Shown here: positions 1 through 64,000 of the stretch, piece by piece
Layout: each line of letters begins with the position of its first letter
Position numbering within the stretch: position 1 is the first letter of the stretch
NCBI GenBank assembly: GCA_963825475.1
Contig: CAWGTC010000001.1
Span: 315,742-379,741, forward strand
Length of the DNA: 64,000 nt
Direction: 5' to 3'
Source of the DNA: an uncultured Thermoleophilaceae bacterium
Lineage (GTDB): Bacteria; Actinomycetota; Thermoleophilia; Solirubrobacterales; Thermoleophilaceae
The notes under the pieces: generated by a model
The model's database searches: none
Seen by the model: the letters and a program-made list of their open reading frames with translations, nothing else
What the model was told of the DNA's origin: nothing
Position numbers and translations under genes: made by a program

Positions 1-819
1 GAGGCCCATCTCACCCGCGGACGCGAAGCGCTCGCTCGGCCGCTTGGCCAGCGCTCTGCGGATCACGTCGTCGAGGCCGGGGGGCAGGTCTGGCTGCAGC
101 GAGCTTGGAGGGACCGCATCGGCGCCAAGGTGGGCCGCGAGCGTCACGTTGAGGTTTGCGCCTGCGAACGGGGTGCGGCCGGTCGCCAGCTCGTACAGCA
201 GGCACCCGAGCGCGTAGACGTCGCTCCTCACCGAGCTCGGCTCACCCGATATCTGCTCCGGGGCCGCGTACGCGGCCGGCGGCGGCCCGGCCCAGGTCTG
301 GGCCGGCGAGTGGTTCGACCGGCCATCGGGGGCGGAGAATCCGCTCACGAGCAGCCGGGACGACCCGCTGCCCCCGAGGGCCTCGATGCGTCGTGGCTCG
401 AGGGCGCCGTGGATCAGCCGGGCGGAGTGGGCGGCGTCGAGCGCGGCCGCGACCCGCAGGATCAGCTCGACGGCCTCCCGGAGCTCCAGCGTGGTTTCGC
501 CCTCCATCCGCGTAGCCAGGCTGACCCCTTCCTCACCCAGGCACTCGGTAGCCACAAAGATCGTGCGGTCGGTCTTGCCGACCTCCTTCACCTCGGCCAC
601 GAACGGGTTGTTCAGCCTGTTGGCGCGCGTGCGCGCCTCCTGGAGCTGATCGAAGAGCCCTGGCGTGGCCGACAGCTCGCCCGACAGGACGTCGATCCAC
701 ACCAGCGGATCGTCCGGCTCGCGCCTGCCGAGGTAGAGGGTGCCGGTGGCGCTGTCGGCCACCCGCGCCTCGAGGCGGTACCCGCCCAGCCGCGCTCCGA
801 TGCCGGCAGCATGGGCCAC
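1..819 (-). CDS. Ser/Thr kinase-fold protein, predicted pseudokinase; C-terminus lies beyond the left window edge
   Basis: The minus-strand frame is open to position 1, so it is absent from the ORF track. Hand translation from GTG at 819: VAHAAGIGARLGGYRLEARV...RLIHGALEPRRIEAL...LLVSGFSAPD...AAYAAPEQISGEPSSVRSDVYALGCLLYELATGRTPF...RRALAKRPSERFASAGEMGL. Hanks subdomains VIII-XI are clear. HRD, DFG, the Gly-loop and the VAIK Lys are not recognisable. Confidence 0.7.
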   Translation of the reverse strand, partial: MAHAAGIGARLGGYRLEARVADSATGTLYLGRREPDDPLVWIDVLSGELSATPGLFDQLQEARTRANRLNNPFVAEVKEVGKTDRTIFVATECLGEEGVSLATRMEGETTLELREAVELILRVAAALDAAHSARLIHGALEPRRIEALGGSGSSRLLVSGFSAPDGRSNHSPAQTWAGPPPAAYAAPEQISGEPSSVRSDVYALGCLLYELATGRTPFAGANLNVTLAAHLGADAVPPSSLQPDLPPGLDDVIRRALAKRPSERFASAGEMGL

Positions 820-839
820 CGGGCTGATTATGCAGGACG

Positions 840-1826
840 TCAGCTCACGACTGAGAGCGCCGCGGGCTCGACCCCGAACCGCGCCTCGCTGAACTCACCG
901 ATGAAGTCCCCGTCCACTTGGACCGGGAAGGCCCGCCCTTCCAGAGCCTGCACGAGCGCGCCATCGACTGCGGGGAAGCCTTCGATCTGCCTGTGCCGGG
1001 CCACCGTCTCCGCCTTGCCCGAGAACGCCCTCCACATCACAGTCGGCAGCTCCGCCACGGTGGCGCGGCGCAGGACCGTGACTCCCAGCAGTCCATCCTG
1101 GAGTCCCGCGCCGTCGTTGATGCGGATGGGCCGGCGTCCGAAGTAGGTGTAGGGGTCGCAGTTCTGCACGATCACGGTGACGCCCTCGAGCCTGCGGCCG
1201 TCCACGTTCACCTGCACGTGCGGCGGGTTCACGAGGTACTTGCGGTTGAAGGTCGAGATCGCCGCGTACGTGTAGTACCACTCGCCGAGGCGCCTCTTCA
1301 TGCGCGGGTGGGCGTCCACCCGCTCGACCACGCTGGCGTCCAGCCCGATTCCCGCGGAGAACGTGAACAGCCGGTCGTTCACCCGCCCCAGGTCCACACG
1401 GCGCGGCCGGAAGTCGTCGGCCATGCGCAGCAGGTGCTCGGTGGCGTCGACCACGTCGTGGGGAATGCCGAGCACGCGGCAGTAGACGTTGGTGGCGCCT
1501 CCGGGCAGCACCGACAGCGGCGTCTCGGACCCGGCCAGGCCGTTGGCGGCCTCGTTCACGGTACCGTCGCCGCCGAAGGCCACCACCACGTCGTAGCCCT
1601 CGCCGGCGGCCTCCCGGCAGATCTGAGTGGCGTGGTGGGGCTTCTCGGTGTCCACGGCCTCGACGGCGTAGCGCGATTCGAGTGCATAGACCACCAGGTG
1701 GCGCAGGCGGTCGGAGACCGTGGTGGCATACGGATTCACGATCACCAGCATCCGCTGCTTCGGGGTGCGGTCGGGCAGCAGGCGCTCGGCCATCTGCTCC
1801 GCGCGCTCGAGGGAGGTCGGGGGCAC
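840..1826 (-). CDS. Diacylglycerol kinase catalytic-domain family lipid kinase (DagK/YegS-like)
   Basis: 328-aa ORF. VVAFGGDGTVNEAANGL and LPGGATN motifs are typical of the DAGK_cat family. It lies 20 nt upstream of the kinase-fold gene on the same strand. Confidence 0.85.
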   Translation of the reverse strand: MPPTSLERAEQMAERLLPDRTPKQRMLVIVNPYATTVSDRLRHLVVYALESRYAVEAVDTEKPHHATQICREAAGEGYDVVVAFGGDGTVNEAANGLAGSETPLSVLPGGATNVYCRVLGIPHDVVDATEHLLRMADDFRPRRVDLGRVNDRLFTFSAGIGLDASVVERVDAHPRMKRRLGEWYYTYAAISTFNRKYLVNPPHVQVNVDGRRLEGVTVIVQNCDPYTYFGRRPIRINDGAGLQDGLLGVTVLRRATVAELPTVMWRAFSGKAETVARHRQIEGFPAVDGALVQALEGRAFPVQVDGDFIGEFSEARFGVEPAALSVVS

Positions 1827-1856
1827 CTTGCACCCAACCCCGCGTGCGGGACCGAG

Positions 1857-2858
1857 TTACTCCACAGCCTCGAAGCGCACGATTCCGCCGTCTTCGGCCT
1901 CGGCCACTCGTCCCTCGTCGAGCAGGATGTCGGTGTGTCCCAGCACCTCGCTGAGGGTGAGGTAGGCCTGCGTCACGGCGATGTTGCCCCACAGGGCCTG
2001 GGCCAACTCGTAGGCGCTGCGCGGCCGCTCCGCGATCAGGCCGTGCAGCTTCTCCGCCCGGCGGCGGTGCATGCGGAAGCGCTCGTCGATCAGCGCGCGG
2101 TGATCGTGGATCGGGTCGCCGTGACCCGGGAGCACCAGGTCCACGTCCATCTCGCGCGTCTGGGCGAGTGACTCCAGATACGTCATCAAGGCGCGCTGCC
2201 TACCGGTCGAGCCGTCCCGCGCCCTGGTGATCAGCGGGTTCGAGGATATGCGGGCCAGCAGGTGGTCGGCGGCGATCAGGATCTTGCGCGACGAGTCGAG
2301 GAAGACCGTGTCCGAGGGGCTGTGGCCAGGGCGGTGGAACACCTCGAGCGACCGGTCGCGCAACTCGATGGCGTCCCCGTGGGTCAGCACCCGGGTCACA
2401 TCGGCGCGGGCGCCCCAAGCGCGAAACGCGCGCGACACCGATTGCAGAGCCGAGACCACGTCCTCGGGGATACCGTGGCGCAGCATCACTTCACGTGCGA
2501 AGTCGTCGTCGGCCTGGGCCTCTTCGGAGAAACGCTCCACGAACGGCACGGCGACATCGAGCGCCGCCACCTCGGCTCCCGACCTGGCGGCCACCAGGCC
2601 CACCAGCCCGAGGTGGTCGATGTGCTGGTGGGTCAGGATCACCAGCTCGACGTCCTCGAGCGCAGCCCCGCGCGATTCGAGGCCGCGCTGCAACTCATCG
2701 AAGGACGTGCCGGAGTTGGGTCCGGCGTCGACGAGGGTGAGCGGCTCGTCCTCGATGAGGTAGACGTTGACCCTGCCGACGGCGAACGGAGTCGGAATTG
2801 CAAGCCTGTGGATGCCGGCCTCGGCGGCCCGGGCGAAGGGATCCGGCTGCTCGCTCAC
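1857..2858 (-). CDS. MBL-fold metallo-hydrolase
   Basis: 333-aa ORF with an HxHxDH motif (ILTHQHIDHLG), further His/Asp ligands (HRPGHSPSD, LPGHGDP) and a C-terminal winged-helix-like tail. Confidence 0.85.
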   Translation of the reverse strand: MSEQPDPFARAAEAGIHRLAIPTPFAVGRVNVYLIEDEPLTLVDAGPNSGTSFDELQRGLESRGAALEDVELVILTHQHIDHLGLVGLVAARSGAEVAALDVAVPFVERFSEEAQADDDFAREVMLRHGIPEDVVSALQSVSRAFRAWGARADVTRVLTHGDAIELRDRSLEVFHRPGHSPSDTVFLDSSRKILIAADHLLARISSNPLITRARDGSTGRQRALMTYLESLAQTREMDVDLVLPGHGDPIHDHRALIDERFRMHRRRAEKLHGLIAERPRSAYELAQALWGNIAVTQAYLTLSEVLGHTDILLDEGRVAEAEDGGIVRFEAVE

Positions 2859-2933
2859 TCGGCTGTTGACCCTACCCGCGCCGTCCCCGAGGCACGCCTC
2901 AGAGGCCCACGGGGCGCATTCTCAGAATGTGCC

Positions 2934-2939
2934 TAGAAT
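2934..2939 (+). promoter_or_regulatory. Candidate -10 hexamer TAGAAT next to a 13-bp palindrome (CATTCTCAGAATG, 2917-2929) in the divergent spacer
   Basis: This is the only AT-rich patch in the 95-bp spacer between the MBL gene start (2858) and the coiled-coil gene ATG (2954). TAGAAT fits the TAnnnT actinobacterial -10 pattern. Confidence 0.3.
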
Positions 2940-2953
2940 GGTGCCCTTCAAGG

Positions 2954-4852
2954 ATGAAGATTCGCCGAAAGAACAATGAGGGTGTCCAAGCGGGGGACGC
3001 CGTAGAGGCCCAGTCTGACTGGGCCACGCTGGCCGATGTGGCTGGCCAGACGCCGCCAGCCGAGCCGGGCGAACAAGCGCGTCCCGACGCGGCCGAGCCG
3101 CCGCCACCGGCGAGCGGCCCGCCCTCGAGCCCTCAGGTCGAGGAGCTGCTCGGCGCCGAGCGCGAGGCGCAGAACCTCCTCGAGCGCCGCCGCGGCCAGC
3201 TGCGCTCCGCCGTCGCGGCCGAGGGCGAGCGGCGGGTGGCAGAGGCCACGCAGCGATTCGAGGCCGAACGCGCCGAGCTGGAGCGCCAGCTTGCCGAGGT
3301 TCGGGCCGAGGCTGAGCAATGGGCCGCGGGCGTGCGCGAGAGCCACGAGCAGCTGGGTCGCGACCTCGAACGGGAGCGAACGCGCAGCGGTGATCTGGAG
3401 GTCCGGCTCGAGGAGACAAGCGAAGCCCTCGAGCAGGCCACGAACGGGTTGGCCCAGACTCGCGAAGAGCTGCAGGCGGCGCGCGAAGAGCTCAAGCGCG
3501 AGCGCGAAGAGACCCGGGACCGCGCGAAGGACGCGGAGGGCAAGCTCGTGGAGGCGCGCTCGCAGGCGGAGGCCCTGGTGGCTCGCGTGCGCGAGGAACA
3601 CGAGCAGATCGGCGAGGAGCTCGAGCGCGAGCGCACGCGCACCGGTTCCCTCGAGGCCCGCGTCGAGCACGAGCGCCGGGCTCTGGAGATCGCGCGAGGC
3701 GGGCTGGAGCAGGCCAACGGAGAGCTTGAGCAGGTGCGCGCCGAACTGGAGCGCGAGCGCGAGCAGGCTTCGGCACGGGTCGGCGCCGCCGAACGCGAGC
3801 TGGCCGATGTTCGCGCCAAGGCGAAGGAGTGGAGCGCCGGTGTCCGTACGCGGGTCAAGACTGCCGAGAGTGAGCTGACCAAGGCCCAAGAGCAGGCCGA
3901 AGAGCGGGTCGCCGCACTGCGCGCCGGTCATGAGGAGGTGGCCCAGAAGCTCGAGCAGGAGGCTACGCGCCGCACGGAATTGGAGACCCGGCTCGCCCAG
4001 GAGACCCAGGCCGGCGAGCAGGCAGCCGCGGCCCTCGCGCAGGCCACCGCCGAGCTGGAGCAGTCGCGGGACGAGCTGGAGACCCAGCGCCGGCGCTCGC
4101 AGGAGAGCGTGCAGGAGGCCGAGGGCCGAGTGGCGTCGGCGCGCACGCGGGCCGAGGAGCGCGTGGCGGAGGTTCGCCAGAGCCACGAGCAGCTCGGCGA
4201 GCAGCTGGAGCAGGAACGCACGCGCGGTGGCGAGTTGCAAGCCCGGATGCGGCAGGAGAGCCAGGAAGCCGAACAGGCGCGTGCCGAGGTCGAGCAAGCG
4301 CACGCCGAGCTGGCTGAGGCCCGGTCCGTGGCGGCGCACGAGAGCCAGCGCCGGGCAGAGCTCGAAGAGCGTCTGGCGGCCATGGTCGAGCTGGAGGCAG
4401 ACGCCAGCGAGGTGCGCGAGCAGCGCGTGCGCGACCTGGAGAACGCCCTGGCCGAGGCTCGGCGAGCGGCCAAAGCGGCCGGCGTCGAGCTGCGCCCCGT
4501 GCAGGGCGGTCACGAGGGACACGAGCCGAGCGCACCAAGCGCAAGCGCGCCCGGGGATAGCGAGCCCACGGTCATGCGGCCCGTGGACGCTGCGGCCGCG
4601 GTGGCCGCGGCCGAGGCCGACTCCGACGACGCCCGCGTTGTGGTGATGGAGGCCGGACACGTCCGGCAGCGCCGCACCGAGGGGATCTGCTCGGTCTGTC
4701 GCCTCGCACGGCCGGACGCCGACCCCGGTGAGCTCGCCCGCCTCGGCTGGATCGAGCGCGAGCACCTCGACCTGTGTCCTGACTGCCAGGGCGAGGGTTG
4801 GCAGCTCCCCGAGGGAGCGACGGTTCCGATGCGCCGGTTCGCGAGTTCGTGA
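2954..4852 (+). CDS. Coiled-coil protein with C-terminal CxxC...CPDC zinc-ribbon, unknown function (paralogue 1)
   Basis: The start is taken at the ATG giving MKIRRKNNEG, which parallels VRIRRKSGED of the next gene. About 500 aa are E/A/R/Q-rich heptad-like sequence with a recurring module (W.AGVRESHEQLG..LERERTR.G.LE.RL). The C-terminus is CSVCRLARPDADPGELARLGWIEREHLDLCPDCQGEGWQLPEG. Confidence 0.7.
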   Translation: MKIRRKNNEGVQAGDAVEAQSDWATLADVAGQTPPAEPGEQARPDAAEPPPPASGPPSSPQVEELLGAEREAQNLLERRRGQLRSAVAAEGERRVAEATQRFEAERAELERQLAEVRAEAEQWAAGVRESHEQLGRDLERERTRSGDLEVRLEETSEALEQATNGLAQTREELQAAREELKREREETRDRAKDAEGKLVEARSQAEALVARVREEHEQIGEELERERTRTGSLEARVEHERRALEIARGGLEQANGELEQVRAELEREREQASARVGAAERELADVRAKAKEWSAGVRTRVKTAESELTKAQEQAEERVAALRAGHEEVAQKLEQEATRRTELETRLAQETQAGEQAAAALAQATAELEQSRDELETQRRRSQESVQEAEGRVASARTRAEERVAEVRQSHEQLGEQLEQERTRGGELQARMRQESQEAEQARAEVEQAHAELAEARSVAAHESQRRAELEERLAAMVELEADASEVREQRVRDLENALAEARRAAKAAGVELRPVQGGHEGHEPSAPSASAPGDSEPTVMRPVDAAAAVAAAEADSDDARVVVMEAGHVRQRRTEGICSVCRLARPDADPGELARLGWIEREHLDLCPDCQGEGWQLPEGATVPMRRFASS

Positions 4853-5211
4853 GGATCAGGCGAAAGAGCGGCGAGGATTCGCCGGCCGTGCGGCCGGTCG
4901 AGTTCGCCGGCACCGAGGCTGAGGCGTACCCCGATCAGCCCGACGAGGTTTCCGAGCAGGATGGGACTGCGTCGGAGCGTGACGAACTGACGGCGCTCGC
5001 CCAAGCTCAGCGGGAGGCGCACGAGCTGCTCGAGCGCCGCCGCAACGAATTGCACTCCGCCCAGTTGACAGAGGCGCGGCGGCAGCTCGCCGCCGCCGAG
5101 GAGCAGTTCGGGCAGGAGCGAGCCGAGCTGGAGGCCGAGGTGGCGGCGGCTCGGTCGGACGCCGAGGCGTGGGTTGGGAGCGTGCGCGAGAGCCACGAGG
5201 AGCTGGGCCAG

Positions 5212-5877
5212 GAGCTCGAGCGTGCTCGGGCCGAGGCGGAGCAGGCGCGGGGCGAGTTGGAGGCCGAGCGCGTGCGCGCGCAGGAGGCGGAGCAGCAGGC
5301 GGGGGTGGCTCGGTCTGAGGCTGAGGAGTGGGTGGCGAGTGTGCGCGAGACGCACGAGCAGCAGGGCCAGGAGCTGGAGGCGGCGCGCACTCGTTCCGCC
5401 GAGCTGGAGGCCGCCTTCGAGGAGCGCGGGCTGGAGCTCGAGCGTGCTCAGGCTGAGGCGGAGCAGGCACGCGGCGAGCGGGAGGGCCTGCAAGTTCGCG
5501 CCGGGGAGCTGGAGGCCGGCGTCGCGGAGCGCGGGCAGGAGCTCGAGCGTGCTCGGGCTGAGGCGGAGCAGGCGCGGGGCGAGTTGGAGGCCGAGCGCGT
5601 GCGCGCGCAGGAGGCGGAGCAGCAGGCTGAGCAGCAGGCGGGGGTGGCTCGGTCTGAGGCTGAGGAGTGGGTGGCGAGTGTGCGCGAGACGCACGAGCAG
5701 CAGGGCCAGGAGCTGGAGGCGGCGCGCACTCGTTCCGCCGAGCTGGAGGCCGCCTTCGAGGAGCGCGGGCTGGAGCTCGAGCGTGCTCAGGCTGAGGCGG
5801 AGCAGGCACGCGGCGAGCTGGAGGGCCTGCAAGTTCGCGCCGGGGAGCTGGAGGCCGGCGTCGCGGAGCGCGGGCAG
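5212..5877 (+). repeat. Near-identical in-frame tandem repeat, 327 bp + 339 bp, inside coiled-coil gene 2
   Basis: Copy 1 spans 5212-5538 and copy 2 spans 5539-5877. They differ by two substitutions and a 12-bp insertion (AEQQ). More diverged copies follow from 5878. Confidence 0.9.
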
Positions 5878-6712
5878 GAGCTCGAGCGTGCTCAGGCCGA
5901 GGCGGAGCAGGTACGCGCCGAGTCGGAGGCCGCGCAAGCTCGCGTCGGGGAGCTGGAGGCCGCGCTCGAGCAGGTGCGTGGCGAGTTGGAGGGCGAGCGG
6001 GCGCGAGCGCAGGAGGCCGAGCAGCAGGCGGCGTCGGCCCGGTCCGACGCTGAGGAGTGGGTTGCGAGTGTGCGCGAGACCCACGAGCAACAGGGCCAGG
6101 AGCTGGAGGCCGCGCACACTCGCGCCGGGGAGCTGGAGGCCGGCCTCGAGGAGCGCGGGCAGGAGCTCGAGCGAGCTCGAGCAGGCCAGGTCCGAGCTGG
6201 AAGCCGCGCACGGCCAGGCGCAGGCTGAGGTAGAGCGTCTGACCCGGGAGGTCTCGGACGCCAAGTCCGCCGAGGAGCGGGCGCGCAACGAGATCAAGCC
6301 GCGAGCCGCGCGCAAGATCGCCGACGCCCAACAGGCCGCTGAGGAGGCGGGTCGCCAGGCCGACGAGGAGCGCGAACGAGTCGCGGCCCTACAGAGCCAG
6401 GTGGCCGAACTCGAGGGCGAACGCGAGCAGTTGCGCGCGAATGCGCAAGAGCTCGAGGGTCAGGCTGCCGCGGCCCGGTCGGAGGCTGAGGAGTGGGTTG
6501 GGAGTGTGCGTGAGAGCCACGAGCAGCTCGGCCAGGCGCTGGAGACCGAGCGGGCCCGCGTCGGTGAGCTCGAGGCCGGCCTCGAAGAGGCGACTCAGGC
6601 GCAGGAGCAGCTACGTGAGGCCAGCGAGCGCGAGCGGGCCGAGGCCCAAGAGGCCCAGGAGGCCCTGCGAGCCGAAGCAGCGGAGAGAGAGCAGGAGCTC
6701 ACCGCCCAGGCC

Positions 6713-6840
6713 GAAGCTCAAGCCGAGGCGCTGAGGGTAGAAACCGAAGCCCAGGCCGAGGCGCTGAGGGTAGAAACCGAAGCCCAGGCCGAGGCGCTGA
6801 GGGTAGAAACCGAAGCCCAGGCCGAGACGCTGCGTGCGGA
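6713..6840 (+). repeat. 33-bp in-frame tandem repeat (EAQAEALRVET), about 3.8 copies
   Basis: The unit gaagcccaggccgaggcgctgagggtagaaacc starts at 6713, 6746 and 6779, with a partial copy from 6812. Confidence 0.9.
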
Positions 6841-7167
6841 CGCCGAAGCGCAGGCCGGTGAGCTGAGGGCTCAGGCGGAGAGCGAGCTCGCGGAGGCCCA
6901 AGTGGCCGCCGACGCTCGCGCTGGCGAGCTCGAGGAGGCGCTGGCCGAGTCCCGCGCCCGGGCCGACCAAGCCGACCACCAGCGTGCGGAGGTCGAGCAG
7001 CGACTGCGCGCGCTCGTGTCGCTCGAGGCCGACGCCCGCCAGGTGCGCGAGCGGCGAATGAGGCAGCTGGAGCGCGAGCTCGCGGAGGCCAGGAACGCCC
7101 CTGGGCCGGCCGTCGAGGCAAGTGAGGTAGATGCTCCCGCTCCAGCAGCATCACCGGCGCCGCCTGA

Positions 7168-7261
7168 GCCTGAGGCCGCATTCGAGCCGGACCCCGAGGC
7201 CACCTTCGAGCCGAGCCCCGAGGCCACCTTCGAGCCGAGCCCCGAGGTCGCCTCCGAGCCG
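7168..7261 (+). repeat. 24-bp in-frame tandem repeat (PEATFEPS), about 4 copies, in the linker before the zinc ribbon
   Basis: The unit cccgaggccaccttcgagccgagc occurs at 7192 and 7216, with diverged copies at 7168 and 7240. Confidence 0.85.
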
Positions 7262-7577
7262 CCTCAGGCCGCCGCTGCTCCATCACCTCTGAGCCAGGAG
7301 GCGATGACCCAGGCCCACGACGTGCGCGCCGCAGGGCCGGGGGCGGTGGAAGAGCAGCGCGGCCTCTTCGGCCGGCGCAGGCGGCGGTCAGGCCAAGGCA
7401 GTTGCTCGGTGTGCAACAACCCCGAGCCCAATCTGCCCCCGGGCGAGCTGGCCCTGAGCGGCTGGATCGAGCGCGGGGACGTGAGCCTGTGCCCTGACTG
7501 CCGCACCATCGGCTGGCAGCTCCCCGAAGGCGCCGCCCTGCCTTTCCGGCGTTTGTCCCAGAAGGGCTAGCGAAGCC

Positions 7578-8912
7578 CTAGAGGCCGCGGCGCCCGAGGA
7601 CGTGCGGGATCGTCCTCATCAGGATCTGCACGTCCGACCACAGCGACCAGTTCACGATGTACAGGTAGTCCAGCGCGACCATGTCCTCGAGCGGCAGGCG
7701 TGTGAAGGGGAGCACCTGCCACACGCCCGTCATCCCCGGCGTGAGATCGAGGCGGCCGCGCTGCCAGCCGATCACCTGGCTGTCCTCGTCGATGATCAGG
7801 GGTCGCGGACCCACCAGGCTCATGTCTCCGCGCAGGACGTTGAACAGCTGCGGCAGCTCATCCAGCGACGCGCCTCTGAGCAGCCGGCCGACACGCGTGA
7901 CCCGGGGGTCGTCCTCGATCTTGAACAGCCCCTCTTCGCGCAACGCCTCGAGCTCGAAGAGGTCGGGCTTCCGATCCTCGGCGTCCATGGCCATCGACCG
8001 GAACTTCAGGATCTGGAAGCTGTCTCCCTTGCGCCCGATGCGCGTCTGGCGAAAGAAGACGGGGCCCCGGGTATCGATCTTGATGGCGAGCGCGATCACC
8101 GCCATGAACGGCGAAAGCAGCAGCAGCCCGGCGCCCGAAAGAAGCGCGTCCATGGATCGCTTGAGGGCGAGCGAGGAGCGGGAGAGCCCGTAGCTGCGGA
8201 CCCCGAGAAGGGTGGAACCCGAGATGTCGTCGAACTCGACGGCCGAACCGAGGACCTCGAAGAGGCCCGGAAGCACACTGACCTTGATCCCCTTGGACTT
8301 GAACAGGCGGATCGTCTCCAGCATCTCGTGGAAGCCGTGATCGGTGTGGGTCACGATCACGCGGTGGAAGTCGCTGCGAGCGAGGTAGTCGCCGAAGGTC
8401 TCGGCGTCCTCACCGCGAGCGGTCACGCGGTTGAAGGGAATCAGCGCCACCAGTTTCGCGTTCAGCGACGGCTGGCAGTCGAGCAGGCGCTTTATCCGGG
8501 CGGCGTACGACACATCGCCCACCAGGACGCATCGTTCGGCGGGGGTTGCGGTCCGGGCCAATCGCCGTGCCAGCGTGCGACAGGTGAGCGTGCCGGTGAA
8601 CAGCACTGCCCAGAACGCGAACAGGGCGATGAAGCCCGGGGGGTCGGTCTCCAGCGCCGCCTGGGCGAACACGACCACGAGCGTGACCAGCGTGCTGAGA
8701 TGCAGGACCGAGGGCGCCTCGTTCAGGGTGGTCTTGTGGAGGACCAACTCGTCGCGGTCGTACAGCCCCATCATCTTCGCGGCGACCACGCAGACCGGCA
8801 GTGCCAGCAGCGACCCGAGCGAGATGAACGACGATGCGAGGGTCAGCCCGACCGAGCAGACGGCAAGGCCCACCGCGAAGAGGTCGGCGACGGCAAGCAT
8901 CCGCCGGTACAC
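7578..8912 (-). CDS. Polyprenyl-phosphate glycosyl-1-phosphate transferase (WbaP/exopolysaccharide initiating sugar transferase family)
   Basis: The C-terminal bacterial sugar transferase domain is clear: PVFFRQTRIGRKGDSFQILKFRSM...DDPRVTRVGRLLRGASLDELPQLFNVLRGDMSLVGPRP. It is preceded by 4-5 TM segments. The 742-aa track ORF is trimmed to GTG 8912 (or ATG 8900) because the upstream part is compositional noise and overlaps the cyclase gene. Confidence 0.85.
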   Translation of the reverse strand: MYRRMLAVADLFAVGLAVCSVGLTLASSFISLGSLLALPVCVVAAKMMGLYDRDELVLHKTTLNEAPSVLHLSTLVTLVVVFAQAALETDPPGFIALFAFWAVLFTGTLTCRTLARRLARTATPAERCVLVGDVSYAARIKRLLDCQPSLNAKLVALIPFNRVTARGEDAETFGDYLARSDFHRVIVTHTDHGFHEMLETIRLFKSKGIKVSVLPGLFEVLGSAVEFDDISGSTLLGVRSYGLSRSSLALKRSMDALLSGAGLLLLSPFMAVIALAIKIDTRGPVFFRQTRIGRKGDSFQILKFRSMAMDAEDRKPDLFELEALREEGLFKIEDDPRVTRVGRLLRGASLDELPQLFNVLRGDMSLVGPRPLIIDEDSQVIGWQRGRLDLTPGMTGVWQVLPFTRLPLEDMVALDYLYIVNWSLWSDVQILMRTIPHVLGRRGL

Positions 8913-9152
8913 CTTGTCGCGGTAGGCGACATCGTCCCGAGGGGCGGATTCGGTGATCCGGGCTGCGCCACGCCCGTCGGTGCCGCGTCGCCGCGGCGCT
9001 CGGACTGTCGGCCTAGCGGGGGCGCCAGGTTTAATGATGAGGTGGACTCCATCCCTCCTGCAAAACGCGATGTTGCCCGGCTGTGTGTAACCGGGCCTTT
9101 GTCGGACGGAGAAACGTAAAGCACTGATGCGACCGTCGCAAGCAGGCGCGGC

Positions 9153-10997
9153 GTGATCGCCGGCGGGCTCGGGGCCGGCCACGGTCGGGTCCGAGACCCC
9201 GGCCGGGCCGCCGGACCGGAGGCCACCCATCGCGAGGCCGGAGCGCTGCGGCTGGCTTGGAACGGAGGCGCGGAGGCCCACGAGGCCGATGGCCTGCTCG
9301 TCGTACTCGACGGATTTCTGCTCGGGCCGATGGCCGATCTGGCGAACGTGGCCGAAGCCTGGCGCCGGGCGGGCAATTCGGTGACCGACCAGTTGCAGGG
9401 TGCCTTCACGATCGTGATCTGGGACGGACGCTCGCAGCGTGGCATCGTGGCTTGCGATCACTTCTCCCTCCGCGTCTGCCTCATGCACGGGACCGAGGGC
9501 GGGACGCTGCGCTTCTCGACCCATCTGCCGACGCTTCGGCGCATGCTCGCGAGCGATCCCGGGCCCGAGCCTCAGGTGATCGTGCCGTGGATCGCGCCCC
9601 AGTACCTCCAAGGTCACAAGACCATGCTGGCCGGAGTCGAGCGCGTCGGTGGTGCGCGATTGCTCGAGCTGAGCGCCGGCGGCTGGCGCCGGCGGCGCTA
9701 CTGGCGCCCGACGTGGAACGGCACGCTCGACGCGCCTCGCGCGGAGCTGGCCGCGATGCTTCGCAGCGAGCTGGCGCGCGCCGTGGCCCAGCGATTGGCC
9801 CCCCACACCCCAACGGGCACGATCCTCAGCGGCGGGCTGGACTCGTCCGTGGTCCTGGCCACCGCGGCCGCGCTCGAACCGCGCCCCGACCTCAGGGCCT
9901 ACTCGACCGTTTTCCCGGATTGGCCCGCGGCCGACGAGTCGCAGCGAATAGCTGCCACCACCGGTTTTCTCGACGTGCCCGCCTCACGGTTCGTAGTACG
10001 TCCCCAAGGTGCCTTGCGCATGGCCCTCGAGCAGCTGCGCGACTCGGGAACGGTTCCCGGCGGACCCGGCGGACTGGTCGAGCGTCCGGGCGTCCGGCAG
10101 GCTGCCGCCGATGGCGTGCACGTGCTATTCGACGGACAGGGGGGCGACGAGGTCTTCGGCAGCTCCCCGTACCTCCTTGCGGATCGCCTGCGCCGAGGCA
10201 ACGTCCGGGGCGCGGTCCGGCTGCTTCGGCGGACGGTGCCCTACCTGCGGCGGCGAACTTCCCAGGCTGCCGCCTGGACTCTCTTGCGCGACTTCGGTCT
10301 GAGCCCGGCGCTGCCTCGGCGGGCTCGCGTGGCGGTCGCGCGCCGGGGCGTCCGTGGCCATCACGCGCCCGAATGGCTCACCGCCGCCTCCGGCCGCACG
10401 CTTTCGGACGTGCACCAGCCGTGGCCTTGGATCGACGACGAGTCCGATGTGCCGCGGTGGTGGGCGTATCAGTCCTACCTGCTCACGGATCACGTAGAAG
10501 GCAGCGGCTTGGGTGAGCACATGTGGGAGCGCGCGGCTCCGTTCGGGATGCGCTCCGCTGCCCCGCTCTTCGATCTGGGCCTCGTGCAGCTCGTGCTGCG
10601 GATGCCTCCCGAAGCGACGTGGCAGCGGGTCGACCGCTCGCTGGCACGGGAGGCGGTGGCCGGCCGGCTCCCGGAGGCCGTGCGCAACAACCGCAGAAAG
10701 GCGAACATCGGGCCCTTCTACCTCGATCTGCTGACCGGGCCCGACAACACGATCGTGCGGGAGCTGCTTCTGGATCCGCGCGCGCGGGTACGCGGGTTCG
10801 TCGATCCCGTGTGGCTGGACCGGAGCCTCGCCCGCCTGCCGACGAGGGCGGACGCCGACTGGCTCATGTGGACCACCGTGGCCTGGCGTCTGGCGATGGC
10901 CGAGTGCTGGCTGCGCTGGCTCGAGGAGCCTGGCTTTCCCGAGTCCATGCTCGACCGGCCGGACCTCCCCGAGGTCTCCGCCCGCCCGGCGACCTAG
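9153..10997 (+). CDS. Lasso peptide cyclase (asparagine synthetase homologue, C protein)
   Basis: 614 aa with an Asn_synthase PP-loop (GTILSGGLDSSVV). The N-terminus (VIAGGLGAG) lacks the Cys2 nucleophile of true AsnB. Precursor, PqqD, B2 and ABC genes are adjacent. Confidence 0.85.
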   Translation: MIAGGLGAGHGRVRDPGRAAGPEATHREAGALRLAWNGGAEAHEADGLLVVLDGFLLGPMADLANVAEAWRRAGNSVTDQLQGAFTIVIWDGRSQRGIVACDHFSLRVCLMHGTEGGTLRFSTHLPTLRRMLASDPGPEPQVIVPWIAPQYLQGHKTMLAGVERVGGARLLELSAGGWRRRRYWRPTWNGTLDAPRAELAAMLRSELARAVAQRLAPHTPTGTILSGGLDSSVVLATAAALEPRPDLRAYSTVFPDWPAADESQRIAATTGFLDVPASRFVVRPQGALRMALEQLRDSGTVPGGPGGLVERPGVRQAAADGVHVLFDGQGGDEVFGSSPYLLADRLRRGNVRGAVRLLRRTVPYLRRRTSQAAAWTLLRDFGLSPALPRRARVAVARRGVRGHHAPEWLTAASGRTLSDVHQPWPWIDDESDVPRWWAYQSYLLTDHVEGSGLGEHMWERAAPFGMRSAAPLFDLGLVQLVLRMPPEATWQRVDRSLAREAVAGRLPEAVRNNRRKANIGPFYLDLLTGPDNTIVRELLLDPRARVRGFVDPVWLDRSLARLPTRADADWLMWTTVAWRLAMAECWLRWLEEPGFPESMLDRPDLPEVSARPAT

Positions 10998-11079
10998 CAC
11001 TTCTTCCAGTCTTGTCCCCGGGTCGGGTGGTGCGTAAAGTCCGGCCGACTGCAAGAGCAGCCTGACGAAACGGAGTCTC

Positions 11080-11247
11080 ATGGAGCAGGGAACACCTCAG
11101 TACGACTTGCCGCGGCTGGTGGACTACGGCCGGCTGCAGGATGTCACCGCCAACAACGGCCAGCCCGTGTTCGTCGACGTCCCGCAGGGCACGCCGGTTC
11201 CGCCGCCCAGCGGCGACATCGTCGGCGACGACGACAACCTGAGCTAG
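11080..11247 (+). CDS. Lasso peptide precursor A1 (55 aa)
   Basis: Not in the ORF track because it is under 60 aa. Sequence: MEQGTPQYDLPRLVDYGRLQDVTANNGQPVFVDVPQGTPVPPPSGDIVGDDDNLS. The leader fits YxxPxLxxxG with Thr at -2. The predicted core is NNGQPVFVD..., with Asp9 as ring acceptor and a C-terminal Ser. GGAG lies 6-9 nt upstream. Confidence 0.8.
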   Translation: MEQGTPQYDLPRLVDYGRLQDVTANNGQPVFVDVPQGTPVPPPSGDIVGDDDNLS

Positions 11248-11250
11248 ATC

Positions 11251-11415
11251 GTGGAACGCGAGACCATCAAGTACGACACGTCGCCCTCCATCACCGATTA
11301 CGGCGATCTGGCGGCGATCACCGCCAACAACAATATCCCGCAGTTCGTCGACGTCCCGCAGGGCACGCCGGTCGGCCAGGGCCCGATCGTCGGCGACGAC
11401 GACAACCTGAGCTAG
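11251..11415 (+). CDS. Lasso peptide precursor A2 (54 aa)
   Basis: The GTG start lies 3 nt after the A1 stop. Sequence: VERETIKYDTSPSITDYGDLAAITANNNIPQFVDVPQGTPVGQGPIVGDDDNLS. The TA|NN...FVD junction and the GDDDNLS end match A1. Confidence 0.75.
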   Translation: MERETIKYDTSPSITDYGDLAAITANNNIPQFVDVPQGTPVGQGPIVGDDDNLS

Positions 11416-11428
11416 CGCCGGTCACCTG

Positions 11429-11448
11429 CTCCACGCCGTCGCGTGGAG
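11429..11448 (+). terminator. Stem-loop immediately after the precursor genes (8-bp stem ctccacgc/gcgtggag, 4-nt loop)
   Basis: Perfect inverted repeat 14 nt after the A2 stop. There is no U-tract, so it is more likely an attenuator or stabiliser than a full terminator. Confidence 0.35.
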
Positions 11449-11692
11449 GTCTAGGCTGCGCCCGTGCCTGCAGGGACGGACGGGGTCGAGATATGGGTGC
11501 TGCTCGAAGCCGAGGACCCTGCGCGGGCGACCGTGCTCGAGACCCTGTCGGCATCGCCAGGGCTCGCGCCCGTGGTTCGTCCATGGCCGGCCCGCGAGCG
11601 AGTGCGGCCGGCCGGCGGCCTTCCTCTGCCGCTATCCAACCTCTGAGCAGCCGACCGCTCTCAAGCGGCGTCTGGGTGGCGCCCGGGCGATC

Positions 11693-12088
11693 GTGCTCGC
11701 CGCGTCCGGCATCCGGCGAGACGACGCGCGCGCAGCAATCGCCCAGGGCGCCGATGCCGTGCTGCTCGAGGACGACGCGCCGGCCGTAGTGCTGCCGGCG
11801 GTGCATGCGGCGCTGGCGGGGCTCGTGGTGCTCTCGGCGGCCCTCGGGCCGGCGGTGGCGCGCTCCCCGCTGACGCCGCGGGAGAAGCAGGTGCTGGCGC
11901 TGGTCGTGATGGGCTACTCGAATCGGGAGATCGCCGATCAGCTGGTGGTCGCGGAGAGCACGGTCAAGAGCCACCTCTTCTCCGCTTTCCGCCGGCTCGG
12001 CGTGCGTTCACGCAGCGAGGCCGTGGCCCTGATCACCGACCCGGGACGCGGCCTGGGAAGCGGGATTTTGACCATCGCACGCGAGTAG
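11693..12088 (+). CDS. LuxR/NarL-type HTH regulator; an upstream receiver-like part may be split by a frameshift
   Basis: The C-terminal HTH is LTPREKQVLALVVMGYSNREIADQLVVAESTVKSHLFSAFRRLGVRSRSEAVALI. Frame 1 from GTG 11464 reads VEIWVLLEAEDPARATVLETLSASPGLAPVV (receiver beta1-alpha1-beta2-like), but it stops at 11646. Confidence 0.65.
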   Translation: MLAASGIRRDDARAAIAQGADAVLLEDDAPAVVLPAVHAALAGLVVLSAALGPAVARSPLTPREKQVLALVVMGYSNREIADQLVVAESTVKSHLFSAFRRLGVRSRSEAVALITDPGRGLGSGILTIARE

Positions 12089-12110
12089 GGGCGGCAGGTA
12101 TCCTCCCCAC

Positions 12111-12413
12111 GTGGGACCGACCAGTGTTGACCAGAGCACCCCCCGGCGGGTCACGATTCCCCAGCATGTCGTCTTTCGCAAGTTCGTGGACGAGACGGTG
12201 GTCCTCAACCTCGAATCCGGGTGCTACCACGGGCTCAATCCGATAGCCGGGTACATGCTCGAGCTGCTTGGTGAGATGGGCGATGTGAGTGCCGTGATCG
12301 AGCGGATCGTCGACGAGACCGGGGTCGCGGAGGACAAGGTGGGCGTCGACCTGCGTGCGCTCTGCGCCTCCCTCGCCGAGCGGGGTCTGATCGAGGTCGA
12401 TGCAGAGAGCTGA
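12111..12413 (+). CDS. PqqD-family RiPP recognition element (lasso B1)
   Basis: 100 aa: ...IPQHVVFRKFVDETVVLNLESGCYHGLNPIAGYMLELLGEMGDVSAVIERIVDETGVAEDKVGVDLRALCASLAERGLIEV. This is the classic PqqD pattern. Confidence 0.85.
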   Translation: MGPTSVDQSTPRRVTIPQHVVFRKFVDETVVLNLESGCYHGLNPIAGYMLELLGEMGDVSAVIERIVDETGVAEDKVGVDLRALCASLAERGLIEVDAES

Positions 12414-13353
12414 GCCCGGCGGCGACGCCGCGCTCGGCCTGCGCTTCACCGGAGACCCTCTTCCCGGCCTCGTGGCCGGAGTAGAGGGCGACCTGCCGTC
12501 GGTAGCCGTGGAGCGCGCCGGCGAGGCCGTGATCGACGAACGCTGGGCCGAGGCGACAGCTCCTGAAGTGATCTTCGCCCGCCCCAATCGTGACGGGACT
12601 CCCTTCCTTCGCATCGAGGCCGACGACTCTGCGGGGTACCGGGTGTCGGCCCGCGGCTACGGCACGCACCTGATCAGCGCGGACGGCAGTGACTGCGTCT
12701 CGAGCCTCCCGGGCGGACCGGCCTGGCGTGGACTGCGGCTGCTGGCCAGCCAGACCATTCCGCTCCTTACCACGCTCCGTGGCCGCGAGGTGATGCACGC
12801 GGCCGGGGCCGTGGTAGGTCAGCGCCTGATCGGCCTCGTAGCCCCATCCGGGACCGGGAAGAGCTCGACGGCGTGCAACCTGATCGCGCACGGCGGAAGC
12901 TTCTTCGCCGACGACGTGCTCGCCCTCGATCTCGTGGACGGCCGCGTTCGCGCCCATCCCGGCCCGCGACTAGTGAGCGTGCATCCGCGCGATCTCGGAG
13001 CGATTCCCGAAGGGCCCCGCGCGAGGATCGGCACACGGCTGGACCAGAGCAACAAGGTGCACCTCGAGCCGGCGGGCTTCCCCCGGGCGCTGCCGCTGCA
13101 CGCCATGGTCTTCCTCGACCGCCGTCCGGAGACGGCGACCACGACCATCTCGGCGCTCGACAACGTGGCCCCGCGACTGCTCGGCAATGCTTTCGTGTCC
13201 TACTTCGACGCTCCCGAGAGGCTGGCGCGGCAGCTCGAGATCGCGGGCACGCTGGCGGAGACCATCCCGCTGGCCAGCCTCGACATCGCGGCCGGGGACG
13301 GCGCCTCCACGGTCGCGCGCCGGGTCGGCGAATGGGTGGAGACCCTCCCGTGA
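12400..13353 (+). CDS. HPr kinase-like P-loop kinase (lasso precursor C-terminal Ser kinase type)
   Basis: 317 aa. GLVAPSGTGKSSTACNLIAHGGSFFADDVLAL resembles the HprK C-terminal domain (GxSGxGKS...ADD). It overlaps B1 by 14 nt and B2 by 4 nt. Confidence 0.8.
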   Translation: MQRAEPGGDAALGLRFTGDPLPGLVAGVEGDLPSVAVERAGEAVIDERWAEATAPEVIFARPNRDGTPFLRIEADDSAGYRVSARGYGTHLISADGSDCVSSLPGGPAWRGLRLLASQTIPLLTTLRGREVMHAAGAVVGQRLIGLVAPSGTGKSSTACNLIAHGGSFFADDVLALDLVDGRVRAHPGPRLVSVHPRDLGAIPEGPRARIGTRLDQSNKVHLEPAGFPRALPLHAMVFLDRRPETATTTISALDNVAPRLLGNAFVSYFDAPERLARQLEIAGTLAETIPLASLDIAAGDGASTVARRVGEWVETLP

Positions 13354-13787
13354 GCGGCGCGGCGCGTGCCGGCCTCGATCCGCTCCTGCGCGCGTCACCT
13401 CTGCCCCCGGTGGTTCGTGCCCGGATCGGCGCCGAGATTATCGCGACCTATGCCGAGGTCAGGTGGCGGATGCTCCGTGGCGATATCCGGGACGTCGTGG
13501 CCACGTTGCGCGGGGAGACCGACGATGTGCACGACCTCTCCGATGCGCGCCGGATGGGCATCCGTCTCGGACGGGCGGTGCGCCGGACGCTCGATCCGCT
13601 TCCGTTCGACTCGCGTTGTTTGATGCGCTCGCTCGTGCTGCAGCGCATGCTCGCGCGGCGGGGAGTCGTCTGCCGGCTCGTGATCGGCGTCCGCCCGGGG
13701 GAGACCCTCGAGGCCCATGCCTGGATCGAGCACGGGGGCCTGCCGTTGCTGCCCACGCTCGGCTATGAGCCACTCACGGTCCTCTGA
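13350..13787 (+). CDS. Lasso peptide leader peptidase B2 (transglutaminase-like Cys protease)
   Basis: GTG 13350 overlaps the kinase stop (GTGA). Sequence: ...FDSRCLMRSLVLQRMLARRGVVCRLVIGVRPGETLEAHAWIEHGGLPLLP. The Cys...His spacing is typical of McjB-like B2 proteins. This is the tail of track ORF 12873..13787. Confidence 0.85.
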   Translation: MSGAARAGLDPLLRASPLPPVVRARIGAEIIATYAEVRWRMLRGDIRDVVATLRGETDDVHDLSDARRMGIRLGRAVRRTLDPLPFDSRCLMRSLVLQRMLARRGVVCRLVIGVRPGETLEAHAWIEHGGLPLLPTLGYEPLTVL

Positions 13788-13788
13788 G

Positions 13789-15684
13789 TCAGCGGTATGC
13801 GGCGGCCTGCAGGTCGAACAGCTCGGCGTAGCGGCCGCCGAGCGCCACGAGCTGCTCGTGTGAGCCCTCCTCGACGATCGCGCCTTCGTGCAGGACGTAT
13901 ATGCGGTCGGCCGATCTGACGGTGGAGAAGCGGTGGGAGATCAGCAGCACGGAGCGTCCGCGGGCCAGGGCCTGGACGTACTCGAACAGCTCGTGCTCCG
14001 AGCGGGCGTCGAGCGACGCTGTCGGCTCGTCGAGCACCAGCAGGCGAGCCTCCCTGAAGAAGGCGCGCGCGAGCGCGATGCGCTGCCATTGGCCCAGCGA
14101 CAGGTCATACCCGCCCGTGAACTCCTTGCCCAGAAGCGTCTCGTAGCCCTGGGGCAGGCGTTCGAGATAGTCGTGGGCACCGGCCTGCTTCGCCGCCTCG
14201 ATGATCGCCTGCGTGTCCTCGACCGCCTCCGCTCTGCCGAACCCGATGTTCTCCCGCGCGGTGAGCTGATAGCGCACGAAATCTTGGAAGATCACGCCTA
14301 CGTGGCGCCTGAGCGCGCGCCGGTCGAGCGTGCGGATGTCGATGCCGTCCCACAGCACCCTGCCTTCCGTGGGCGTGAACAGCGCACCGAGCAGCTTGGC
14401 GAGCGTCGTCTTGCCTGAGCCGTTCTCCCCGACGAGGGCTACCACCTCCCCTGCGCCGATCCGCAACGACACGCCGTTCAGCGCCTTGTACTCGGCGTTG
14501 GGATAGGCGAAGTGCACGTTCTCCACGACGAGCTCGCTGAACGGCGCCACCTCCTCGAGGGGGGCGGAGGTGCGCTCGGAGGTCGCCGCCGGCGCCCGAG
14601 CGAGGAAGCGATGGAGGTCGCCAAGGAACAGGCTTGACTCGAAGAGCCGGCTGATGCCCTTGAACACCTGCTCGATGCGCGATCCCAGGAGGCGAATCGC
14701 GAGCACCGCGGCCCCTGCCTCCGCCAGACCGATCCGGTCCGAGAGCACGAACGAGATCAGCAGCGCGAACGCGGCGCTCGTGACCACCACTGTCGCGAGC
14801 GTCCCGGCCAGGGCAAGAAGCAGCCGGCGCCGGACATGGACGCGCAGGTCACGCAGGTAGTCCAGGTAGCTGCGATCCCAGCGGCGGCGAAGGATCTGGC
14901 CTAGGCCGAAGGCCCGCAGCTCCTTCGCCTCCTCACGTCCGATCAGCGTCTGGACGAGGTAGAAGCGCAACCGGGTGCCCGGGGTCTGCTCGACGTTGAA
15001 GCCGAACTCGATCTTCCCCGTCGCCCGGGAGAGGAGCCACAGCGGCAGCGCCGACGCGAACAGGATGGGCACCACGAGCGGCTCGATGATGACCAGGGCC
15101 ACGGTGAGCCCGACCGCCCCGAGGATGCCCCCAATTGTCGCGATCAGGCCCTGTGAAAGGGTCAGAGGCTGAAGCAGAGCGTTGGTCTGGACCCGCTGGA
15201 GGTCGTCGAAGAACTCGGGCGACTCGAAGGTCTCCAGGTCCACCGCCGTGGTCACGGAGAGCATGGAGTCGAGCGTCGAGCGTTGCACGTGCTCGCCGAG
15301 CATTCGCTGGGCAAGGGTCTGGAAGGAGCCGGCGAAGCTGCCGAGCGCGCCCGCGGCCACGAGGCCGATCAGCGGGGGCAGAGCATCGAGCACGGCGCCG
15401 TCCGACTGCGTGGTCTCGAGAATGGCCTCGAGCGCCAGCTTGCCGAGAAGGACTTGGACGCCGAGCAGCACGGCGACGAAGATCTGCGCCACGGCGCAGA
15501 GATCGAACAGCCGGGGATTCGCCTCGCGGGCCAGCTTCACCGCCGAGCGTGCGATACCCGGCAGGCTGCGAACCGTCCTGGGCCTCCCCTTCCCCGACAG
15601 GTAGTACTGCTGGCGGTCGAAGGGCTTCTGGTCGCTCTCTCCCTCCGCGCCTGACGGCGGCGGCTTCCCACTGTCGTCAGGCAT
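13789..15684 (-). CDS. ABC transporter, fused permease/ATPase (lasso exporter D type)
   Basis: Walker A is GENGSGKTT, the signature is LSLGQWQR, Walker B is LLVLDEPT, and 6 TM segments lie N-terminal. The start is trimmed to ATG 15684 (MPDDSGKPP...), which avoids overlap with the divergent gene at 15737. Confidence 0.85.
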   Translation of the reverse strand: MPDDSGKPPPSGAEGESDQKPFDRQQYYLSGKGRPRTVRSLPGIARSAVKLAREANPRLFDLCAVAQIFVAVLLGVQVLLGKLALEAILETTQSDGAVLDALPPLIGLVAAGALGSFAGSFQTLAQRMLGEHVQRSTLDSMLSVTTAVDLETFESPEFFDDLQRVQTNALLQPLTLSQGLIATIGGILGAVGLTVALVIIEPLVVPILFASALPLWLLSRATGKIEFGFNVEQTPGTRLRFYLVQTLIGREEAKELRAFGLGQILRRRWDRSYLDYLRDLRVHVRRRLLLALAGTLATVVVTSAAFALLISFVLSDRIGLAEAGAAVLAIRLLGSRIEQVFKGISRLFESSLFLGDLHRFLARAPAATSERTSAPLEEVAPFSELVVENVHFAYPNAEYKALNGVSLRIGAGEVVALVGENGSGKTTLAKLLGALFTPTEGRVLWDGIDIRTLDRRALRRHVGVIFQDFVRYQLTARENIGFGRAEAVEDTQAIIEAAKQAGAHDYLERLPQGYETLLGKEFTGGYDLSLGQWQRIALARAFFREARLLVLDEPTASLDARSEHELFEYVQALARGRSVLLISHRFSTVRSADRIYVLHEGAIVEEGSHEQLVALGGRYAELFDLQAAAYR

Positions 15685-15736
15685 CGAGGAGAGGATACGT
15701 CGAGGAGTCAGGAAGCTGAATGTAAGGTGCGCTCCC

Positions 15737-16486
15737 GTGAGCGCGCTGCATGTCGTCATCCTCGCTGCCGGCAAAGGCAGCCGCCTGGGCGCGCTCGGGG
15801 CCCAGAAGCCCAAGTGGCTGCTCGACGTCGGGGACCGGACTATCGCCGACCACCAGCTCGAGGGCCTGGAACGGGCGTCCGGCACGGTCGCGTCGGTGAG
15901 GGTGGTCACAGGTCACGCCCGCGAGGCCATCGACAGGTTTCTCGAGGCCGGCCGCGATGTCCAGGTGGTCCACAACATCGAGTACGCGCGCCTCAACAAC
16001 TGGTACTCGGTGCTGCTGGCGCTGCGGTCCATCACCGACCCTGATCCGCGCGTGGCGATCATCAACGGCGACCTCTTCGCGCGCGCGGACTGGATAGCCA
16101 AGTTTCTGGTCGACAGCACCGGCACTTCCTCCGAGTCGCTGATCGCCGTGGATACCCAGCGGCCCGTGACCGACGAGTCGATGAAGGTGGCCATGGACGG
16201 AGCCTCTCGACTGAGCGCGATCGGCAAGGAAGGCATCGTGAACCCCGTGGGGGAATACGTGGGCATGCTGATGGCGGCGGGATCGGTGCTAGAGGACTTC
16301 CGCACCGCACTGGAACGCTTCGAGCGCCAACCGGAGTCCGCGAATGAGTGGTACGAGAGCGCCGTGGGCGTCTCCGCCGCTGCGGGCACGGATTGGACGG
16401 TGTGGCCGACTCCCGACAGCCACTGGGTCGAGATCGACGACGATGCCGACCATTCGATCGCGCTGCGGATGAGCGAAAGTCTCTGA
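15737..16486 (+). CDS. MobA/LicC-like NTP-transferase (putative cytidylyltransferase)
   Basis: 249 aa with an N-terminal VVILAAGKGSRLG nucleotide-binding loop and an NNWYSVLLA motif, as seen in LicC/IPCT-like cytidylyltransferases. Confidence 0.7.
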   Translation: MSALHVVILAAGKGSRLGALGAQKPKWLLDVGDRTIADHQLEGLERASGTVASVRVVTGHAREAIDRFLEAGRDVQVVHNIEYARLNNWYSVLLALRSITDPDPRVAIINGDLFARADWIAKFLVDSTGTSSESLIAVDTQRPVTDESMKVAMDGASRLSAIGKEGIVNPVGEYVGMLMAAGSVLEDFRTALERFERQPESANEWYESAVGVSAAAGTDWTVWPTPDSHWVEIDDDADHSIALRMSESL

Positions 16487-16488
16487 AA

Positions 16489-17548
16489 GTGCGGGAGCGC
16501 ACCATCGCGATTCCGCGCCTGCTGCACGTGGGTCCGGACTGCCTGTCCGCGCTTGCGCCCCTGCTCAAGGAATCGTCCTTCGACCTGACCCGGATCCTCG
16601 TCGGATCGGGCAGCGGACCGTCGGTCAAGTTCGCCGATCAGGCGCTCGACGGTCTCAGGCACGTGGGGCTCGATGCTTCCGGCGCTCGGGGCCTGGCCGG
16701 GCGGCTCGACCAGGCCGCCGAGCTGGCCGCCAGCGTTATCAGCGACGGCGTGACGCTGCTGGTGGCGGTGGGAGGGGGGAGGGTGATCGACACGGTCAAG
16801 CTGGCCGCTGCCCGTACGGGCACCGATTTCGTGAGCGTGCCCACAGCGATATCGCACGATGGCATCAGCTCTCCGGTGGCGTCGCTGGTGCCGAAGGAGG
16901 GAGCGCGTCAGTCCTACGCGGCCTCCATGCCGGGCGGGATCATCGTGGACGTCGGCGTGATCGGCTCGGCGCCCCCTAGGACACTCCGGGCCGGAGTCGG
17001 GGATCTGGTGAGCAATCTCACCGCTTTGCTGGATTGGCGACGCGCCGATCGGCTCGGTCATGCGCGCTTCGACGCCTTCTCGGCGATGATCGCCGAGCAC
17101 GCGGCCCGGCCGGTGCTCGACCTCGAGGATCTGGGTCGTCCCGAGAGCCACGAGCTGATCGCGAAGGGTCTGTTGATGAGCGGCTTGGCCATGGCCGCGG
17201 CGGGTACCAGCCGACCCTGCTCCGGAGCAGAGCACTTGATCAGCCACAGCCTCGACGAGATCCTGGGGGAGCGGGCGGCGATGCACGGGGAGCAGGTGGC
17301 GCTCGGCTGCCTGGTGGCAGCGGCCGCCCACGACTCGCCCCTGCGGTCCACCCTGATGTCGTTCTTCTCGCAGCTCCGGCTGCCCACGGCTCCCGGGGAT
17401 CTCGGCGTGACCGAGCACGAGCTGACCGAGGCCATACGCGCCGCTCCCGCCACGCGGCCCGATCGCTACACAGATTCTCTCCGACGTGCTCGAGCAGCCG
17501 GACGATCTTGCGCCGCTCCTCGAGCGGGCGTTCGCCACCCCCGACTGA
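16489..17548 (+). CDS. sn-glycerol-1-phosphate dehydrogenase-like (AraM/EgsA, iron-ADH/DHQS-like superfamily); apparent 1-nt frameshift at about 17473
   Basis: GTG 16489 lies 2 nt after the previous stop. Motifs: LVAVGGGRVIDTVK, SVPTAISHDG, GAEHLISHSLD, MHGEQVALG. Frame 1 reads ...RPDRYT, then frame 2 continues ILSDVLEQPDDLAPLLERAFATPD* and ends at 17548. Left uncorrected, the ORF runs to 17613 into the convergent gene. Confidence 0.6.
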
Positions 17549-17566
17549 TCGCCGCAGCGCCGATAC

Positions 17567-18745
17567 CTAGCTGGGAAGAGCGTTCGTCAGAGCTTGCTCG
17601 ACGCTCTGGTTGAACCGAACGGCGGTGTGGTGCTCGGCGGTAGCCAGACCACCTCGTCTCAGCGTCGCGCGGAGGGCTGGGTCGCGGGCCAGCTGCTGAA
17701 CGCGGCCGGCGAGTTGCGGCGCGTCCTCAGCTGGATAGAGCAGTCCGTTCTTACCGTGGATCAGATACTCGCCGGATCCTCCCCGCCCGGTTGCCACGAC
17801 CGGCCGGCCACTGGCCATGGCTTCCAGGGGCACGAGGCCCCATGGCTCTTTCCACACGACGGGGAATATGACTGCGTCGGCGGCGGCATAAACCGCCGGG
17901 AGCTCCCCAGGGTGGCGCGGACCGTCGAAGGTCAGCCTGTCCGCGACGCCGAGGGAGGAAGCGAGCTCGGCGAGCGCAGCGAGGTGGTCGGGGGGGCCGT
18001 CGCCGACCACCCTGAGGGTTGCGTCCGGCAGGTCGGCCAACGCCTCTATGACGGTCGAAACCCCCTTACGCGGGTCCACCCGTCCCACGTAGAGGAGCCG
18101 ACCCTGCCAAGCGCGCTCGGGTGCCGGGGAGAACTGGGAACCGATGCCGGACGGAATCACCGATGTGTCGGTGAGGTCCAACCCGCGATCTAGAGCGTGC
18201 GCGCGCGTGGCGCAGCTCACGAATGCGTAGTGAGCGGCAGCGTCGAAATGGATCCGGCCAGGTGAGCGGAGCACCCGATCGAGCAGCCCAGGTGGGTAAC
18301 GGCGACGTCGGGCGCGCCGGTTCCAGGCGTCCGCGCGACGTCCATAGTCGAGCCAGTCGTCGTGGACGAAGGCCACCGCCGGAAGGCGGTGCCGGCGCGC
18401 GATCTCGAGCATGGACATGCTGAGGCCGCCCATCGACCACCACGAAACGACATCCGGCTCGAAGTCGACGAGGTGGCGCTCCAATACCGAGATGTTGTGG
18501 CGCTCGATCGCCAGCGACTCGCGCGCGGACCGCGGCGGGAATCCGTGGTCGTGCCAGTACCAGCGAATCTCCCGGTGGGTGTCCGCGATCTCCGCGAGCG
18601 CGGGGTCGCGCACATTGTCCACCGTCAGGACACGGACGGCGTGCCCGCGCCCCTCGAGATAGCTCACGGCACCCTCCCATACCGCCTCGTAGCCGCCGCC
18701 AAGGTCCTGAGGGGGAAAGCTGTTGCCGACGGTCAGGACTCGCAC
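17567..18745 (-). CDS. Glycosyltransferase family 4 (GT-B)
   Basis: The start is trimmed to GTG 18745 (VRVLTVGNSFPPQDLGGGYE). The C-terminus has the GT1/GT4 signature ...VIFPVVWKEPWGLVPLEAMASGRPVVATGRGGSGEYL. Confidence 0.8.
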   Translation of the reverse strand: MRVLTVGNSFPPQDLGGGYEAVWEGAVSYLEGRGHAVRVLTVDNVRDPALAEIADTHREIRWYWHDHGFPPRSARESLAIERHNISVLERHLVDFEPDVVSWWSMGGLSMSMLEIARRHRLPAVAFVHDDWLDYGRRADAWNRRARRRRYPPGLLDRVLRSPGRIHFDAAAHYAFVSCATRAHALDRGLDLTDTSVIPSGIGSQFSPAPERAWQGRLLYVGRVDPRKGVSTVIEALADLPDATLRVVGDGPPDHLAALAELASSLGVADRLTFDGPRHPGELPAVYAAADAVIFPVVWKEPWGLVPLEAMASGRPVVATGRGGSGEYLIHGKNGLLYPAEDAPQLAGRVQQLARDPALRATLRRGGLATAEHHTAVRFNQSVEQALTNALPS

Positions 18746-18761
18746 GAGCCGAGCATACGAA

Positions 18762-20048
18762 CTAGGGACCGCGTCCAGGCGGCGTCCGCGAGCGGGGTGC
18801 GGCGTAACGGGCGAACAGGTCTCGAAGGCGCGCTGCGCTCGCGAGCACGTCGAACTCGGCCTCGACGGTGCGGCGACCCGACTCGCCCATGCGCCTGCGC
18901 TCCTCGGGGTCGCCTGCGAGGCGTCCGATCGCATGCACGAGCTCGTCTGCGCGCCCGGGGCGCACCACGAGGCCGTTGTCGCCGTCCCGGACCAGCTCCC
19001 GGATGCCCATTACACCGGCGGCGACCACCGGGAGCCGGTGCGCCATGGCCTCCATCAGAACGACCGGGATTCCCTCGGCGAAGCTCGCGTGCACGTATAG
19101 GTCCGCCATCGAGTAGTGGTGAGCGATCTCGTCCTGGCCGACGGCGCCGGTGAACTCGACGCGCTCCGAGACGCCGAGGCGATCCGAGAGTTGCTCGAGC
19201 GCGGAGCGCTTGGGCCCGTCTCCGACAATCGTCAGGTGCACGTCGATGCCGCTCGCGCGCAGCTGCCGGACCGCGTCGAGCAGCAGCGCTTGGCCCTTTA
19301 CCGGGGCGAGGCGGCCCACCGAAACGAGCCGCAGGGGCGTGACCTCGGCGGGGGCACTGGTCGGCCTCGGGGGGTAGGCGGCGGGATGGACGCCGCAGTG
19401 CACTACGTGCAGCTTGCTCCAGTGCTCCTCCTCGACGAGCCCCATCAGCTGGCTGCGTCCAAAGTCGCTGATCGCCACCGCGAAGTCGGCACTTCGTACC
19501 TTCACGGCGACTGCCTGGTTCAGAACGTCGTAGAACTCCGACGGGCCGTGAACGGTGAGGCTCCAGGTGTACTTGCCGTCGCGCCCCGCGCGATTCGCGA
19601 GGTCGGTCGCGAGCATGGCCACGGCCGGCGCCGTGCCGGGCAGGTGTGCGTGCACGTGGCGGATGTCTCGCGTGCGCAGCTCCCGCCACAGCATTGCGGA
19701 CTCGCTCACCCAGGTGAGGGCTAGGAGCTTTCCGCGTAGTCCCGGACGCACCGTTCGCAGAGAGTCGCGGACGAGCTTCAGGTAGGCCGTAGGCGACGTG
19801 GCGAGTGCGGCCACGTGGCTTCGCGTCAGATCGCCGATCCGTGGCGGGAGGAAGCTGAAGGTGCGCGCCGCCTCGGCGCGGTCGGCCCCCGTGAGGAGCT
19901 CGTCCGGTGGGGTGGGCCACACCGAGAACGTGGCCACGTCGATCCCCAGATCTCGCAGCGCCTGAACCTCCCGGAGGATGAAGGTGTGGGAGATCTTCGG
20001 ATAGCGGCCCACCAGGTACGCGATGCGGGCTGGCGGCTTTGGGTCCAT
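18762..20048 (-). CDS. Glycosyltransferase family 4 (WcaL-like)
   Basis: 428 aa. IAYLVGRYPKISHTFILREVQALRDLG at the N-terminus and ...HASFAEGIPVVLMEAMAHRLPVVAAGVMGIRELV at the C-terminus. Confidence 0.8.
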   Translation of the reverse strand: MDPKPPARIAYLVGRYPKISHTFILREVQALRDLGIDVATFSVWPTPPDELLTGADRAEAARTFSFLPPRIGDLTRSHVAALATSPTAYLKLVRDSLRTVRPGLRGKLLALTWVSESAMLWRELRTRDIRHVHAHLPGTAPAVAMLATDLANRAGRDGKYTWSLTVHGPSEFYDVLNQAVAVKVRSADFAVAISDFGRSQLMGLVEEEHWSKLHVVHCGVHPAAYPPRPTSAPAEVTPLRLVSVGRLAPVKGQALLLDAVRQLRASGIDVHLTIVGDGPKRSALEQLSDRLGVSERVEFTGAVGQDEIAHHYSMADLYVHASFAEGIPVVLMEAMAHRLPVVAAGVMGIRELVRDGDNGLVVRPGRADELVHAIGRLAGDPEERRRMGESGRRTVEAEFDVLASAARLRDLFARYAAPRSRTPPGRGP

Positions 20049-20056
20049 GTCCCCGG

Positions 20057-20863
20057 CTACCTGCTGGCGCCGCCGACGGCGATCCCCATGTCCCGGACAT
20101 CGACCGCGATCGCCACTGCGTCATCAGAAGCGAGCGTCTCCCACGCGCGTTCCATCCCGGGCGACCAATGTATGTCGTCGAATACGAAGATCGCAGAGGG
20201 TGCTGCGAACGGGAGGATCTCTCTGAAGTACTCCACCGTTGCCGCTTCGCTGTGATGTCCGTCGATGAAGGCGTAGTCAACCGGGCCCGGCAACGCGTGC
20301 AGGGCGTCGTCGAGTGTGTCCTGGAACCGTCCAGGAACGAGCTGCACGTTGTCGAGGCCTAACTCGCGAAGGTGCCGGTCTGCGGTGTCGATGCGTTCCC
20401 TCGACGCCTCGAAGCTGACGAGCCTGCCCGTGCCGTTCATTGTCAGGGCCGCTGCCTGGTACGCGGCCGAGATGCCGACGCAACTCCCCAGCTCGAGGCA
20501 ATTCGACGGCTGGACCGCGCGGATCAGGCTGAACAGGACGCGTGCCGACAGCGGCCGTTTGCTCGCGGTTCGGCTCAGGTGTCCCAGCGGGACCTCGATG
20601 ATGCGTCCATCAGCCGGGTCTGCGGACCACTCCGGGCCCGTGGTGCGAATGATCTCGGTTGAGCGGTCGACGCGTTCCCGCAGAGCCTCGATTCGCGTGA
20701 CCCATGCCTGCTCCTCGGCGTCCAGCCGGCCACGCCACCCTCGTTCCAGCGCATCCCTGAGCTGCACCGACTCCCGCTGGTCCGACCGCTTGAGTTGCCT
20801 GAGCGCCGCGCGGTAGCTGCTGTTATCCGCGAGACGCCGGAGGCCGTTCCTGAGCGAGGTCAA
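20057..20863 (-). CDS. Class I SAM-dependent O-methyltransferase (family 3-like)
   Basis: 268 aa with CLELGSCVGISAAYQAAAL and YAFIDGHHSEAATVEYF motifs. Its start overlaps the stop of the upstream gene. Confidence 0.7.
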   Translation of the reverse strand: MTSLRNGLRRLADNSSYRAALRQLKRSDQRESVQLRDALERGWRGRLDAEEQAWVTRIEALRERVDRSTEIIRTTGPEWSADPADGRIIEVPLGHLSRTASKRPLSARVLFSLIRAVQPSNCLELGSCVGISAAYQAAALTMNGTGRLVSFEASRERIDTADRHLRELGLDNVQLVPGRFQDTLDDALHALPGPVDYAFIDGHHSEAATVEYFREILPFAAPSAIFVFDDIHWSPGMERAWETLASDDAVAIAVDVRDMGIAVGGASR

Positions 20864-22266
20864 TGTTCCGCGATGCTACGGCGTGGCGGTCCGATCCAGC
20901 ACATTCCGGCCCACGTCCATATGAGCAATGTGGGCAGCGTGAACGAGAGGGGCGTGGTGCCCGCGACCACCAGGTACATGCAGGTGAGCCCGACAAGGCC
21001 GATCTTCCAGGGACGCAGATCCGGTGGGCCCCTGCGGGTTATCGCGCCGCCGATCGCCCACATCAGCGCGAAGGCCCACAGACCGGCACCCACCAGACCG
21101 AGCTCCACGGCGTTGTTCAGGTACACACTGTGCACGTCCTGGATGATCGTGAGCGGAATGTCGTCGGCCTGCCGGTAGTAGTCAATCGCCTTGACGCGGT
21201 AGGTGCCCCAGCCGAAGCCGAATGCCGGCTTCTCCTCCAGCATCCGGAGCGCGGCGGCGTTCGAGTTCTGGCGGTCCCATAGGGGACGGTCGTTATCGCG
21301 TCGCTCCGAGGCCTGGGCCTGGAGTCCCGGGATCGTTGCGAAGGCGACGAGGACGATCGCCAGCCCGCCGACGATGGCCGACGGGACGTAGCGCCGTGTC
21401 TCACGGGCGACGAGCAAGGCGGCGATTGAGCCGACGATCGTGCCGAGCCAGACGGACCTGGTGACCGTGAGCAAGGTGCCCAGCAGGCACAGCGCCGCAA
21501 CTGCTACGGCGATCCCCTTGAGGCGGCGATCGCGCCAGCTCAAGGCTGCGATCACCGCCACGATCGCGCACGCATACAGCAGCATCCCGTTGGCTGCCGC
21601 CTCGGCGAAGGGCCCGCGGGCGCGGTCGAAGTGAGTACCCACGAACGGGTCGTCGATATAGCGCGGCACGAGAATCCCGCGCGGCCCGGTGGTCTCGATC
21701 AGCGCGGTCAGGCCGAGGTAGCCGCCGAGCGCGACGAACGTTCCCATCAGAATCTGGCGATCGCGAACCTCTCGGTACGCTAGCGGCGCGACGAAGAAGA
21801 GCACGAATGCGACCAGGCTGAAGCGGTCCAGCAGGTTGAAGCGGGGGCTCGACTCGGTGAGCGTGCCTGCGAAGAGCGCGGAGCAGAGCGCATAGGCTGC
21901 GGTCACGACGAGAAGCCAGTGGATGGGGCTCGTCTCGAGGCCCTTCGGCCGGGCGTGCCATTGCCGTACGAGCAGAGATGCAACCGCCGAGAAGATGAGC
22001 ACCCGATCGATAGCGACGGGAACGTTCATGTCGCCCCAGTGGCCGGAGAAGACGGCTATCGCCAGCCCAAGGCTGAGCGGCCACGCCGGTCGGGCGACCA
22101 GCGACACAACCACAAGCAGAAGCCCGGCCATCGCCGCAACCGCACCCTCGAAGGCGTCGGTGGGACTCGACGTCTCTGCTGCCGCGGCCCCCGCCGCTGC
22201 CGCGGTGAGAAGTCCGAGCGCCGCGATCGCGTAGAGCGCCCCCGGCGGAATAGGCCGGGCGGTCAC
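20860..22266 (-). CDS. O-antigen ligase/polymerase family membrane protein (Wzy-like)
   Basis: 468 aa with about 11 TM segments and a Wzy_C-like loop (LLTVTRSVWLGTIVGSIAALL...). Confidence 0.7.
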   Translation of the reverse strand: MTARPIPPGALYAIAALGLLTAAAAGAAAAETSSPTDAFEGAVAAMAGLLLVVVSLVARPAWPLSLGLAIAVFSGHWGDMNVPVAIDRVLIFSAVASLLVRQWHARPKGLETSPIHWLLVVTAAYALCSALFAGTLTESSPRFNLLDRFSLVAFVLFFVAPLAYREVRDRQILMGTFVALGGYLGLTALIETTGPRGILVPRYIDDPFVGTHFDRARGPFAEAAANGMLLYACAIVAVIAALSWRDRRLKGIAVAVAALCLLGTLLTVTRSVWLGTIVGSIAALLVARETRRYVPSAIVGGLAIVLVAFATIPGLQAQASERRDNDRPLWDRQNSNAAALRMLEEKPAFGFGWGTYRVKAIDYYRQADDIPLTIIQDVHSVYLNNAVELGLVGAGLWAFALMWAIGGAITRRGPPDLRPWKIGLVGLTCMYLVVAGTTPLSFTLPTLLIWTWAGMCWIGPPRRSIAEH

Positions 22267-23516
22267 ACGCGGGCGCGTTTGAGAAGCTCTCGATTCTCAC
22301 GCATGAGCGCGAAGCCGAGGCCGAGCAAGAGGCCACCACCCAGCCCGATCAGCATCAGGCGCTGAAGCGCCGACCACCTGTCGGAGTCCGCGGCGGAGGC
22401 CGGCACGGCCAGCTGCAGCAGGCCCTTCGTGGACAGTCCCCCCGCCTCGTTGTTCCGGTACTGGAGACCAGTTGCGTCGGCGCGCACCTGTGCGGTGTAG
22501 AGATCGACGCGGGCACGCGCGATCGCATCCTCGCCGGCGTCCGGTTCACGCTGAAGCTGGCGCAGACGGGTTCTGGCGGCGTCGAGGGCTGTCCCTGCGC
22601 GGCGGAGGCGGTTCAGGAGGCTTGTCGACTCCTGCCTACGGTTCAGCGCCTCGACATAGACGATCAGGCCGCCAGCCGCGGCGTTCGCGAGGTCCACCGC
22701 CTCTCGCTCCGAGCCCCCCTCGGCTTCCACGGCGATGAGGGTGCTGCCTGGAAGCGGCGACCCAGTCAGCCGTTCGCGAGCCGCGTCGTATGAGATTCCC
22801 ACTTCGCGCGCGGCGTCTCTGACTACGGGCTCGGCTGCCAAGAATCGCCCGTAGGACCGGGCGAGCGCGGCGTTTGCGACGAGGGTGTCGTCGAGTGAGT
22901 ACACCGGCGCATCCGCGCGGCCGACGTTGACACGCGCCTCACTGTCATAGACCGGGTCGCGCAACAGGCCGATCGCTGCCCCCGCCGCCACGAGCAGGAG
23001 GACGGGGATGAGGGTCAGGGTGCGCCGGCGGAGAGCGCTCTCGAGCGGACCGCGAAAGCCCGCCCGCTCGGCCGTACCGCCTCCCGGCTCCGGCTCCGTC
23101 TGGGGCGCCTGTTTGTCGGGGCTCGGGCTCGACGGAGGTGGAGGCATCTCCGCCGGCTCCCGCCGCCCGGTGTCCGGGTACGGCGGAGCGGGAGCAGGGG
23201 GCGGAGCGCTCTCGACTGGCGTCCTGTAGGCGCTCGGGCTCGACGCAGGTAGGGAAATCTCCGCGGGTTTCCGGCGCCCGGTGTCCTGGGCGGGCGGCGG
23301 AGCGGGAGCGGGCGGTGGGGCGCTTTTGCGCGGGCTGCGGAAGCCGGACAGCTCCGGCGTACCGCCTCCCGGACCCCCCTGGAGCGCCCTCATGTCGCCG
23401 ATCGGCCTAGGCTCAGGCGGGGGCGCCTCCGTAGGCGTCCGTCGCCCGGTGTCCTGGGCGGACGGCGGAGCGGGAGCAGGTGATCTATGACGGCGGAACC
23501 GTCGGCGAGTACTCAA
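22263..23516 (-). CDS. Wzz-like polysaccharide chain-length determinant with a Pro-rich repetitive N-terminal extension
   Basis: TM segment plus DPVYDSEARVNVGRAD (Wzz N-terminal motif), a coiled region and a C-terminal TM. The first roughly 140 aa contain three imperfect repeats (APPPAPAPP..DTGRR.P.E). Confidence 0.7.
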   Translation of the reverse strand: MSTRRRFRRHRSPAPAPPSAQDTGRRTPTEAPPPEPRPIGDMRALQGGPGGGTPELSGFRSPRKSAPPPAPAPPPAQDTGRRKPAEISLPASSPSAYRTPVESAPPPAPAPPYPDTGRREPAEMPPPPSSPSPDKQAPQTEPEPGGGTAERAGFRGPLESALRRRTLTLIPVLLLVAAGAAIGLLRDPVYDSEARVNVGRADAPVYSLDDTLVANAALARSYGRFLAAEPVVRDAAREVGISYDAARERLTGSPLPGSTLIAVEAEGGSEREAVDLANAAAGGLIVYVEALNRRQESTSLLNRLRRAGTALDAARTRLRQLQREPDAGEDAIARARVDLYTAQVRADATGLQYRNNEAGGLSTKGLLQLAVPASAADSDRWSALQRLMLIGLGGGLLLGLGFALMRENRELLKRARV

Positions 23517-23570
23517 AGCGGGGCTAAGGATGACATTTCCCGCCGTGCGCGTGCGCAGGGCTGCGCGACT

Positions 23571-24029
23571 TCATGCAGTCAGGGCGGCTCGGACGGCGTC
23601 GTGAAACGGCCCGGGCTCGGGCGGCCTCGGACCGGTCGGAGCAGGCGCAGTCGTCACGAGCCGCGGCAGATCCCCGACATTCCACACGGGGACTACCTTC
23701 GCGCGCTCCGCAAGCGCCTCGGTCAGTTCCACTTGATGGTCGTCGACGTGCTCGCCGTGGCGCCGGCGACGCGGCACCACGAGCGGCGTGCGTCCGTTGC
23801 GCAGGCACAGCAGGATGCTGCCCACCCCCGCGTGCGTCACCACGACGTCAGCGGCGCGGATCCGCTCGACCATGTCGGCGAACGGCAGGAAGTCGATCAC
23901 CTCGGCTGCAGCGCGCGGCGCCGGCGAGTGCCCGTACTGCACCACCAGGTCGTCGGGCGGGAGCGCGGATAGCCCGTTGATCAGGCGCGGGAACGGGTCA
24001 TGGTGTGTCCCGACGATGACGAAGATCAC
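23571..24029 (-). CDS. Alg13-like glycosyltransferase family 28 C-terminal domain protein (PssE-like)
   Basis: GTG 24029 overlaps the upstream stop (GTGA). Sequence: VIFVIVGTHHDPFPRL...VVTHAGVGSILLCLRNGRTPLVVPRR..GEHVDDHQVE. Confidence 0.8.
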   Translation of the reverse strand: MIFVIVGTHHDPFPRLINGLSALPPDDLVVQYGHSPAPRAAAEVIDFLPFADMVERIRAADVVVTHAGVGSILLCLRNGRTPLVVPRRRRHGEHVDDHQVELTEALAERAKVVPVWNVGDLPRLVTTAPAPTGPRPPEPGPFHDAVRAALTA

Positions 24030-24481
24030 AGGAGGCTCCCGGCGTGCACAGCCTTGCGGCGCCTGCGTGCCGCTTCCGGCCACTGCACGAAGAACGCGCT
24101 TGCGAGCGGATAGACCATCCGCCCGCTGAGCGAGAGACCGTGTGTTCGCGTCAGGCTCTCGACGTACACGCAGCGGCACCGGTGAAGCCGGCCGATTAGG
24201 AAGAACGGGACCGCGAGGCCCGCGCCCGTCGAAAGGATCACGTCCGGTCGCTCCGACCTCACGATATGCCACGCCATGCGCAGATTGCGCAGGAAGTTCG
24301 GGAAGCTGCGGTTCGTCGGCCCGTATCCTCGTACCACCTCTTGGCCGTCGAGCAGATAGTCCACGTCAGTGCCTGGCAGCGTCACCCAGGTGGTGTCGAG
24401 CCCCTCCCAGCTCGGCGCGAGCGACAACATCTGAACCAAGTGGCCGCCCGGCGAACAGACCAGCAATGCGCGCCGCGACAT
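24026..24481 (-). CDS. Alg14-like membrane-anchoring subunit (PssD-like)
   Basis: 151 aa: LLVCSPGGHLVQMLSL...ERPDVILSTGAGLAVPFFLIGRL...VYVESLTR. Confidence 0.8.
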   Translation of the reverse strand: MSRRALLVCSPGGHLVQMLSLAPSWEGLDTTWVTLPGTDVDYLLDGQEVVRGYGPTNRSFPNFLRNLRMAWHIVRSERPDVILSTGAGLAVPFFLIGRLHRCRCVYVESLTRTHGLSLSGRMVYPLASAFFVQWPEAARRRRKAVHAGSLL

Positions 24482-24507
24482 GGCTCAGACGTTAGCCTCG
24501 TCGGCCG

Positions 24508-25383
24508 ATGAGGCTCGCCACGGTGGTCACGTTCTTGAACGAGGAGCGTTACCTGGAGCGCACGCTCACATCGATTGCAGAGCAGACGCATCTACCTGCG
24601 CAGCTGGTGCTGGTCGATGATGGCTCAAGCGATCGCTCGCCTCTTATCGCACGGGGCTTCGCAGCCGCCCACGAGTGGGCGGAAGTTCTCACGCTTCTCC
24701 CCAAGCCGCCTGCTGGAGACCGGCTTGCCCGTGCCCATGTGGTGCGCGCCTTCTCGCAGGGCGTCGAGCGCATCGACGTGGACGCGGACGTCGTTGCGAA
24801 GCTAGACGCCGACATCGTCTTTCCTTCAAATACCTTCGCGACGCTGGTCGCTCAATTCGAGGCGGACGAGCATCTCGGCCTCGCCGGGGCTTTTCTGAGC
24901 TTCGAGGAGAACGGCCGAGTCGTGCGCGAGCGGCCGCCCCCGTACCACGTCCGCGGCGCGACGAAGTTCTACCGGCAGGAATGCTTCGAAGCCGTGGCCC
25001 CGCTCCCGGAAATCCTCGGCTGGGACACGATCGACGAAGCCCGGGCGAGGATTGCGGGCTGGACCGTACGCAGCTTCGCAATACCGGGGGGAGACCCCCT
25101 GCATCTTCGGCCGACCGGCTCCTACGATGGTCGGATTCGAGGCTTCAGCCGCCACGGTCTGTGCGCGTGGAACTACGGTGCTCACCCGCTGGTGGTAGCA
25201 CTCGGAGCCGTGGCGCGGATGCCGGAGAGGCCGCGAGTGATCGGCGGGCTCGCGTACCTCGGGGGCTGGATGCGGGCCGGACTGCGGCGGTCGCCGCGCG
25301 CGGAGCCGGAGGTCCGCCGCGATGTCCGTCGCATGCAGCTCGCGCGCGTCAGGCGGGAGGTCGCCGAGCGCGTACGGCGCTAG
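24508..25383 (+). CDS. Glycosyltransferase family 2
   Basis: VVTFLNEERYLERTLTSIAEQTHLPAQLVLVDDGSSDRS plus a DAD motif (KLDADIVF). Confidence 0.8.
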   Translation: MRLATVVTFLNEERYLERTLTSIAEQTHLPAQLVLVDDGSSDRSPLIARGFAAAHEWAEVLTLLPKPPAGDRLARAHVVRAFSQGVERIDVDADVVAKLDADIVFPSNTFATLVAQFEADEHLGLAGAFLSFEENGRVVRERPPPYHVRGATKFYRQECFEAVAPLPEILGWDTIDEARARIAGWTVRSFAIPGGDPLHLRPTGSYDGRIRGFSRHGLCAWNYGAHPLVVALGAVARMPERPRVIGGLAYLGGWMRAGLRRSPRAEPEVRRDVRRMQLARVRREVAERVRR

Positions 25384-26402
25384 GGCTCCGCTCGAAGGTC
25401 CGTTCGCAGCGCTTGGAGGTACTGCCACGGGAACTGACGCATCAGGGTGGAGGGAGAGGTGCGCCCGAAGACACCCCTGGGGCCCCGATAGGCCCCGATC
25501 CCACGCCGCCCAGGATCCTCGGCGTAGAAGGCGACTGCGCCACCCGTGTCGCGGATCACGAGGCCGTAGCGCTGGGCGGCCCTGGCCATCTCGCGGACGA
25601 TGGGCTCGACCTCCAGCTCCGACACGTCCACATCCGGATCGAGCCGGAAGCGCGTTCCGGCAGGTATCGCGGTCGGGCTCTCGATGTCGCCGTCCGTGCG
25701 CGCCGCGGGCCACGAGTACACCCGGGCTCTCGCGTCGGGAATCGTGAGCGCCAGCCCGTGGTTGATTCGTCCCGCCCGCAGCTCGTGGAGCCGCATCAGC
25801 CCGCCGAGTATCGGGATCCCGGTGGCGCTCGCTCCCCAGCCGGGCGGATCCGTGTAGGTACCTACGTTCTCCGAGACGTTCTCCATCCGGCCGCCGAACG
25901 TCGCGTGCCAGCCGTCGAGCTCTCTGCGTGCGCGCCAGAACTCCCACATCGTGTCCGTCGAGGGCTGCCAGATCACGAGCCGGCCGTCCGAGTCGGGGGA
26001 CGGGCGCGCTCCGCGGGGAATCGGCACTTCCTCCCAAGCGGCCTGCAGCAACGCGCGTCGGGGCGGCGTGGGGTCCGGCAGCGCGACGCGAACCGTACGC
26101 AGGCCGCGGGGCGCTCTGTAGACCGGGATGCCGTACTCGGTCGTGTTGATCCACGGGGAACGCACGCTCAGCTGGCGCTGCAGGTCGGAGACGTAGAACG
26201 ACGAGAGGGGGTCGAGGGGCGCATCGGCGGGCAGCGGCTTGTTCCAGAAGGACCTCGGTGCGAACGGCCTGGCCGGCCGCTTAGCCTTTTTCTTGCCCGT
26301 TGGCTGCGTCTTGGCTGGGCCGCGGATCCCCCCGAAGCCCTCGGCCGCCATCGGAGCGGAGCACAGCAGCGCGGCCACCGCCACGGCGATCACTGCTCGC
26401 AT
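25380..26402 (-). CDS. Secreted protein of unknown function (paralogue of 45761-46720)
   Basis: The start is taken at MRAVIAVAVAALLCSAPMAAEG, which is signal-peptide-like. It shares GIPILGGLMRLHELRAGRINHGLALTIP with GLPILPGLVRYDEVRSGRIDHALRITVP in the paralogue. Confidence 0.6.
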   Translation of the reverse strand: MRAVIAVAVAALLCSAPMAAEGFGGIRGPAKTQPTGKKKAKRPARPFAPRSFWNKPLPADAPLDPLSSFYVSDLQRQLSVRSPWINTTEYGIPVYRAPRGLRTVRVALPDPTPPRRALLQAAWEEVPIPRGARPSPDSDGRLVIWQPSTDTMWEFWRARRELDGWHATFGGRMENVSENVGTYTDPPGWGASATGIPILGGLMRLHELRAGRINHGLALTIPDARARVYSWPAARTDGDIESPTAIPAGTRFRLDPDVDVSELEVEPIVREMARAAQRYGLVIRDTGGAVAFYAEDPGRRGIGAYRGPRGVFGRTSPSTLMRQFPWQYLQALRTDLRAEP

Positions 26403-26572
26403 CTTGCCTAGATCTGGATACAGCACGCGCGCTCCCCGGTCCATGCGACCGTATCGGGTCCGCGGCGAGGTGGCTTTAAGCCGAGGGCCGGAACGGGCGC
26501 TCCGGCCCGGTCCGCTCATCGCCGTTGGAGGCGGCGGCTATACGGTACTGCCGCGCTTCGCGCCCTTCACCC

Positions 26573-27697
26573 ATGCCGCAGCTCTCTCGTATCCCTGGTC
26601 TCCGCCAACTGCCCGGCGCCCTGGGCCCGATTCGTGAAGACGTTGTGCTCTTCGAGAGCTGGCGCGGTCAATTCTCGGACAATCCGCGCGCGATCTCCGA
26701 GGAGCTCCACAGGCGCGGCGCGGAACTCCAACACGTCTGGGTGGTGGACCCGGCACTGGCCGGGAAAGTCCCGGACTGGGTCGTGCCGGTGGCTCCCGAG
26801 AGTGCCGGCCATCTCGCCATGATGGGACGTGCCCGCTACCTCGTGGCCAACGGAACCGTGCTGGGGTTTCACCGCAAGCGGCGCGGCACGACCTTCCTAC
26901 AGACCTGGCACGGCACCCCGCTCAAGAAAATTGGCTTCGACACCAACCGGGACGACTCGCGCCCGTCGCGGCAAGCGGGGAAGACGCTGGAGCGGAACAT
27001 CCCGAACTGGGACCTGCTGCTGTCGCCGAACCACTTCAGCACGCCCATCTTGCGTGACGCTTTCAGGTACTCCGGCACGGTTCTGGAGACAGGCTATCCA
27101 CGCAACGACCTGTTGCTGGCCCCTGAGGCCGGCGAGATCCGTGAGCGCGTTCGGGAGGAACTCGGAATCGCAGGGGGTCAACGGGCCGTGCTCTACGCCC
27201 CGACATTCCGCGACAGGGCCAGGTTCTCAGGCGAGGCCGAGATGCAGCGGCTCGCCCGCGACCTTGGCCCATCGCAAGTGGTGCTACTTCGCACCCACAA
27301 GACGGACGCGGGACAGCTCACGCTCGGCCCGCGCGCGCTGTTCCACGACGTGTCTGCCTACCCGGACAATCGTGAGCTCTACCTCGCCGCGGACGTCCTT
27401 GTTACCGACTATTCCTCGCTCATGTTCGACTTCGCCGTAACACGGAAGCCGATGCTGTTCTACACGCCTGATCTCGCGCAGTACCGCGACGAGCTGCGGG
27501 GGTTCTATTTCGACTTCGAGGCCGAGGCACCCGGGCCGCTGTTGTTCACGCTCGACGATGTGACGCGCGCGCTCGAAGATCTCGATGCAATCGTTGACGG
27601 TCACAGGGATGCGTATGCGCGCTTTCGCGAGCGTTTCTGCCACCTCGAGGACGGCCACGCGTCCGAGCGCGTAGTGGACGCACTGCTCGCCGTCTGA
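26573..27697 (+). CDS. CDP-glycerol glycerophosphotransferase (TagB/TagF family)
   Basis: FESWRGQFSDNPRAISEEL, LQTWHGTPLKKIGFD, LYAPTFRD and LVTDYSSLMFDFAVTRKPMLFYTPDL are hallmark TagF-family blocks. The alternative TTG start at 26525 is not excluded. Confidence 0.8.
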   Translation: MPQLSRIPGLRQLPGALGPIREDVVLFESWRGQFSDNPRAISEELHRRGAELQHVWVVDPALAGKVPDWVVPVAPESAGHLAMMGRARYLVANGTVLGFHRKRRGTTFLQTWHGTPLKKIGFDTNRDDSRPSRQAGKTLERNIPNWDLLLSPNHFSTPILRDAFRYSGTVLETGYPRNDLLLAPEAGEIRERVREELGIAGGQRAVLYAPTFRDRARFSGEAEMQRLARDLGPSQVVLLRTHKTDAGQLTLGPRALFHDVSAYPDNRELYLAADVLVTDYSSLMFDFAVTRKPMLFYTPDLAQYRDELRGFYFDFEAEAPGPLLFTLDDVTRALEDLDAIVDGHRDAYARFRERFCHLEDGHASERVVDALLAV

Positions 27698-27860
27698 CTA
27701 GCGAGCGTTCTCGGCGACTTCGCGGGTCGAGGAGTCGCTTCCCTCAGCCCGTCGACGTCCCCGGCATCGCAGATCAGTCCGCCCTCCCCCCACCAATCCC
27801 GGAGGGAGCCTGCATGGGGCTCGATACGCTGCCCTTTCCTTTCCGACCGCGTCCTTCTCC

Positions 27861-28595
27861 GTGAATCGCCCCTATCGTCCCAAGAGCTATTGGTCCGACC
27901 GCTTGCGCGACGGATTCGACCTACGGGCGACGGGGCACCTCCAGTACAGCCAGGCCTACAACGCATGGCTTTACCGGGCCAAGTCACGAGCGCTGGACGC
28001 ATGCCTGCGAGGCGTTCCCGAGACGACTTCGACTCTCGATATCGGGAGTGGGGTGGGCTGGGTCGTTGAGCAGCTACTCCGGCATGGCATGCGCGTTGAG
28101 GGATGCGACATCGCCCCGGTCGCCGTCGAGGAGCTCGACCGTAGGTTCCCCACCGTGCCCTTCTTCATGTTGGCCCTCGGGACGGACCAGATTCCTCGAC
28201 CGGACGCGACGTACGGTCTCGTAACCGCGCTCGATGTCACCTACCACATCACCGACGATGCACAGTGGCTTGCCGGCTTGTCCGAAATCGCGCGGGTGCT
28301 GAAGCCGGGAGGCCGGTTGATCGTGAGCGATGGCCTCGGTCCAGATGATGCAGAGCCTGCGGCGCATGTGCGGTTCCGGTCGCGGGAGACGTGGTCGCGT
28401 GCCGAGAGCCTCGGTCTTGAGATCTCCGCGGTCCGCCCGTATTTCCGCTGGCTGTCGCGCCCACGGAACGCACGGGGGTTTCGGCATTTAGGCGACCGCA
28501 CGCGAGGTGCCGTCGAGTTCGTCCTCGAGCGTGCACTACCAAGGAGTCCTCATATGCGCTCTGCGGTTCTCGTGAAACGCTCCAGGAAGCTGTGA
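27861..28595 (+). CDS. Class I SAM-dependent methyltransferase
   Basis: LDIGSGVGWVVEQLLRHGMRVEGCDIAP (motif I) and LKPGGRLIVSD. Confidence 0.75.
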   Translation: MNRPYRPKSYWSDRLRDGFDLRATGHLQYSQAYNAWLYRAKSRALDACLRGVPETTSTLDIGSGVGWVVEQLLRHGMRVEGCDIAPVAVEELDRRFPTVPFFMLALGTDQIPRPDATYGLVTALDVTYHITDDAQWLAGLSEIARVLKPGGRLIVSDGLGPDDAEPAAHVRFRSRETWSRAESLGLEISAVRPYFRWLSRPRNARGFRHLGDRTRGAVEFVLERALPRSPHMRSAVLVKRSRKL

Positions 28596-28653
28596 GCGAT
28601 GCCGACGACGAGGCGTCTCGGATGCACGCGACGAAGTCGTCCACATCTCAGCG

Positions 28654-29646
28654 ATGACGCCGGGTAACGCGGGTCAAGATCCCGCGGTCAGCGTGGTCGT
28701 GCCCGCGCGCAACGCGTCCGCGACCATGGGAGGCCTGTTCGCGGCCCTGGACCGCCAGACGTACACGGGTCCATGGGAAGTCGTTGTGGTGGACGACTTC
28801 TCGACCGACGCCACCGCAGATTCCGCACGGTCCTGGGGTGCACGAGTCGTGCACTTGGACGCACAGAGCGGTCCTGCCGCGGCGCGTAACGCGGGGATCG
28901 CCGCCGCACGCGCGCCGCTGATCGCATTCACGGACGCGGATTGCGAGCCAAGCCCGGAGTGGCTTGCGGAGATCACAACCTCGCTGGCCCGCGCCGATAT
29001 CGCGATGGGGCCGGTCCTCCCGACGCCCGGCGTGTCCCGAGGTCCGTTTGCCAGGACGTTGCGCATCGAGTCCGAGTCGCCGCTGTTCGAGACGGCGAAC
29101 CTGGGCGTCAGGCGGGAGGTGGTGGATCGCATCGGTGGCTTCGAGCCGTTCGCGCCGATAGAAGACGGCCGCCGCGGCGGGCTGAGGCCATCGGTGGACC
29201 AGGGCCACTTTGGCGAAGACGCCGTGTTCGGCTGGCGCGCGCGCCGACTGGGTGCCCGAACCACGTTCGCGGAGAAGGCGCTCGTGCACCACGCAGTTTT
29301 CCCACGCGGCGCGCGCGGCTACATCGCCGAGCGCTGGAGACTGCGCTTCTTCCCAGCGCTTGTCCGGGAGGTCCCGGAGTTGCGATCCCGACTGACGCTG
29401 CGCTTCTTTCTATCGAGGAAGACGGCGCTCTTCGACCTGGCCATAGCCGGCACGGCGCTGGGCGCGGTGAGCGGCCGCAGGTGGCCGCTGCTCGCTTCGC
29501 TCCCCTATCTGACGCAGCGCCTGAGCTGGCATGCGGCCGGTAGGCGTGCGGTCGCGAAACGCAACCTGGCCATCCTCGCAGGCGATGCCGTCGGGCTTGC
29601 CGCGCTCGTGAGGGGAAGCGTCGCGGCCCGCAGGATCCTGCTCTGA
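28654..29646 (+). CDS. Glycosyltransferase family 2 (member of a 3-paralogue set)
   Basis: VSVVVPARNASATMGGLFAALDRQTYTGPWEVVVVDDFSTD and FTDADCEP. The C-terminal membrane-associated tail is shared with 36336-37324 and 60932-61870. Confidence 0.8.
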   Translation: MTPGNAGQDPAVSVVVPARNASATMGGLFAALDRQTYTGPWEVVVVDDFSTDATADSARSWGARVVHLDAQSGPAAARNAGIAAARAPLIAFTDADCEPSPEWLAEITTSLARADIAMGPVLPTPGVSRGPFARTLRIESESPLFETANLGVRREVVDRIGGFEPFAPIEDGRRGGLRPSVDQGHFGEDAVFGWRARRLGARTTFAEKALVHHAVFPRGARGYIAERWRLRFFPALVREVPELRSRLTLRFFLSRKTALFDLAIAGTALGAVSGRRWPLLASLPYLTQRLSWHAAGRRAVAKRNLAILAGDAVGLAALVRGSVAARRILL

Positions 29647-29777
29647 GCTGCGCTACCACTGCGATACTGGCGGCGGTGAGGACGAGGCGCAACCGGACCG
29701 GGCAACTCGGCCTGAATGTGGCGCCGCGAGAGACGATCCTCCCCGAGGTTGCGCTCGGACCGAGCCGCTCGATTCCC

Positions 29778-30649
29778 ATGCCCGCGGTGTTCGAGAGGCT
29801 CGACGGCCCGCCAGTGTTCATCACGGGTCAGGGGCGCTCCGGAACATCGTGGACCTTGGATCTGTTCGACCGCCAGCCAGAGGTCTGTGCGATCTTCGAG
29901 ACGTGGCTCTTGACCCAAACGCGCGGCGTGACCGCGGTGTTGACCCAGCCCCAATGGCATCCCGACTACTACGCAGCCCAGCTCGAGAGCATCGGGGTGG
30001 CGCACGCCGCCGTGCAGCTGGTGGATTACGAGACGGCGGTCCGCGATCTCGCAGAGCTCACCGCACGCTGGCTGATGCGCCCGGTCCAACCCGAGCACCG
30101 ATTCATGGTCGAGAAGGGCCCGCTTGACATCGCTGCGAGCTTCACGATGTTTCCCGATGCGCGACTCGTTCATGTGATCCGTGACGGGCGCGACGTCTCG
30201 CTGTCCGTTGCGGCCGCTGCCGACTCTTGGGCGCCTTCGATGCGCGGGGGATCGGTCGTGCCAGGGCCTCGGCGTGGCGAACCGCGGTCAAGGAGATCCG
30301 TAGCCATCGGGGTGCCCTCGGCGACCGCTACTTCGAGGTGCGTTTCGAGGACCTCAAGACGAACTTCGAGCCGACCGTGCGCGCTGTGTTTCAGTTCGCG
30401 GGCGTACCGGCTGACGACCAAGCGGTCGAGCGCGCTCGTTTGGAGACTGACCTGTCGAGCTACAGCCAGGAGACGCGTGCCAGCGGCTTCCGCGGCACGG
30501 GCAGTGTCGGTAGGTGGCGGAAGCACTTCAGCCTGCGCGACGCGATCGAGTTCGACAGGGCGGCCGGCTCGATGCTGATCGAGCTCGGGTACGAGGACGA
30601 CCGGTCGTGGCTGTGGGACGTGGCTCGCCGGCGCGTTCGCCGGAGCTAG
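29778..30649 (+). pseudogene. Sulfotransferase, frameshifted at about 30228-30260
   Basis: Frame 0 reads PVFITGQGRSGTSW (5'-PSB loop) ... VIRDGRDVSLS (3'-PB). Frame 2 (track ORF 30227..30649) carries the C-terminal ...RYFEVRFEDL...GFRGTGSVGRWRKHFS. A G5 run at 30246-30250 lies in the junction. Confidence 0.65.
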
Positions 30650-30651
30650 CG

Positions 30652-32124
30652 ATGGCGACAGCGTCTGGCGTCCCCACTACGGGTCGCCGCGCCAAGGCGG
30701 CCCGGGGAACGGTCATCAACTCCGCGTTCCTGATCGGCCTGAACGCGCTCGCGCTGATCAAGGGCTTCGCTGTGGCCGGTTTCATCACGGTCTCCGACTA
30801 CGGAGTCTGGGGGCTCTTGGTCGTCGCGTTCACCTCGCTGTATGGGCTAGTGCAGATCGGCGTGAACGACAAGTACATCCAGCAGGACGCCGAAGATCAG
30901 GAGCACGCATTCCAGCAGGCGTTCACGCTCCAGCTCGCCTTGAGCTTGTTCTTCGTGGCGCTCATGGTCGTGATGATGCCGGTCTATGCGCTGGCCTATG
31001 GCAACTGGGAGATTCTGCTCCCGGGCTGGGCGCTGGCGCTCGCCATGCCCGCTAGCGCGTTTCAGGCACCGCTGTGGACCTTCTACAGGCGGATGGACTA
31101 CCTGAAGCAGCGGCGCCTTCAAGTGATCGACCCGGTCTTGAGCATCGTTGTGACACTCGGACTGGCTGCCGCAGGATTCGGCTACTGGTCGTTCGTAATT
31201 GGGACGATCTGCGGAAGTTGGGCCGCGGCAGTCATGGCGATACGGGCTTCTCCCTACAAACTCGCCCTCCGGTACGAGTCAGGCACTGTGCGCGAGTACG
31301 CGCGCTTCTCGGGCCCGTTGATGTTCCAGGGCGCCTGCGTGGCTGTGATCCAGTTCGTGCCGGTACTCACTGCCCAGCGCACGCTTGGAACCGCCGCCGT
31401 AGGTGCGATGGCGATCGCCAGCAACATCTCGAGGTACACGCTCAAGGTCGACCAGATCATCACGGGGACGCTCTATCCGGTGGTTTGTGCGGTCAAGGAC
31501 CGCCGGGACCTACTGCAAGAGGCGTTCCTGAAGTCGAATCGGCTGGGGCTGCTCTGGGCCGGCCCCACGGGCGTAGGCATCTTTTTGTTCGCGCCCGACC
31601 TGGTGCAGTTCGTGATCGGCTCTCAATGGCAAGAGGCCATCCCGATCATCCAGTCGCTCGGCATAGTCGCGGTGATCAACCAGATCGGCTTCAACTGGAC
31701 CGCCTTCTACCGGGCGATTGGCGATACGCGCCCGATCGCCGTGGGCGGTCTGGCCATGGCCTTGGGCGTAACGGGACTTGCCGTGCCGCTTCTCCTTGCC
31801 GAGGGACTCCAGGGGTACGCGGTTGGCATGGGCCTCGCGGCAACTGTCCTCCTCGCGGTCCGGATGGTCTATCTCCGACGCCTCTTTTCGCTCAGGCCGA
31901 TAGTCGGGAACGTCGCTCGGGGGCTCCTCCCGGTGGCGGTTGCGTTTACCGTCACAGGGGCCGCCCGGCTGCTTCTCTGGGGCGGCGAACGCGCGGAGGT
32001 TCAGGCCTGTCTTGAATTTGCCTTATTCGTGGCCATCGCGGGCGCCTTTACGGTGATCTCGGCACGCAGTCTGCTGGTCGAGTTCCGGGGCTACCTTCAG
32101 CGCCCGTCGGCCACGCCTGCCTAG
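30652..32124 (+). CDS. Polysaccharide flippase (Wzx / MOP superfamily)
   Basis: ATG 30652 lies 2 nt after the preceding stop. About 12-14 TM segments. The N-terminus TVINSAFLIGLNALALIKGF is typical of oligosaccharide flippases. Confidence 0.75.
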   Translation: MATASGVPTTGRRAKAARGTVINSAFLIGLNALALIKGFAVAGFITVSDYGVWGLLVVAFTSLYGLVQIGVNDKYIQQDAEDQEHAFQQAFTLQLALSLFFVALMVVMMPVYALAYGNWEILLPGWALALAMPASAFQAPLWTFYRRMDYLKQRRLQVIDPVLSIVVTLGLAAAGFGYWSFVIGTICGSWAAAVMAIRASPYKLALRYESGTVREYARFSGPLMFQGACVAVIQFVPVLTAQRTLGTAAVGAMAIASNISRYTLKVDQIITGTLYPVVCAVKDRRDLLQEAFLKSNRLGLLWAGPTGVGIFLFAPDLVQFVIGSQWQEAIPIIQSLGIVAVINQIGFNWTAFYRAIGDTRPIAVGGLAMALGVTGLAVPLLLAEGLQGYAVGMGLAATVLLAVRMVYLRRLFSLRPIVGNVARGLLPVAVAFTVTGAARLLLWGGERAEVQACLEFALFVAIAGAFTVISARSLLVEFRGYLQRPSATPA

Positions 32125-32816
32125 CGCCGCCGCAAACAGACGATGCAGAACTGCGTACCGGCTCCTTCAATCCGCTCGGTGTTCATACCGGCCTCGTCAG
32201 CGATGGATCGCACGTCGTCGAGCTCTACGGCGGAACCAAGCCAGGACGGATCTTCGACACCCTTCGGGTAGCGGCCGACGACGCGCGCGAGACGCCGCCT
32301 AAGGCCACCAGCTTTCCGCCGGTGCAGATCGGGATCGTTCGAAACCTGGAACGCCGCCCACGCTCCGGGCTTCAGTACCCGCCCCATGTCGCGCACGTAG
32401 GCGAGCGTGATCTGCGGGTCGGGAATGTGCTGGAAAACGACGTGTGAGACAAGGGCATCTGCCACACCGTCAGGGATTCCCGTAAGCGATGCCCCGTCGC
32501 CCTGGACCCAGGTCACGTTCTCGAGGTCGGCGTTGTATTCGCGCGCGCGGTCCAGCATCTCTGTTGAGATGTCGATCGCGTGGACACTGCCCGCGCCCAG
32601 CACGGTGGCCGCCCGCGTCAGCCGGCCAAGCCCGCAGCCCACGTCAACAACAGCGTCGCCGGGCTGAATCGCAACCCCAGCGATCGCAAGCAGCTGTCGC
32701 AGGTCGGCCTCACCCTGCGCCCAGAAGCGCGCGATGTCTGGATTGCGGTAGTCGAGCCGGTTGTCGACGAAGAAGAACGCGTCCTCCTTGGCGCGTTCGT
32801 CCCAGAAGTCACCCAT
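32121..32816 (-). CDS. Class I SAM-dependent methyltransferase (paralogue of 60188-60889)
   Basis: MGDFWDERAKEDAFFFVDN...VVDVGCGLGRLT...VVFQHIPDP. It aligns along its whole length with the 60188 gene. Confidence 0.8.
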   Translation of the reverse strand: MGDFWDERAKEDAFFFVDNRLDYRNPDIARFWAQGEADLRQLLAIAGVAIQPGDAVVDVGCGLGRLTRAATVLGAGSVHAIDISTEMLDRAREYNADLENVTWVQGDGASLTGIPDGVADALVSHVVFQHIPDPQITLAYVRDMGRVLKPGAWAAFQVSNDPDLHRRKAGGLRRRLARVVGRYPKGVEDPSWLGSAVELDDVRSIADEAGMNTERIEGAGTQFCIVCLRRR

Positions 32817-32842
32817 ATGCGCAGCCGTTCCACGACGCAAGC

Positions 32843-33799
32843 CTAATGGCCAAATGGTGTGGCCCGACGATGCTCCCAATAGAGCTCTCGCTGGCGCTCA
32901 ACGCAGTCGGGATGCCACGGCTTGTTGGCGCCGGGACCCTCGAAGTGGCGGATGCCCGGGCGGTAAAGCGCCCGCAGGCGAGCCAACCGGCTGAAGGTCC
33001 CCCTGCTCCAATCGTGCCGAAGCGCATTCGTCGCGTTCCAGCGTGGATGGAGGCGGACACGGCGTCGGCCGAGCACGAGGTTCAGGGCGTCCTGGTCTGG
33101 CCATTCGAACTCGGATCCGCGCTCGGCCACAACTTCGGCAGTGCCGCCGTGGTGTCATCTCGACGCATCTCCTCAAGATGCATCAAGAGGACTCCACTGT
33201 TGAAGTAGACATCACGACTGGGCAAGCCAAGCTCCTTCGGCCGCCCGCGGTGATTGGGCTGAAAGACGTTGGTTACCGCACCGAGCCAATAGCCGCTAAG
33301 GTCGGTGAGCCAGAGCGGCTCGAGTGAATCACAGGCCAGCGTGTCGGCATCAAGGTAGAGACACGCGGCGACGGCCGGCAGAAGCTCGGGCAAGAACAGC
33401 CGGTGCCACATGGCCGACGTGAAACGGGAGTCCGACGGCAGTGCTGCGACGCTCTTGTCGTGAACCTCAACGAAGGAGATCGAGCCGCCGCTCGCCCGAC
33501 CAGTTCTGTCAAGCGCTCTGAATCGAACTCATCGAACCGTGGGCCGTGGAGATAGTGGATATGTACGGCTAGGCGTCCGCCGCTGGCGAGGATCGAATGG
33601 ATTAGCGCCGCGCTATGCGTGACGTACGACCCCTCGGCGGCGCACGAAACGTGGAGCGTCTCCAGGTCAGTCTCCGCCCGAGAAAAGCTGGGAGTCGCTT
33701 AAAATAGCGCCGGTTCGTGCCACCAGCGGGGCGCCCCACTCGCTCGACCAGCCTCTGCGCACGTAGGGGCTCCACGGCTGCGGAATCAGGACCGCTCAA
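32843..33799 (-). pseudogene. Glycosyltransferase family 8, at least 3 frameshifts
   Basis: GT8 blocks are scattered over three frames. LHVSCAAEGSYVTHSAALIHSIL reads up to about 33665. ISFVEVHDKSVAALPSDSRFTSAMWHRLFLPELLPAVAACLYLDADTLA...YFNSGVLLMHLEEM is track ORF 33082..33411. AERGSEFEWPDQDALNLVLG...HFEGPGANKPW is track ORF 32843..33130. Junctions lie at about 33665, 33490 and 33133. Confidence 0.7.
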
Positions 33800-34554
33800 T
33801 GCTTGATTGCCATCCGTCCCGTGTAGTCGATCCGGGTCAGCAGAATCGGAGCCGCGGTCGTCTCGAAGTGCTCATCGACCGCACGCCGGCAGCCCTCCCA
33901 GTGTCCGTAATCGTCGATGATGAGCGGCCCGCCGTCGGCCAGACGCGGGTAGAGATGAAGTAGCTCGTGTCGGGTCGATTCGTACCAGTCTGTGTCGAGG
34001 CGTAGAAGAGCAAGTCTCTCAGGCGCGTCCGCTGGCAGAGTCTCTTCTACCGGACCCCGCACGAAGTGCAGCCGCTCCTCCGGATAACCCGTCGCAAGCA
34101 AGGTCTTTCGCACTCCCTCCTCGTTGAAAACCGCGGGTGAGAAGTACTCCGGCCACGCAGGCCCGGTCTCGGCGTCGTTCCAGGTCTCGAGCGCTGGCCG
34201 ATGGAACTGCGACACATCCTCACGAGTCGGCTGAGTCATGCCCTCGAAGGTGTCGTACAGCCAGATGTCGCGCTCAGCACCGAGGTCCTGAAGAGCCAGA
34301 ATCATTGCGAGCACCGAACCACCACGCCAGACACCGCACTCGGCGAACGCACCTTCGATTCTGCGCCTCTCGCAGTAGCGGACTGCCTCGATTATCGCGA
34401 GCAGGCGCGGCACGCTCGTGATGCTGTGCGGGAGCGCGCTGTCGACGATACGCTGCTCAACCGGGGGCAAGTTCCTGAGGTCGGCGTCCGGAGAGACGGG
34501 GTCGTCACGAATGAGCACGGGTTGGGATGGGCCGGAGCGCCGGAGGGAGAGCAT
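33796..34554 (-). CDS. TylF/MycF-family (macrocin-type) sugar O-methyltransferase
   Basis: 252 aa: ECGVWRGGSVLAMILAL...LYDTFEGM...LRLDTDWYESTRHELLHLYPRLADGGPLIIDDYGHWEGCRRAVDE. Confidence 0.85.
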   Translation of the reverse strand: MLSLRRSGPSQPVLIRDDPVSPDADLRNLPPVEQRIVDSALPHSITSVPRLLAIIEAVRYCERRRIEGAFAECGVWRGGSVLAMILALQDLGAERDIWLYDTFEGMTQPTREDVSQFHRPALETWNDAETGPAWPEYFSPAVFNEEGVRKTLLATGYPEERLHFVRGPVEETLPADAPERLALLRLDTDWYESTRHELLHLYPRLADGGPLIIDDYGHWEGCRRAVDEHFETTAAPILLTRIDYTGRMAIKH

Positions 34555-34696
34555 TGATGAAGCGAGCCTTCACTGGCGCGTCATGCTAGCCGGGGGGTGC
34601 CGCGCGCGTGGAAACTGAGGTGGAGGCCGTACGCCCTGCCTGGGCGCGCGCGGGCGACGGAACAGGGGGGGGGGTATAAGGATCAGCGTCCCTCTT

Positions 34697-35456
34697 CATA
34701 GGCGGCGGACTCCCCGCACGGCGGGCTTCAGACGGCGGAAGGGGAGCGGGGGGGGAAGCAGCGCGTCGTCCTCCTCGGCAAGGAAGCAGAACGTGTCGAA
34801 GCCTTCCTCGAGGATCGAGTAGCCGGCACCGCGGAAGTGCTCGACGCACGGCCGCCCGGTCCTCGCGCGAGAGGTGGTAATGCTCGTAGATCGCGAGCCG
34901 CGGGCGGAAGCGGCGGAGGTCGATCGTGCGCAGAATCTCCCAGTCGTAGCCCTCGGTGTCGGTCGAGCAGCAGGTCGAGGTCCTCGAGCCCGTGCTTCGC
35001 GGCCAGCGAGTCGAAGGTCAGCGCCGTGACCTGGCGCTCGACGATCCGCTCCTCGACGTCCGGGATGTCCTTCCTGTGTCCCAGCACCTGGTCGCGCGAG
35101 AACGAGCCGGTCCCGTGGTACCAGTAGGGCAGCCGCTCCAACTCATCCCGGTCGCCTTTCGCAAGTGGTAGAACGGGAGCTGACCGTCCTTGGCGCCGAT
35201 CGCCGCGTTCTCGAGCGTGACGCCCTCGATGTCGCCGTAACGCCTGGTGAGGCTCTCGAAGATGTACGGGAACGGGCTCGACCATCACGCCTCGCCACGA
35301 GCGCGTCTGGATGAACTCGCTGAGGTGGTCGTGGTGGTCGCCGTCGTTCGACCCGATCTCCACGAACAGCGCCTCGGGATAGCGGTCGGCGAATGCCTCG
35401 ACCAGCTTCGGCCCGGCCATTCGCCACAGCTGCCAGCGATAGCGGAGCCCCCGCAC
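34697..35456 (-). pseudogene. FkbM-family methyltransferase, about 4 frameshifts
   Basis: Hand-stitched from three frames: FVEIGSNDGDHHDHLSEFIQTRSWRGVMVEPVP / YIFESLTRRYGDIEGVTLENAAIGAKDGQLPFYHL / AKGDRDELERLPYWYHGTGSFSRDQV...LEDLDLLL / DTEGYDWEILRTIDLRRFRPRLAIYEHYHLSREDRAAV / VEHFRGAGYSILEEGFDTFCFLAEEDDALL. Junctions lie at about 35272, 35165, 34965 and 34850. Confidence 0.65.
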
Positions 35457-35486
35457 GAACCGCTTGCCGCGGCGGAGCGATCTTCT

Positions 35487-36227
35487 TCACCGGCGGGGGG
35501 CCGTGCCGTCCGCGTGCAGCACGACGTGCGGGATCTTGCGCGTCTTCCCGGCCTTCGACTTGATCTTCACCTTGAAGTCGCCCTTGTCCTCGACGTTGTC
35601 GAAGCCGGCGGTCCACAGCATCCTTCGCCAGGTCTTGCGCGCTGGCAGCCAGAAGACGACCGCCTTGTCGCGATCCGCGAAGTAGCGCGACACGGGGAAG
35701 GGTACGAGGCCGCTCATCGGGTCGTACTCGTCGGCGAAGATGAAGCGCCCGTGGCAAAGGTTGGCAAGCCGCTCGAGGGCGAGCAGCTGGTCGCGCAGAT
35801 GCAGGATCACGGCTCCCACGAAGACCAGGTCGAAGGTCCCCAGCTCCTCGGGGGTGGCGCGGTAGATGTTCTGCACCACTCGCTCGACCTTCGACCCGAG
35901 GATCTCTTTCGCCAGGCGAAAGCCCTCGCCGCGATCGGTCATGGTCCATTCCTTCGGCCGCCGGCGCGGGGGCCAGTCGTACTCGGACTCGTGATCGACG
36001 TCCAGGGCCACTACGTCAGCGCCCCGCCGCTCCATCTCGAACGCCCAGAAGCCGTCCCAGGTGCCGATGTCGAGCACCCGCAGGCCGTCCATGCGCTCGG
36101 GGAGGCGGTAGTGCTGGACGTGGGAGCGGAGGTCAAACCAGCCCTCGGTCACCAGCCCGTCGCCGAGATCGATCGTGTGGTACCAGCTGAGCTCCCGAAC
36201 GCGCGCGGCGTGATCAGGCGTGGGCAC
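35487..36227 (-). CDS. Class I SAM-dependent methyltransferase (DUF1698/CmoB-like; paralogue of 63602-)
   Basis: 246 aa: ELSWYHTIDLGDGLVTEGWFD...RVLDIGTWDGFWAFEMERRGADVVALDVD. Confidence 0.75.
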   Translation of the reverse strand: MPTPDHAARVRELSWYHTIDLGDGLVTEGWFDLRSHVQHYRLPERMDGLRVLDIGTWDGFWAFEMERRGADVVALDVDHESEYDWPPRRRPKEWTMTDRGEGFRLAKEILGSKVERVVQNIYRATPEELGTFDLVFVGAVILHLRDQLLALERLANLCHGRFIFADEYDPMSGLVPFPVSRYFADRDKAVVFWLPARKTWRRMLWTAGFDNVEDKGDFKVKIKSKAGKTRKIPHVVLHADGTAPRR

Positions 36228-36335
36228 TCACTCCTCCTCTCGTCGCCAAGCCCAGAGTGTTCCGGCACCGTACAGTGGCTCGCCCTCGGCCACCGGTGAG
36301 AGACTGAGCCACGGGCGCAGTGTAAGCTGCACCCC

Positions 36336-37324
36336 TTGAATAGCGCTGACGGCGAAATCAGCAGCCTAGCCGTATCGGTGGTCGTCCCCTCGCACGCGCG
36401 TCGGCTGCGGCTGCGCTGGCTGCTGAACGCGCTGGAGGAGCAGACGCTCGACCCGGCGGCGTTCGAGGTCGTCGTCGTCCACGACTACGAGGGCGAGGAC
36501 GCCGAGCTTATCGCCGGGCATCCGCTGGCCCGGGACGGGCGGATGCGCCAGCTGACGATCGAGCCGGGAACCGGCCGGCCGTCGGTGCAGCGCAACATGG
36601 GCTGGCGGGCCGCCCAGGCGCCGCTGGTCGCGTTCATCGACGACGACTGCCGGCCCGAGGCCGGCTGGCTCGAGAATCTGCTCGAGGTGGCCAGGGCGCA
36701 TCCGGGAGCGATCGTGCAGGGCACGACCAGACCCGATCCCGTTCGAGGCCGCCTCGCTTCGCCAGCCCGCATGCCCGCACGCTCTCGGTCAAGCCACCGC
36801 ACGAATACGCCCAGACCTGCAACATCGCCTACCCGAAGGCGCTGCTCGAGCGCGTCGGCGGGTTCGACGAAGCCTGCCGGCGCCCGCCGGGCGAGGACAC
36901 GGACCTCGCGCTGCGCGCCCGCGCCACGGGGGCCGACCTGGTCGCGCCCGAGGCCGTCGTCTACCACGCGGTGGACGCCTACTCGCTGCCGGAGGCGATA
37001 AAGCTCAACCTCAAGTGGCGCCATCTGGCGTTCGTGATCAAGCGGCACCCCCAGCTGCGGCGGCATTTCACCCATCGCGTGTTCTGGCGCCGCAGCCACC
37101 GAGACATCGTCCTTCTCCTGGTCGGAGCGGCGCTGGCCTCTCGCCTACCCGCCGCGATGCTGCTCGGCCTGCCGTGGGTCTACGGACGGCTCACGAAGCG
37201 AGGACGGCACAGGCGGGCCCTCGTCGCGGGCGCACTCGAGATGCCCGGCGGGTTCGTGGTCGACCTGGCCGAGGTGGCGACCATGTGCTGGGGCAGCGTG
37301 CGGTACCGGACGCTCATACTGTGA
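36336..37324 (+). pseudogene. Glycosyltransferase family 2 (paralogue of 28654 and 60932), frameshifted by an 8-bp duplication
   Basis: Frame 0 reads VSVVVPSHARR...VVVVHDYEGED...FIDDDCRPEAGWL...IVQGTTRPDPVRGRLASPAR. Frame 2 reads ARTLSVKPPHEYAQTCNIAYPKALLERVGGFDE...VVYHAVDAYSLPEAIKL... and runs to 37324. The junction is gcccgcaT gcccgcaC at 36765-36780. Confidence 0.7.
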
Positions 37325-38442
37325 GCGCCACCGTCGCGCCGCTCGACGTCGCGCTGCTCAACCCTTTCTTCTGGCCCGAGGTACGCCGCGGCTCGGAGCG
37401 GCTGGTCCACGACCTGGCAGTCGACCTGATCGCGCTCGGAGCCCGGCCTCAGCTGATCACGAGCCATCCCGGCCGGCCACGTGGGTCTGTCGAGGACGGG
37501 TTTCGGATCACTCGCAACTGGCGCCCGCCCGAGCCCTGGAGGGTCCGTAAGTTCGAGCCACACCTGTCGCACGTCCCTTTCAGCTATGCCTCGCTGATGG
37601 CGTCTGGCGCCGACGTGGCCCACGCCTTCTACCCCACCGACGCGCTCGCCGCGCTCCGCTGGTCGCGCAAGACGGGGCGTCCGGCGGTGTTCTCATACAT
37701 GGGGCACCCGGTCCGGGAGATGTGCGCGACCTACCGGCTGCGAAAGACGATTCTCGAGCAGGTAATTGGCGAGAGTGACGCGATCGTCGCCTTGAGCCGT
37801 TCTGCCGGCGACGCGATGTGGAGGTGGTTCGGGGTCGAGCCGCGGATCATCTACCCCGGTGTAGATCTCGATGCCTTCGTTCCCGGCGAGGGGCGGTCGG
37901 AACACCCCACCGTTGCGTGCGCGGGTGCGGTCGATGATGGGCGAAAGCGGATTCCCCTGCTCCTGCGTGCCTTCAGCCTCGTTCGCGATTCGCGTCCGCA
38001 CGCCCGCCTGCTGCTGACGCGGCCGTCGGATCCCAAACTCGCGCAGCGCCTGACCGACGGGCACCCCGGAGTCGAGTTGGTACCGGCGGAGCGGCCGGTG
38101 GCATCCGTCTTTCGCGAGGCGTGGGCCAGTGGCCTGACGTCGTACAACGAGGCCTTCGGCCTGGTGCTGGTCGAGTCGCTCGCCTGTGGCACCCCGGTGT
38201 TTGGCGCTCGCGAAGGCGGCGTCCGCGAGATCGTCGACAGCACTGAGATCGGTTGCCTGTTCGAGGGTGACGACGAGCGCGACGTGGCGAGGTCGATCCT
38301 CGAGGCGCTCGAGTTGGCGGAGGCGCCCGGAACCGCTGCCGCGTGCCGTTCGAGGGCCGAGTGGTTTGACACCCGCTCGGGTGCGCGCGCTCACCTCGCG
38401 CTCTACGACGAGCTCGTCGACGCGAGGGGGTCAACGCGGTGA
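37321..38442 (+). CDS. Glycosyltransferase family 4 (GT-B)
   Basis: GTG 37321 overlaps the previous stop. Sequence: VALLNPFFWPEVRRGSERLVHDLAVDL...TSYNEAFGLVLVESLACGTPVFGAREGGVREIV. Confidence 0.8.
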   Translation: MSATVAPLDVALLNPFFWPEVRRGSERLVHDLAVDLIALGARPQLITSHPGRPRGSVEDGFRITRNWRPPEPWRVRKFEPHLSHVPFSYASLMASGADVAHAFYPTDALAALRWSRKTGRPAVFSYMGHPVREMCATYRLRKTILEQVIGESDAIVALSRSAGDAMWRWFGVEPRIIYPGVDLDAFVPGEGRSEHPTVACAGAVDDGRKRIPLLLRAFSLVRDSRPHARLLLTRPSDPKLAQRLTDGHPGVELVPAERPVASVFREAWASGLTSYNEAFGLVLVESLACGTPVFGAREGGVREIVDSTEIGCLFEGDDERDVARSILEALELAEAPGTAAACRSRAEWFDTRSGARAHLALYDELVDARGSTR

Positions 38443-39649
38443 CCCTTACGCTGGGCCTCGGCCTGGGCCTTTCCGATCCATTCGGAGAGCTTCGCTGTTT
38501 CGGTGTGAAGGTTGGCGACGGTCGAGACGTGTTCACGTGCCAGTGCGCCTAGCTGTACGCGTTTACCGATGTCGTGGTCGAGCATCGCGTGGATGGCCTC
38601 GGCCAGCGCTTCGGCGTCGCCTGGTGGCACGAGCGATCCCCACGGCTCTCGGACCAGCTCCGGCAGCCCCACTTCATCCGAGGCAACCACACACAGCTCC
38701 ATCGCCATGGCCTCCTTGACCACGACCGGCATCGAGTCGCGGTCGCCGTTCCGGGCCACTACGCACGGCATGCAGAACAGATCCGCCCGTTCCAGGAGCG
38801 CTTGGATCGCGGGCGGCCGCATGGCTCCGAGGAGGCTCACACGGTCGGCGAGCCCGAGCTGAGCAATCTCGGCCTCGAGGTTCGTACGCTCCGGACCTTC
38901 GCCGGCGATCGAAAACGTTACGTCGGGCAATAGTGCCGCGGCCCGCAGGAGGTGAACGAAGCCTTTCTTTTCCACCAGTCGCCCGATGGCCACGACGTGG
39001 CGTCCGCCGGGGAGAGGGGATGACCGTACGTACGCCGACGGGTCGATGCCCATGATCTGCTTGAACACCCGGCTGGCACCCTCCGGGCCGACGGCACTGC
39101 GCAGGTGTCCGACCGTGTATTCGCACCCAGAGGTCGAGAAGTGACTGCGCCTGAGCCTTTCGGACAGCCTACGAGGCTTGGTGTAGATGTCGTACGCGTG
39201 TGCCGTGAGGCTGGTAGGAACTCCGATCAGGCGGCCGATCCGATACGCCTCGTCGGCGGTGGCCGTGGCGAAGTGGGTATGAAGGTGGACGTTCGGTGCC
39301 AGCTTCGCCACCCGCCGTGCTCGGACCGCGAGTCGGCGCATCGGTACGCCGCGGGCCTGCTCCGGTTGCGCGCGCCGATGTCTCAGGTCGGCCAGAGAGC
39401 GCAGCGGATGCCTCAGGAGGATTCCGACCAGCGCGTGGAGCCGCTTTGACCGAGTTCGTCCTCGATCCAGTGGACTTCCATACCCGGGGGGACCGACGCC
39501 TCAGGGTCGTCAGACCTGCGGCGCGCTTGCACGGAGACGCGATGCCCGAGGGCGGCCAAGGCGGCTGCCTCCGAGACCACAAAGGTCTCCGAAAGAACGG
39601 GAAAGCGATCGACGAAGATTTCAACCGCGGACTTGTGCGGATCAGTCAC
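38403..39649 (-). pseudogene. Glycosyltransferase family 4 (WcaL-like), single frameshift at about 39435
   Basis: The N-terminal 78-aa ORF (39413..39649) reads VEIFVDRFPVLSETFVVSEAAALAALGHRV...WIEDELGQ. The downstream frame continues KRLHALVGILLRHPLRSLADL... into track ORF 38403..39341 (...VVVKEAMAMELCVVASDEVGLPELV). The junction is an A3 run on the minus strand (ttt 39435-39437). Confidence 0.7.
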
Positions 39650-40002
39650 CCGCGGCTCCGTGTTCTCTCGTCTAAAGCGAAGCCGGGCCCGTGAAAGAGG
39701 GTCAATATCGGTTCCGCGTCGTTAATCATGAGCCGCACCCAGACGTGATCGAGCATCTCCACGCCAACGCCGCGAAGTGGGGCGTTGAGGGCTGGGTTTG
39801 AGGCCAAGCTGCACGAGGTCCCCGGTGCATCCTTCGTGCTGCTCACCGCGACCAACCATCACGTCGCCGCGGGCATGCCGCCTAGAGTCACCAGCTGAAT
39901 CCGCATTCTGATGCTTCCAGACCGCATTCACGCCCACCCTAACCGCGCCCCTCTTCAATAGGCTCGCAGGATGAGGACGCTCGGGGTGCGACGCTGAATC
40001 CG

Positions 40003-40875
40003 GTGCCGGGTCGAGACGGGCTGCGAGTCGCCGCCATTGTCCCCGTTGGGGAGGAATCGCCGCTCCTCGATGACTGTCTCCAGTGCCTCGCCGCGCAAAC
40101 CGCGCCCGTCGACGAGGTGATCGTCGTGGACGACTCTCCGCAGGCGGATGTCGCGGAGCGGCCCGGGGTTCGCCTGCTCCGGAGCGGTGGCCTGGGTCCC
40201 TATGCGGCCCGAAACGTCGGATGGCGCGCGAGCGAGGCGGACATCGTGCTCTTTCTAGACATCCGCAGCCGTCCGCGCCGCGAATGGGCGTTCCTCCTCG
40301 GCCAAGCGTTGCAGGAGCCCTCGGTGGCGCTGGCCAGCTCGGACGTTCTCGTCAGCGGCGGTCAGTCGCTCGGTGCGCGCGTGGGTAAGCGGCATCGGTT
40401 CTTCCGCAAGGAGCGATACACCCGCGACGGGCTTTTCCGTCCGTACGCCCCCACGTGCAACCTCGGTGTCCGGCGGGACGCGCTGGTCGCGGTGGACGGG
40501 TTCAGGGAGATCCGGAGCAGTGCCGATATGGACCTCTGCTGGCGCATCCTCGCCGACCCGGGCAAGCGCCTCGAGTCTCTGCCCGAGGTACTCATGGAGT
40601 GGGTCGCTCGCGACCGGCTGCGGGACTACTTCGAGCAGTGCTACCGCTACGGAAAGGCTCATCATTCTCTGTACGCGGCGTGGGCCGGTGAGGGTGGGCC
40701 GGTCAAGGCGCCCTTGCGCTACAGAAGGCTCGTCCGCCTGGGGTTGCGACTGACCAGTCGGGCCGTACGAGCGGGGCTGGTGCGCCACGACGGGAGTGAG
40801 GTGATCGACTGCCTACGCGAGGGCGGGCGCCTGGTCTACGAGATCGGGTATCGGAATGCCGCGGGTCGCACCTAG
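40003..40875 (+). CDS. Glycosyltransferase family 2
   Basis: VAAIVPVGEESPLLDDCLQCLAAQTAPVDEVIVVDDSPQ and FLDIRSRP (a DxD-like position). Confidence 0.7.
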   Translation: MPGRDGLRVAAIVPVGEESPLLDDCLQCLAAQTAPVDEVIVVDDSPQADVAERPGVRLLRSGGLGPYAARNVGWRASEADIVLFLDIRSRPRREWAFLLGQALQEPSVALASSDVLVSGGQSLGARVGKRHRFFRKERYTRDGLFRPYAPTCNLGVRRDALVAVDGFREIRSSADMDLCWRILADPGKRLESLPEVLMEWVARDRLRDYFEQCYRYGKAHHSLYAAWAGEGGPVKAPLRYRRLVRLGLRLTSRAVRAGLVRHDGSEVIDCLREGGRLVYEIGYRNAAGRT

Positions 40876-40946
40876 CTTGTGACAGGACCAATAACTCGCT
40901 CCACCACTCGGGCGGCGGCCCGCCCATCGTCGATCGGGCAGAAGCG

Positions 40947-42041
40947 TCACCGAAACCGTTCGTAGGGATCCGCGTAGTCCCTGCTCAGGAGATCGAAATC
41001 CTCAAGCATCTCAAGCACCTCCTCCGTGGTGCGACACACAGGCCCCGGAGCCTCGGCCTCGAGGTCGAAGTAGAACCCCCGGACACCGTCGCGGTACTCC
41101 TCGAGGTCGTACGTGAAGAACACGATCGGCTTACCGGTGACGGCGAAGTCGAACATGGCTGACGAGTAATCGGTTATCAGCACGTCGGCGGCGAGGTAGA
41201 GGTCCCGGATGTCGGGATGGTCGGAGACGTTCCTCCCGACGGCCCCGAGGGCATTCCCGAGCTTGGACGCCAGCAGGTAGTGAAGTCGCAGGAGCAGAAG
41301 ATGGCTGTCACCCAGCTGCGCCGCCATGCGCTCGACGTCGAGCGTGAGCGAGAAACCGAGCCGACCATCGCGGTCCACCAGGTTGTCGCGCCACGTCGGG
41401 GCGTAGAGCACGGCCCGAACGTCGTCGGCGATCCCCAGCTCTGCCCGCACCCGCTGCCGGACTTCGGCGGCGTCCGGAGCGCTGAGGATGTCGTTCCGCG
41501 GGTAGCCGGTCTCGAGGATCTCGCCGTCGAAGCGAAACGCGCGGCGGAAGATCTCCGTGCTGAACGAGTTTTGCGAAACAAGGAAGTCCCACTTCTCGAA
41601 GTCCCTTGCCATCCGGTCGAGTCCCGAGCGGTTTTCCTTCCAGCGCGGGTTGTCGAACCCGATCCGCTTTAGCGGTGTGCCGTGCCAGGTCTGCAGATAT
41701 GTGGTGCCGTTCCGTCTCCTGAAGTTCCTCGGCATAGGAATGTTGGACACGACCTGACCGGCGCTTCCGACCTGGCGCAGGTACGGGAGGCTGTACGGCT
41801 CCACCGCGGTCACCCCGGCAGGCGCCTGGCGACCGGGGGAGGTGATCCAGACGGGCTCGTGCGGCGTGTTCCGCCGCGTGAGCTCTTCGTAGATCGCGCG
41901 GGGGTTGTCAGAGAACGCTCCGTTGAAGCTGTTGTAGAGGACCCGCCGCACCCGGGGCTTCCCAAGCGTCTGCAACGCCGGGGCGGCGGCTGCACGGGCG
42001 AGCCGCGATAGAAACGCGCCAGCTGGAGGGGCGCTAGGCAT
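40947..42041 (-). CDS. CDP-glycerol glycerophosphotransferase (TagB/TagF family), second copy
   Basis: LYNSFNGAFSDNPRAIYEEL, YLQTWHGTPLKRIGFDN, LYAPTWRDN and LITDYSSAMFDFAVTGKPIVFFTYDLEEYRD. It starts 3 nt after the stop of the nucleotidyltransferase gene. Confidence 0.8.
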   Translation of the reverse strand: MPSAPPAGAFLSRLARAAAAPALQTLGKPRVRRVLYNSFNGAFSDNPRAIYEELTRRNTPHEPVWITSPGRQAPAGVTAVEPYSLPYLRQVGSAGQVVSNIPMPRNFRRRNGTTYLQTWHGTPLKRIGFDNPRWKENRSGLDRMARDFEKWDFLVSQNSFSTEIFRRAFRFDGEILETGYPRNDILSAPDAAEVRQRVRAELGIADDVRAVLYAPTWRDNLVDRDGRLGFSLTLDVERMAAQLGDSHLLLLRLHYLLASKLGNALGAVGRNVSDHPDIRDLYLAADVLITDYSSAMFDFAVTGKPIVFFTYDLEEYRDGVRGFYFDLEAEAPGPVCRTTEEVLEMLEDFDLLSRDYADPYERFR

Positions 42042-42044
42042 CGC

Positions 42045-43244
42045 TCATCCCCGTCCGCGCGCGATGACACTGGCCGGCGCCCACGCGTAACGGCCGACAA
42101 CCCTGATCGCGTGGCTGAGCCGGGCTGAAGTCATACGGGTTCGCGAGCCGCCGCGCAGCTCGGGCCGGCGCTCAAGCAGCACCTGGTCCGGGGGGAAGAT
42201 TCGGCGGCGGGCAAACGCACGGAGACCCCCTGAGGGGCTGAGGAGGCCGTCGACAAGCGAAATCTCAGCGCGGACCTGTTGGCGCGATCCCTCGCGCCAC
42301 GGATTGGCGAGTCGCACGGCTGCTCGCTCGCGACGGGCGAGCGGCCGGGCGGGGGCGATCAGAGAGCCGCGGGCAAGCCCCGCCATGGTTTCGGCATGCT
42401 CGGCGGCGGCGGCAAGCGCAGGGGCCAGTTCAGGATGACGCCCGGCGACCGTTCGGACCCCGGCCGCAGTCTCCCCTGGTCGACCCAGCGACGCCCACCA
42501 GGCCGCGACGTCGACCGTCTGCCGCAGCCCCGCAAAGCCGTCCCGCGCGAGGAACAACAGCAGGAAGGACAGTTCGTCCGTGGGGAGCAGCCGCCGCGAA
42601 CCGTCTTCGTTGATGGTTGCGCGGTCCAGAGCCGCCTGAGCGAAAGTCGACTCATACCAATGCACGCGCCAGTGCAGCTCGAGCGGGGGCAGGTCCGGGT
42701 GGTCCAGCACGCGGTGGAGCTCGGGCAGGCCGTCGATAGGTCGCGACCAGTCTGGCTCTGTCCAGCCGAGCCCTCCGGCGAGATCGACTGCTCGATCGAG
42801 CCCAGCGCCGGGAACCAGCAGATCGATGTCGGAAGACTGGCGCGCCCCGAAGTTGCCGTAGATGGAGTCGGCAAGCGCCGTCCCCTTGAGTGCAACTACC
42901 GCAAGCCCGTCCGCCTCGAGCGTGCGCGCCAGCCGCCCCGTAAGCGCGTGCTGGATCATCCCGCGGTGGCGAGCGATCATTCGGGCGCCGCCGAGCCACT
43001 CAGCGAGTGGCTCGGTCAGCTCGATAGCCGGATCGTCGAGAAGTCGCCCGCCTAGCGTCGTGATCATCCGCTGGGCCGCAAGCAGTCCGAGCACGCGTTC
43101 CAAATCGGCGACCGCCGCCAGCCTGTGGACCTCAGCAACCCGGTCGGGTGTCGGCTGAGCGACCGCGCGTATGAGGGCCACCACCAGCGCGTGCTCGGGT
43201 GTCACGGCCGCAGCGTACGCGCTCAGGAGGGCTGCGCGTCGCAA
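42045..43244 (-). CDS. NTP_transf_5-type uncharacterised nucleotidyltransferase
   Basis: 399 aa: ...VVALKGTALADSIYGNFGARQSSDIDLLVPGAGLDRAVDL..., a Pol-beta-like G[SN]...D.D signature as in the family co-occurring with HprK-like kinases. TTG start. Confidence 0.65.
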   Translation of the reverse strand: MRRAALLSAYAAAVTPEHALVVALIRAVAQPTPDRVAEVHRLAAVADLERVLGLLAAQRMITTLGGRLLDDPAIELTEPLAEWLGGARMIARHRGMIQHALTGRLARTLEADGLAVVALKGTALADSIYGNFGARQSSDIDLLVPGAGLDRAVDLAGGLGWTEPDWSRPIDGLPELHRVLDHPDLPPLELHWRVHWYESTFAQAALDRATINEDGSRRLLPTDELSFLLLFLARDGFAGLRQTVDVAAWWASLGRPGETAAGVRTVAGRHPELAPALAAAAEHAETMAGLARGSLIAPARPLARRERAAVRLANPWREGSRQQVRAEISLVDGLLSPSGGLRAFARRRIFPPDQVLLERRPELRGGSRTRMTSARLSHAIRVVGRYAWAPASVIARGRG

Positions 43245-43343
43245 TTCGGCTCCGGCGGCGGGATGACGAGGCCTACGTGACTGTCCGAACCTGCGCCGCT
43301 AGCGGGCCGTTGGGTGTACCGTGGGCTGCACAGGGAGCCCCGG

Positions 43344-43874
43344 ATGTCCTCTATCGACAACACGCCAGCTGCTCGGAAGGTGGTCTACGACCAGCCTCAG
43401 GTCCGAGACTACGGGTCCCTGGTCACGCTCACGGCGGATTTCGATGTGCACTTTGTCGGTTCAGTCGCGAAGATTGTGACGCTCGCCACCGTGAGTTCCC
43501 CGCTGGCCGTTGGCGGCGGCGCTACTGGCCCGGGCGGTGGTGGTGGCAGTGCGGGCAGCCTCGCGCCATCGAATCTGACTCCGGACACCGGAGGAGTGCT
43601 CTCCGACATCGCGCAAGCCGATGGCGTTCCCGAGGGCGGGACCGAAACTCCGGCCACGATTGACAACGGCACGGGGGTGCTTGCAGACGGCCCGGCTGGG
43701 GGCGGGGAGGCGGCCGGATCGGGCTCGATCGGCGGCGGCGCGGGCGCGGGCGGCGGCGGTGAGGGCGGGAGGCTCCCGTTCACCGGCTATGCGGCTGCGA
43801 CTGTTGCCGCGCTCGGAGCGGCCTTCACCGGCGCCGGCGTAGCGGTGCGCGCCCTGCTGCGCCGCCGCAGCTAG
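43344..43874 (+). CDS. Gly-rich LPXTG (LPFTG) surface-anchor protein with a lasso-leader-like N-terminus
   Basis: GGGAG lies 7 nt upstream of the ATG. Sequence: MSSIDNTPAARKVVYDQPQVRDYGSLVTLTADFDVHFVG..., then Gly-rich low complexity, then GGRLPFTGYAAATVAALGAAFTGAGVAVRALLRRRS*. The N-terminal 31 aa align with the leaders of A1 and A2. There is no classical Sec signal. Confidence 0.7.
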   Translation: MSSIDNTPAARKVVYDQPQVRDYGSLVTLTADFDVHFVGSVAKIVTLATVSSPLAVGGGATGPGGGGGSAGSLAPSNLTPDTGGVLSDIAQADGVPEGGTETPATIDNGTGVLADGPAGGGEAAGSGSIGGGAGAGGGGEGGRLPFTGYAAATVAALGAAFTGAGVAVRALLRRRS

Positions 43875-43892
43875 CAAGACCGGCAGGCGAGC

Positions 43893-44852
43893 GTGACGCG
43901 CGGTGAGTCGCCCGAGTGGCGGGGCAGTGCGTTCGGGCTGAGTCTCTCCGGCGCCTTCGTTGCGCCCGGGTTGGCAGGTGAGACGCGTTCGTCGAGTTCA
44001 GCGTTCGCGACCGAGCTGGCGTTGGTTGCTCGGGGAGATCTCGGCGAGGGATGGGCTCCGGTCGAGGTCGAGCTGCTCTACGAGCAGGTGCTTCCCAATG
44101 GCAGATTTGCGATCCGCCGCCACCCGGAGCGTGGCTACCGACTGGAGCACACGTACTACGGACAGTTCTGGGTCGCGACGGACGGGGCCCGAATCTCGTG
44201 TGCTCCCGAGGATTTGCCGAACTGGCTGTGGCAGCGCTTCCTGGTTGGCCAGGTGCTGCCGCTGGCGTCACTGTTGCAGGAGTACGAGGTGCTTCATGGC
44301 AGCGCAGCTGCGATCGACGGGTCTGCCGTGCTGGTGATGGGCGCCAGCGGGGCCGGGAAATCTTCCGTGTGCCTGCACCTGGTGGCCGGCGGCGCGACGT
44401 TCCTCACCGACGACGTGGCTGCCCTGGAGCTACGCGACGGGGCCGTCCTGACGCATCCGGGTCCGGGGTTGGCGAGCCTCGACGAAGACGAGCTCGCACG
44501 CCTGCCACCCGAGCAGACGGGAGCCTGGGAACGGCTCGGGGTTTCCGACGGGGAGGTCCGACTCATGGTGACCGGCGCCGGACACCAGGCTCTTCCGGTC
44601 GCCGCGATCTACCTTCTCACCCATCGCCCCGAAGCTCGCCGGCTCGAGATCGTCGCTACGGCGGCGGCTTGGCCCGAGGCTCTGCTGGGCGGCACGTTCA
44701 ATGCCTACCTGCGGGATGCGGGGCGTCTGGTGCGCCAGCTGGAGGTGGCGGGTCGTCTCGCGGAGACAGTGCCCTTGCGAGAGGTGACGGTGCCCGAGGG
44801 TGTGGGGGCGGGCGCTGTGGCCGACGCCATCGCCTCCTCGTTCAGGCCCTGA
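43893..44852 (+). CDS. HPr kinase-like P-loop kinase, second copy
   Basis: 319 aa. LVMGASGAGKSSVCLHLVAGGATFLTDDVAALELRDGAVLTHPGPGLASL aligns with 12400-13353 (GLVAPSGTGKSSTACNLIAHGGSFFADDVLALDLVDGRVRAHPGPRLVSV). Confidence 0.8.
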   Translation: MTRGESPEWRGSAFGLSLSGAFVAPGLAGETRSSSSAFATELALVARGDLGEGWAPVEVELLYEQVLPNGRFAIRRHPERGYRLEHTYYGQFWVATDGARISCAPEDLPNWLWQRFLVGQVLPLASLLQEYEVLHGSAAAIDGSAVLVMGASGAGKSSVCLHLVAGGATFLTDDVAALELRDGAVLTHPGPGLASLDEDELARLPPEQTGAWERLGVSDGEVRLMVTGAGHQALPVAAIYLLTHRPEARRLEIVATAAAWPEALLGGTFNAYLRDAGRLVRQLEVAGRLAETVPLREVTVPEGVGAGAVADAIASSFRP

Positions 44853-44985
44853 TCAGCGCCAGGACCTCGTCCCGCTTCTCGCCCATGTGCTCCTCCGATA
44901 CCTGCGATTCGAGGTTTGAGCCGCAGCAGCGGCTCGGTGTTGGAGGCACGCACGTTGAAGTGCCAGTCCTCGTAGTCCACCGACG
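44844..44985 (-). pseudogene. Duplicated 3'-end fragment of the phosphomannomutase gene (direct repeat of 46822-46962)
   Basis: About 141 bp with roughly 95% identity and one 1-nt indel. It encodes ...SVDYEDWHFNVRASNTEPLLRL, then goes out of frame. Confidence 0.85.
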
Positions 44986-45038
44986 CGCAGCTCATCGATG
45001 GCCATTGGGGCCGCAGTGTAGACCGCAACGCCCCCGCT

Positions 45039-45431
45039 TCAGCTCAGAGGCTCGTACGGATCCCGCAGCTCCGGAAACATCGGGAAGTGCTTTCGGTTGC
45101 GGGTCATGAGGTCCACGCCAAGGCGTTCGGCTGTAGCTGCGATCACGTAGTCGACCAGATCGATTCCCGGGTGGCTCCGCACGAACCGTGAAGCTAGAGC
45201 CCCGGCTCGCTCGCCGAGATCATCATCCACCTCCAGCCAGTCGATCGCTTCCATCAGCTTCCGCGTTCTCGGGCGCTCGTCCGGACGCATCCCGGCAAGG
45301 AGCTCCACTTTGGTCAGGACAGACGCTGACAGCCTCTCGCCGCCTGTTTCCAGGCCAGTGATGAGCTGGCGCGCGCGTTCATCGCCGCGGAGGTGGTCGA
45401 TCAACACGGATGTGTCGAGCAAAGCGGTCAC
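45039..45431 (-). CDS. vapC: PIN-domain toxin VapC
   Basis: 130 aa. LLDTSVLIDHLRG... carries the first acidic residue of the PIN fold, with further acidic residues downstream (MEAIDWLEVDDD, GIDLVDYVIAA). It overlaps the antitoxin gene by 4 nt. Confidence 0.85.
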   Translation of the reverse strand: MTALLDTSVLIDHLRGDERARQLITGLETGGERLSASVLTKVELLAGMRPDERPRTRKLMEAIDWLEVDDDLGERAGALASRFVRSHPGIDLVDYVIAATAERLGVDLMTRNRKHFPMFPELRDPYEPLS

Positions 45432-45679
45432 CGCTCGAGCCGCGCACCCAGGCCCGGGCGACGAATCCGCTCCACGTAGTGCTCGCCGTCGAAGTCACGG
45501 TCGGCCCAGGCGCCGAAGCTCTCCCCAAGAGCGGCGCTTCGCTCCGGGCCCTGCATGCGGTAGGTGGCCGAGAGCGATCGCCGCACGAGCTCGGCCAGCC
45601 CGAGCCCCGTCTTCTCCGACTCGCGCTTCAGCGTCTCATACTGCGCATCCGTGAGCGTGATCTGGGTCCGATGAGCCAT
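45428..45679 (-). CDS. vapB: Ribbon-helix-helix antitoxin (VapB-like)
   Basis: 83 aa. MAHRTQITLTDAQYETLKRESEKTGLGLAELVRRSL shows an RHH beta-strand plus two helices. Confidence 0.75.
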   Translation of the reverse strand: MAHRTQITLTDAQYETLKRESEKTGLGLAELVRRSLSATYRMQGPERSAALGESFGAWADRDFDGEHYVERIRRPGLGARLER

Positions 45680-45702
45680 AGTGATGTAAGCCTACATCAC
45701 TA
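45679..45702. promoter_or_regulatory. Perfect 10-bp inverted repeat (TAGTGATGTA-agcc-TACATCACTA) overlapping the vapB start codon; putative TA operator
   Basis: Read directly from the sequence. The arms are 45679-45688 and 45693-45702. RHH antitoxins typically autoregulate through such palindromes. Confidence 0.6.
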
Positions 45703-45760
45703 GCCGAACCCCAGGTGGGTGATCTCTTCGGGCCCTTCAAGGGCGACGCCTACTGGAGCA

Positions 45761-46720
45761 TCAGGGTCGCGGAAGCCGGCGGGTGTCGACTACTTCGAAG
45801 TCGCTGCCCTGCACCTGGGTAAAGGAGTGCAGGTCGTCGTTGTCCCATCCGTCGGAGGGGGCGCCGGACACGTTCCAGGCTGAGCCGTTGTCGGCTACCA
45901 GCGCGCCGTAGCGCTTGAGAGCGCTGAGCACGACCTGAGACTGGGGCGGGTAGCCGGAGACGTCGAAGCTGGCCCGCAGTCTCACCCGTTGCCCCATCGC
46001 TGGCAGGTCGGGGTCGCGGGAGTGCGAGGCGAAGTGCCGCGCGGGGTAGATGAACGCTCGTCGTGTGCGCGGCACCGTTATTCGCAGCGCGTGATCGATG
46101 CGACCGCTGCGAACCTCGTCGTAGCGCACAAGCCCGGGCAGGATCGGAAGGCCGGCAGCGTCGGCGGAAGTCCAGAAACGCGGGCGCAGGCGGTTCGAGC
46201 GCAGGTTCCAGGTTGCTCCCGATCCGGCCCTCCAGCTGCGCCCGCCGTTTTGGGGGTAGGCCGCGTAGAGCTCGTACAGGCGGCAGCGATCGCGGTCGAC
46301 CACGATCAGGTGGCGGTCTCCCTCGGACGAACGTCCGCCCTGGATCGCCATGTTGGCGGGTATCGGGTAGGGGCCCGGGTCGGAACTGTGGTGGTATTTG
46401 AACCGCATCGGTACCCGCTTCTGGGTGCTTGACACCACGCGGTAGGGGATGCCGATTGGCTCTCCTTCGTAGAGCCCCGAGGCGAAGCCCGCGTGCGCGG
46501 GGGCCGACCGCCCGACCGCAGATACCATCGCCGCCGAGCGAGGATGCAGCGGCAGCTGGTCAACCCGCATATTCCAATGGCTGCTGGCCGGGAAAATGGG
46601 GCAGTTCGGCGCGCCGGGCAACCTGGGCGTGCGACCCTCGCCGGCCCCGCCGGGGACGCCGGCCAACACGAGCGGCACTGCGGCGAGTGCCGCGAGGGCG
46701 GCGGGGACGGCCCAGCGCAT
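45761..46720 (-). CDS. Secreted protein of unknown function (paralogue of 25380-26402)
   Basis: 319 aa with signal peptide MRWAVPAALAALAAVPLVLAG. It shares central blocks with the 25380 protein. Confidence 0.6.
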   Translation of the reverse strand: MRWAVPAALAALAAVPLVLAGVPGGAGEGRTPRLPGAPNCPIFPASSHWNMRVDQLPLHPRSAAMVSAVGRSAPAHAGFASGLYEGEPIGIPYRVVSSTQKRVPMRFKYHHSSDPGPYPIPANMAIQGGRSSEGDRHLIVVDRDRCRLYELYAAYPQNGGRSWRAGSGATWNLRSNRLRPRFWTSADAAGLPILPGLVRYDEVRSGRIDHALRITVPRTRRAFIYPARHFASHSRDPDLPAMGQRVRLRASFDVSGYPPQSQVVLSALKRYGALVADNGSAWNVSGAPSDGWDNDDLHSFTQVQGSDFEVVDTRRLPRP

Positions 46721-46819
46721 CGGCCGAGGTTATCGCGGCATGGTAGGAGGTGGTCGCGGCCGTGGCGGGCTCGGTCGGGTGGGCGAGAAGGCCCGTTGAC
46801 GGCCCCGAGGCTGCGCCCT

Positions 46820-48199
46820 CTAGGCCCTGATCAGCGCCAATACCTCGTCCCGCTTCTCGCCCATGTGCTCCTCCGATACCAGCGACTCGAGGTTGAGCCG
46901 CAGCAGCGGCTCGGTGTTGGAGGCGCGCACGTTGAAGTGCCAGTCCTCGTAGTCCACCGACACGCCGTCCAGGTGGCTGACCTCTCCGTCGGAGTACCGC
47001 GAGGCGATCTCCTCCATCTTGGCGTCCGAGTCGCTCACCTCGGAGTTGATCTCCCCGGAGATGAAGTAGCGCGCCAGCAGGGGCGCCAGCAGCTCGCTCA
47101 TCTTCGCCCCCTTCGCCGAGAGCAGCTCGAGAATCAGCAGCGCGGGCAGCGTGCCCGAGTCGGCGCAGTAGAAGTCGCGGAAGTAGTAGTGCCCCGACAC
47201 CTCGCCGCCGAACGCCGCTCCCTCCTCGCGCATCCGCGCCTTGAAGAACGCGTGGCCCACGCGGTTCACGTGGGCGCTGCCGCCCGCCGCTTCGACCAGG
47301 TCGCGAACGGCGCGTGACGCTCGTACGTCGTACAGGATCGCTGCGCCCGGCTCCTTGGCCAGGATCGACTGCGCCAGCAGGGCGGTGAGGAAGTCGCCGT
47401 CAACGAACCGGCCGGTGTCGTCGATGAAGAAGCAGCGGTCGGCGTCGCCGTCCCAGGCGATGCCGAGGTCGGCCCTCTCGGAGAGCACCTTGTCGATGAT
47501 GAAGCGGCGGTTCTCCTCCAGCAGCGGGTTGGGCTCGTGGTCGGGGAACTCGCCGTCGGGCTCCCAGTAGAGCTTGACCTGGTCGAGGCCGAGCATGTCG
47601 AGGATCGACCCGCACGTCGGGCCGGCCATGCCGTTGCCACCGTCGAGCACGACCTTCATCGGCTGGATCGAGGACTGGTCGATGAAGGCCAGCGCGTCCT
47701 CCCGAAAGGGCTCGCCCACGTCTTCCGTCTCGGTGCCACCAACGGGCTCGGCAGCCGGGCCGGGCTCGCCGGCCGTCATGATCTCGCGCAGCTCGCCGAT
47801 CCCCGAGTCGCCGGAGAGGGGGAGGGCGCCGCGGCCCACCAGCTTCGCGCCCGTGTAGGCCTTGGGGTTGTGAGAGGCGGTGCACATCAGCCCGCCGTCG
47901 AGGCCGCGCGACCCCACGGTCCAGTAGAGCATCTCGGTGCCCACCATCCCGATGTCGAGCACGTGCGCGCCCTCGTCACGCATGCCGGCCACGTAGCGCT
48001 CGGACAGCGACTCGGCCTGGAGGCGCATGTCACGCCCAATCGCCAGCCGCAGCTCGGTGGCGGCCGTCGCATACATGTCGGCCAGCACGAGCGCGAAGGC
48101 GCGGCCGAGGCGGTAGGCCACGTGCTCGTCGATCTGCTCGCCGTAGAGGCCGCGCACGTCGTACGCCTTGAAAATGGATTGATCGATGGTGGTGGGCAC
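46820..48199 (-). CDS. Phosphomannomutase/phosphoglucomutase
   Basis: The start is trimmed to GTG 48199 (VPTTIDQSIFKAYDVRG). The active-site loop is CTASHNPKAYTG, the metal loop is WDGDADRCFF and the sugar loop is GGEVSGHYYF. Confidence 0.9.
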   Translation of the reverse strand: MPTTIDQSIFKAYDVRGLYGEQIDEHVAYRLGRAFALVLADMYATAATELRLAIGRDMRLQAESLSERYVAGMRDEGAHVLDIGMVGTEMLYWTVGSRGLDGGLMCTASHNPKAYTGAKLVGRGALPLSGDSGIGELREIMTAGEPGPAAEPVGGTETEDVGEPFREDALAFIDQSSIQPMKVVLDGGNGMAGPTCGSILDMLGLDQVKLYWEPDGEFPDHEPNPLLEENRRFIIDKVLSERADLGIAWDGDADRCFFIDDTGRFVDGDFLTALLAQSILAKEPGAAILYDVRASRAVRDLVEAAGGSAHVNRVGHAFFKARMREEGAAFGGEVSGHYYFRDFYCADSGTLPALLILELLSAKGAKMSELLAPLLARYFISGEINSEVSDSDAKMEEIASRYSDGEVSHLDGVSVDYEDWHFNVRASNTEPLLRLNLESLVSEEHMGEKRDEVLALIRA

Positions 48200-48248
48200 G
48201 GCCCGGACTCTATGATCACCCGCTGCATGGAGCCCGCCAAGCCTTCGA

Positions 48249-48954
48249 TTGGCGGTCTCGATCGTGCTGCCGGCCTTCAACGAGGAGGCCAACGTGGCGC
48301 AGGCGGTGGCCGAGGCTACGAGCACCGCCGAGCGCCTGTTCGCCGACCACGAGGTGATCGTGGTCGACGACGGCTCGCACGACCGGACCGCCTCGATCGT
48401 TCGCGAGATCGCCTCGCGCGACCCCCGCGTGCGCGTGATCAGCCACGGCCGCAACCGCGGGTATGGCGAGGCGCTGCGCACCGGGCTTCCTCGCCAGCCG
48501 CCTCAACTACGTCTTCTTCACCGACGCGGATCTGCAGTTCGACCTCGACGAGCTCGAACGCTTCCTGCCCTATGTGGGCACGGTCGACGTGGTGGCCGGC
48601 TACCGGATCAACCGCCAGGACTCCCTCTCGCGGAGGGCGATGGCCCACGCCTGGAACGTGCTGGTGCGGATGCTCTTCTACGTGCCGGTGCGCGACATCG
48701 ACTGCGCCTTCAAGCTCTTCGAGCGGCGGGTGCTGAGCGATGTGGACATCGAGTCGGTGGGAGCGATGGTGAACACCGAGCTGATGGTGAAGCTGGGCCG
48801 CCGGGGGGCGAGCGTGGTGGAGGTGGGCGTGCACCACCGGCCGCGGCGAGCGGGCGAAGCCCGCGGGGCCAATCCCCAGGTGATCGCCACCGCGTTCCGG
48901 GAGGTCGTGCGGATGCGACGACGACTGGCCGCTCTCGACAGCCGCAACCTGTGA
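48249..48954 (+). pseudogene. Polyprenol-phosphate glycosyltransferase (GT2, DPM1/GtrB-like), 1-nt frameshift at 48483-48485
   Basis: Frame 0 reads SIVLPAFNEEANV...VIVVDDGSHDRT...NRGYGEALRTG. Frame 1 (track ORF 48463..48954) reads FLASRLNYVFFTDADLQFD...VAGYRINRQDS...DIDCAFKLFERR. The junction is accGGGcttc, where accggcttc is expected. Confidence 0.75.
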
Positions 48955-49841
48955 GCGCGACCTGCGCGGCCTGCGGGGCCGCTTCGCTCGAGCCGCACCT
49001 GACCGTGGCCCGAGACGAGGGCGCCAGCCTGGTGGCCACCACCACCGCCTACGGCACGGCGCCCGCCGACCTGGTGCGGTGCACCGTGTGCGGCCATGCG
49101 CAGGTGGCCGAGTTCCCCGCCGAGGCGGCGCTGGCGGAGGCCTACGGCGAGGTCGACGAGGGCGCATACCTCGAGGAGGAGACCGGCCAGCGCGCCACGG
49201 CGCGGCGGGCGCTCGACCGCATCGAGCGCCACGTGGGCACCGGAAAGCTGTGCGATCTGGGCTGTTGGGTGGGCTTCCTGGTGTCCGAGGCCGAGCGGCG
49301 GGGGTGGGAAGCGCAGGGGGTGGAGCCCTCGGAGTTCGCCTCCCGGTTCGCGCGCGAGCGCCTGGGCCTGCGGGTGCAACAGGGCACCCTCGAGTCCGCC
49401 GGCCTGCCCGAGGGCCACTTCGACGCTCTCGTCCTGGGCGACGTGATCGAGCACCTGCCCGATCCCGGCCGGGCGCTGGAGCGGATGGGCGCGCTGCTGG
49501 CGCCGCGCGGTGTGGTGTACCTGGCGCTGCCCGACGCCGGCAGCCGGGTGGCGCGAGCGCTGGGGGCTCGCTGGTGGTCGGTGCTGCCCACCCACGTCCA
49601 GTACTTCACCCGCCCCAGCATCTCGCGGCTGCTCGACCGCCACGGCTTCACCGTCGAGTGGATGAGCACCGCGCCGAAGGCCTTCAGCGTGCGCTACTAC
49701 GCCGAGCGGCTCGAGGGCTACTCGCCGCCCGTGGCGAGAGCGGCGGCGGGCGCGACCGTGCGCCTGGGCGTGGCCGACCGACTGGTGTGGCCGGACTTCC
49801 GCGACCGGATGGCCCTCGTGGCGCGGCGGCGCGAGTCTTGA
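48951..49841 (+). CDS. Class I SAM-dependent methyltransferase with N-terminal Cys4 zinc ribbon
   Basis: GTG 48951 overlaps the GT2 stop. CAACG...CTVCGH, then LCDLGCWVGFLVSEAERRGWEAQGVEPS. It is a paralogue of 62667-63578. Confidence 0.75.
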   Translation: MSATCAACGAASLEPHLTVARDEGASLVATTTAYGTAPADLVRCTVCGHAQVAEFPAEAALAEAYGEVDEGAYLEEETGQRATARRALDRIERHVGTGKLCDLGCWVGFLVSEAERRGWEAQGVEPSEFASRFARERLGLRVQQGTLESAGLPEGHFDALVLGDVIEHLPDPGRALERMGALLAPRGVVYLALPDAGSRVARALGARWWSVLPTHVQYFTRPSISRLLDRHGFTVEWMSTAPKAFSVRYYAERLEGYSPPVARAAAGATVRLGVADRLVWPDFRDRMALVARRRES

Positions 49842-51226
49842 GCGGCCACCGCAGGGCCGCGGTGATCGGAGCCGGCGTGGCCGGACTGACGGCCGCCTAC
49901 GAGCTGGGAAAGCAGGGCTGGGCGACCGACGTCTACGAGCGCTGGCCGGGCCTCGGCGGGCAGGCGGCCACCTTCGACGTGGGGGAGGGGGTGCTGCTCG
50001 AGCGCTACTACCACCACCTCTTCACCAGCGACCGCCACATCGCCGGTCTGTACCGCGAGCTCGGCATGCCCGACGGGATCGAGTGGCGGCCGTCCAGCGT
50101 GGCGTTCTTCGCGCAGGGCGCCAGCCACCCGTTCACCACGCCGCTCGACCTGCTGCGCTTCTCCCCGTTGTCGATCCTCTCCCGGCTGCGCATGGGGCTG
50201 GCGGTGCTCAACCTCCAGCGCCGCCATCCCCGGGTCGAGCCGTTCGAGTCCCGCACCGCGCACGACTGGATCGTGGGTGCGATGGGGGCTGAGGCATGGG
50301 ACGCGGTGTGGGGGCCGCTGCTGCGCGGCAAGTTCGGCGACCGGGCGGAGGACATATCGATGGGGTGGCTGTGGAGCAAGCTCACCCTGCGCCGCCAGAT
50401 CAAGGGCCAGGAGGCCAAGGGCGAGGTGCTCGGCTATCCGCGAGACGGCTTCGAGCCGCTCTTCCGCCGTCTGGCCGAGCGAATCGAGGCACGGGGCGGA
50501 CGGGTGCTGATCGATCGCCCGGCCGCTCGCCTGGCGCGCGCCGGCGGCGGGTTCGTGATCGTGCCCGGCGAGGCCGGGTCATTCCGCCGCGGCCACGACC
50601 CGCGCCAGTTCAAGGCCGGCGGCGAGCCGGTGCCCTACGACGCGGTGGTCGCCACCGTGCCCAACGGCCCGTTCGAGCAGCTGCTCGATCCGGCGCTGGC
50701 CGGCGAGCTGTCCGAGGGATATCTCGATCGCCTCAGCTCGATCGAGTACCACGCCGCCCTGTGCCTGGTGCTCGAGATCGACCGCCGCTTCTCGTCGTTC
50801 TACTGGACCAATGTGGCGGACAACGATCTGCCCTTCGTGGGCCTGATCGAGCAGACCAACTTCGTCGCGCCCGAGCACTACGACGGGCGGCGCTTTCTCT
50901 ACGTGGCCAACTACGTGGCCCGCGACGACGCGCTGCTCGGCCTGTCCGCCGACGAGCTGCTCGAGGTCTACACGCCCGGGCTGCGGCGGGTGAACCCCGG
51001 CTTCGACCTCTCGTGGGTGCGCAAGCGGTGGCTGTTCCGCGAACCCGATGCCCAGCCGATCGTGACGGTGGGCTACCGCGACCTGCTTCCGCCGTTGCAC
51101 ACCGGCGCGCCCGGACTCGTGCTGGCCAACACCACGCAGGTCTACCCGGAGGACCGCGGGACCAACTACGCAGTGGAGCTGGGACAGCGTGCCGCGGCGG
51201 CGGTGAGCGGCCCACCCGCGCCCTAG
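49838..51226 (+). CDS. FAD/NAD(P)-binding oxidoreductase (amine-oxidase/phytoene-desaturase-like fold)
   Basis: AAVIGAGVAGLTAAYELGKQGWATDVYERWPGLGGQA is a Rossmann dinucleotide motif. The TTG 49838 or GTG 49862 start overlaps or abuts the previous stop. Confidence 0.75.
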   Translation: MSGHRRAAVIGAGVAGLTAAYELGKQGWATDVYERWPGLGGQAATFDVGEGVLLERYYHHLFTSDRHIAGLYRELGMPDGIEWRPSSVAFFAQGASHPFTTPLDLLRFSPLSILSRLRMGLAVLNLQRRHPRVEPFESRTAHDWIVGAMGAEAWDAVWGPLLRGKFGDRAEDISMGWLWSKLTLRRQIKGQEAKGEVLGYPRDGFEPLFRRLAERIEARGGRVLIDRPAARLARAGGGFVIVPGEAGSFRRGHDPRQFKAGGEPVPYDAVVATVPNGPFEQLLDPALAGELSEGYLDRLSSIEYHAALCLVLEIDRRFSSFYWTNVADNDLPFVGLIEQTNFVAPEHYDGRRFLYVANYVARDDALLGLSADELLEVYTPGLRRVNPGFDLSWVRKRWLFREPDAQPIVTVGYRDLLPPLHTGAPGLVLANTTQVYPEDRGTNYAVELGQRAAAAVSGPPAP

Positions 51227-51237
51227 ACTTGCCGCGA

Positions 51238-52410
51238 ATGAGCGCGCGCGGACGCCGCCTGCTGTGGGCGATCATCGGGCTGGGGCTGGTGGCGCGGCTG
51301 GTGGTGGCGTTCAGCACCTACGGGGTCCGGTTCGACGTGGACTCCTACGCGCTCGTGTGGGCCGCGCTGCACGAGGACGCCCTGCACGTGTACGGCGACG
51401 TGAACCGGTGGCCCTATCCACCCGGGTACTTCACCTGGATCCTGTTCGCGGGCAAGCTCGAGAGCGTGACCGGGCTCCGCTTCGCGGACCTGATCCAGAT
51501 CCCGGCGATTCTCGCGGACCTGGCGATCGCGTTCCTCGTGCAGTGGGCCCTGGGGCAGCGGGGGGTGGCTGAACGCGTACGGCTTGCCGCCGCCGCTCTG
51601 GTTGCGCTGGGGCCGAGCTTTCTCGTGGTGTCGGGCTTCCACGGGCAGATCGACTCGATCGCGATCCTGCCTGCCCTGGCCGGGGTGCTGCTGTGGCAGC
51701 GCCTGGACGACCATCCGCGCCGGGCCCTGGCCGTGGGCCTGCTGATCGGGTTGGGCGGAGTGCTCAAGACCGTGCCGCTCGTGGCGGTACTGGCGCTGCT
51801 GCCCTGGACGCGCTCGGTGCGCGAGGGCGCCGTGCTGGTGGTCTCCGCGGCGGCGCTGCCGGTGGCGGCCTTCGTGCCCTTCGCGATCGCCGATCCCGCC
51901 GGGGTGTGGGAGGCCGTGAGCTACCGAGGCGTGCCCGGTGTGGGGGGGCTCAGCCTGGTCGCCCAGCCCGAGCTGGCGCGCGGCTGGATGAACGACGCGG
52001 TGGTGGACCCGTCCTGGCTCACCTTCGCGCTGATCGACTACGGCGGCGCGATCACCGCCGGCGGACTGGCGCTGGTGGCCTACCTGCTGTTTCGCTACCG
52101 GCCGGATCCGGTGGAGGGCGCAGCGCTGGTCTACCTCGCGCTGTGGATCTTCGGAGTCAACTTCTTCCTGCAGTACGTGATCTGGGGCCTTCCCTTCATG
52201 CTCGTGGCCGGCTACGTGCGGGAGGTGGCAGCCCTGCAGGTGCTGATGCTGCCGGCGGCCGTGCTCGTGTACCTGCGCCCGTGGGAGGACCCGGCCGCCG
52301 CCTGGGTGTACGCGCCCGCGGCGATCGTGCTGTGGGTGGTGTTCGCGGCTTGGTTTGCGGTCCTGTCCCGCCGCTTGGCCGGCGCCCGCTACAGGACCCT
52401 GCCCGACTAG
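51238..52410 (+). CDS. Integral membrane GT-C-like glycosyltransferase (DUF2029/mannosyltransferase-like)
   Basis: 390 aa with about 10 TM segments. An early loop contains an acidic pair (RFDVDSY) and RWPYPPGYFTW. The family assignment rests on topology and pattern only. Confidence 0.55.
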   Translation: MSARGRRLLWAIIGLGLVARLVVAFSTYGVRFDVDSYALVWAALHEDALHVYGDVNRWPYPPGYFTWILFAGKLESVTGLRFADLIQIPAILADLAIAFLVQWALGQRGVAERVRLAAAALVALGPSFLVVSGFHGQIDSIAILPALAGVLLWQRLDDHPRRALAVGLLIGLGGVLKTVPLVAVLALLPWTRSVREGAVLVVSAAALPVAAFVPFAIADPAGVWEAVSYRGVPGVGGLSLVAQPELARGWMNDAVVDPSWLTFALIDYGGAITAGGLALVAYLLFRYRPDPVEGAALVYLALWIFGVNFFLQYVIWGLPFMLVAGYVREVAALQVLMLPAAVLVYLRPWEDPAAAWVYAPAAIVLWVVFAAWFAVLSRRLAGARYRTLPD

Positions 52411-54480
52411 ATGCCCGTCGACGAATACGTGGGCGGCCTGGTGTTGTTCGCGATCACCGCGGGATCGGCGCTCGGTACCGCCGCGTTGGTGGTGCGCCGG
52501 CGGCTGGTGCACCTGGCCGGAAGCGAGGCCGTCCTGGCCGGGGCCCTCGTGGCCAGCGCCGTGCTGATCGCGGAGCACCTGCTGCCCGGGCTCGTGGGAC
52601 TGCTGTCGCGCGCGAGCGCGGCCGTGTGCGCGCTCGCCATTCTCACTGCCGCGGCGGTGCTGCTGCCGCGGGCCGGTGCGGGCGGCGGCGAAACGGGGCC
52701 GCCCACCGCCCGGAGCGGGAGGCTCCCGTCGTGGGCGATGGCCGGCGTGGCTCTGGTCCTGCTCGCAAGCGCCACGGCCGCCGCCGTCTGGTCGAGCTCG
52801 GTCACGGCGTCCACGGACGTGGACACGCTCACCTTCCACCTGCCCAACATCGCCCGGTGGATCCAGACGGGCACGTTCTGGCGGGTCGACCAGTTCACGC
52901 CGCTGCTGGCCAACGGCAACTACCCGCACAACGGCGACGTGATCTTCCTCGCCGCGGTTCTGCCTTGGGACAGCGACGCTTTCGTCCGCGCCCTCGGCGT
53001 GCCCTTCGTGGCGGTGGCGGGCCTCTCCGTCTACGCCATCGCCGTGCGCCTCGGCTCGGCGCGCGCCACGGCGGCCCTGTTCGCCACCCTCTTCGCCTCG
53101 ATCCCCATCGTGTCCTACGCCAGCCACGAGGGCGCGAAGACCGATCCGGTGATGCTGGCGTGCTTCGGCGCGGGCCTGCTCTTCATGCTGCGCCACCTCG
53201 AGTCGCGGCGGATGTCGGACCTCGTGCTCGCGGGCCTGGGGCTGGGCCTGGCCTTCGGCACCAAGTGGTACGGGGTGTCGAGCGTGGCGGCCGTCGGCGC
53301 CCTGTGGATCGCCCTGTGGCTGTGGGACCGGCGCCCGACAGGCGAGCTGTTGCGCAGCGCCGGTGTGCTGGCCGGGGTGGGCGCGCTGGCCGGAGGCTTC
53401 TGGCTGCTGCGCAACTGGGTCGAGTCCGGCAACCCGGTGGCTCCCACCCGGGTGGCTGCGGGCGGGCTCGAGATCTTCGATGCCCCGACGGACTTCGTAC
53501 GCGAGTGCGGCGGCTACACGGTGGCCCACTACGTGACCGATCCCGGCATCTGGCGGGAGTACATCCTGCCCGCCTACCGGGTCACGTACGGGCTGCCGGG
53601 CCTGTTGCTCGTGGCCGGCTGGGTACTTGGCGTTGCCGCGCTGGCGCGGGGACGCTCGCCTGTGCCCCGGGCACCGCTGTTCCTTGCCCTTGCGGCGGTG
53701 CTCCTGGCCGTCGTGTACTCCATCACTCCCTACAGCGCGCTGGGCCTCGAGGGCCAGCCCGCCGGAGTCGGGGCCAACACCCGCTGGCTTCTGCCCGCCT
53801 TCCTCGTGGCCGCCCCCCTCGCGGCCTGGGCGGCCACGCAACTGCCCAGGGTCCGGCTGCTGCTCGAACTGGCCGCGGTGGTGGCGGTTGCGGACGGGGT
53901 GCGCCGCGGGTTCTCGGACCCGGCCGGCGAGGTGGCAGTGGCCGGCCTCGCGCTCGCGGCTGCGGCGGGCGCGGTGCGAGCGCTCCGCATGCTCCTGCGC
54001 CGGGCCGGCACGCCCGACCGGGCGGCCTGGGCCGTTGTGGGCGCGGTGGTGGTGGCGGCGCTCGCCGTGGTGGGCCACCAGCGCCAGCAGACCTTCTACG
54101 ACGAGCGCTACCGGGTCACCGATCCCGTGGCGGCCTGGTTCGCCGAACGGGCGCCGACTGATCGCCGCGTGGCCCTGGCCGGCGTGTGGGGCACTCAGGT
54201 GATCTCGCCCGTGCTGCCGGCCTTCGGACCACGGCTCGGCAACGAGGTGGCCTTCGCGGGCGAATACGTGCGGGGACAGCTGCGCGAGTATGAGCGCCGG
54301 TCGGAGTTCCTGGGCGCCGTGGACCGCGGCGGCTACGACCTGCTGGTGGTGGGCCGCGACGGCTACGGCGAGTGCCAGGTGCCGGGGCGAGAGGGCGACG
54401 AGGACGCGTGGGTCCAGGGGGCCGGCTACGAGAAGCTGGCCGAGAGCCGGTATCTCACCCTGTACAGGGTCCCGGCTTAG
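52411..54480 (+). CDS. Integral membrane GT-C-like glycosyltransferase (ArnT/PMT-like) with C-terminal soluble domain
   Basis: 689 aa. It starts immediately after the previous stop. Multiple TM segments are followed by a roughly 150-aa C-terminal domain. Confidence 0.5.
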   Translation: MPVDEYVGGLVLFAITAGSALGTAALVVRRRLVHLAGSEAVLAGALVASAVLIAEHLLPGLVGLLSRASAAVCALAILTAAAVLLPRAGAGGGETGPPTARSGRLPSWAMAGVALVLLASATAAAVWSSSVTASTDVDTLTFHLPNIARWIQTGTFWRVDQFTPLLANGNYPHNGDVIFLAAVLPWDSDAFVRALGVPFVAVAGLSVYAIAVRLGSARATAALFATLFASIPIVSYASHEGAKTDPVMLACFGAGLLFMLRHLESRRMSDLVLAGLGLGLAFGTKWYGVSSVAAVGALWIALWLWDRRPTGELLRSAGVLAGVGALAGGFWLLRNWVESGNPVAPTRVAAGGLEIFDAPTDFVRECGGYTVAHYVTDPGIWREYILPAYRVTYGLPGLLLVAGWVLGVAALARGRSPVPRAPLFLALAAVLLAVVYSITPYSALGLEGQPAGVGANTRWLLPAFLVAAPLAAWAATQLPRVRLLLELAAVVAVADGVRRGFSDPAGEVAVAGLALAAAAGAVRALRMLLRRAGTPDRAAWAVVGAVVVAALAVVGHQRQQTFYDERYRVTDPVAAWFAERAPTDRRVALAGVWGTQVISPVLPAFGPRLGNEVAFAGEYVRGQLREYERRSEFLGAVDRGGYDLLVVGRDGYGECQVPGREGDEDAWVQGAGYEKLAESRYLTLYRVPA

Positions 54481-55472
54481 AGCCAGCCACGCATGCGGAA
54501 GAAGCCGAGCATGCTGGCGAGCAGCACCACCATCGCGGCGACGATCGCCCAGAAGGCCGCGGTGCCGCCCTCGCCGGGAACGCCGACGTTCATCCCCCAG
54601 ATGCTGGCGATCAGCGTGAGGGGCAGGATCACCACGCTGAAGGCGGTGAGCACCCGCAGCACGTCGTTCACCCGGTGCGCGAGCACGGACTCGTTGGTGT
54701 CCTCGAGCGCCTCGATCACCTCCTTGTAGTTCTCGAGCATGTCCCAGATGCGCTCGGAGGCGTCGACGATGTCGTCGAAGTAGATGTCGATGTCCTCCGC
54801 CATGTAGCGCTGCTTGGTGCGCTCGAGATCGCGCAGCACCGGCCGCTGCGGGCGGATGATCTTGCGGAAGTTGATGATCTCCTGCTTGGCGTTGGAGATG
54901 TCGCGCACGACCTCCTCCGAGCGCCCCAGGAAGATGTCCTCCTCGATCCGCTCGAGCTTGTTGCCCATCTTGCGCAGCATCGGGAAGCAGTAGTCGAACG
55001 AGTCGTCGACGATCTTGTAGAGCAGGTAGCCGGGTCCCTTGGAGAGCAGGGCGTCGCGCATCTCCTCCGACGCGCTGCAGCGCTCGAACAGGTAGTCCAC
55101 CGGCGGAATCGGCCGGTTGGGCAGCGTGATCAGGAAGTCCGGCCCGACGAAGATGTCCAGCTCGGCCGCGTTGAGCCGGCCCACCGCCTTGTCGAATACC
55201 GGGAAGTGGAGGACGATGAACAGGTAGTCGTCGTACTCGTCGATCTTCGGGCGCTGGTTGCGCGAGGTCACGTCCTCGTAGTCGAGGGGATGGAACTCGA
55301 AGTGCTCCTCGAGCCATGCGCGGTCGATAGGGCCGGGCCGCTCGATGTTGATCCACCGGAGGCCGTGGGCCTCGATGGTCTCTACGTTGGGCTCAGGAGC
55401 GGCGTGAGCGGGATCCGCGTCGGACCCGACGCGCGGGCCCTTGCGAAGGCGTGGACGTGGAATGCTCGGCAT
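54477..55472 (-). CDS. corA: CorA-family magnesium/cobalt transporter
   Basis: 331 aa with two C-terminal TM helices and the GMN signature (LIASIWGMNVGVPGEG). Confidence 0.9.
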   Translation of the reverse strand: MPSIPRPRLRKGPRVGSDADPAHAAPEPNVETIEAHGLRWINIERPGPIDRAWLEEHFEFHPLDYEDVTSRNQRPKIDEYDDYLFIVLHFPVFDKAVGRLNAAELDIFVGPDFLITLPNRPIPPVDYLFERCSASEEMRDALLSKGPGYLLYKIVDDSFDYCFPMLRKMGNKLERIEEDIFLGRSEEVVRDISNAKQEIINFRKIIRPQRPVLRDLERTKQRYMAEDIDIYFDDIVDASERIWDMLENYKEVIEALEDTNESVLAHRVNDVLRVLTAFSVVILPLTLIASIWGMNVGVPGEGGTAAFWAIVAAMVVLLASMLGFFRMRGWL

Positions 55473-55513
55473 CGGCTATCAGCGGGTCGTCGTCGGGCTC
55501 CTGCATCACCCTC

Positions 55514-56845
55514 ATGGTACTTCGACGCCGCGGCTTTCTCTCCCGCCTCCGGTCGCCGGTAGTGTGGCCCTCCGTGCGGCGCAAGGTGCTGGCGGTGGCG
55601 GTGATCCTGGTCGTGGCCCTGGCGGCACGGCTGCTCGTGGTGGCGGCTACGCCGGACTACGCGCCCGGGACCGATCCCGCGGATCTCGACCGGATCGCCA
55701 TCTCGATCTCTGAGGGCGACGGGTTTCCGGACAGCAGCGTGGCGCCCGGGCCCACGGCGCTGCGGCCGCCGCTTTTTCCCACGTTTCTCGCGGCGGTCTA
55801 CAAGGCCACCGGCCGGCGCTACACCGCGGGCCGCATCGCGCAGGCGGTCCTGGGAGTCCTCACGGTAGCCCTGCTCGGTCTGCTGGCGCTGCGCCTGTGG
55901 GGCACGCGGGCGGCTCTCGCGGCGATGGCGCTGGCGGCGGTGTACCCGCCGTTCCTCGTTCTGTCCGGCTCGCTGCTAACGGAGAACCTGTTCCTGCCGC
56001 TGGTGCTGGCGGCACTGCTGGCTGCGCTGCGGGCCGGGGAGGACAGGGCGGGGCGCCTGCGCTGGGCGTTCGCGGCCGGGGGGCTGGCGGGCCTGGCGGT
56101 GCTCACCCGCGCCAACGGCGCGCTCGTGCTCATACCCCTCGTGTTGGCGGTCTGGGGTGTCCCGCGGCTGTCGCGGCGCGCTCTCGCCGCTCCCGCCGCG
56201 GTGGTGGTCGCCGCCGTGCTCACCGTTGCGCCCTGGACCGTGCGCAACGCGGTGGTGTTCGACGCCATCGTGCCGGTGAGCACCCAGGCGGGCTTCACCG
56301 CCGCCGGCACCTACAACGACTACACGCGATCGCAGGACGAGTACCCGGGGGCGTGGCGCCCACCAACCCTGGACGCCGAGCTCGGGCCGTTGTTCTCGTC
56401 GGGCCTCGACGAGGCCGAGCTGGAGTCGCGGCTCTCCGGGGAGGCGATCTCCTACGCCCTCGACCACCCGGGCTACGTGGCCCGGGCCGCCTTCTGGAAC
56501 GCCATGCGCATGTTCCATCTCGGCGGCTGGGAGTACGACCGGGCGATCGCCGGGGACCGCGGCGGGCCCGAGCTGCCCGTAGCCGGCTTCATCGCCTTCT
56601 ATGTCGTCGTCGCGCTCGCCCTCGCAGGCGCGCTCACGCCGGAGGCCCGCCGAGCTCCGCGATGGCTCTGGCTGACACCTGCCCTGTTCGGCTCGGTCGT
56701 GCTGATCGCGGGCTTCGTGCGCTACCGCGCCCCGATCGACCTGTTCATCTTGCTGCTCGCGTCGCTCGCCGTGGCGCGGCTCGGCGGGCGGCTAAGACCT
56801 CGTGGCAGCGACGAGGTAGTGCGGGTAGGGCCCGAAGCGGTGTAG
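55514..56845 (+). CDS. GT-C membrane glycosyltransferase (ArnT / dolichyl-phosphate-mannose-protein mannosyltransferase family)
   Basis: The start is trimmed to ATG 55514. The loop AATPDYAPGTDPADLDRIAISISEGDGF after TM1, PPLFPTFLAAVY and about 11 TM segments are typical of the GT39/GT83-like family. Confidence 0.65.
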   Translation: MVLRRRGFLSRLRSPVVWPSVRRKVLAVAVILVVALAARLLVVAATPDYAPGTDPADLDRIAISISEGDGFPDSSVAPGPTALRPPLFPTFLAAVYKATGRRYTAGRIAQAVLGVLTVALLGLLALRLWGTRAALAAMALAAVYPPFLVLSGSLLTENLFLPLVLAALLAALRAGEDRAGRLRWAFAAGGLAGLAVLTRANGALVLIPLVLAVWGVPRLSRRALAAPAAVVVAAVLTVAPWTVRNAVVFDAIVPVSTQAGFTAAGTYNDYTRSQDEYPGAWRPPTLDAELGPLFSSGLDEAELESRLSGEAISYALDHPGYVARAAFWNAMRMFHLGGWEYDRAIAGDRGGPELPVAGFIAFYVVVALALAGALTPEARRAPRWLWLTPALFGSVVLIAGFVRYRAPIDLFILLLASLAVARLGGRLRPRGSDEVVRVGPEAV

Positions 56846-57445
56846 GGGCCGGGGAACGCCCGGCTCGAGACCCGCCTCCGACAGCATCCGCGCGGCCTCC
56901 TCCCTCGAGCGGCAGTGGATCGGATCAGGACCCGCGACCAGGCGGTCGTGACCGCGGTTGAAGAGGTACTTCCATCGCGGCTCGACGTCGATGTCCTTGA
57001 GCAGCAGCGTCCCTCCGGGCGCCAGGCGCCCAGCCAGAGCGGCCAGCATCGCGGCCTGCCCTTCGGCCGGCACGTGGTGGAGCAGGTCGATGGCCAGCAC
57101 AGCGTCGAAGAGGGCCCCGGTGCTGTTCATCTGCGTCACGTCGGCTTCGGAGACGTCCACCCGGGGGGAGCGCCCGGCCGTGGCGCGGGCCACCCGCACC
57201 CGGCCGCCGTCGATGTCCATGCCCTCGACGGTCACATGCGGGTTGATCTCCGCCAGGTAACGCTCGAGCACCGCGAAGCCGCATCCCACCGAGAGCACCC
57301 GTCCGCGCAGCCCGCGCAGCTCCGGGTCCAGGGCGCCGAGTGGCGCCACCGCCACGCGGGCGGCCACGAACGCGCGGCTTGACGCGCCGGTGCCGCGGTA
57401 GGTGGCCAGCGTGCGGCGCAGGGCCCCGACGTCCACGGCCATCAC
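56792..57445 (-). CDS. Class I SAM-dependent methyltransferase
   Basis: RVLSVGCGFAVLERYL (motif I) and LAPGGTLLLKD. Its start overlaps the stop of the upstream UbiA-family gene by 4 nt. Confidence 0.75.
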   Translation of the reverse strand: MMAVDVGALRRTLATYRGTGASSRAFVAARVAVAPLGALDPELRGLRGRVLSVGCGFAVLERYLAEINPHVTVEGMDIDGGRVRVARATAGRSPRVDVSEADVTQMNSTGALFDAVLAIDLLHHVPAEGQAAMLAALAGRLAPGGTLLLKDIDVEPRWKYLFNRGHDRLVAGPDPIHCRSREEAARMLSEAGLEPGVPRPLHRFGPYPHYLVAATRS

Positions 57446-58344
57446 AGGTAGAGCAGCACGAGCACGGTGGCCACCCAGGCCGTCACCGCACCGATCATGC
57501 CCGGGTCGCTGCGCAGCAGGGTCGGCGCGCCGCGCGGGTCCTCGCGGTCATAGACGAGATACAGGTAGCGGAAGATCCCGTACAGCACCATCGGCGCGGT
57601 GAACAGCATCTCGTCGCCCACGATCGGCGACTCCGTGGCGTAGATCGCATAGGAGATCACCGTGCCGGCGGTGACCAGCGACACCATCTGGTCGAGGAAG
57701 GGAAGCGAATAGTGCTCGAGCACGGGCCGGCTGTCGCGCCCGCTGTGCATTTCGCTCACGGCCTCCTGGCGGCGCTTGGTGAAGCTCAGAAACAACGCCA
57801 GCATCGCCGTGCACACGATGAGCCACTCCGACGCCGTCACATCGGCGGACACCGTGCCACCGAGCACACGCAGGAGGAAGCATCCGGCGATGGCCATCGA
57901 GTCGAGGATCACCATGCGCTTGAGCACCACGGTGTACGCGGCCGTGAGCGCAAGGTACGCGGCCACCGCGGCCGCGAGCTCGGGGGCCACCGCAAAGGCG
58001 CCGGCGAGGGCCGCGATTCCCAGCACCGCAGCCACGACGGCCGCGGTGCCCACGTCGAGCGCGCCGGCGGCGATCGGCCGCGTGCGCTTGACCGGGTGAG
58101 CACGGTCGAGAGCGGCGTCGCGGATGTCGTTGAGCAGGTAGCCGGCGCTCGCCGCGGCACAGAAGCAGACGAAGGCGATCGTGGTGTCCACCACGGCTCC
58201 CGTCTCGTCGAAGCGCCCCGAGAACAGCAGCGGCGCCAGCACGAACCCGTTCTTGATCCACTCGAGCGGGCGGAGCGCCGTCCAGACGGCCGAGATCTTC
58301 CCGCGCCCCGTCTCCGGGGTGCCCTGTCGAGCAGCCGATGCCAA
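57442..58344 (-). CDS. UbiA-family prenyl-phosphate phosphoribosyltransferase-like (decaprenyl-phosphate 5-phosphoribosyltransferase type)
   Basis: LRPLEWIKNGFVLAPLLFSG and AGYLLNDIRDAALDRAHPVKRTRPIAAG (NDxxD motif). I prefer the TTG start at 58344 because the 58452 ATG would overlap the SAM riboswitch on the other strand. Confidence 0.7.
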   Translation of the reverse strand: MASAARQGTPETGRGKISAVWTALRPLEWIKNGFVLAPLLFSGRFDETGAVVDTTIAFVCFCAAASAGYLLNDIRDAALDRAHPVKRTRPIAAGALDVGTAAVVAAVLGIAALAGAFAVAPELAAAVAAYLALTAAYTVVLKRMVILDSMAIAGCFLLRVLGGTVSADVTASEWLIVCTAMLALFLSFTKRRQEAVSEMHSGRDSRPVLEHYSLPFLDQMVSLVTAGTVISYAIYATESPIVGDEMLFTAPMVLYGIFRYLYLVYDREDPRGAPTLLRSDPGMIGAVTAWVATVLVLLYL

Positions 58345-58407
58345 CCCGCCGAGACTACTTGCAAGCGCCCGGGAGATCGCTATTGTCCCTGTCTGACATA
58401 GCCGTAC

Positions 58408-58584
58408 GCATCTAGAGGGGTGGAGGGAAATGGCCCGACGAAGCCCCGGCAACCATCCGACGCGACCTGGTCGCGGAGGAAAGGTGCCAAGTCCATCAGG
58501 TCTCGTACAGACCTGACAGATGTGGCGAAGCTCCTCAGATCAGAGCCTCCGTCACAGCGCAAGCGGCGGAGGTTCTTCGATTTT
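58408..58584 (+). promoter_or_regulatory. SAM-I (S-box) riboswitch with terminator-like expression platform
   Basis: catcTAGAGGGGTGGAGGGAAATGGCCCGACGAAGCCCCGGCAACC...AGGTGCCAAGTCC...GACAGATG matches the conserved SAM-I core. P1 pairs catct (58410-14) with agatg (58518-22). A hairpin gcctccg...cggaggt (58545-58571) is followed by ttcttcgatttt, then the AAGGAG RBS and ATG 58598. Confidence 0.8.
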
Positions 58585-58597
58585 AAGGAGTCGGGTT

Positions 58598-59833
58598 ATG
58601 GCGGCGGTACAAGCTCTCAAGTGCAAGGAATGCGGTGCGACGTATGCCCTGGAGGCGCGTCACGCCTGCGACGAATGCTTCGGTCCGCTGGAGGTCACGT
58701 ACGACTTCTCGGGACTCGATGCGGAGGCCACCAAGCGGCGGATCCAGGCCGGTCCGGCCTCGATGTGGCGGTATGCGGACTTCCTGCCGTTCGAGCACGC
58801 CCCGCGCACCGCGCTGGCGGCCGGAGTGTCCCCGCTGATCCGTGCCGACCGGCTGGCCGAACGGCTCGGCCTCGGCGAGGTGTGGGTCAAGAACGAGACC
58901 TCCAACCCCACCCACTCGTTCAAGGACCGGGTGGTCACGGTGGCGCTGGCCAAGGCCCAGGAGCTGGGGTACGAGGTGGTGGCCTGCGCCTCGACCGGCA
59001 ACCTGGCCAACGCCGTTGCCGCCCATGCCGCCGCGGCCGGGCTGGAGTCCTACGTGTTCGTACCGGCCGACCTCGAGGAGCAGAAGATCCTGGCCACCGG
59101 CGTGTACGGCACCAACCTGGTAGGCGTGAAGGGCAGCTACGACGACGTGAACCGGCTCTGCAGCGAGCTGGCGGGCGAACGCGACTGGGGCTTCGTGAAC
59201 GTGAACGTGCGGCCCTACTACGCCGAGGGCTCGAAGACACTGGCCTACGAGGTGGCGGAGCAGCTGGGCTTCGAGCTGCCCGACCGCGTGGTCTGTCCCG
59301 TGGCCTCGGGCTCGCTGTTCACCAAGATCGCGCGGGGCTTCGAGGAGTGGCAGGAGGTGGGCCTGGTGGAGGGTGAGCTGCCCACGTTCAACGGCGCACA
59401 GGCCGAGGGCTGCTCCCCCGTGGCCCAGGCCTACGCGGACGGCCGCGACGTGTGCAAGCCGGTCAAGCCGTCCACGATCGCGAAGTCGCTGGCGATCGGC
59501 GACCCGGCCGACGGGCCCTACGCGCTCGACCTGGCGCGGCGCACCGGCGGGGCCATCGACTCCGTGACCGACCACGAGATCCGCGCGGCCATCCGGCTGC
59601 TGGCGGAGACCACCGGCGTGTTCACCGAGACGGCCGGCGGCGTGACCACCGCGGTGCTGGCCAAGCTGGCCGAGCGCGGGGACATCGACGCCGGCGAGCG
59701 GGTCGTGCTGGTGATCACCGGCGAGGGCCTCAAGACCCTCGACGCGGTGCGCGGCAGCTTCGAGACCCGCGTGATCGAGCCCACGACGGCGGCCTTCGGG
59801 GACGCCTTCGGCCGCCAAGCCGTGGCCTCTTGA
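58598..59833 (+). CDS. Threonine-synthase-like PLP enzyme with N-terminal zinc ribbon (possible homocysteine synthase)
   Basis: MAAVQALKCKECG...CDEC, PLP lysine block NPTHSFKDRV, and GNLANAVAAHAA. AAGGAG lies 9 nt upstream. Confidence 0.8.
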   Translation: MAAVQALKCKECGATYALEARHACDECFGPLEVTYDFSGLDAEATKRRIQAGPASMWRYADFLPFEHAPRTALAAGVSPLIRADRLAERLGLGEVWVKNETSNPTHSFKDRVVTVALAKAQELGYEVVACASTGNLANAVAAHAAAAGLESYVFVPADLEEQKILATGVYGTNLVGVKGSYDDVNRLCSELAGERDWGFVNVNVRPYYAEGSKTLAYEVAEQLGFELPDRVVCPVASGSLFTKIARGFEEWQEVGLVEGELPTFNGAQAEGCSPVAQAYADGRDVCKPVKPSTIAKSLAIGDPADGPYALDLARRTGGAIDSVTDHEIRAAIRLLAETTGVFTETAGGVTTAVLAKLAERGDIDAGERVVLVITGEGLKTLDAVRGSFETRVIEPTTAAFGDAFGRQAVAS

Positions 59834-59909
59834 CCGGCCGGCCCTTCAGCCGCGGGGGGTCGCACGGCGGGGGCGGTGCCCCGCCTGCGACGAGTACACT
59901 GCCGCGCCC

Positions 59910-60185
59910 ATGAGCGTCATGGTCAAGATCCCGACGCAGTTGCGCAACGTCACCGCGGGCGACGCCGAGACCACCGTGGACGGGGCGACCACCGTCGGCG
60001 AGGTGCTCGACGGCCTGTATGACCGCTACGACGGCCTGCGCGACCGCATCGCCGAGGACGGCGACCTGCGCCGCTTCGTGAACGTGTACGTGGGCGGTGA
60101 GGACATCCGCTTCCTCGACGGTCTGGACACGTCGGTCGAGGACGGCGACGAGGTCACGATCCTCCCCGCAGTCGCCGGCGGCTGA
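59910..60185 (+). CDS. MoaD/ThiS-family sulfur-carrier protein
   Basis: 91 aa with a beta-grasp pattern and a C-terminal ...EVTILPAVAGG* diglycine. Confidence 0.8.
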   Translation: MSVMVKIPTQLRNVTAGDAETTVDGATTVGEVLDGLYDRYDGLRDRIAEDGDLRRFVNVYVGGEDIRFLDGLDTSVEDGDEVTILPAVAGG

Positions 60186-60187
60186 AC

Positions 60188-60889
60188 TCAGCTTCGGCGG
60201 CGGGTCAGCACGAAGCAGAGCTGCGTGCCCTCCCCGGCCACGCGCTCCACTTCCATGCCGCCCTCACCCGCGGCCGTGCGGAGCTCGCCCAGGTCGATGG
60301 CGGACCCGAGCCAGGCGGGGTCGGCCTGACCGCGGGGCCCGCGGCCGGTCAGCGCGCGCAGGGCGATGCCGACGCCCTCCCGTCCGGTGCGCCGGCGGTG
60401 GATATAGGGCGCGTTGGAGACCTGGAAGGCCGCCCACCCGCCCGGCCTGAGCACGCGGCCGATCTCGCGCACGTAGCCCAGCGTGACGGCCGGTTGCGGG
60501 ATGTGCTGAAAGACCACGTGAGAGATGCACACATCCGCGCTGGAGTCGTCAACGCCCGCCAGCGACACCCCGTCGCCCAGCAGCCAGTCGACCCCGTCCA
60601 GGCCGCGGCCGTGGTCGCGGGCCAGCTCGAGCATCCGGGGGGAGACGTCGAGGGCGCGAACGCCGCCACCGCGGCGGGCGAGCACGCGGGTCATCCGGCC
60701 AACCCCGCAGCCGATCTCGACGATGTCGTCGGAGGGCTCGATCGTGGCCCCCACGGCATCGAGGAGCATGTCCAGCTCCTCCTCGCCGCGGGCCCAGAAG
60801 ACTTCGGGGTCGGACCGCTGGTAGCTGAGCTTGTTGTCGACGAAGTACATGGCGTTCTCCGCCGCGCGCCGATCCCAGAACTCCCGCAT
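60188..60889 (-). CDS. Class I SAM-dependent methyltransferase (paralogue of 32121-32816)
   Basis: ATG 60889: MREFWDRRAAENAMYFVDN...IVEIGCGVGRMT...VVFQHIPQP. The track ORF 60188..61513 is trimmed. Confidence 0.8.
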   Translation of the reverse strand: MREFWDRRAAENAMYFVDNKLSYQRSDPEVFWARGEEELDMLLDAVGATIEPSDDIVEIGCGVGRMTRVLARRGGGVRALDVSPRMLELARDHGRGLDGVDWLLGDGVSLAGVDDSSADVCISHVVFQHIPQPAVTLGYVREIGRVLRPGGWAAFQVSNAPYIHRRRTGREGVGIALRALTGRGPRGQADPAWLGSAIDLGELRTAAGEGGMEVERVAGEGTQLCFVLTRRRS

Positions 60890-60931
60890 GCCAGTCTGCG
60901 CCACGGGCGCAACTGTAGTGTTCGCGCCACC

Positions 60932-61870
60932 GTGGAAGTGAGCGTGATCGTGCCGGCGCGCGACGCCGAGGTCACGATCGGCCGAACTCTCGAGTGCCTG
61001 CGCGGCCAGCAGGCGCCGTTCGAGTACGAGGTGCTGGTGGTGGACGACGGCTCGCGCGACCGCACCCCCGACATTGCCGCCGCCGCGGGCGAACCGGTTC
61101 GCCTGCTGTCCCAGGATCCTGCGGGGCCGGCCGCCGCGCGCAATCGTGGGTGCGCCGCCGCTCGCGGCGCAGCCCTCGCCTTCTGCGACGCCGACTGCTT
61201 CCCGGAGCCCGGCTGGCTGGCATCGGGCGTTCGCGCGCTGGAGCAAGCCGATCTCGTCCAGGGGAGGGTCGGCCCGGACCCGGGTGCGGTGCTGGGGCCA
61301 TTCGACCGGAGCCTCTGGATAGACCACGAGGTGGGTCTGTGGGAGACGGCCAGCCTGTTCGTCTCCCGCGAGCTGTTCGACCGGGTCGGGGGGTTCGAGG
61401 ACTGGCTGCGGCCGGTTGCGGGCAAGGCCATGGCCGAGGATGTGTGGTTCGGGTGGCGCGCCAAGCGCGCCGGCGCGCGGTCCGCCTTCTGCGCCGAGGC
61501 GGTGGCCTACCACGCGGTCTTCTCACGCGGCGCCCGCGACTACGTGGCTGAGCGGCGGCGCGCGCGCCACTTCCCGGAGATGGTGGCCCGCATGCCCGAG
61601 CTGCGGCAGGCGTTCCTCTACCGGCGTGTCTTCCTCAGCCGCCGCTCGGCAGCCCTCGACGCGGCTCTGCTGGGCGCCGGCGCGGGGCTGGTGCTACGGC
61701 GTGCCTGGCCGCTGGTGGCGGTCTTGCCCTACATGGGACTCCTCAGAGCGCGTGCTCGGCCTCACGGCCGCTCGGGCGCTCACGTGGCGGCGGTGGAGGT
61801 GGCGGCCGACCTGGTGGGTGCCTGGTCGCTCGCCCTCGGCAGCCTGCGGACCCGCCGGCCCGTGCTCTAG
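60932..61870 (+). CDS. Glycosyltransferase family 2 (third member of the paralogue set)
   Basis: VSVIVPARDAEVTIGRTLECLRGQQAPFEYEVLVVDDGSRD and FCDADCFPEPGWL. The tail aligns with 28654-29646. Confidence 0.8.
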   Translation: MEVSVIVPARDAEVTIGRTLECLRGQQAPFEYEVLVVDDGSRDRTPDIAAAAGEPVRLLSQDPAGPAAARNRGCAAARGAALAFCDADCFPEPGWLASGVRALEQADLVQGRVGPDPGAVLGPFDRSLWIDHEVGLWETASLFVSRELFDRVGGFEDWLRPVAGKAMAEDVWFGWRAKRAGARSAFCAEAVAYHAVFSRGARDYVAERRRARHFPEMVARMPELRQAFLYRRVFLSRRSAALDAALLGAGAGLVLRRAWPLVAVLPYMGLLRARARPHGRSGAHVAAVEVAADLVGAWSLALGSLRTRRPVL

Positions 61871-62604
61871 GGCCTGAGCCGTTCGAGGCGGGTGCGAAGG
61901 CCGCTCCTCGGCGAGCCGGGGGCGGGACGGCTGGGAAGTCCGCGCGCCGCCAGCTCACGCCCGACGAAGTCTGAGAGGTAGCGGTTGTTCTCCTCCTCGT
62001 CGAGGCTGATCCGCTCGCGGTAGGAGAACCCGTCCCGCCACCACATGGCCTGCACGCGCGCTTCTTCGTCGAGCCGGTCCCAGAACCCGGGGGGAAAGTA
62101 CTGGTTCTCGTGGGCGTGGAGCGAGTGCAGCTTCAGGACGAACTCGATGTCGTCGCCCGCGACGTCGATCAGCCAGCGGTGGTGCGGCCAACCCACGAAC
62201 GCTCCGCCGAAGACTCCCCAGCTCTGCTCCTCGAGCCGGGAGGGCACCTCGATGTAGCCGGCCTTCGCGATCCTGACCATCTCGGCGCACACCCACACCG
62301 GATCGCGCACATCCTCGAGGGTGTGAGAGCAGACCACGAAGTCCACCGATCCATCCTCGAACGGATAGGGCTCCCGGGCGCAGAGGTCGCGTTGAACCCA
62401 CGTGTCCGCCGTGAAGCGCTCTGTTGCGCCCTCGCCCCGCGGCTCGATCCATCCGCGGCGCTCGTACAGGCCGCGGGTCTCGTAGGGCATCAGGTCGATC
62501 ACCCAGTCGGCGCGCGCCAGCGGGTCCGCCCATCCACCCACGTCGAGCACGACGGCCGAGTCGTCGAGCTGCTCCACGATCCTGCGCCGGCTGGCCTCGA
62601 GCAT
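61867..62604 (-). CDS. Class I SAM-dependent methyltransferase-like protein
   Basis: ATG 62604: MLEASRRRIVEQLDDSAVVLDVGGWADP...FVVCSHTLEDVRDPVWVCAEMVRIAKAGYIEVP. Confidence 0.65.
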   Translation of the reverse strand: MLEASRRRIVEQLDDSAVVLDVGGWADPLARADWVIDLMPYETRGLYERRGWIEPRGEGATERFTADTWVQRDLCAREPYPFEDGSVDFVVCSHTLEDVRDPVWVCAEMVRIAKAGYIEVPSRLEEQSWGVFGGAFVGWPHHRWLIDVAGDDIEFVLKLHSLHAHENQYFPPGFWDRLDEEARVQAMWWRDGFSYRERISLDEEENNRYLSDFVGRELAARGLPSRPAPGSPRSGLRTRLERLRP

Positions 62605-62666
62605 GCGCTCGAGTCTACGAGCGCCCGGGAACGGGTTCGCGGCGGCTGGTACCGTCGCGCGCCCCC

Positions 62667-63578
62667 ATGCCCGGCCGGCCACGGAAATGCGAGCTCTGCG
62701 ATCGGCCCGGGCCGTTCCCGCCACTGTACGAGCGCGGGGGATTCGTGCTCGTGCGCTGCCCGGAGTGCGGTCTGGTGTTTCAGGAGCCTCCGCCGTCCCC
62801 GGAGGCGATGGCGTCTCTCTATTACTTCAGCGACGAGCTGGCGGGGCGGTTGGAGACCGACCTGCGCGTGGTCGCATCGAAAAGGGCGAGGGAGAAGCGG
62901 TCGCTGCTCGACGAGGCGGGGGTCAGGCCCGGGGGGCGGACGCTCGACGTAGGCTGCTCGACCGGCGCGTGGCTGGAGGTGGCGCGGGATGCGGGATGGC
63001 AGCCGATCGGGATCGAGATCGGCGATGCCTTCGCGCAGGTGGCGAGGGGGCGCGGGTTCGAGGCGCATACGGGCACGCTGGCCGAGGTGGCGCCGGGTTT
63101 GGAGCCCCACTCGTTCGCGCTGATCACGTTCTGGGACGTGCTCGAGCATCTGCCGGAGCCGCGTGCGGCGCTGGAGCAGGCGGCCGGCCTGCTGGCGCCC
63201 GGCGGCGCGATCGCGCTGACGTTCCCCAACGTGGCCGGTCTCTACCCCCAGGCCACGCTTCGCCTGCTCGCCCGCCGCACCGGGATATGGGAGTACCCCG
63301 AGGTTCCGGCGCATCTGTACGACTTCTCGCCGTCCACGGCGGCCGGGTTGCTGGGCCGGGCCGGCCTCGAGCCCACGGCGGTGCGGACCACCGCCGTGCC
63401 CTTTTCCCACTACCGCTCCACGGCCATGGCCGACCAGCTGGCCGGCCGCGGCTGGAGGGGCTGGGTGCTGAGGTTGGCGTTCGAGGCGCTGCACGCGGTG
63501 CTGTACCCGGTGGCGGCCTTGTCGGGCCGGGGGAACGCGTTGTTCGTCGTCGCCGGGCCTCGAGTGCCTCAGAGGTAG
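62667..63578 (+). CDS. Class I SAM-dependent methyltransferase with N-terminal zinc ribbon
   Basis: MPGRPRKCELC...RCPECG, TLDVGCSTGAWLEVARDAGWQPIGIEI, and FWDVLEHLPEP. Confidence 0.75.
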   Translation: MPGRPRKCELCDRPGPFPPLYERGGFVLVRCPECGLVFQEPPPSPEAMASLYYFSDELAGRLETDLRVVASKRAREKRSLLDEAGVRPGGRTLDVGCSTGAWLEVARDAGWQPIGIEIGDAFAQVARGRGFEAHTGTLAEVAPGLEPHSFALITFWDVLEHLPEPRAALEQAAGLLAPGGAIALTFPNVAGLYPQATLRLLARRTGIWEYPEVPAHLYDFSPSTAAGLLGRAGLEPTAVRTTAVPFSHYRSTAMADQLAGRGWRGWVLRLAFEALHAVLYPVAALSGRGNALFVVAGPRVPQR

Positions 63579-63601
63579 GCTGCACGACCGTGCCGGGCAC
63601 C

Positions 63602-64000
63602 ATGGACACCGAGCAGCTGCAGCGCCTCGTGGACGAGCGGCGCTGGTACCACACGCTCGAGCTGGCGCCCGGGATCACCACGCCGGGGTTCTTCGACCAC
63701 AGGCCGATGGTGGACCGCTACGAGCTTCCAGAGTCGCTGGCGGGCAAGCGGGCCCTCGACGTGGGCACCTTCGACGGCTTCTGGGCCTTCGAGCTCGAAC
63801 GCCGGGGCGCGGATGTCGTAGCCCTCGACGTGGACGATCTGGCCGGCTCGACTGGCCGCCCCGCATGCGCGAGAAGGGCGTGCGGGGCGAAGAGGCCAAC
63901 GCGGAGATGTTGAGCGCCGGCGCCAGCTTCGAGGTCGCCCGCGCGGCGCTGTCCAGCTCGGTCCGGCGCGAGGTGGTCAACATCTACGACGCCACCCCGG
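63602..64000 (+). pseudogene. Class I SAM-dependent methyltransferase (paralogue of 35487-36227), apparent 1-nt deletion at about 63847, truncated by the window edge
   Basis: MDTEQLQRLVDERRWYHTLELAPGITTPGFFD...ALDVGTFDGFWAFELERRGADVVALDVDDLAG, then the next frame continues LDWPPRMREKGVRGEEANAEMLSAGASFEVARAALSSSVRREVVNIYDATP. Confidence 0.6.

Follow-up and report, generated by a model that had tools for sequence, protein, structure and literature searches.

The analysed window, a 64,000-nucleotide stretch of DNA, comes from an uncultured, soil-type actinobacterium of the class Thermoleophilia, and its positions 9153-15684 are likely a biosynthetic gene cluster for lasso peptides, of the split-B, kinase-containing type. 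The gene set is real and complete and encodes two lasso peptides, from the precursors A1 and A2. A preliminary description had listed a cyclase (C), the two precursors, a regulator (R), a RiPP recognition element (B1), a kinase (K), a peptidase (B2) and a convergent exporter (D), and all are present where it placed them. The overlaps it reported, of 14 nt between B1 and K (12400-12413) and 4 nt between K and B2 (13350-13353, GTGA), are also exact. Six of the gene models (C, A1, A2, K, B2 and D) correspond exactly, with identical starts, to proteins called on a public NCBI/ENA contig of 382,643 bp. C, B1, B2, D and R score above curated HMM cut-offs, and the passing scores of B2, B1 and C, none of which fails, support the earlier reading.

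The closest loci come from Thermoleophilia MAGs, in agreement with the Actinobacteria-like host that had been proposed. The C-A-R-B1-K-B2-D unit is kept at 60-77% identity, with differing flanks, in a Thermoleophilaceae MAG (locus L002), and at least 24 of 59 related genome loci contain C, B1, K and B2. It is thus one member of a large, uncharacterised family of clusters found in Thermoleophilia MAGs. The reviews consulted report kinase-type lasso peptides from Bacillota and Proteobacteria only (PMC8498205, PMC9266682), matching the preliminary account of this architecture as one known from Firmicutes and Proteobacteria. The cluster described here is a new lineage of kinase-type lasso peptide clusters. 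In the window, it sits inside a glycopolymer locus.

C (9153..10997, plus strand, 614 aa) is an asparagine synthetase B homologue that scores 128.5 bits against the Pfam Asn_synthase model (cut-off 21) and carries the PP-loop SGGLDS at residues 226-231. We found no Cys2 in C, the N-terminus of which reads V/M-I-A-G (VIAGG), and its GATase matches are sub-threshold only; sequence and score thus agree with the earlier description of an Asn-synthetase homologue that has the PP-loop and lacks the Cys2 nucleophile. Among NCBIfam models, that of the lasso isopeptide cyclase, NF033535, scores highest, but its 113 bits fall well short of the cut-off of 525, and models of EPS-associated amidotransferases score similarly (TIGR03104, 112 bits; TIGR03108, 91 bits). 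Because the lasso-cyclase model does no better than these generic models, C is assigned as the lasso cyclase from its lack of Cys2 and from its gene context. Of the related loci, 28 have a precursor gene directly next to the C homologue, on its downstream (or upstream) side, and the syntenic gene in L002 is 66% identical, with a homologous N-terminus. The ABC exporter D (13789..15684, minus strand, 631 aa) is a fused TMD-NBD protein with an ABC_tran score of 120 bits (cut-off 25) and MsbA/HlyB-type NCBIfam matches. It has four separate hydrophobic regions in its N-terminal half, followed by Walker A at 419, the signature at 528 and Walker B at 548. The stops of D and B2 are one base apart; D of L002 (77% identity) has the same convergent position, and D of L063 is likewise placed.

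A1 (11080..11247, plus strand, 55 aa; gene P0157 in a public protein collection) comprises a 24-aa leader (11080-11151) and a 31-aa core (11152-11244, NNGQPVFVDVPQGTPVPPPSGDIVGDDDNLS). A2 (11251..11415, plus strand, 54 aa, GTG start; gene P0227) begins in the same frame, one codon past the A1 stop, and comprises a 25-aa leader (11251-11325) and a core (11326-11412, NNNIPQFVDVPQGTPVGQGPIVGDDDNLS) of 29 aa; the 31 aa previously given for A1 stands, and the 30 aa given for A2 is one residue too long. Both leaders carry the canonical lasso motif Y-17, P-14, G-8 and T-2, accompanied in A1 by L-12 and A-1; A2 has a one-residue insertion that yields YDTSP (YxxxP) in place of YxxP. The motif is invariant in 20 precursors of related loci and fits the proposed core start at Asn. 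We know of no characterised lasso peptide with a documented Asn at core position 1. Both cores follow the pattern N1...D9...Ser-COOH, and neither has Ser or Thr at position 3. Asp9 and the C-terminal Ser occur in 48 of 48 NN-type cores, and Thr14 of a PQGTP motif is nearly invariant among them; in more remote members of the family, Pro is the last residue, and Ser or Thr stands two or three residues before it. The A1 orthologue in L061 is 84% identical, with 10 synonymous versus 9 non-synonymous codon differences (2 of the 9 in the core), and a tandem A1-like/A2-like pair is kept in L061 and L062. The peptides look to be under purifying selection.

B1 (12111..12413, plus strand, 100 aa) had been described as a PqqD-like recognition element, and both its PqqD score (50.3 bits, cut-off 23.4) and its best PDB sequence match, the lasso recognition element TbiB1 solved with its leader (5v1u/5v1v, E 2.1e-5), bear this out; its top NCBIfam matches are lasso PqqD chaperones. 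B2 (13350..13787, plus strand, 145 aa, GTG start) is a transglutaminase-like cysteine protease that passes Transglut_core3 (66.3 bits, cut-off 26) and the lasso-specific NCBIfam model NF033537 (65.1, cut-off 33). The motifs CLMRSL and AHAWIEHGG, on which the protease call had been based, are present, and 31 homologues retain both Cys90 (DSRCLMRSL) and His123 (AHAWIEH).

K (12400..13353, plus strand, 317 aa) is the sole weak HMM call in the cluster, with 19.1 bits against Hpr_kinase_C (Pfam cut-off 33.3) and 25.5 bits, also under the NCBIfam cut-off, against HprK_rel_A. The top Foldseek matches of its AlphaFold (AF2) model (pLDDT 95.3) are the HprK/P structures 2qmh, 1kkm and 1kkl (E 2.5e-7 to 5e-7), followed by PEPCK, and the best PDB match is Lactobacillus casei HprK/P (E 2.5e-7). 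K contains the motif H133...G151-x-G153-K154-S155...D171-D172, in which H133, G151, G153, K154, D171 and D172 are invariant in 32 homologues. The characterised lasso kinase BsfK has H148, K169 and D186/D187, an identical His-Lys-Asp-Asp spacing (PMC10368454). The HprK/P fold, the BsfK-like spacing and the invariant C-terminal Ser of the precursor family thus support the HprK-like kinase that had been named, although the Hpr_kinase_C cut-off does not. By analogy with PadeK, ThcoK, SyanK and PsmK, which use the C-terminal Ser of linear precursors (PMC9266682, PMC8498205), the A1 and A2 lasso peptides are probably phosphorylated on their last Ser.

R (11464..12088, plus strand) is a frameshifted regulator with a REC-like N-terminal part in the 11464 frame and a LuxR/GerE HTH part in the 11693-12088 frame (GerE 66.3 bits, cut-off 23.5). 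The embedded LuxR-type regulator reported earlier is therefore present at 11693-12088, but this is only the C-terminal part of a ~208-aa REC-like and HTH gene. In L002, the orthologous gene forms an unbroken 208-aa ORF, of which the first ~50 residues align with the 11464-11646 frame and the rest with the 11411-12088 frame; DNA alignment reveals one extra base (a +1-nt frameshift) near 11599 in R of the window, possibly an assembly error. Homologues of R (205-245 aa) occur in 27 related loci.

Homology to characterised systems suggests the following pathway. A1 and A2 would be translated into 55- and 54-aa precursors, and B1 would bind their leaders via Y-17/P-14/L(I)-12. B1 probably assists phosphorylation by K, which may add more than one phosphate. 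B2 (Cys90/His123) would cut after Thr(-2)-Ala(-1) to free the alpha-amine of Asn1, and C would adenylate the Asp9 side chain through its PP-loop (SGGLDS) and close a 9-residue Asn1-Asp9 macrolactam around the tail. The predicted products, exported by D, would be class II lasso peptides of strongly acidic character, 31 aa long from A1 and 29 aa from A2, with calculated M of 3127.473 and 2987.426, respectively (+79.966 per phosphate). R (REC-LuxR) would be the pathway regulator of the family, though frameshifted in this sequence.

We also identified a module at 42045-44852 of the window, ~26-30 kb from the lasso cluster, in which a second kinase (K2) and an NTP_transf_5 gene (N5) flank an LPXTG protein (LP). 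This module is more unusual than the lasso cluster itself. LP (43344..43874, plus strand, 176 aa) is the called gene P0231, and a full HMMER scan finds 40 more cluster representatives. By motif scan and family alignment, LP has a leader of the lasso type (YDQPQVRDYGSLVTLTA), is rich in Gly in the middle and carries an LPFTG sorting signal at the C-terminus. Its leader motif is the same as that of A1 and A2, and no Asp or Glu occurs at its core positions 7-9. K2 (43893..44852, plus strand, 319 aa), an HprK-like kinase found by tblastn, is 34.5% identical to K and reaches 32.6 bits against Hpr_kinase_C (GA 33.3). LP is followed directly by a kinase, or by a PqqD gene and then a kinase, in L001, L009, L063, L064, L065, a JGI contig and the fusion protein P0242; the module is conserved twice as LP-PqqD-kinase-B2 (L064 and L065). 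N5 (42045..43244, minus strand) is a nucleotidyltransferase (PF14907, 98 bits) with homologues within the lasso clusters of L006, L013 and L030 and beside LP in L001, L063 and L064. It is a candidate trans-acting tailoring enzyme that may act on phospho-Ser, as does PsmN in pseudomycoidin (PMC9266682).

The substrate of K in the lasso cluster is uncertain because the B1-K-B2 operon type sits behind a non-lasso LP gene in relatives. B1, K and B2 could serve LP mainly or also, K not being a strict lasso-tailoring enzyme; the lasso peptides may then stay unphosphorylated, or K2 and K may split substrates otherwise than their positions suggest. The shared leader motif points in this direction, as do the single recognition element and single B2 of the window, the L064 and L065 operons, and L063, where no kinase belongs to the lasso operon (C-A-B1-B2-D) and the sole kinase comes after LP. 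We nevertheless consider this unlikely, since the C-terminal Ser is invariant in NN-type cores, as a kinase target would be, K lies between B1 and B2 directly behind A1 and A2, LP has its own adjoining kinase, and L002 has the K-containing lasso unit yet no LP within 20 kb. Lasso peptides phosphorylated on another residue (Thr14 of PQGTP or Ser20 of A1), or some other phosphotransfer, are very unlikely. BsfK does act on Ser3 rather than on the C-terminus (PMC10368454), Thr14 is nearly invariant as well, and distant relatives end in Pro; however, position 3 of A1 and A2 offers no Ser or Thr, the C-terminal Ser is the target of four characterised lasso kinases (PMC9266682), and it is the only hydroxyl residue conserved with a highly variable tail end.

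A broken regulator and a damaged recognition motif in one precursor could also mean a silent or decaying cluster that yields no product in this genome. The frameshift of R relative to L002 and the A2 leader insertion are consistent with such decay, and in the related locus L001, C, A and most of D are gone. We regard it as quite unlikely, given that the six enzyme and precursor ORFs are intact and full length compared with L002, that two other genes of the window, a GT8 and a GT4, are also split, which assembly indel errors would explain as well as decay would, and that an HTH-only product from 11693 is possible. An extremely improbable reading, suggested by the EPS-model scores and the surrounding glycopolymer locus, makes C an ordinary Asn-synthetase-type amidotransferase of that polysaccharide locus, beside small ORFs that arose by chance. 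It is effectively refuted by the absence of Cys2 and of above-threshold GATase matches, by lasso-leader precursors with Asp or Glu at position 8 or 9 beside C homologues in the 28 loci, and by the lasso equivalog match of B2; the leader motif would be expected by chance in the window an estimated ~1e-5 times. A kinase-type lasso cluster remains our preferred reading.

The HPr-rel-A system (TIGR04352, TIGR04353) and SynChlorMet ScmC/ScmD (PF27840, TIGR04248) give weak matches to K (25.5 bits) and B1 (19.5 and 22.9 bits), far under curated cut-offs, and many K homologues carry precomputed PF27840 matches. To our knowledge, and according to their family descriptions, these systems have no lasso C and B2 genes. 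Paeninodin has a 9-residue ring closed on Asp9, like the ring predicted here. Paeninodin-type clusters (PadeK, ThcoK, SyanK; PMC9266682, PMC8498205) share with the present cluster the split B1/B2, an Asn-synthetase-like C, an ABC exporter, an HPr-kinase homologue with the His-Lys-Asp-Asp motif and Ser-ending precursors. They belong to Bacillota and Proteobacteria, whereas the present cluster belongs to Actinomycetota, class Thermoleophilia. Paeninodin-like Bacillota precursors have a nearly invariant Trp at the leader Tyr position (PMC13381572), where the leader motif of the present cluster has YxxP. The present cluster type also differs in its cores, which start with Asn-Asn and span 29-31 aa, in its conserved REC-LuxR regulator, in the kinase position between B1 and B2, and in a K that scores below curated cut-offs.

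The pseudomycoidin cluster of Bacillus pseudomycoides (PsmK and PsmN; PMC9266682) pairs a kinase with an annotated nucleotidyltransferase in one pathway. L006, L013 and L030, relatives of the present cluster, resemble it in having an NTP_transf_5 gene inside the lasso cluster; in the window, this gene instead lies 26 kb from the lasso cluster, beside LP and K2. The bsf cluster of Bradymonas sediminis (BsfK, BsfB1, BsfB2, BsfN; PMC10368454), in which the recognition element stimulates the kinase, likewise has both a kinase and a nucleotidyltransferase. Its leader has Ile at -2 in place of the canonical Thr(-2) of A1 and A2, and the Ser3 targeted by BsfK has no Ser/Thr counterpart in their cores. 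The Bacillota clusters for linear polyphosphorylated peptides (LPP; Popov et al., 2026, PMC13381572) compare with the LP-K2-N5 module rather than with the lasso cluster. LP differs in its LPXTG sorting signal, its actinobacterial host and the lack of Ser at core position 3, and no SpI-type signal peptidase was seen at the LP module, while L064 and L065 have a lasso-type B2 after the kinase. Both systems combine a long precursor bearing a YxxPxV-type leader with an HprK-like kinase and an uncharacterised NTP transferase, and both are co-located with kinase-type lasso clusters inside polysaccharide loci.

We identified a kinase-type, split-B lasso peptide gene cluster at window positions 9153-15684 that encodes a complete biosynthetic set. 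The cluster is real and its lasso interpretation is supported, with three corrections to the preliminary description that concern the length of one core, a frameshifted regulator and a kinase scoring below its HMM threshold. All of the genes previously listed were found at their assigned coordinates. The plus strand carries the Asn-synthetase-like cyclase C (9153-10997, 614 aa), the precursors A1 (11080-11247, 55 aa) and A2 (11251-11415, 54 aa), an ORF for the helix-turn-helix (HTH) part of the regulator R (GerE/LuxR, 11693-12088), the PqqD-like RRE B1 (12111-12413), the HprK-like kinase K (12400-13353) and the Cys protease B2 (13350-13787, GTG start). A2 starts with GTG one codon past the A1 stop and shares the A1 frame. 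B1 and K overlap by 14 nt and K and B2 by 4 nt (GTGA), as reported earlier. The ABC exporter D (13789-15684, minus strand) is confirmed to be convergent with B2, the two stop codons lying one base apart.

Identical C, A1, A2, K, B2 and D proteins with the same starts are called on the 382,643-bp NCBI/ENA contig, so these gene models do not depend on our analysis alone. GC content is approximately 70% throughout the window, and composition does not set the cluster apart. An attenuator or terminator after A2 was considered and rejected: the hairpin at 11428-11447 does not outperform shuffled sequence (z -1.18), and a promoter and terminator scan returned nothing above expectation.

The assignments of C, B1 and B2 pass the relevant HMM thresholds. 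C matches Asn_synthase (Pfam accession PF00733, 128.5 bits, cut-off 21), B1 matches PqqD (Pfam accession PF05402, 50.3 bits, cut-off 23.4) and B2 matches both Transglut_core3 (66.3 bits, cut-off 26) and the lasso-specific model NF033537 (65.1 bits, cut-off 33). The same is true of D (ABC_tran, 120 bits, cut-off 25) and of the HTH part of R (GerE, 66.3 bits, cut-off 23.5). Among solved structures, B1 is closest in sequence to TbiB1 (E 2.1e-5), a lasso RRE whose crystal structure includes the leader, with LppB (9x8z) second. In B2, Cys90 and His123 are kept in 31 homologues; a conserved third residue (Asp) was not identified in this alignment, and a PDB sequence search with B2 yielded nothing useful.

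C contains an SGGLDS PP-loop at residues 226-231 and begins V-I-A-G (VIAGG), bearing out the earlier statement that it lacks a Cys2 nucleophile. The start of C is supported by its homologue in L002, a Thermoleophilaceae metagenome-assembled genome (MAG), which has a matching N-terminus. The best NCBIfam match of C is the lasso cyclase model NF033535 at 113 bits, short of the cut-off of 525 and no better than its matches to generic amidotransferase models. Because this score is not distinctive, the cyclase call relies on the absent nucleophile and on genomic context. A PDB sequence search with C recovered only generic Asn-synthetase-type enzymes. Assignment of C as an EPS amidotransferase was considered and rejected.

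K is the only weak HMM call among the cluster genes, scoring 19.1 bits against Hpr_kinase_C (Pfam gathering cut-off 33.3) and 25.5 bits against HprK_rel_A. A PDB sequence search with K found nothing useful. Modelled with AlphaFold from 32 homologues (pLDDT 95.3), K best matches the catalytic domain of L. casei HprK/P (2qmh, 1kkm and 1kkl; E 2.5e-7 to 5e-7; TM 0.55-0.62 on the target), with PEPCK, which has the same fold, next among the matches. H133, G151, G153, K154, D171 and D172, which form a His...GxGKS...DD motif, are invariant across the K family. The His-to-Lys and Lys-to-Asp-Asp spacings (21 and 17 residues) equal those of BsfK, the characterised lasso kinase of Bradymonas sediminis, in which mutagenesis showed the importance of H148, K169 and D186/D187 (PMC10368454). 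The identification of an HprK-like kinase in the preliminary description thus stands in fold and catalytic motif, but not on the Hpr_kinase_C threshold.

Small ORFs adjoining C homologues were collected from related loci, and 20 of these precursors were aligned. Leader residues Y-17, P-14, D-10, G-8 and T-2 are invariant, and L-6 and the ring-closing Asp nearly so. This pattern is the canonical lasso leader code YxxPxL...G...Tx, and it sets the cleavage site after Thr-Ala. The A1 leader contains Y-17, P-14, L-12, G-8 and T-2; that of A2 contains P-14, G-8 and T-2, with its Tyr shifted by one residue. At 11272-11290, the A2 leader has YDTSP, so that its RRE-binding motif is one residue longer than the YxxP that all relatives keep; the A2 orthologues in two related loci (L061 and L062) have a regular YESP.

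The A1 core, NNGQPVFVD9VPQGTPVPPPSGDIVGDDDNLS, has the 31 residues previously predicted, and the A2 core, NNNIPQFVD9VPQGTPVGQGPIVGDDDNLS, has 29 rather than 30. Both have Asp9 within the macrolactam acceptor positions (7-9), lack basic residues, contain five or four acidic residues and end in ...DDDNLS. The tandem arrangement of an A1-like and an A2-like gene is also found on two further metagenome contigs. A1 and its L061 orthologue differ by 10 synonymous and nine non-synonymous codons, and only two of the latter nine lie within the core.

A precursor profile search identified 1191 proteins (E <= 0.01). Among the best 120 matches, Asp9 is found in 115 and Asp8 in five, and three tightly conserved core types are apparent: NNxxPxFVDVPQGTP...S, ACLGGxGGD...CKSTP and GCxGSPxD...CFSTP. 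A1 and A2 belong to the first type, all 48 cores of which end in Ser. Across these types (P0107-P0226), cores are 29-38 aa long and show unusually little variation for RiPP cores; the ACLGGxGGD...CKSTP type has two Cys. A few members of the other two types carry the NCBI name 'lasso RiPP family leader peptide-containing protein [Solirubrobacterales bacterium]', so this precursor family has already been recognised by automatic annotation.

The mechanism as a whole is inferred by homology, and in it the likeliest target of K would be the C-terminal Ser of A1 and A2. This residue is invariant in the NN core type and is where the four characterised C-terminal lasso kinases all act, in each case on the linear precursor (PMC9266682, PMC8498205). 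BsfK illustrates that lasso kinases can also use other sites (PMC10368454). The unusually conserved, long and strongly anionic cores favour a physiological role or target that is itself conserved over an arms-race antibiotic.

A LuxR-type regulator had been described within the cluster. Its HTH is present, but belongs to a longer, frameshifted REC-LuxR gene. Homologues of R in related loci are 205-245 aa long and combine a REC-like domain with a LuxR HTH, and the L002 copy is intact (208 aa). In the window, the first approximately 45 residues lie in the frame of 11464 and the remainder in the frame that ends at 12088; DNA alignment with L002 places one extra base near 11599, a +1-nt frameshift within 11464-12088. 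Two glycosyltransferase genes, a GT8 (32843-33411) and a GT4 (38403-39649), are also split, with fragments in different frames (positions 87-181 and 191-251 of the GT8 Pfam profile fall on separate ORFs). These further splits suggest either that the assembly contains indel errors or that several genes are pseudogenes; for R, an assembly indel and a real pseudogene are therefore equally likely.

Scanning genomes with the kinase profile yielded 59 loci, nearly all from uncultured Thermoleophilia (Thermoleophilaceae, Solirubrobacterales and Gaiellales) and a few from other phyla. C, B1, K and B2 occur together in at least 24 of the 59, and an R homologue in 27. L002 is the closest, with C-A-R-B1-K-B2 and a convergent D at 60-77% identity, and shares the outer flanks of the window cluster (diacylglycerol-kinase-like and MBL genes to the left, GT4 and Wzy genes to the right). 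It lacks the window's NTP_transf_3 cytidylyl/nucleotidyl-transferase (15737-16486) and G1P-dehydrogenase-like Fe-ADH_2 gene (16348-17613), and its GT4 gene directly follows D. This synteny rules out both genes as cluster members and indicates that the functional unit runs from C to D, in agreement with the limits first proposed.

Many related loci encode two kinase paralogs. The closest relative of K (72% identity) lies in a decayed cluster (L001, 4400-11300) that has no C or precursor gene, a D reduced to its two ends, a B1 fused to K and many frameshifted genes. In three other loci (L012 8200-10948, L014 and L019), a kinase homologue adjoins a polyprenyl glycosylphosphotransferase without lasso genes. 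The L012 kinase has Arg in place of the conserved His and a Walker A of PPTSGKTS, and on these substitutions may be inactive.

The lasso cluster sits inside a large cell-surface glycopolymer locus. Besides the NTP_transf_3 and G1P-dehydrogenase-like genes, the locus contains a minus-strand polyprenyl glycosylphosphotransferase (7578 to ~8900), two TagF-like CDP-glycerol glycerophosphotransferases (26525-27697 and 40947-42041), several GT4, GT2 and GT28/Alg14 genes, Wzy_C, methyltransferases, a flippase and PMT-like genes. The NTP_transf_3, G1P-dehydrogenase-like and two TagF-like genes together give this Thermoleophilia genome a teichoic-acid-like poly(glycerol phosphate) gene set. In approximately 25 of the 59 loci, the kinase has homologues of the window's polysaccharide proteins no more than 10 kb away, a count drawn from phylogenetically related loci with no background control. 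Paeninodin-like clusters in Bacilli have a polysaccharide-locus setting too (Popov et al. 2026, PMC13381572). The window region 2927-7570 has long ORFs open on both strands, with no Pfam match, an ambiguous coding strand and tandem peptide repeats (for example, repeated AEAQAEALRVETE); it is absent from L002.

Searching the whole window by tblastn with the cluster proteins revealed a second HprK-like kinase, K2 (43893-44852; 34.5% identity to K; Hpr_kinase_C, 32.6 bits), in a module outside the lasso cluster (42045-44852). Directly upstream of K2 is LP (43344-43874), a 176-aa LPXTG protein. An NTP_transf_5 gene, N5 (42045-43244, minus strand, 98 bits), is divergent from LP and K2 and adjoins a TagF-like gene. 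LP has a lasso-type leader, YDQPQVRDYGSLVTLTA, and reads ...VYDQPQVRDYGSLVTLTA|DFDVHFVGSVAKIVTLATVSSP..., followed by approximately 100 Gly-rich residues, RLPFTG, a hydrophobic stretch and RRRS, the C-terminal LPFTG being an LPXTG sorting signal. Its core has no acidic residue at positions 7-9. Most homologues stand at a similar distance from K and K2 (33-42%) and did not sort into lasso-linked and LP-linked groups. Directly after K2, two small overlapping minus-strand ORFs (45039-45679; 130 and 83 aa) look, from their sequences, like a PIN-type toxin/antitoxin pair.

Screening 1.84 billion representatives with a full HMMER scan recovered LP, itself a called gene, plus another 40 cluster representatives, unlike a word-indexed search with the LP N-terminus, which found nothing. 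Most family members are 130-200 aa long. An alignment of 31 members shows no variation at the leader Y, P and G or at the L, F and G of LPFTG, and its consensus is DFDxxFVGSVAKxVTMAAVSxP. A kinase follows LP in every readable context. The arrangement is LP-K in L009, GT2-LP-K on a JGI contig and an LP-kinase fusion in P0242. In L001, an LP-PqqD-K2 module with a minus-strand N5 lies immediately upstream of the decayed cluster. L064 has HEAT-N5-LP-PqqD-K-B2 and L065 has LP-PqqD-K-B2, while in L063 C-A-B1-B2-D is followed by LP-K, a sugar transferase, HEAT and N5.

These associations raise the tentative idea that Thermoleophilia have a conserved two-substrate system in which the lasso cluster forms one arm, the whole being embedded in a teichoic-acid-like glycopolymer locus. 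The leader code YxxPxVxDYGxLxxLTA would route both lasso precursors and the 130-200-aa, Gly-rich, LPXTG-anchored LP to a shared RRE, HprK-like kinases, lasso-type B2 and NTP_transf_5. No signal-peptidase or PqqD gene lies beside LP and K2, and no sortase or signal peptidase was found within the window. In this reading, as in a rival explanation of the cluster, B1-K-B2 of the lasso cluster may also process LP. Were the two-substrate reading true, RiPP machinery would phosphorylate a sortase-anchored envelope protein, possibly with subsequent glycosylation or glycerophosphorylation, and the role of the phosphorylated lasso peptides would lie in the cell envelope instead of being purely antibiotic.

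Three features lift this cluster: the size and conservation of its Thermoleophilia family, its recurrent glycopolymer setting and the LP-K2-N5 module, the last of which most deserves attention. With 1191 precursor-like matches and dozens of MAG loci, kinase-type lasso logic is widespread in uncultured soil Thermoleophilia; the literature that we searched places the phosphorylated lasso peptides known so far in a small number of Bacillota and Proteobacteria (PMC8498205, PMC9266682). A conserved LPXTG protein with a lasso leader provides a testable tie between lasso-type RiPP machinery and cell-envelope modification, and the lasso cluster itself encodes two defined peptides that could be produced heterologously and recognised by mass. 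The calculated M of the A1 lasso is 3127.473, rising to 3207.440 with one phosphate and 3287.406 with two; that of the A2 lasso is 2987.426, or 3067.392 with one phosphate.

The LP-K2-N5 module resembles the linear polyphosphorylated peptide (LPP) clusters of Bacillota (PMC13381572). LPP clusters use an SpI peptidase, whereas relatives of the module (L064 and L065) encode a lasso-type B2 together with PqqD, and a sortase signal is present only in the LP module. The gene combination typical of LPP clusters, in which an SpI-like leader peptidase, a discrete RRE and an MsbA-like exporter accompany the kinase and NTP transferase, is not seen at LP-K2-N5, given that neither a signal-peptidase nor a PqqD gene adjoins LP and K2.

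For the lasso cluster, a split-B, kinase-containing architecture known from Firmicutes and Proteobacteria had been proposed, in agreement with reviews that place kinase-type clusters in Bacillota and Proteobacteria (PMC8498205, PMC9266682), to which Bradymonadales have been added (PMC10368454). We found no report of Thermoleophilia lasso peptides or Actinomycetota kinase-type clusters in the literature searched, coverage of which was incomplete. The split-B lasso features are present (leader motif, Asp9, PqqD RRE, B2 with Cys and His, and a cyclase with a PP-loop and no nucleophile), as are those of the kinase type (a His...GxGKS...DD kinase and precursors ending in Ser). In paeninodin-like Bacillota leaders, the Trp of WxxP is nearly invariant (PMC13381572); the A1 and A2 leaders instead carry Tyr (YxxP), so the cluster works like the paeninodin-like clade, yet is not a member of it. 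It further differs in its Asn-Asn core starts and 29-31-aa cores, its conserved REC-LuxR gene and the placement of its kinase between B1 and B2. These differences leave the kind of system unchanged, and the cluster, taken alone and though uncharacterised, is recognisable as belonging to a known biosynthetic gene cluster class.

Follow-up and report, generated by a model that had tools for sequence, protein, structure and literature searches.

Tandem genes in a kinase-bearing cluster of an uncultured Thermoleophilaceae bacterium probably encode lasso peptide precursors with asparagine as first core residue

Two short adjacent genes, here named A1 and A2, are very probably genuine lasso peptide precursor genes. 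They lie in a 64,000-nt stretch of DNA (the window) from an uncultured Thermoleophilaceae bacterium. Our main reading, to which we assign a probability of roughly 0.8, is that A1 and A2 are co-transcribed precursor genes of a split-B, kinase-bearing lasso cluster whose products mature by the pathway proposed below. They belong to a new, uncharacterized family resembling paeninodin and pseudomycoidin, within a well-known kind of natural product; this is not a new kind of system.

RESULTS

Two tandem precursor genes

A1 (11080..11247, + strand) begins with ATG and encodes 55 aa, with residues 1 to 24 (ending DYGRLQDVTA) as the leader and a predicted 31-aa core, NNGQPVFVDVPQGTPVPPPSGDIVGDDDNLS. 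A2 (11251..11415, + strand) begins with GTG and encodes 54 aa, with a leader of residues 1 to 25 (ending DYGDLAAITA) and a predicted 29-aa core, NNNIPQFVDVPQGTPVGQGPIVGDDDNLS. An earlier sequence-only reading of this DNA had given identical coordinates, starts, translations, and predicted cores, and both peptides do end in GDDDNLS, as it had noted. The start codon of A1 lies 83 nt downstream of the cyclase stop codon and is preceded by a ribosome binding site (RBS), GGAG, at 11072-11075. The GTG of A2 is located 3 nt past the TAG stop of A1, also as first described. The accompanying remark that A2 has no visible RBS is roughly right, since the sole Shine-Dalgarno (SD) candidate is a GAG at -10..-8. 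In the related loci L002 and L003, A2 begins with ATG, 4 nt past the A1 stop. The geometry of the A1 stop and A2 start in the window, L002, and L003 fits translational coupling of A2.

Both frames carry a clear coding signal. GC1/GC2/GC3 values in the called frame are 0.75/0.39/0.91 for A1 and 0.61/0.40/0.92 for A2. In comparisons with orthologues, pN was lower than pS for A1 (0.099 and 0.319) and for A2 against L002_A2 (0.090 and 0.296), giving a pN/pS ratio of about 0.3 in each case. The A2 core differs from its L002 orthologue at one residue. This substitution pattern indicates that A2 is under purifying selection. The two ORFs had been called unannotated, which holds for the ORF track used at the time but not for a public protein collection, where the peptides are present as unnamed gene calls P0001 and P0113. 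Neither peptide matched a Pfam or NCBIfam family at the default threshold. When matches were listed to an E value of ≤10, only lasso leader models appeared, all below threshold; residues 11 to 28 of A1 matched NCBIfam lasso_leader_L3 (E = 0.014).

Conserved leader and core

Genomes and metagenomes, largely of Thermoleophilia-type Actinomycetota, yielded a family set of 21 distinct related cores. Of these, 20 have Asn at core position 1 and the other has Ser in the same alignment column, which agrees with the earlier assignment of Asn as the first core residue. Pro5, Val8, Asp9, the segment VPQGT (positions 10 to 14), and the C-terminal Ser occur in every core, Phe7 occurs in 20, and the final two residues are invariably [LM]-S. 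Asp9 had been proposed as the conserved ring acceptor; as the sole acidic residue among positions 7 to 9 in all 21 cores, it is the only possible one. Position 3 is Gly, Ala, or Ser in 17 cores and Asn in 4.

The leaders follow the canonical register Y(-17)xxP(-14)xL(-12)x3G(-8)x5T(-2)x, and A1 matches exactly at Y-17, P-14, L-12, G-8, and T-2. The fusilassin leader has this same register, YxxPxLx3Gx5Tx. Across the family, Y-17 is found in 20 of 21 leaders, while P-14, D-10, G-8, L-6, T-2, and A-1 are found in all of them. The A2 leader contains a one-residue insertion (YDTSP) that places its Tyr at -18, the sole such case among the 21 members; it is otherwise in register (P-14, I-12, G-8, T-2). 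When the boundary was set at T-x|, Asp or Glu fell at positions 7 to 9 in 49 of the 52 short cores that came from kinase-linked clusters, compared with 37 of 52 when the boundary was moved by +2. Cores ending in Ser made up 34 of the 52 across all kinase-linked families. Because the cores are so invariant and the leader register is canonical, the predicted cleavage after Thr(-2)-Ala(-1), as the sequence-only reading had it, and an Asn1-Asp9 ring are well supported. The family conservation and leader register, together with the surrounding cluster, likewise bear out the original identification of both ORFs as lasso precursors. For the A1 product, the predicted neutral monoisotopic mass is 3127.473 Da, rising to 3207.440 Da with one phosphate; the corresponding values for A2 are 2987.426 and 3067.392 Da.

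Position 1 of a lasso core is usually Gly and may also be Ala, Ser, or Cys, a trait that is typical but not strictly defining. A1 and A2 depart from it, having Asn in place of a small residue. We found no characterized lasso peptide with Asn1 in the searchable literature. The novelty of Asn1 was overstated in the earlier reading: a large-scale analysis is reported to have predicted cores with every residue but Pro at position 1, and some lasso cyclases reportedly take almost any residue there (PMC13632552).

History of the tandem pair

The 3′ halves of A1 and A2 had been described as nearly identical at the DNA level, and a recent tandem duplication was proposed. The identity is real, but the coordinates were slightly off, and the identity falls into two blocks, 11170-11199 with 11344-11373 (29/30 nt) and 11218-11247 with 11386-11415 (30/30 nt), separated by a nonhomologous loop segment of 18 nt in A1 and 12 nt in A2. 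Identical codons were shared at 18 of 19 positions, where 10.2 would be expected from window codon usage (P ~6e-5). A recent origin is contradicted by comparison with other loci. L002 and L003 each carry an orthologous pair consisting of an A1-type and an A2-type gene, and in the 5′ half the within-genome paralogues are more diverged (pS 0.55, pN 0.40) than the orthologues (pS 0.30-0.46, pN 0.14-0.17). Further, tandem sets of two to three precursors recur in L063-L068. This divergence pattern and the recurrence of tandem sets indicate that the duplication of A1 and A2 is old and that the 3′ identity reflects constraint and/or gene conversion.

Composition of the cluster

Starting from cyclase C, the cluster runs through A1, A2, a LuxR-type regulator, the RiPP recognition element (RRE) B1, the kinase K, which is HprK-like, and the protease B2, and it closes with D, an ABC exporter gene in convergent orientation. 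The order C-A-LuxR-B1-K-B2 with a reversed D was also found in L001 and L004. L004 is a Thermoleophilaceae MAG and the closest named relative.

C (9153..10997, + strand; longest ORF, the true start of which may be further downstream) is a lasso cyclase, an Asn-synthetase-like macrolactam synthetase. It matched Pfam Asn_synthase (6e-37) and the NCBIfam lasso isopeptide cyclase model NF033535 (1.2e-32, under the curated cutoff) and is syntenic in L001 and L004. Against solved structures, it matched only generic Asn-synthetase-fold enzymes. B1 (12111..12413, + strand) is a predicted PqqD-like RRE, that is, a leader-binding chaperone (Pfam PqqD, 3e-13; NCBIfam lasso_PqqD_Strm, 1.9e-9, under the curated cutoff), and it matched the TbiB1 structures 5V1U/5V1V in the PDB (E = 2e-5). 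B2 (13332..13787, + strand) is a transglutaminase-fold leader peptidase that starts at ATG 13332 or at GTG 13350, the latter overlapping the K stop as GTGA. Its match to NCBIfam lasso_biosyn_B2 (9.5e-19) is above the cutoff, and it also matched Transglut_core3 (3e-19). Among the specific lasso and kinase models, B2 alone scored above its curated cutoff, and C, B1, and K scored below theirs. D (13789..15909, - strand; longest ORF, true start probably downstream) is convergent with B2, matched ABC_tran (1.4e-34), and has counterparts with 68-69% identity in L001 and L004 that are placed and oriented alike.

The LuxR/NarL-type regulator gene (11464..12088, + strand; GerE helix-turn-helix, 1.8e-18) is split into 11464..11646 and 11693..12088 by a frameshift near 11602-11606. 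The orthologues of this gene are intact, with 204 aa in L001 and a single frame in L004, so the frameshift is seen in the window gene only. It may be genuine, or it may stem from faulty assembly of the frameshifted region; given a frameshifted regulator, the cluster may be silent or deregulated in this genome.

A tblastn search of the whole 64-kb window turned up no further copy of the cyclase, B1, or B2. An NTP_transferase gene at 15737..16486 was considered as a PsmN-like tailoring enzyme and rejected; it belongs to another Pfam family (NTP_transf_3/NTP_transferase) and had no tblastn counterpart in 59 related loci. A PF14907 gene is present in another locus, at a distance of about 30 kb.

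The kinase and the C-terminal serine

K (12400..13353, + strand) is an HprK-like lasso peptide kinase whose start overlaps the end of B1. Its matches to Hpr_kinase_C (1e-3) and HprK_rel_A (6e-6) were both under the curated cutoffs, and a profile of the K family matched HPr kinase structures at 4e-6. Residues H133, G151, G153, K154, D171, and D172 do not vary among 21 relatives, and S150 is conserved as well. Measured against the motif H-x14-G-x2-G-x-G-K-S-x15-D-D, the window protein has Ala for the first Gly and Ser150 for the second, and the motif spacing equals that of BsfK (H148...K169, S170...D186). Mutagenesis of BsfK showed that the H, K, S, and D-D of this motif matter (PMC10368454). 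K keeps all of the catalytic residues proven important by mutagenesis in lasso kinases. The Ser-terminated tails pointed out earlier hold up, with the Ser conserved in 21 of 21 cores and a kinase with intact catalytic residues encoded downstream.

Phosphorylation of a C-terminal Ser on the linear precursor has been documented for paeninodin, pseudomycoidin, and proteobacterial lasso kinases (PMC8498205; PMC6993621). By analogy, the last serine of A1 and A2 is probably phosphorylated. BsfK modifies Ser3 and not the C terminus, so the site used by K cannot be read from homology alone (PMC10368454).

Regulatory elements around the precursors

A conserved noncoding element, CACTTCTT(C/T)CAGTCTTG, lies directly 3′ of the C stop (10998..11040, + strand), with one copy in the window. 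It contains TTGTCC at 11012-11017, a 17-nt spacer, and a -10-like TAAAGT at 11035-11040. The element is nearly invariant in 10 of 12 loci despite divergence of the coding DNA on its flanks, with TAnnnT at a fixed distance. A generic scan of 10900-12200 for sigma-70 promoters and intrinsic terminators found nothing, and this element fell below the threshold. Its conservation across loci, from which the proposal is drawn, marks it as a probable promoter for the precursor genes, a probable regulator site, or both (candidate regulator motif, CACTTCTTTCAGTCTTG).

Just 3′ of the A2 stop, a GC-rich stem-loop, CUCCACGC-CGUC-GCGUGGAG, is predicted at 11429..11448 (+ strand), without a U-tract (-25.8 kcal/mol over a 53-nt stretch; z = -1.9). 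L001, L003, and L004 have hairpins at the equivalent position (z, -1 to -3), conserved in structure and not in sequence. There is weak to moderate support for this stem-loop as a candidate attenuator or mRNA-stabilizing hairpin between the precursor and enzyme genes.

Proposed pathway

Paeninodin, pseudomycoidin, and fusilassin-type systems serve as models for how the steps are ordered here and for the proposed phosphorylation, ring bond, and threading. A dedicated promoter just past the cyclase gene would drive A1 and A2, with A2 translated by coupling to termination of A1. B1 would bind the leader through Y(-17)xxP(-14)x[LIV](-12), and K would phosphorylate the hydroxyl of the invariant C-terminal Ser while the precursor is still linear. 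Cleavage by B2 after Thr(-2)-Ala(-1) would free Asn1. C would then adenylate the side chain of Asp9 and join it to the alpha-amine of Asn1, closing a macrolactam of 9 residues through which the acidic tail passes, and the product would be exported by the ABC transporter D.

The threading step raises the question of what holds the tail in place. Phe7/Val8 and the Pro-rich loop had been put forward as candidate plug regions. Lasso plugs must lie in the tail, and Phe7 and Val8 are both ring residues, so they do not qualify. Only a few A1-type genes have the Pro-rich loop, and it is not shared across the 21 cores. The largest residues in the A1 and A2 tails are Ile, Leu, and Gln, and NLS-type tails have no aromatic residue, Arg, Lys, His, or Met; tails of a sister subfamily (..DPFPEMS) carry Phe, Tyr, or His and Met. 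With no bulky tail residue, stable threading of the unmodified tails through a 9-membered ring appears doubtful.

DISCUSSION

Alternative readings

The most basic alternative, that A1 and A2 are functionless remnants or frames left open by chance in DNA of high GC content, has a negligible probability. In its favor, the ORFs are short, match no Pfam or NCBIfam family at threshold, and in the case of A2 start with a non-ATG codon. The marked GC asymmetry between codon positions, the excess of pS over pN, the conserved promoter-like element and RBS, and 21 distinct homologous cores with invariant motifs, each beside lasso genes, effectively refute it. If the precursors are genuine, they might still be cut two residues later (after T-A-N-N/D), so that residue 3 comes first in a 7-residue x-x-P-x-F-V-D ring. 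The Gly, Ala, or Ser found at position 3 in most of the family would then be a classical first residue, a 7-membered ring to Asp is permitted for lasso peptides, and Asp would remain at position 7 in the Asn1 family, where the ring-size rule also fits a 7-residue ring. We regard this boundary as very unlikely and have largely rejected it on the leader register and the acceptor counts in 52 cores. It would move Thr from the near-universal -2 to -4 and lose the exact Y-17/P-14/L-12/G-8 register, and it would leave 15 of the 52 cores with no acceptor at positions 7 to 9, including all Asp8 families, which are sister families with the same leader. Nor would it remove the odd first residue, since four cores have Asn at position 3, and position 1 (20 Asn, 1 Ser) is far better conserved than position 3.

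Two further alternatives concern the fate of the products. Only A1 may be productive in this genome, with A2 a decaying copy that is poorly translated or processed. The GTG start with its lone GAG, where orthologues use ATG, points in this direction, as does the leader Tyr at -18, because Tyr(-17) makes a key contact with the RRE of characterized systems (PMC10368454); the neighboring regulator gene is likewise damaged. Decay of A2 is nonetheless quite unlikely, given its intact core and tail, the constraint seen against L002_A2, a GC3 of 0.92, start/stop spacing that suits translational coupling, and a leader otherwise in register. The other alternative is that the products are branched cyclic (unthreaded) peptides or are threaded only by virtue of a C-terminal phospho, polyphospho, or glycosyl-phospho lock; we consider this possible, though somewhat doubtful. 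It draws on the missing bulky residues in NLS-type tails, on the invariant C-terminal [LM]-S, and on pseudomycoidin, which has an X1-Asp9 ring and a C-terminal Ser, is unthreaded if made while its kinase and nucleotidyltransferase are missing, and forms a stable lasso once L21F is introduced (PMC6993621). On the other side, Pro5, Phe7, and Val8 may narrow the ring lumen, the conserved tail segment P-[IVT]-[VIQ]-G-[DS]-[DE] could itself serve as a lock, and the sister-subfamily tails do have Phe, Tyr, or His and Met. A broader proposal, which we hold to be unlikely, is that Asn1-Asp9 lassos are made in tandem A1/A2(/A3) sets across Thermoleophilia-type Actinomycetota and that, since their tails lack a conventional plug, kinase-made phospho-Ser acts as their steric lock, maybe extended in trans by the PF14907 nucleotidyltransferase. 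If this proposal were true, the lasso would require a posttranslational modification as one of its structural parts, and the cyclase would be naturally specialized for a polar, amide-bearing first residue.

Significance

Under the preferred reading of A1 and A2 as precursors of threaded, kinase-tailored lassos, expressed products would be the first characterized Asn1 lasso peptides and the first lasso peptides from the deep-branching, rarely cultured Thermoleophilia. No relevant paper emerged from a literature search on lasso peptides of Thermoleophilia, Solirubrobacter, or Conexibacter. For Actinomycetota, the A1 and A2 products would in addition be the first lasso peptides tailored by a kinase; the reviews consulted describe lasso kinases in Firmicutes and Proteobacteria (PMC8498205; PMC10368454). 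Cyclase C would provide lasso engineering with a naturally occurring enzyme suited to a polar first residue, and the plug-less acidic tail offers a clean test case for C-terminal phosphorylation as a steric lock. Over 20 sequences derived from soil share an extremely conserved N-N-x-x-P-x-F-V-D-V-P-Q-G-T-P, which points to a molecular target that is both specific and conserved. These findings extend the known scheme of lasso biosynthesis and leave the understanding of it unchanged.

Comparison with known systems

Paeninodin from Paenibacillus dendritiformis, taken with the lasso kinases PadeK/ThcoK, offers a close parallel. It likewise has a split B1/B2 with an extra HprK-like kinase, a Ser-ended precursor that is phosphorylated by the kinase while linear, and the 9-residue X1-Asp9 ring and acidic tail predicted for A1 and A2 (PMC8498205; PMC6993621). 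This likeness is drawn from published descriptions of paeninodin, and the similarity of K to HprK models is weak. Paeninodin is a Firmicutes product with Ala at position 1; the window cluster belongs to a high-GC actinobacterium of the Thermoleophilia type, and its predicted cores begin with Asn. Unlike in paeninodin, there are two precursors, they lie downstream of C, and a LuxR gene separates A from B1.

Pseudomycoidin, encoded by the psm cluster of Bacillus pseudomycoides, has an Ala1-Asp9 ring and a C-terminal Ser that carries one to three phosphates added by PsmK (PMC6993621). Like A1 and A2, it has no bulky plug in its tail, and its threading has been proposed to need C-terminal modifications (PMC6993621). 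The psm cluster also encodes PsmN, a PF14907-type nucleotidyltransferase that glycosylates the phosphate, whereas no such gene is adjacent to the window cluster. BsfA/BsfK from Bradymonas sediminis and proteobacterial SyanK-type systems have HprK-like kinases with the same catalytic motif, H...G-x-x-G-x-G-K-S...D-D (PMC10368454). In the Bsf system, B1 assists phosphorylation, and the leader has the Y(-17)/P(-14)/L(-12) motif seen in A1 (PMC10368454). The target of BsfK is Ser3 and the Bsf leader has Ile at -2, in contrast with the Thr(-2) and C-terminal Ser that are invariant in the window family.

Among actinobacterial systems, palassoptides A1 and A2 from oral Actinomyces also derive from two precursors with noncanonical first residues (Phe1 and Glu1), and their cyclase PalC accepts all position 1 residues but Pro (PMC13632552). 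Their antibacterial activity depends on the combination of the two peptides (PMC13632552). Asn1 occurs there only as an engineered variant class and not as a natural first residue (PMC13632552), and palassoptides have an 8-residue ring, no kinase, and sequences unrelated to those of the window. Fusilassin/fuscanodin and other TbiB1-type actinobacterial systems share the split B1/B2 with the window cluster, whose B1 is homologous to TbiB1, but they have no kinase, Trp or Gly at position 1, and other cores.

A1 and A2 lie within a lasso-peptide cluster

Two tandem precursor ORFs had been proposed from the sequence alone, and the translations given for A1 (11080..11247, plus strand; ATG start, 55 aa) and A2 (11251..11415, plus strand; GTG start, 54 aa) were reproduced exactly. 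Only TAG-atc lies between the two reading frames. The GC contents of codon positions 1/2/3 (A1, 0.75/0.39/0.91; A2, 0.61/0.40/0.92) have the asymmetry of real genes in a genome of ~70% GC. An overlapping antisense ORF (11318..11974; 0.84/0.65/0.69) lacks this gene-like asymmetry.

Judged by the proteins encoded around them, A1 and A2 are located within a complete lasso-peptide cluster. It comprises the Asn-synthetase-like cyclase C (9153..10997; Asn_synthase, 6e-37; NF033535, 1e-32, below cutoff), a LuxR/NarL-type regulator (11464..12088; GerE HTH, 1.8e-18), the PqqD-type RRE B1 (12111..12413; PqqD, 3e-13; PDB TbiB1, 2e-5), the HprK-like kinase K (12400..13353; weak HprK matches), the leader peptidase B2 (about 13332..13787; NF033537, 9.5e-19, above cutoff), and, on the minus strand, the ABC exporter D (13789..15909; ABC_tran, 1.4e-34). 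The order C-A-LuxR-B1-K-B2 with a reversed D recurs on contig L001 (JGI metagenome) and in L004 (a Thermoleophilaceae MAG); the latter is the nearest named relative among the fetched loci, with cluster proteins 60-73% identical to those of the window. An NTP-transferase gene adjoining D (15737..16486) was rejected as a cluster member because it is not PF14907-type and has a counterpart in 0/59 related loci. Elsewhere in the window, two long plus-strand ORFs (2927..4852 and about 4798..7570) encode repetitive, coiled-coil-like, Glu/Ala/Arg/Gln-rich proteins with near-identical internal repeats and similar Cys-containing C termini (..CSVC..PDC..GWQLPEGA); strong GC and AT skew runs alongside them.

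The precursor family predicts an Asn1-Asp9 ring

A search of 5.8 billion proteins returned only six precursor relatives among called proteins. Since small ORFs are rarely called, the DNA of related loci was fetched instead (59 genome loci via the kinase alignment and 10 metagenome loci via the precursor alignment), and six-frame translations were searched with a precursor profile. The resulting family has 23 sequences and 21 distinct cores. Position 1 is Asn in 20 cores and Ser in 1, and position 2 is Asn or Asp. P5, V8, D9, and V10-P11-Q12-G13-T14 occur in 21/21 and F7 in 20/21. Tails are of two types, ..NLS (9 cores, both window peptides among them) and ..[EQGP]MS (12 cores). In the leader, P-14, D-10, G-8, L-6, T-2, and A-1 are without exception, and Tyr is at -17 in 20/21. 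This register is exactly the YxxPxLx3Gx5Tx of characterised lasso leaders, the type found in fusilassin. A1 gave a subthreshold match to the NCBIfam lasso-leader model (E 0.014).

The predicted cleavage after T-A, with Thr at -2, was supported by the invariance of T-2/A-1 and by the exact register. Sister clusters carry the same leader before very different cores (boundary marked by a slash): TA/A...D9-VPKGSP...FS, TA/VVGGGFSD8-VPQGSP...CFS, TA/G...D9...FYS, TA/SKGPRQAD8...GYS, and TQ/TKPGIYFD8...S. With a T-x/ boundary, 49/52 short cores have Asp or Glu at positions 7-9. Taken alone, the N1 family would also permit, by ring size, cleavage two residues later and a 7-residue ring closed between residue 3 and Asp9. 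That reading goes against the T(-2) rule as well as the leader register, and shifting the boundary two residues downstream leaves an acceptor at 7-9 in 37/52 short cores, with all Asp8 families failing; we regard it as very improbable. In a paralogue from L065, the Asn column holds Ser, a classical first residue. Asp9, the proposed conserved ring acceptor, is the sole acidic residue at positions 7-9, which together with cleavage after T-A predicts an Asn1-Asp9 ring.

The duplication of A1 and A2 is old

The near-identity reported for the 3′ halves was confirmed but resolved into two blocks with limits a few bases from those first proposed: 11170-11199 versus 11344-11373 (29/30 nt identical) and 11218-11247 versus 11386-11415 (30/30). 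They flank an unrelated segment of 18 nt in A1 and 12 nt in A2. Among shared codons, 18/19 are identical, versus 10.2 expected from window codon usage (P ~6e-5). The recent tandem duplication to which this had been attributed is contradicted by the related loci. L002 and L003 each have an A1-type (NNG.PVFVD) and an A2-type (NN[NA]IPQFVD) gene in the same order as the window. In the 5′ half, the window paralogues are more divergent from each other (pS 0.55, pN 0.40) than from their orthologues (pS 0.30-0.46, pN 0.14-0.17), and tandem sets of 2 or 3 precursors were found again in L063-L068. The duplication is therefore older than the split of these genomes. Synonymous divergence in the 3′ half is low (0.06-0.16) in every comparison of window and L002 genes, non-orthologous cross-genome pairs included, so that the excess codon identity reflects strong constraint and/or occasional gene conversion, two causes inseparable at 1-3 differences per comparison.

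Expression signals

A2 had been described as having a GTG start and no visible RBS. The start codon stands, but a GAG at -10..-8 is a possible SD, the only one. The A2 leader also has a one-residue insertion (YDTSP) that places Tyr at -18, unique in the family. These features could mean that A2 is unproductive in this strain. This seems unlikely, given its intact core, its GC3 of 0.92, a pN of 0.09 against a pS of 0.30 relative to the L002 orthologue, its presence among public gene calls (P0113), and the arrangement of its L002 and L003 orthologues, whose ATG lies 4 nt past the A1 stop, a geometry typical of termination-reinitiation coupling.

A 17-mer noncoding element, CACTTCTTCCAGTCTTG, lies immediately 3′ of the C stop codon (10998-11014) and occurs once in the window. 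Its form across loci is CACTTCTT(C/T)CAGTCTTG, at the same site in L001-L004 and L063-L067; L065 apparently has two copies, the first with 2 mismatches. In the window, a TTGTCC hexamer is followed, after a 17-nt spacer, by TAAAGT (11035-11040). The 17-mer is near-invariant in 10/12 loci, with TAnnnT at the same distance (17 nt past TTGnnn), while flanking coding DNA has diverged; proteins of loci sharing it are only 50-90% identical. A generic sigma-70 scan made no call at this site. We infer that the 17-mer and TAAAGT probably form the precursor promoter, possibly with a site for the LuxR protein. Downstream of the last precursor gene, a GC-rich hairpin lacking a U-tract is present in the window, L001, L003, and L004 (z -1 to -3); it might conceivably set the precursor-to-enzyme transcript ratio.

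A frameshift near 11602-11606 divides the regulator gene itself between two reading frames (11464..11646 and 11693..12088); the L001 (204 aa) and L004 orthologues are unbroken. Either this frameshift is genuine and inactivates the gene, in which case the cluster may be silent here, or a GC-rich run was misassembled.

The cluster kinase and the C-terminal Ser of the precursors

Across 21 aligned kinases (27-63% identical to K), H133, G151, G153, K154, D171, and D172 show no variation, and S150 is almost invariant. The spacing is that of BsfK (H148...G166-x-G168-K169-S170...D186-D187), with the first Gly of that motif replaced by Ala in K. Mutagenesis of BsfK showed that H, K, S, and D-D are important (PMC10368454). 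PadeK, ThcoK, SyanK, and PsmK act on the linear precursor, phosphorylating its C-terminal Ser (PMC8498205; PMC6993621). The last residue is Ser in all 21 N1-family cores and in 34/52 cores over all kinase-linked families (Pro in 11/52), and its invariance in the N1 family fits C-terminal phosphorylation by K. Because BsfK modifies Ser3 instead (PMC10368454), the site of K on the precursor is put forward as a prediction.

A close kinase relative (P0008; 72% identity, 414 aa, on a 49.8-kb ENA contig) also has a PqqD domain, which suggests a natural B1-K fusion; such a putative fusion is consistent with functional coupling of RRE and kinase. Kinase-linked precursors of L005-L062 (Thermoleophilia, Acidimicrobiia, and other MAGs) comprise several more uncharacterised core families behind one leader type, e.g., GG..R.G.DQLxPN...CFS, SKGPRQADFLGGRD.GGGGYS, [AST]KPGI[YF]FDFPGSAEG...S, and the Cys-containing ACxG...D. 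G, A, S, V, T, and N all occur as first residues of kinase-linked cores.

The window also holds a second kinase locus (42045..44852), separate from the lasso cluster. A PF14907 "uncharacterised nucleotidyltransferase" (42045..43244, minus strand; 8.7e-28), the family to which PsmN presumably belongs, is followed by a 186-aa protein (43314..43874, plus strand) and an HprK-like paralogue (43893..44852) 35% identical to the cluster kinase (BLASTP, 1e-40). The 186-aa protein begins with a lasso-type leader (..YDQPQVRDYGSLVTLTA/DFDV..) and continues with a long Gly/Ala/Ser-rich region, an LPFTG sortase signal, a hydrophobic stretch, and RRRS. To find such a leader on a putatively cell wall-anchored protein is odd. 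No second cyclase, B1, or B2 was found anywhere in the window. Proteins with a lasso leader, long low-complexity region, and LPFTG also occur in other Actinomycetota MAGs (L011, 5411..6034; L019, where the ORF leaves the contig; L014; L016; L021), directly upstream of kinase homologues, and C, B1, and B2 all went undetected within 6 kb of them. The 43-kb architecture is therefore recurrent. In five Thermoleophilia lasso clusters (L008, L015, L032, L033, and L036), a PF14907-type homologue 39-48% identical to 42045..43244 stands in-cluster beside the kinase. Pseudomycoidin shares this in-cluster nucleotidyltransferase, whereas the window copy is ~30 kb from the lasso cluster.

Comparison with known lasso systems

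The sequence-only reading offered Phe7/Val8 and the Pro-rich loop as candidate plugs. Both residues are ring members and hence unable to plug, and the loop is limited to a few A1-type genes. The largest residues in NLS-subfamily tails are Ile, Leu, and Gln, small for a 9-membered ring. For threading, the nearest precedent is pseudomycoidin: its ring is Ala1-Asp9 and its C-terminal Ser is phosphorylated, it fails to thread when its tailoring enzymes are left out but threads with an L21F substitution, and its authors proposed that bulky groups added at the C terminus keep the lasso in place (PMC6993621). That the window lassos are likewise held by a C-terminal modification is a tentative and rather doubtful idea, yet the point of greatest interest.

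In the searchable literature, no characterised lasso peptide was found to begin with Asn1. However, a large-scale analysis is reported to have seen all amino acids other than Pro as the first core residue, and one cyclase takes all position-1 residues but Pro (PMC13632552); Asn1 is therefore rare but predicted before. Kinase-bearing lasso clusters have been described in Firmicutes and Proteobacteria (PMC8498205; PMC10368454), and our literature search found no paper on such clusters in Thermoleophilia.

The window precursors thus probably represent a new family within an already known lasso kind, with predicted chemistry. The system would work like the paeninodin/pseudomycoidin class, with which it shares the cluster genes, leader motif, Thr-2, Asp9, kinase motif, and terminal Ser, and from which it differs in having Asn rather than the usual small residue at core position 1.

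Follow-up and report, generated by a model that had tools for sequence, protein, structure and literature searches.

A 176-aa protein encoded in the window (the whole 64,000-nt stretch of DNA analysed here) carries a lasso-peptide leader in exact register near its N-terminus and an LPFTG sorting-type signal at its C-terminus. It belongs to a family of at least 366 sequence clusters, as determined by exhaustive profile search, and its gene is partnered by those of an HprK-like kinase and an NTP_transf_5 nucleotidyltransferase, both with intact catalytic motifs. We lean towards reading the protein as the dedicated, leader-guided substrate of a cyclase-less, lasso-derived tailoring set, displayed on the envelope after modification. 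A cell-surface protein appears to have become the new target of enzymes otherwise known from the biosynthesis of small peptide antibiotics. The open reading frames and spacings that a sequence-only reading had claimed for this module were all recovered by an ORF check:

40947-42041, minus strand: TagF/TarF-like CDP-glycerol glycerophosphotransferase (Glyphos_transf)
42045-43244, minus strand: PsmN-like NTP_transf_5 nucleotidyltransferase (Pfam), divergent from the small gene
43245-43343: divergent intergenic region of 99 bp between the NTP_transf_5 gene and the small gene
43344-43874, plus strand: small gene for the 176-aa leader-bearing LPFTG protein, proposed substrate or 'precursor protein' (ORF; AGGGAG Shine-Dalgarno 6 nt upstream)
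43386-43436, plus strand: lasso-type leader motif, residues 15-31 (YDQPQVRDYGSLVTLTA; regex match, leader HMM, NF033521)
43452-43511, plus strand: conserved hydrophobic block, residues 37-56 (FVGSVAKIVTLATVSSPLAV; Kyte-Doolittle, alignments)
43512-43772, plus strand: variable low-complexity spacer, Gly-rich in the window (family composition)
43773-43871, plus strand: sorting-type signal of LPFTG (residues 144-148), hydrophobic stretch and RRRS tail (six-frame search)
43893-44852, plus strand: kin2, HprK/PEPCK-fold P-loop kinase (Pfam, NCBIfam, alignment, model and fold search)

The TagF-like gene begins 3 nt after the NTP_transf_5 gene on the same strand, and 18 nt separate the small gene from kin2. 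The 99-bp spacer showed no match to the sigma-70 consensus, which is not informative for a high-GC actinobacterium. As had been noted from the sequence, the module (small gene, kin2, NTP_transf_5 and TagF) contains no cyclase, PqqD or B2 gene. Upstream of it lie a complete lasso cluster and a glycopolymer locus:

9153-15909: complete lasso cluster (C, A1, A2, LuxR, PqqD, kin1, B2, ABC)
9153-10997: lasso cyclase
11080-11247 and 11251-11415: lasso precursors A1 and A2, followed by a LuxR-type regulator
12111-12413, plus strand: PqqD/B1 RRE of the lasso operon (best NCBIfam match lasso PqqD chaperone, sub-threshold)
12400-13353: lasso-operon kinase kin1
13350-13787 (start approximate), plus strand: lasso-operon leader peptidase B2 (lasso_biosyn_B2 at 68 bits, cutoff 33 bits)
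13789-15909, minus strand: ABC exporter of the lasso cluster
15737-17613, plus strand: IspD/TarI-like cytidylyltransferase and Fe-ADH_2 dehydrogenase (Pfam), a probable CDP-alditol/CDP-glycerol supply pair
17567-40875: cell-wall glycopolymer locus of Wzx/Wzy type, separating the lasso cluster from the module

A lasso-type leader joined to a sorting signal

The leader of the small protein has Tyr at -17, Pro at -14, Val at -12, Gly at -8, Thr at -2 and Ala at -1 (regex); it follows the pattern of class II lasso precursors (YxxPxLx3Gx5Tx), with Val at -12, and is homologous to the leaders of A1 and A2, 31 kb upstream. An HMM built solely from six bona fide lasso leaders and run against 2,502 ORFs matched the protein at E = 1.7e-5, whereas the best ORF from outside the family reached only E = 7.8. 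All nine small ORFs (window and L001-L008) were matched at E = 6e-7 to 3e-4, as were 127 of 152 family representatives at E < 1e-3. With NF033521 (lasso_leader_L3; cutoff 19 bits) the protein scored 14.3 bits and the genuine precursor A1 15.4 bits. In the family logo Tyr (98%), Pro (100%), Gly (100%) and Thr (99%) are nearly invariant, position -12 is Val or Ile, and a median of 9 residues precedes the Tyr. This leader, which we consider decisive, had been overlooked in the sequence-only reading.

The leader is followed by a 145-aa core that starts DFDVHFVGS and has no Asp or Glu ring acceptor at position 7-9. Family-wide, position 7 is mostly Gly, Val or Ala, position 8 mostly Gly, Ala or Val and position 9 mostly Ser, Ala or Gly; Asp occupies position 9 in 3/135 members, compared with all precursors found beside a cyclase. 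Identity as a lasso precursor was rejected on the missing acidic acceptor, the length of the core and the distance to the cyclase (32 kb); because it has no acidic ring acceptor, the protein cannot become a lasso.

Within the core, the hydrophobic block (Kyte-Doolittle about 1.5 for residues 37-56) gives values of 1.3-1.8 over 19 residues in most members and falls to 1.06 in P0007, a divergent one; the C-terminal anchor, at 1.2-1.9, is similarly hydrophobic. The block is possibly an internal signal/anchor or an amphipathic segment. The spacer has a family median of 74 aa (37% Gly, 17% Ser+Thr), with PIDP repeats as a variant in L005. The protein ends LPFTG-YAAATVAALGAAFTGAGVAV-RALLRRRS, the C-terminal layout of a sortase substrate; translating the window in all six frames gave no second signal of this kind. 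Among the 152 representatives the motif is LPFTG in 137, LAFTG in 5 and LPFSG in 4, with a mean of 4.7 Lys/Arg within the last 12 residues, and 135 combine the leader with an L[PA]FTG anchor.

It is this C-terminal motif alone that suggests anchoring of the family to the wall. Curated anchor models gave no match to the window protein at E <= 1, hydropathy (rather than a dedicated signal-peptide predictor) revealed no canonical N-terminal Sec signal peptide, and no TLxTC-containing ORF indicative of a sortase was present in the window or in 11 fetched loci. The earlier description of a surface-anchored sortase protein is thus borne out by half, by the classic C-terminal signal but not by a canonical signal peptide or by a sortase gene at any of the loci. 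The last residue of the representatives varies (Arg 47, Ser 20, Gly 20, Asp 15; Ser in the window), and phosphorylation of a C-terminal Ser, as in paeninodin, does not carry over to the family, since this residue is not conserved. No conserved Ser/Thr acceptor after the leader was identifiable in the family logo.

A description of the family was found neither in the literature nor among curated models; the sequence-only reading had known of no described RiPP-type tailoring of an LPXTG protein. We regard it as previously undescribed, a lasso-peptide leader fused to a non-cyclisable 'core' with a sorting signal. One family sequence, P0182, is a merged gene call of small protein and kinase, in keeping with a dedicated kinase.

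Partner genes of the small protein

Profile searches confirmed two of the families that had been named from the sequence, Glyphos_transf and NTP_transf_5, and left Hpr_kinase_C just below its cutoff, with a fold match in agreement. Kinase kin2 scores 32.6 bits (E = 7e-8) against the Pfam cutoff of 33.3, and its AlphaFold model (pLDDT 92.7) matches HprK/P and PEPCK structures in a fold search. The catalytic His, P-loop and DD expected of a tailoring-pair kinase (His / GxGK[ST] / DD) are present as H135, G153-x-G155-K156 and D173-D174, invariant in 31 sequences. Its proposed paralogy with kin1 was borne out (34.5% identity over 304 aa, E = 7e-37). The kin2 clade shows 46-57% identity internally and 28-35% to lasso-operon kinases. 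Precomputed annotation lists kin2 as Pfam PF27840 'ScmC', and the NCBIfam models of HprK_rel_A and ScmC match it weakly. Assignment to an HPr-rel-A or SynChlorMet cassette was rejected, as scores fell far below the curated cutoffs (TIGR04352 HprK_rel_A, 32.5 against 200 bits; TIGR04355, 22.2 against 200; TIGR04249, 16.9 against 125).

The nucleotidyltransferase matches NTP_transf_5 at E = 9e-28 (98 bits), and the metal-binding DxD that marks the other half of a tailoring pair (D139/D141) is invariant in 50 sequences. Its model (pLDDT 92.5) resembles MenT1 and ANT(2'')-Ia; an ANT(2'')/MenT-like fold has also been reported for PsmN (PMC6993621). Neither this model nor that of kin2 contains an RRE-like domain.

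Besides the window, 12 other loci with a family member were compared. All of them seem to belong to a single order (Solirubrobacterales-like), and PMM, CorA, ThrC and DAGK are common flanking genes; part of the synteny is therefore inherited and not independently selected. Directly after the small gene, kin2 is found in the window, L001, L004, L005, L006, L007 and the JGI contigs RC5lGk4m and NvY2GbCV, and in L008 a PqqD gene sits between the two. A kin2-clade kinase followed the small gene wherever the clade was sampled, which suggests that this clade is dedicated to the small protein. In the window, L005, L008, L009, L011 and NvY2GbCV the NTP_transf_5 gene is an immediate or divergent neighbour of the small gene, and in L001, L004 and L006 it is no more than a few genes away. 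Co-occurrence of this kind, whose absence elsewhere the sequence-only reading had named as a refutation, extends to 7 other loci for kin2 and 8 for NTP_transf_5, and that refutation therefore fails. Together with the exact-register leader, the partnership places the idea of RiPP-type tailoring of an LPFTG protein on a much better footing than before.

The label 'orphan' given to the module was misleading. In L001 and L007 it directly abuts a lasso operon. The L008 operon comprises NTP_transf_5, the small gene, PqqD, kinase and B2, and the L009 set kinase, PqqD, B2, ABC, the small gene and NTP_transf_5; neither includes a cyclase, and neither locus has another leader-bearing ORF besides the small protein. 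L008, L009 and L011 each carry an orthologous PqqD gene in cis to the small gene. No PqqD or B2 gene lies within +/-10 kb of the module in L004, L005 and L006, and a cyclase near the small gene is absent from these three as well as from L008 and L009. As neither these three modules nor that of the window encode PqqD or B2 in cis, and the kin2 and NTP_transf_5 models show no RRE-like domain, leader recognition there would need a supply in trans. In the window itself both functions are available in trans: the PqqD protein at 12111-12413 is a candidate leader binder for the small protein, and the B2 protein at 13350-13787 a candidate protease cutting it after T-A.

The glycopolymer locus of the window includes four GT4 and four GT2 genes, methyltransferases, a sulfotransferase, Wzy_C (20860-22266), Wzx (30514-32124) and a second TagF (26525-27697). 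A like locus surrounds the module in L004, L005, L006, L008, L009, L011 and NvY2GbCV.

Proposed modification and competing explanations

Under the substrate reading, a PqqD-type RRE, which some genomes encode in cis and which here would come from the upstream lasso operon, 31 kb away, would bind the leader in the cytoplasm. Kinase kin2 would then phosphorylate a Ser or Thr that is not at the C-terminus, and the PsmN-like NTP_transf_5 enzyme would add a sugar or a comparable moiety to the phosphate; as TagF and CDP-alditol genes lie close by, the added group may also derive from a CDP-alditol. Cleavage by the B2 protease behind the invariant Thr(-2)-Ala(-1) would release the leader. The protein would be inserted or exported and held in the envelope through its C-terminal signal, by sortase linkage to peptidoglycan or as a plain membrane anchor, in the context of the adjacent Wzx/Wzy glycopolymer. 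Weighing against this reading are the failure to find a conserved Ser/Thr acceptor, the modules with neither PqqD nor B2 in cis, the want of a canonical Sec signal and of a sortase gene at the loci, the partly inherited synteny and the greater abundance of NTP_transf_5 orthologues.

We put forward only tentatively the fuller version, in which the cyclase-less set modifies a Gly-rich protein with a phospho-linked sugar or alditol-phosphate and the protein is then covalently fixed to peptidoglycan through LPFTG, a new RiPP-like class of surface proteins. If so, such a protein might be a primer or anchor for the Wzx/Wzy/TagF glycopolymer, or a membrane-to-wall tether, in effect a bacterial 'proteoglycan' made by RiPP logic.

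The small protein could instead be a membrane-tethered leader mimic, a regulator or decoy whose leader titrates the lasso B1, B2 and kinase or recruits them to the membrane next to the ABC exporter; it would couple or throttle lasso production or give immunity, and would not be a modified end product. The presence of a leader with no ring acceptor agrees with this, as do the full lasso cluster in the window, the position of the small gene beside and divergent from the ABC exporter gene (L001, L003, L007) and its place beside precursor genes in L002. However, in L008 and L009 the protein persists alongside PqqD, kinase and B2 although these loci offer neither a cyclase nor a lasso precursor for it to control, L004, L005 and L006 have no lasso genes within +/-10 kb, and a separate conserved kinase clade and near-invariant LPFTG (137/152) are hard to account for. 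We consider a decoy unlikely.

Quite unlikely, in our view, is redundant tailoring, in which kin2 and NTP_transf_5 act on A1 and A2 or on the glycopolymer and the small protein is an envelope protein that only happens to lie beside them. The NTP_transf_5 enzyme may primarily serve the lasso peptide: its orthologues far outnumber kin2 or the small-protein family in a word-indexed search, and in L010 its gene abuts a lasso operon with no small gene present. Both A1 and A2 end in Ser, like known kinase substrates (PMC9266682), and the module always lies within glycopolymer loci. This explanation leaves the perfect-register lasso leader on the neighbour unaccounted for, and against it the distinct kin2 clade accompanies the small gene not just in the window but at 8 more sampled loci, and cyclase-free loci keep PqqD, kinase and B2 with the small protein as sole leader-bearing ORF.

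That TagF adds glycerophosphate or poly(glycerophosphate) to a kinase-installed phosphate, giving a teichoic-acid-like polymer on a sortase-anchored protein, is very doubtful. The enzyme is a strong Glyphos_transf member (E = 2e-96, 323 bits), its gene follows NTP_transf_5 after 3 nt in the window, and L005 (66-67%) and L009 (76%) have orthologues close to the module. The CDP-alditol supply pair stands beside the lasso operon in the window and in L007 (directly upstream of the cyclase, 54-66% identity), and in L001, L003, L004, L006, L009 and L011 the small gene has WecG/TagA-type and Bac_transf genes on its flanks. Yet of about 9 informative loci only 3 have TagF close to the module, and it is absent within 8-10 kb in L001, L004, L006, L008 and L011, so the glycerophospho decoration suggested from the sequence has a weak association behind it. 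The enzyme also reaches 276 bits, far under the 550-bit TarF equivalog cutoff (TarL and TarB far lower), and with the second paralogue in the glycopolymer locus, both may just build a lipid-linked wall polymer. We know of no TagF that uses a protein acceptor, which also counts against this explanation.

Comparison with known systems

Lasso kinases work on linear, leader-bearing precursors (PMC9266682, PMC6993621, PMC10368454). BsfK depends on the leader, works better with B1 and acts on a Ser that is not C-terminal (PMC10368454), and PsmN adds a hexose onto the phosphate (PMC6993621, PMC9266682). The module shares with the paeninodin (PadeK/ThcoK), pseudomycoidin (PsmK and PsmN) and Bradymonas (BsfK/BsfB1) systems an HprK-like kinase with H / GxGKS / DD. 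It also has in common with phosphorylated or glycosylated lasso systems an NTP_transf_5 partner with DxD, a substrate leader of the form YxxPx(L/V/I)x3Gx5Tx and, at some loci, PqqD and B2 in cis. In contrast to their ~20-aa core, the family substrate is a protein of ~130-200 aa that has no Asp/Glu acceptor or conserved C-terminal Ser, ends in a sortase-type signal and is encoded within cell-wall glycopolymer loci; with no ring acceptor, and in L008 and L009 no cyclase either, no lasso is made.

An HprK-like kinase and a PqqD-family chaperone also occur together outside classical lasso clusters, in the bioinformatically defined, uncharacterised HPr-rel-A system (TIGR04352 HprK_rel_A, TIGR04353 PqqD_rel_X) and the SynChlorMet cassette (ScmC/ScmD). 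To our knowledge no leader-bearing LPXTG partner has been described for either. The TagF-like enzyme resembles TagF/TarF of wall teichoic acid synthesis in its Glyphos_transf domain and in the CDP-alditol pair and TagA/WecG-type genes of the super-locus, but differs in falling below equivalog cutoffs and in its inconsistent linkage to the module.

Like LPXTG sortase substrates, family members have a C-terminal L[PA]xTG, ~20 hydrophobic residues and a Lys/Arg-rich tail, preceded by a low-complexity 'wall-spanning' spacer. Unlike them, they have a lasso leader and weakly hydrophobic block in place of a canonical Sec signal, almost always Phe at the x position, no sortase encoded nearby and no functional passenger domain, the whole protein consisting of leader, spacer and anchor.

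Genes and enzyme families of the module

The sequence-only reading had described two gene pairs that diverge from a 99-bp spacer, with gaps of 3 nt and 18 nt within the pairs. All four ORFs and the three spacings lay exactly as placed:

40947-42041 (-): TagF, a glycerophosphotransferase-like gene
42045-43244 (-): NTP_transf_5, a PsmN-like nucleotidyltransferase
43344-43874 (+): a 176-aa LPFTG protein, hereafter the small protein
43893-44852 (+): kin2, an HprK-like kinase

The proposed enzyme families were borne out by Pfam for TagF (Glyphos_transf, E = 2e-96), NTP_transf_5 (E = 9e-28) and kin2 (Hpr_kinase_C, E = 7e-8), the last scoring 32.6 bits, slightly below the 33.3-bit cutoff. The assignment of kin2 as a kinase was secured by its AlphaFold model (pLDDT 92.7), which matches HprK/P and PEPCK structures, and by the invariance of its His, GxGK[ST] and DD residues. 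It falls outside the curated HPr-rel-A and ScmC families. The kinase of the lasso operon (kin1, 12400-13353) is indeed a paralogue of kin2 (34.5% identity, E = 7e-37), and the cluster that contains it, about 31 kb upstream, is complete, with cyclase, two precursors, LuxR-type regulator, PqqD (the B1/RRE leader binder), kinase, B2 leader peptidase and ABC exporter. Kinases of the kin2 clade share 46-57% identity with one another and 28-35% with kinases within lasso operons. Neither kin2 nor NTP_transf_5 showed a built-in RRE in AlphaFold models or PDB fold searches. A promoter and terminator scan, uninformative for a high-GC actinobacterium, found none.

Right at the kin2 stop codon lies one of two copies (44844-44988 and 46822-46965; 95-97% identity) of about 146 bp from the 3' end of a phosphomannomutase gene. 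The copies bracket a 1.98-kb segment, and the arrangement has the appearance of a scar left by an insertion or rearrangement. The segment contains:

45039-45431: PIN-domain toxin
45428-45679: small antitoxin-like gene
45761-46720: 319-aa protein without a family

A lasso-type leader on a protein with a sorting signal

Residues 15-31 of the small protein (YDQPQVRDYGSLVTLTA) fit the lasso leader consensus YxxPxLx3Gx5Tx. The leader of lasso precursor A1 (11080-11247; YDLPRLVDYGRLQDVTA) has the identical register, and that of precursor A2 (11251-11415; YDTSPSITDYGDLAAITA) has the motif too, with one extra residue inserted into the consensus. An HMM was built solely from six bona fide precursor leaders, namely A1, A2 and the cyclase-adjacent precursors of three related loci (L001, L002 and L007). 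Among 2,502 ORFs it recovered all nine small-protein ORFs of the window and L001-L008 (E = 6e-7 to 3e-4), and the next-best ORF scored E = 7.8. With the curated NCBIfam leader model NF033521, the genuine precursor A1 (15.4 bits) and the small protein (14.3 bits) were both sub-threshold and both top hits.

Core position 9, counted from the T-A junction, is the ring acceptor Asp in every true precursor and Ser in the small protein, which bears a lasso leader yet cannot become a lasso. Its cyclisation in trans was ruled out, as core positions 7-9 contain no acidic residue. Acceptor residue, core size and the presence of a cyclase are the three points at which the system falls outside the lasso class. 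For the tandem precursors A1 and A2 (11080-11415), which both end in ...DDDNLS, the predicted cores are NNGQPVFVD... and NNNIPQFVD..., each starting with Asn and having Asp9 as its acceptor. As far as we know, an Asn as first core residue is unusual in lasso peptides.

The small protein closes with LPFTG, a hydrophobic stretch and RRRS, a type of signal that occurs nowhere else in the window. Its C-terminus is like that of a sortase substrate; its N-terminus, where no canonical signal peptide was found, is not. Searching the window and every related locus for the TLxTC motif gave only spurious hits in wrong frames and no nearby sortase gene.

No family in Pfam or NCBIfam covers the small protein, and no member was named in any public source queried. 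A word-indexed search returned only seven relatives. Pattern scans of genomes (from a five-member alignment) and metagenomes yielded one locus each; back-translated patterns are insensitive for this low-complexity family. By exhaustive profile search the family came to at least 366 representative clusters at E <= 1e-3, with 140 passing E <= 1e-10. Of the 152 representatives examined, 135 combined the leader motif with a C-terminal signal of the L[PA]xTG type (anchor motif LPFTG in 137, LAFTG in 5, LPFSG in 4), and the leader HMM matched 127 of them at E < 1e-3. The leader motif was sharply conserved (Y-17 98%, P-14 100%, V/I-12 95%, D-10 87%, G-8 100%, L-6 93%, T-2 99%). Past the leader, the family has a conserved, weakly hydrophobic block, comparable in hydropathy with the C-terminal anchor, then a variable spacer (median 74 aa, 37% Gly; PIDP repeats replace the Gly-rich sequence in L005), then the anchor, whose last 12 residues include about 4.7 basic ones. 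Column conservation across the family revealed no conserved Ser/Thr phospho-acceptor other than Thr(-2); leader position -7 is Ser, Thr or Asp. As the last residue is not conserved, the rule known from paeninodin, phosphorylation of a C-terminal Ser, does not hold for the family.

Gene neighbourhoods and predicted role of the module

The window was compared with related loci (L001-L011 and the JGI contigs RC5lGk4m and NvY2GbCV). A kin2-clade kinase lies directly 3' of the small gene in the window, L001, L004, L005, L006, L007 and both JGI contigs; a PqqD gene separates the two in L008. NTP_transf_5 is divergent from or adjacent to the small gene in the window, L005, L008, L009, L011 and NvY2GbCV, and a few genes away or fewer in L001, L004 and L006. 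When three NTP_transf_5 orthologues were picked blindly from long contigs (L009-L011), two had a divergent family member next door (L009 and L011); in L010, NTP_transf_5 abuts a lasso operon and the small gene is absent. The small gene and kinase stand directly against the lasso ABC exporter in L001, whose exporter is 87-88% identical to that of the window, and in L007, where gene order is that of the window. Two loci have no cyclase, and in both the small protein is the sole leader-bearing ORF: L008 (NTP_transf_5, small gene, PqqD, kinase, B2) and L009 (kinase, PqqD, B2, ABC, small gene, NTP_transf_5). No RRE was found in cis in several loci.

Flanking genes (PMM, CorA, ThrC, DAGK and Lactamase_B) are common to the loci, which probably all come from one order: L004 is a Solirubrobacterales MAG locus, the NTP_transf_5 homologues bear Solirubrobacteraceae names, and the window PMM is 78-81% identical to those of L004 and L006. 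Synteny is therefore not fully independent evidence. On the other side, protein identities of 40-60% and the extent of rearrangement point to selection acting on a core of small gene, kin2 and NTP_transf_5.

Lasso HprK-like kinases use linear, leader-bearing precursors as substrates (PMC9266682). For the kinase BsfK, the leader is required, the B1 RRE stimulates and the target is a non-C-terminal Ser (PMC10368454), and the NTP_transf_5 enzyme PsmN puts a hexose onto the kinase-installed phosphate (PMC6993621). When these three precedents are combined with protein architecture and gene neighbourhoods, the simplest interpretation makes the small protein the predicted leader-guided substrate of a cyclase-less derivative of lasso tailoring machinery, which would work like the tailoring of phosphorylated or glycosylated lasso peptides. 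An RRE would bind the leader, kin2 would phosphorylate the protein, NTP_transf_5 would extend the modification, B2 would remove the leader after Thr(-2), and the C-terminal signal would retain the product at the envelope. In the window, PqqD and B2 would be supplied in trans by the lasso operon.

RiPP leaders and recognition elements are understood as devices for small diffusible peptides. Here a lasso leader, in exact register and with its processing-critical Thr(-2) kept at 99%, heads hundreds of non-cyclisable proteins predicted to be envelope-targeted, and the family comes with its own kinase clade. We found no published account of a protein that combines a lasso leader and a sorting signal, and literature searches on lasso with LPXTG, RRE with sortase, PF14907, HprK-related/PEP-CTERM and SynChlorMet returned nothing relevant. 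That these surface proteins, with their RiPP-like modification, make up a class new in kind is a real but less likely possibility. If the leader-guided reading holds, the substrate range of lasso-type enzymes would widen from peptides to proteins, and a natural-product pathway would have had a route to co-option for cell-envelope construction. It would also give a concrete, testable substrate to the large, enigmatic NTP_transf_5 and HprK-like 'orphan' kinase families; we know of no substrates for the related HPr-rel-A and ScmC systems. Any genome-mining tool that labels these loci 'lasso clusters', or drops them for want of a cyclase, would then need adjusting.

Two further recurrent genes were seen. 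In six loci, a HEAT_2-repeat protein that the window lacks adjoins either the module or the lasso operon. A conserved Pfam-less protein (378-466 aa as called, 54-71% identity between loci), with no homologue in the window, adjoins Wzy_C or NTP_transf_5 in four.

Recurrent neighbours in related loci
L001: HEAT_2-repeat protein, 10285-11277
L004: HEAT_2-repeat protein, 11297-12514; Pfam-less protein, 3561-4961
L006: HEAT_2-repeat protein, 11017-12006; Pfam-less protein, 4286-5422
L008: HEAT_2-repeat protein, 5582-6646
L009: Pfam-less protein, 9180-10349
L010: HEAT_2-repeat protein, 15667-16704
L011: HEAT_2-repeat protein, 6197-7360; Pfam-less protein, 9184-10341

In L009 (4454-6324) the ABC exporter, and in L010 (9149-11035, 13853-15670) both this exporter and the cyclase, are split over several frames, reflecting either decaying lasso clusters or indel errors in long-read MAG assemblies.

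Glycopolymer surroundings and probable alditol supply

In the window, and in every locus with enough sequence, the module sits inside a Wzx/Wzy/GT4/GT2/WecG/Bac_transf glycopolymer locus. Relevant genes of the window are:

15737-17613 (+): IspD/TarI-like cytidylyltransferase and Fe-ADH_2 (glycerol-1-phosphate-dehydrogenase-type)
26525-27697 (+): second TagF paralogue, 51% identical to that of the module, inside the glycopolymer locus
29676-30578 (+): Sulfotransfer_3 gene, inside the glycopolymer locus

The first two genes, a probable CDP-alditol supply pair, lie beside the lasso operon in the window and, in L007, immediately 5' of the lasso cyclase gene. A 541-aa ORF (15913-17538, -) was rejected as a gene, being antisense to these two real plus-strand genes. 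From the TagF-like enzyme, a phospho or glycerophospho decoration had been suggested. TagF and the CDP-alditol pair make an alditol-phosphate group possible, but we do not favour it; apart from the window, just L005 and L009 have TagF close to the module.

In L004, too, a sulfotransferase-like gene (12957-13889) is found close to the module. Downstream in the window, two PMT/PMT_2-type GT-C glycosyltransferases (protein-O-mannosyltransferase/ArnT-like; 52411-54480 and 55451-56845, +), which neighbour CorA and a UbiA prenyltransferase, may bear on glycosylation of the envelope or of proteins. A 530-aa ORF (48249-49841, +) joins a truncated GT2 N-terminus to a class-I methyltransferase domain through a long Arg/Gly-rich stretch with an out-of-frame look, and may represent a frameshift or two merged genes.
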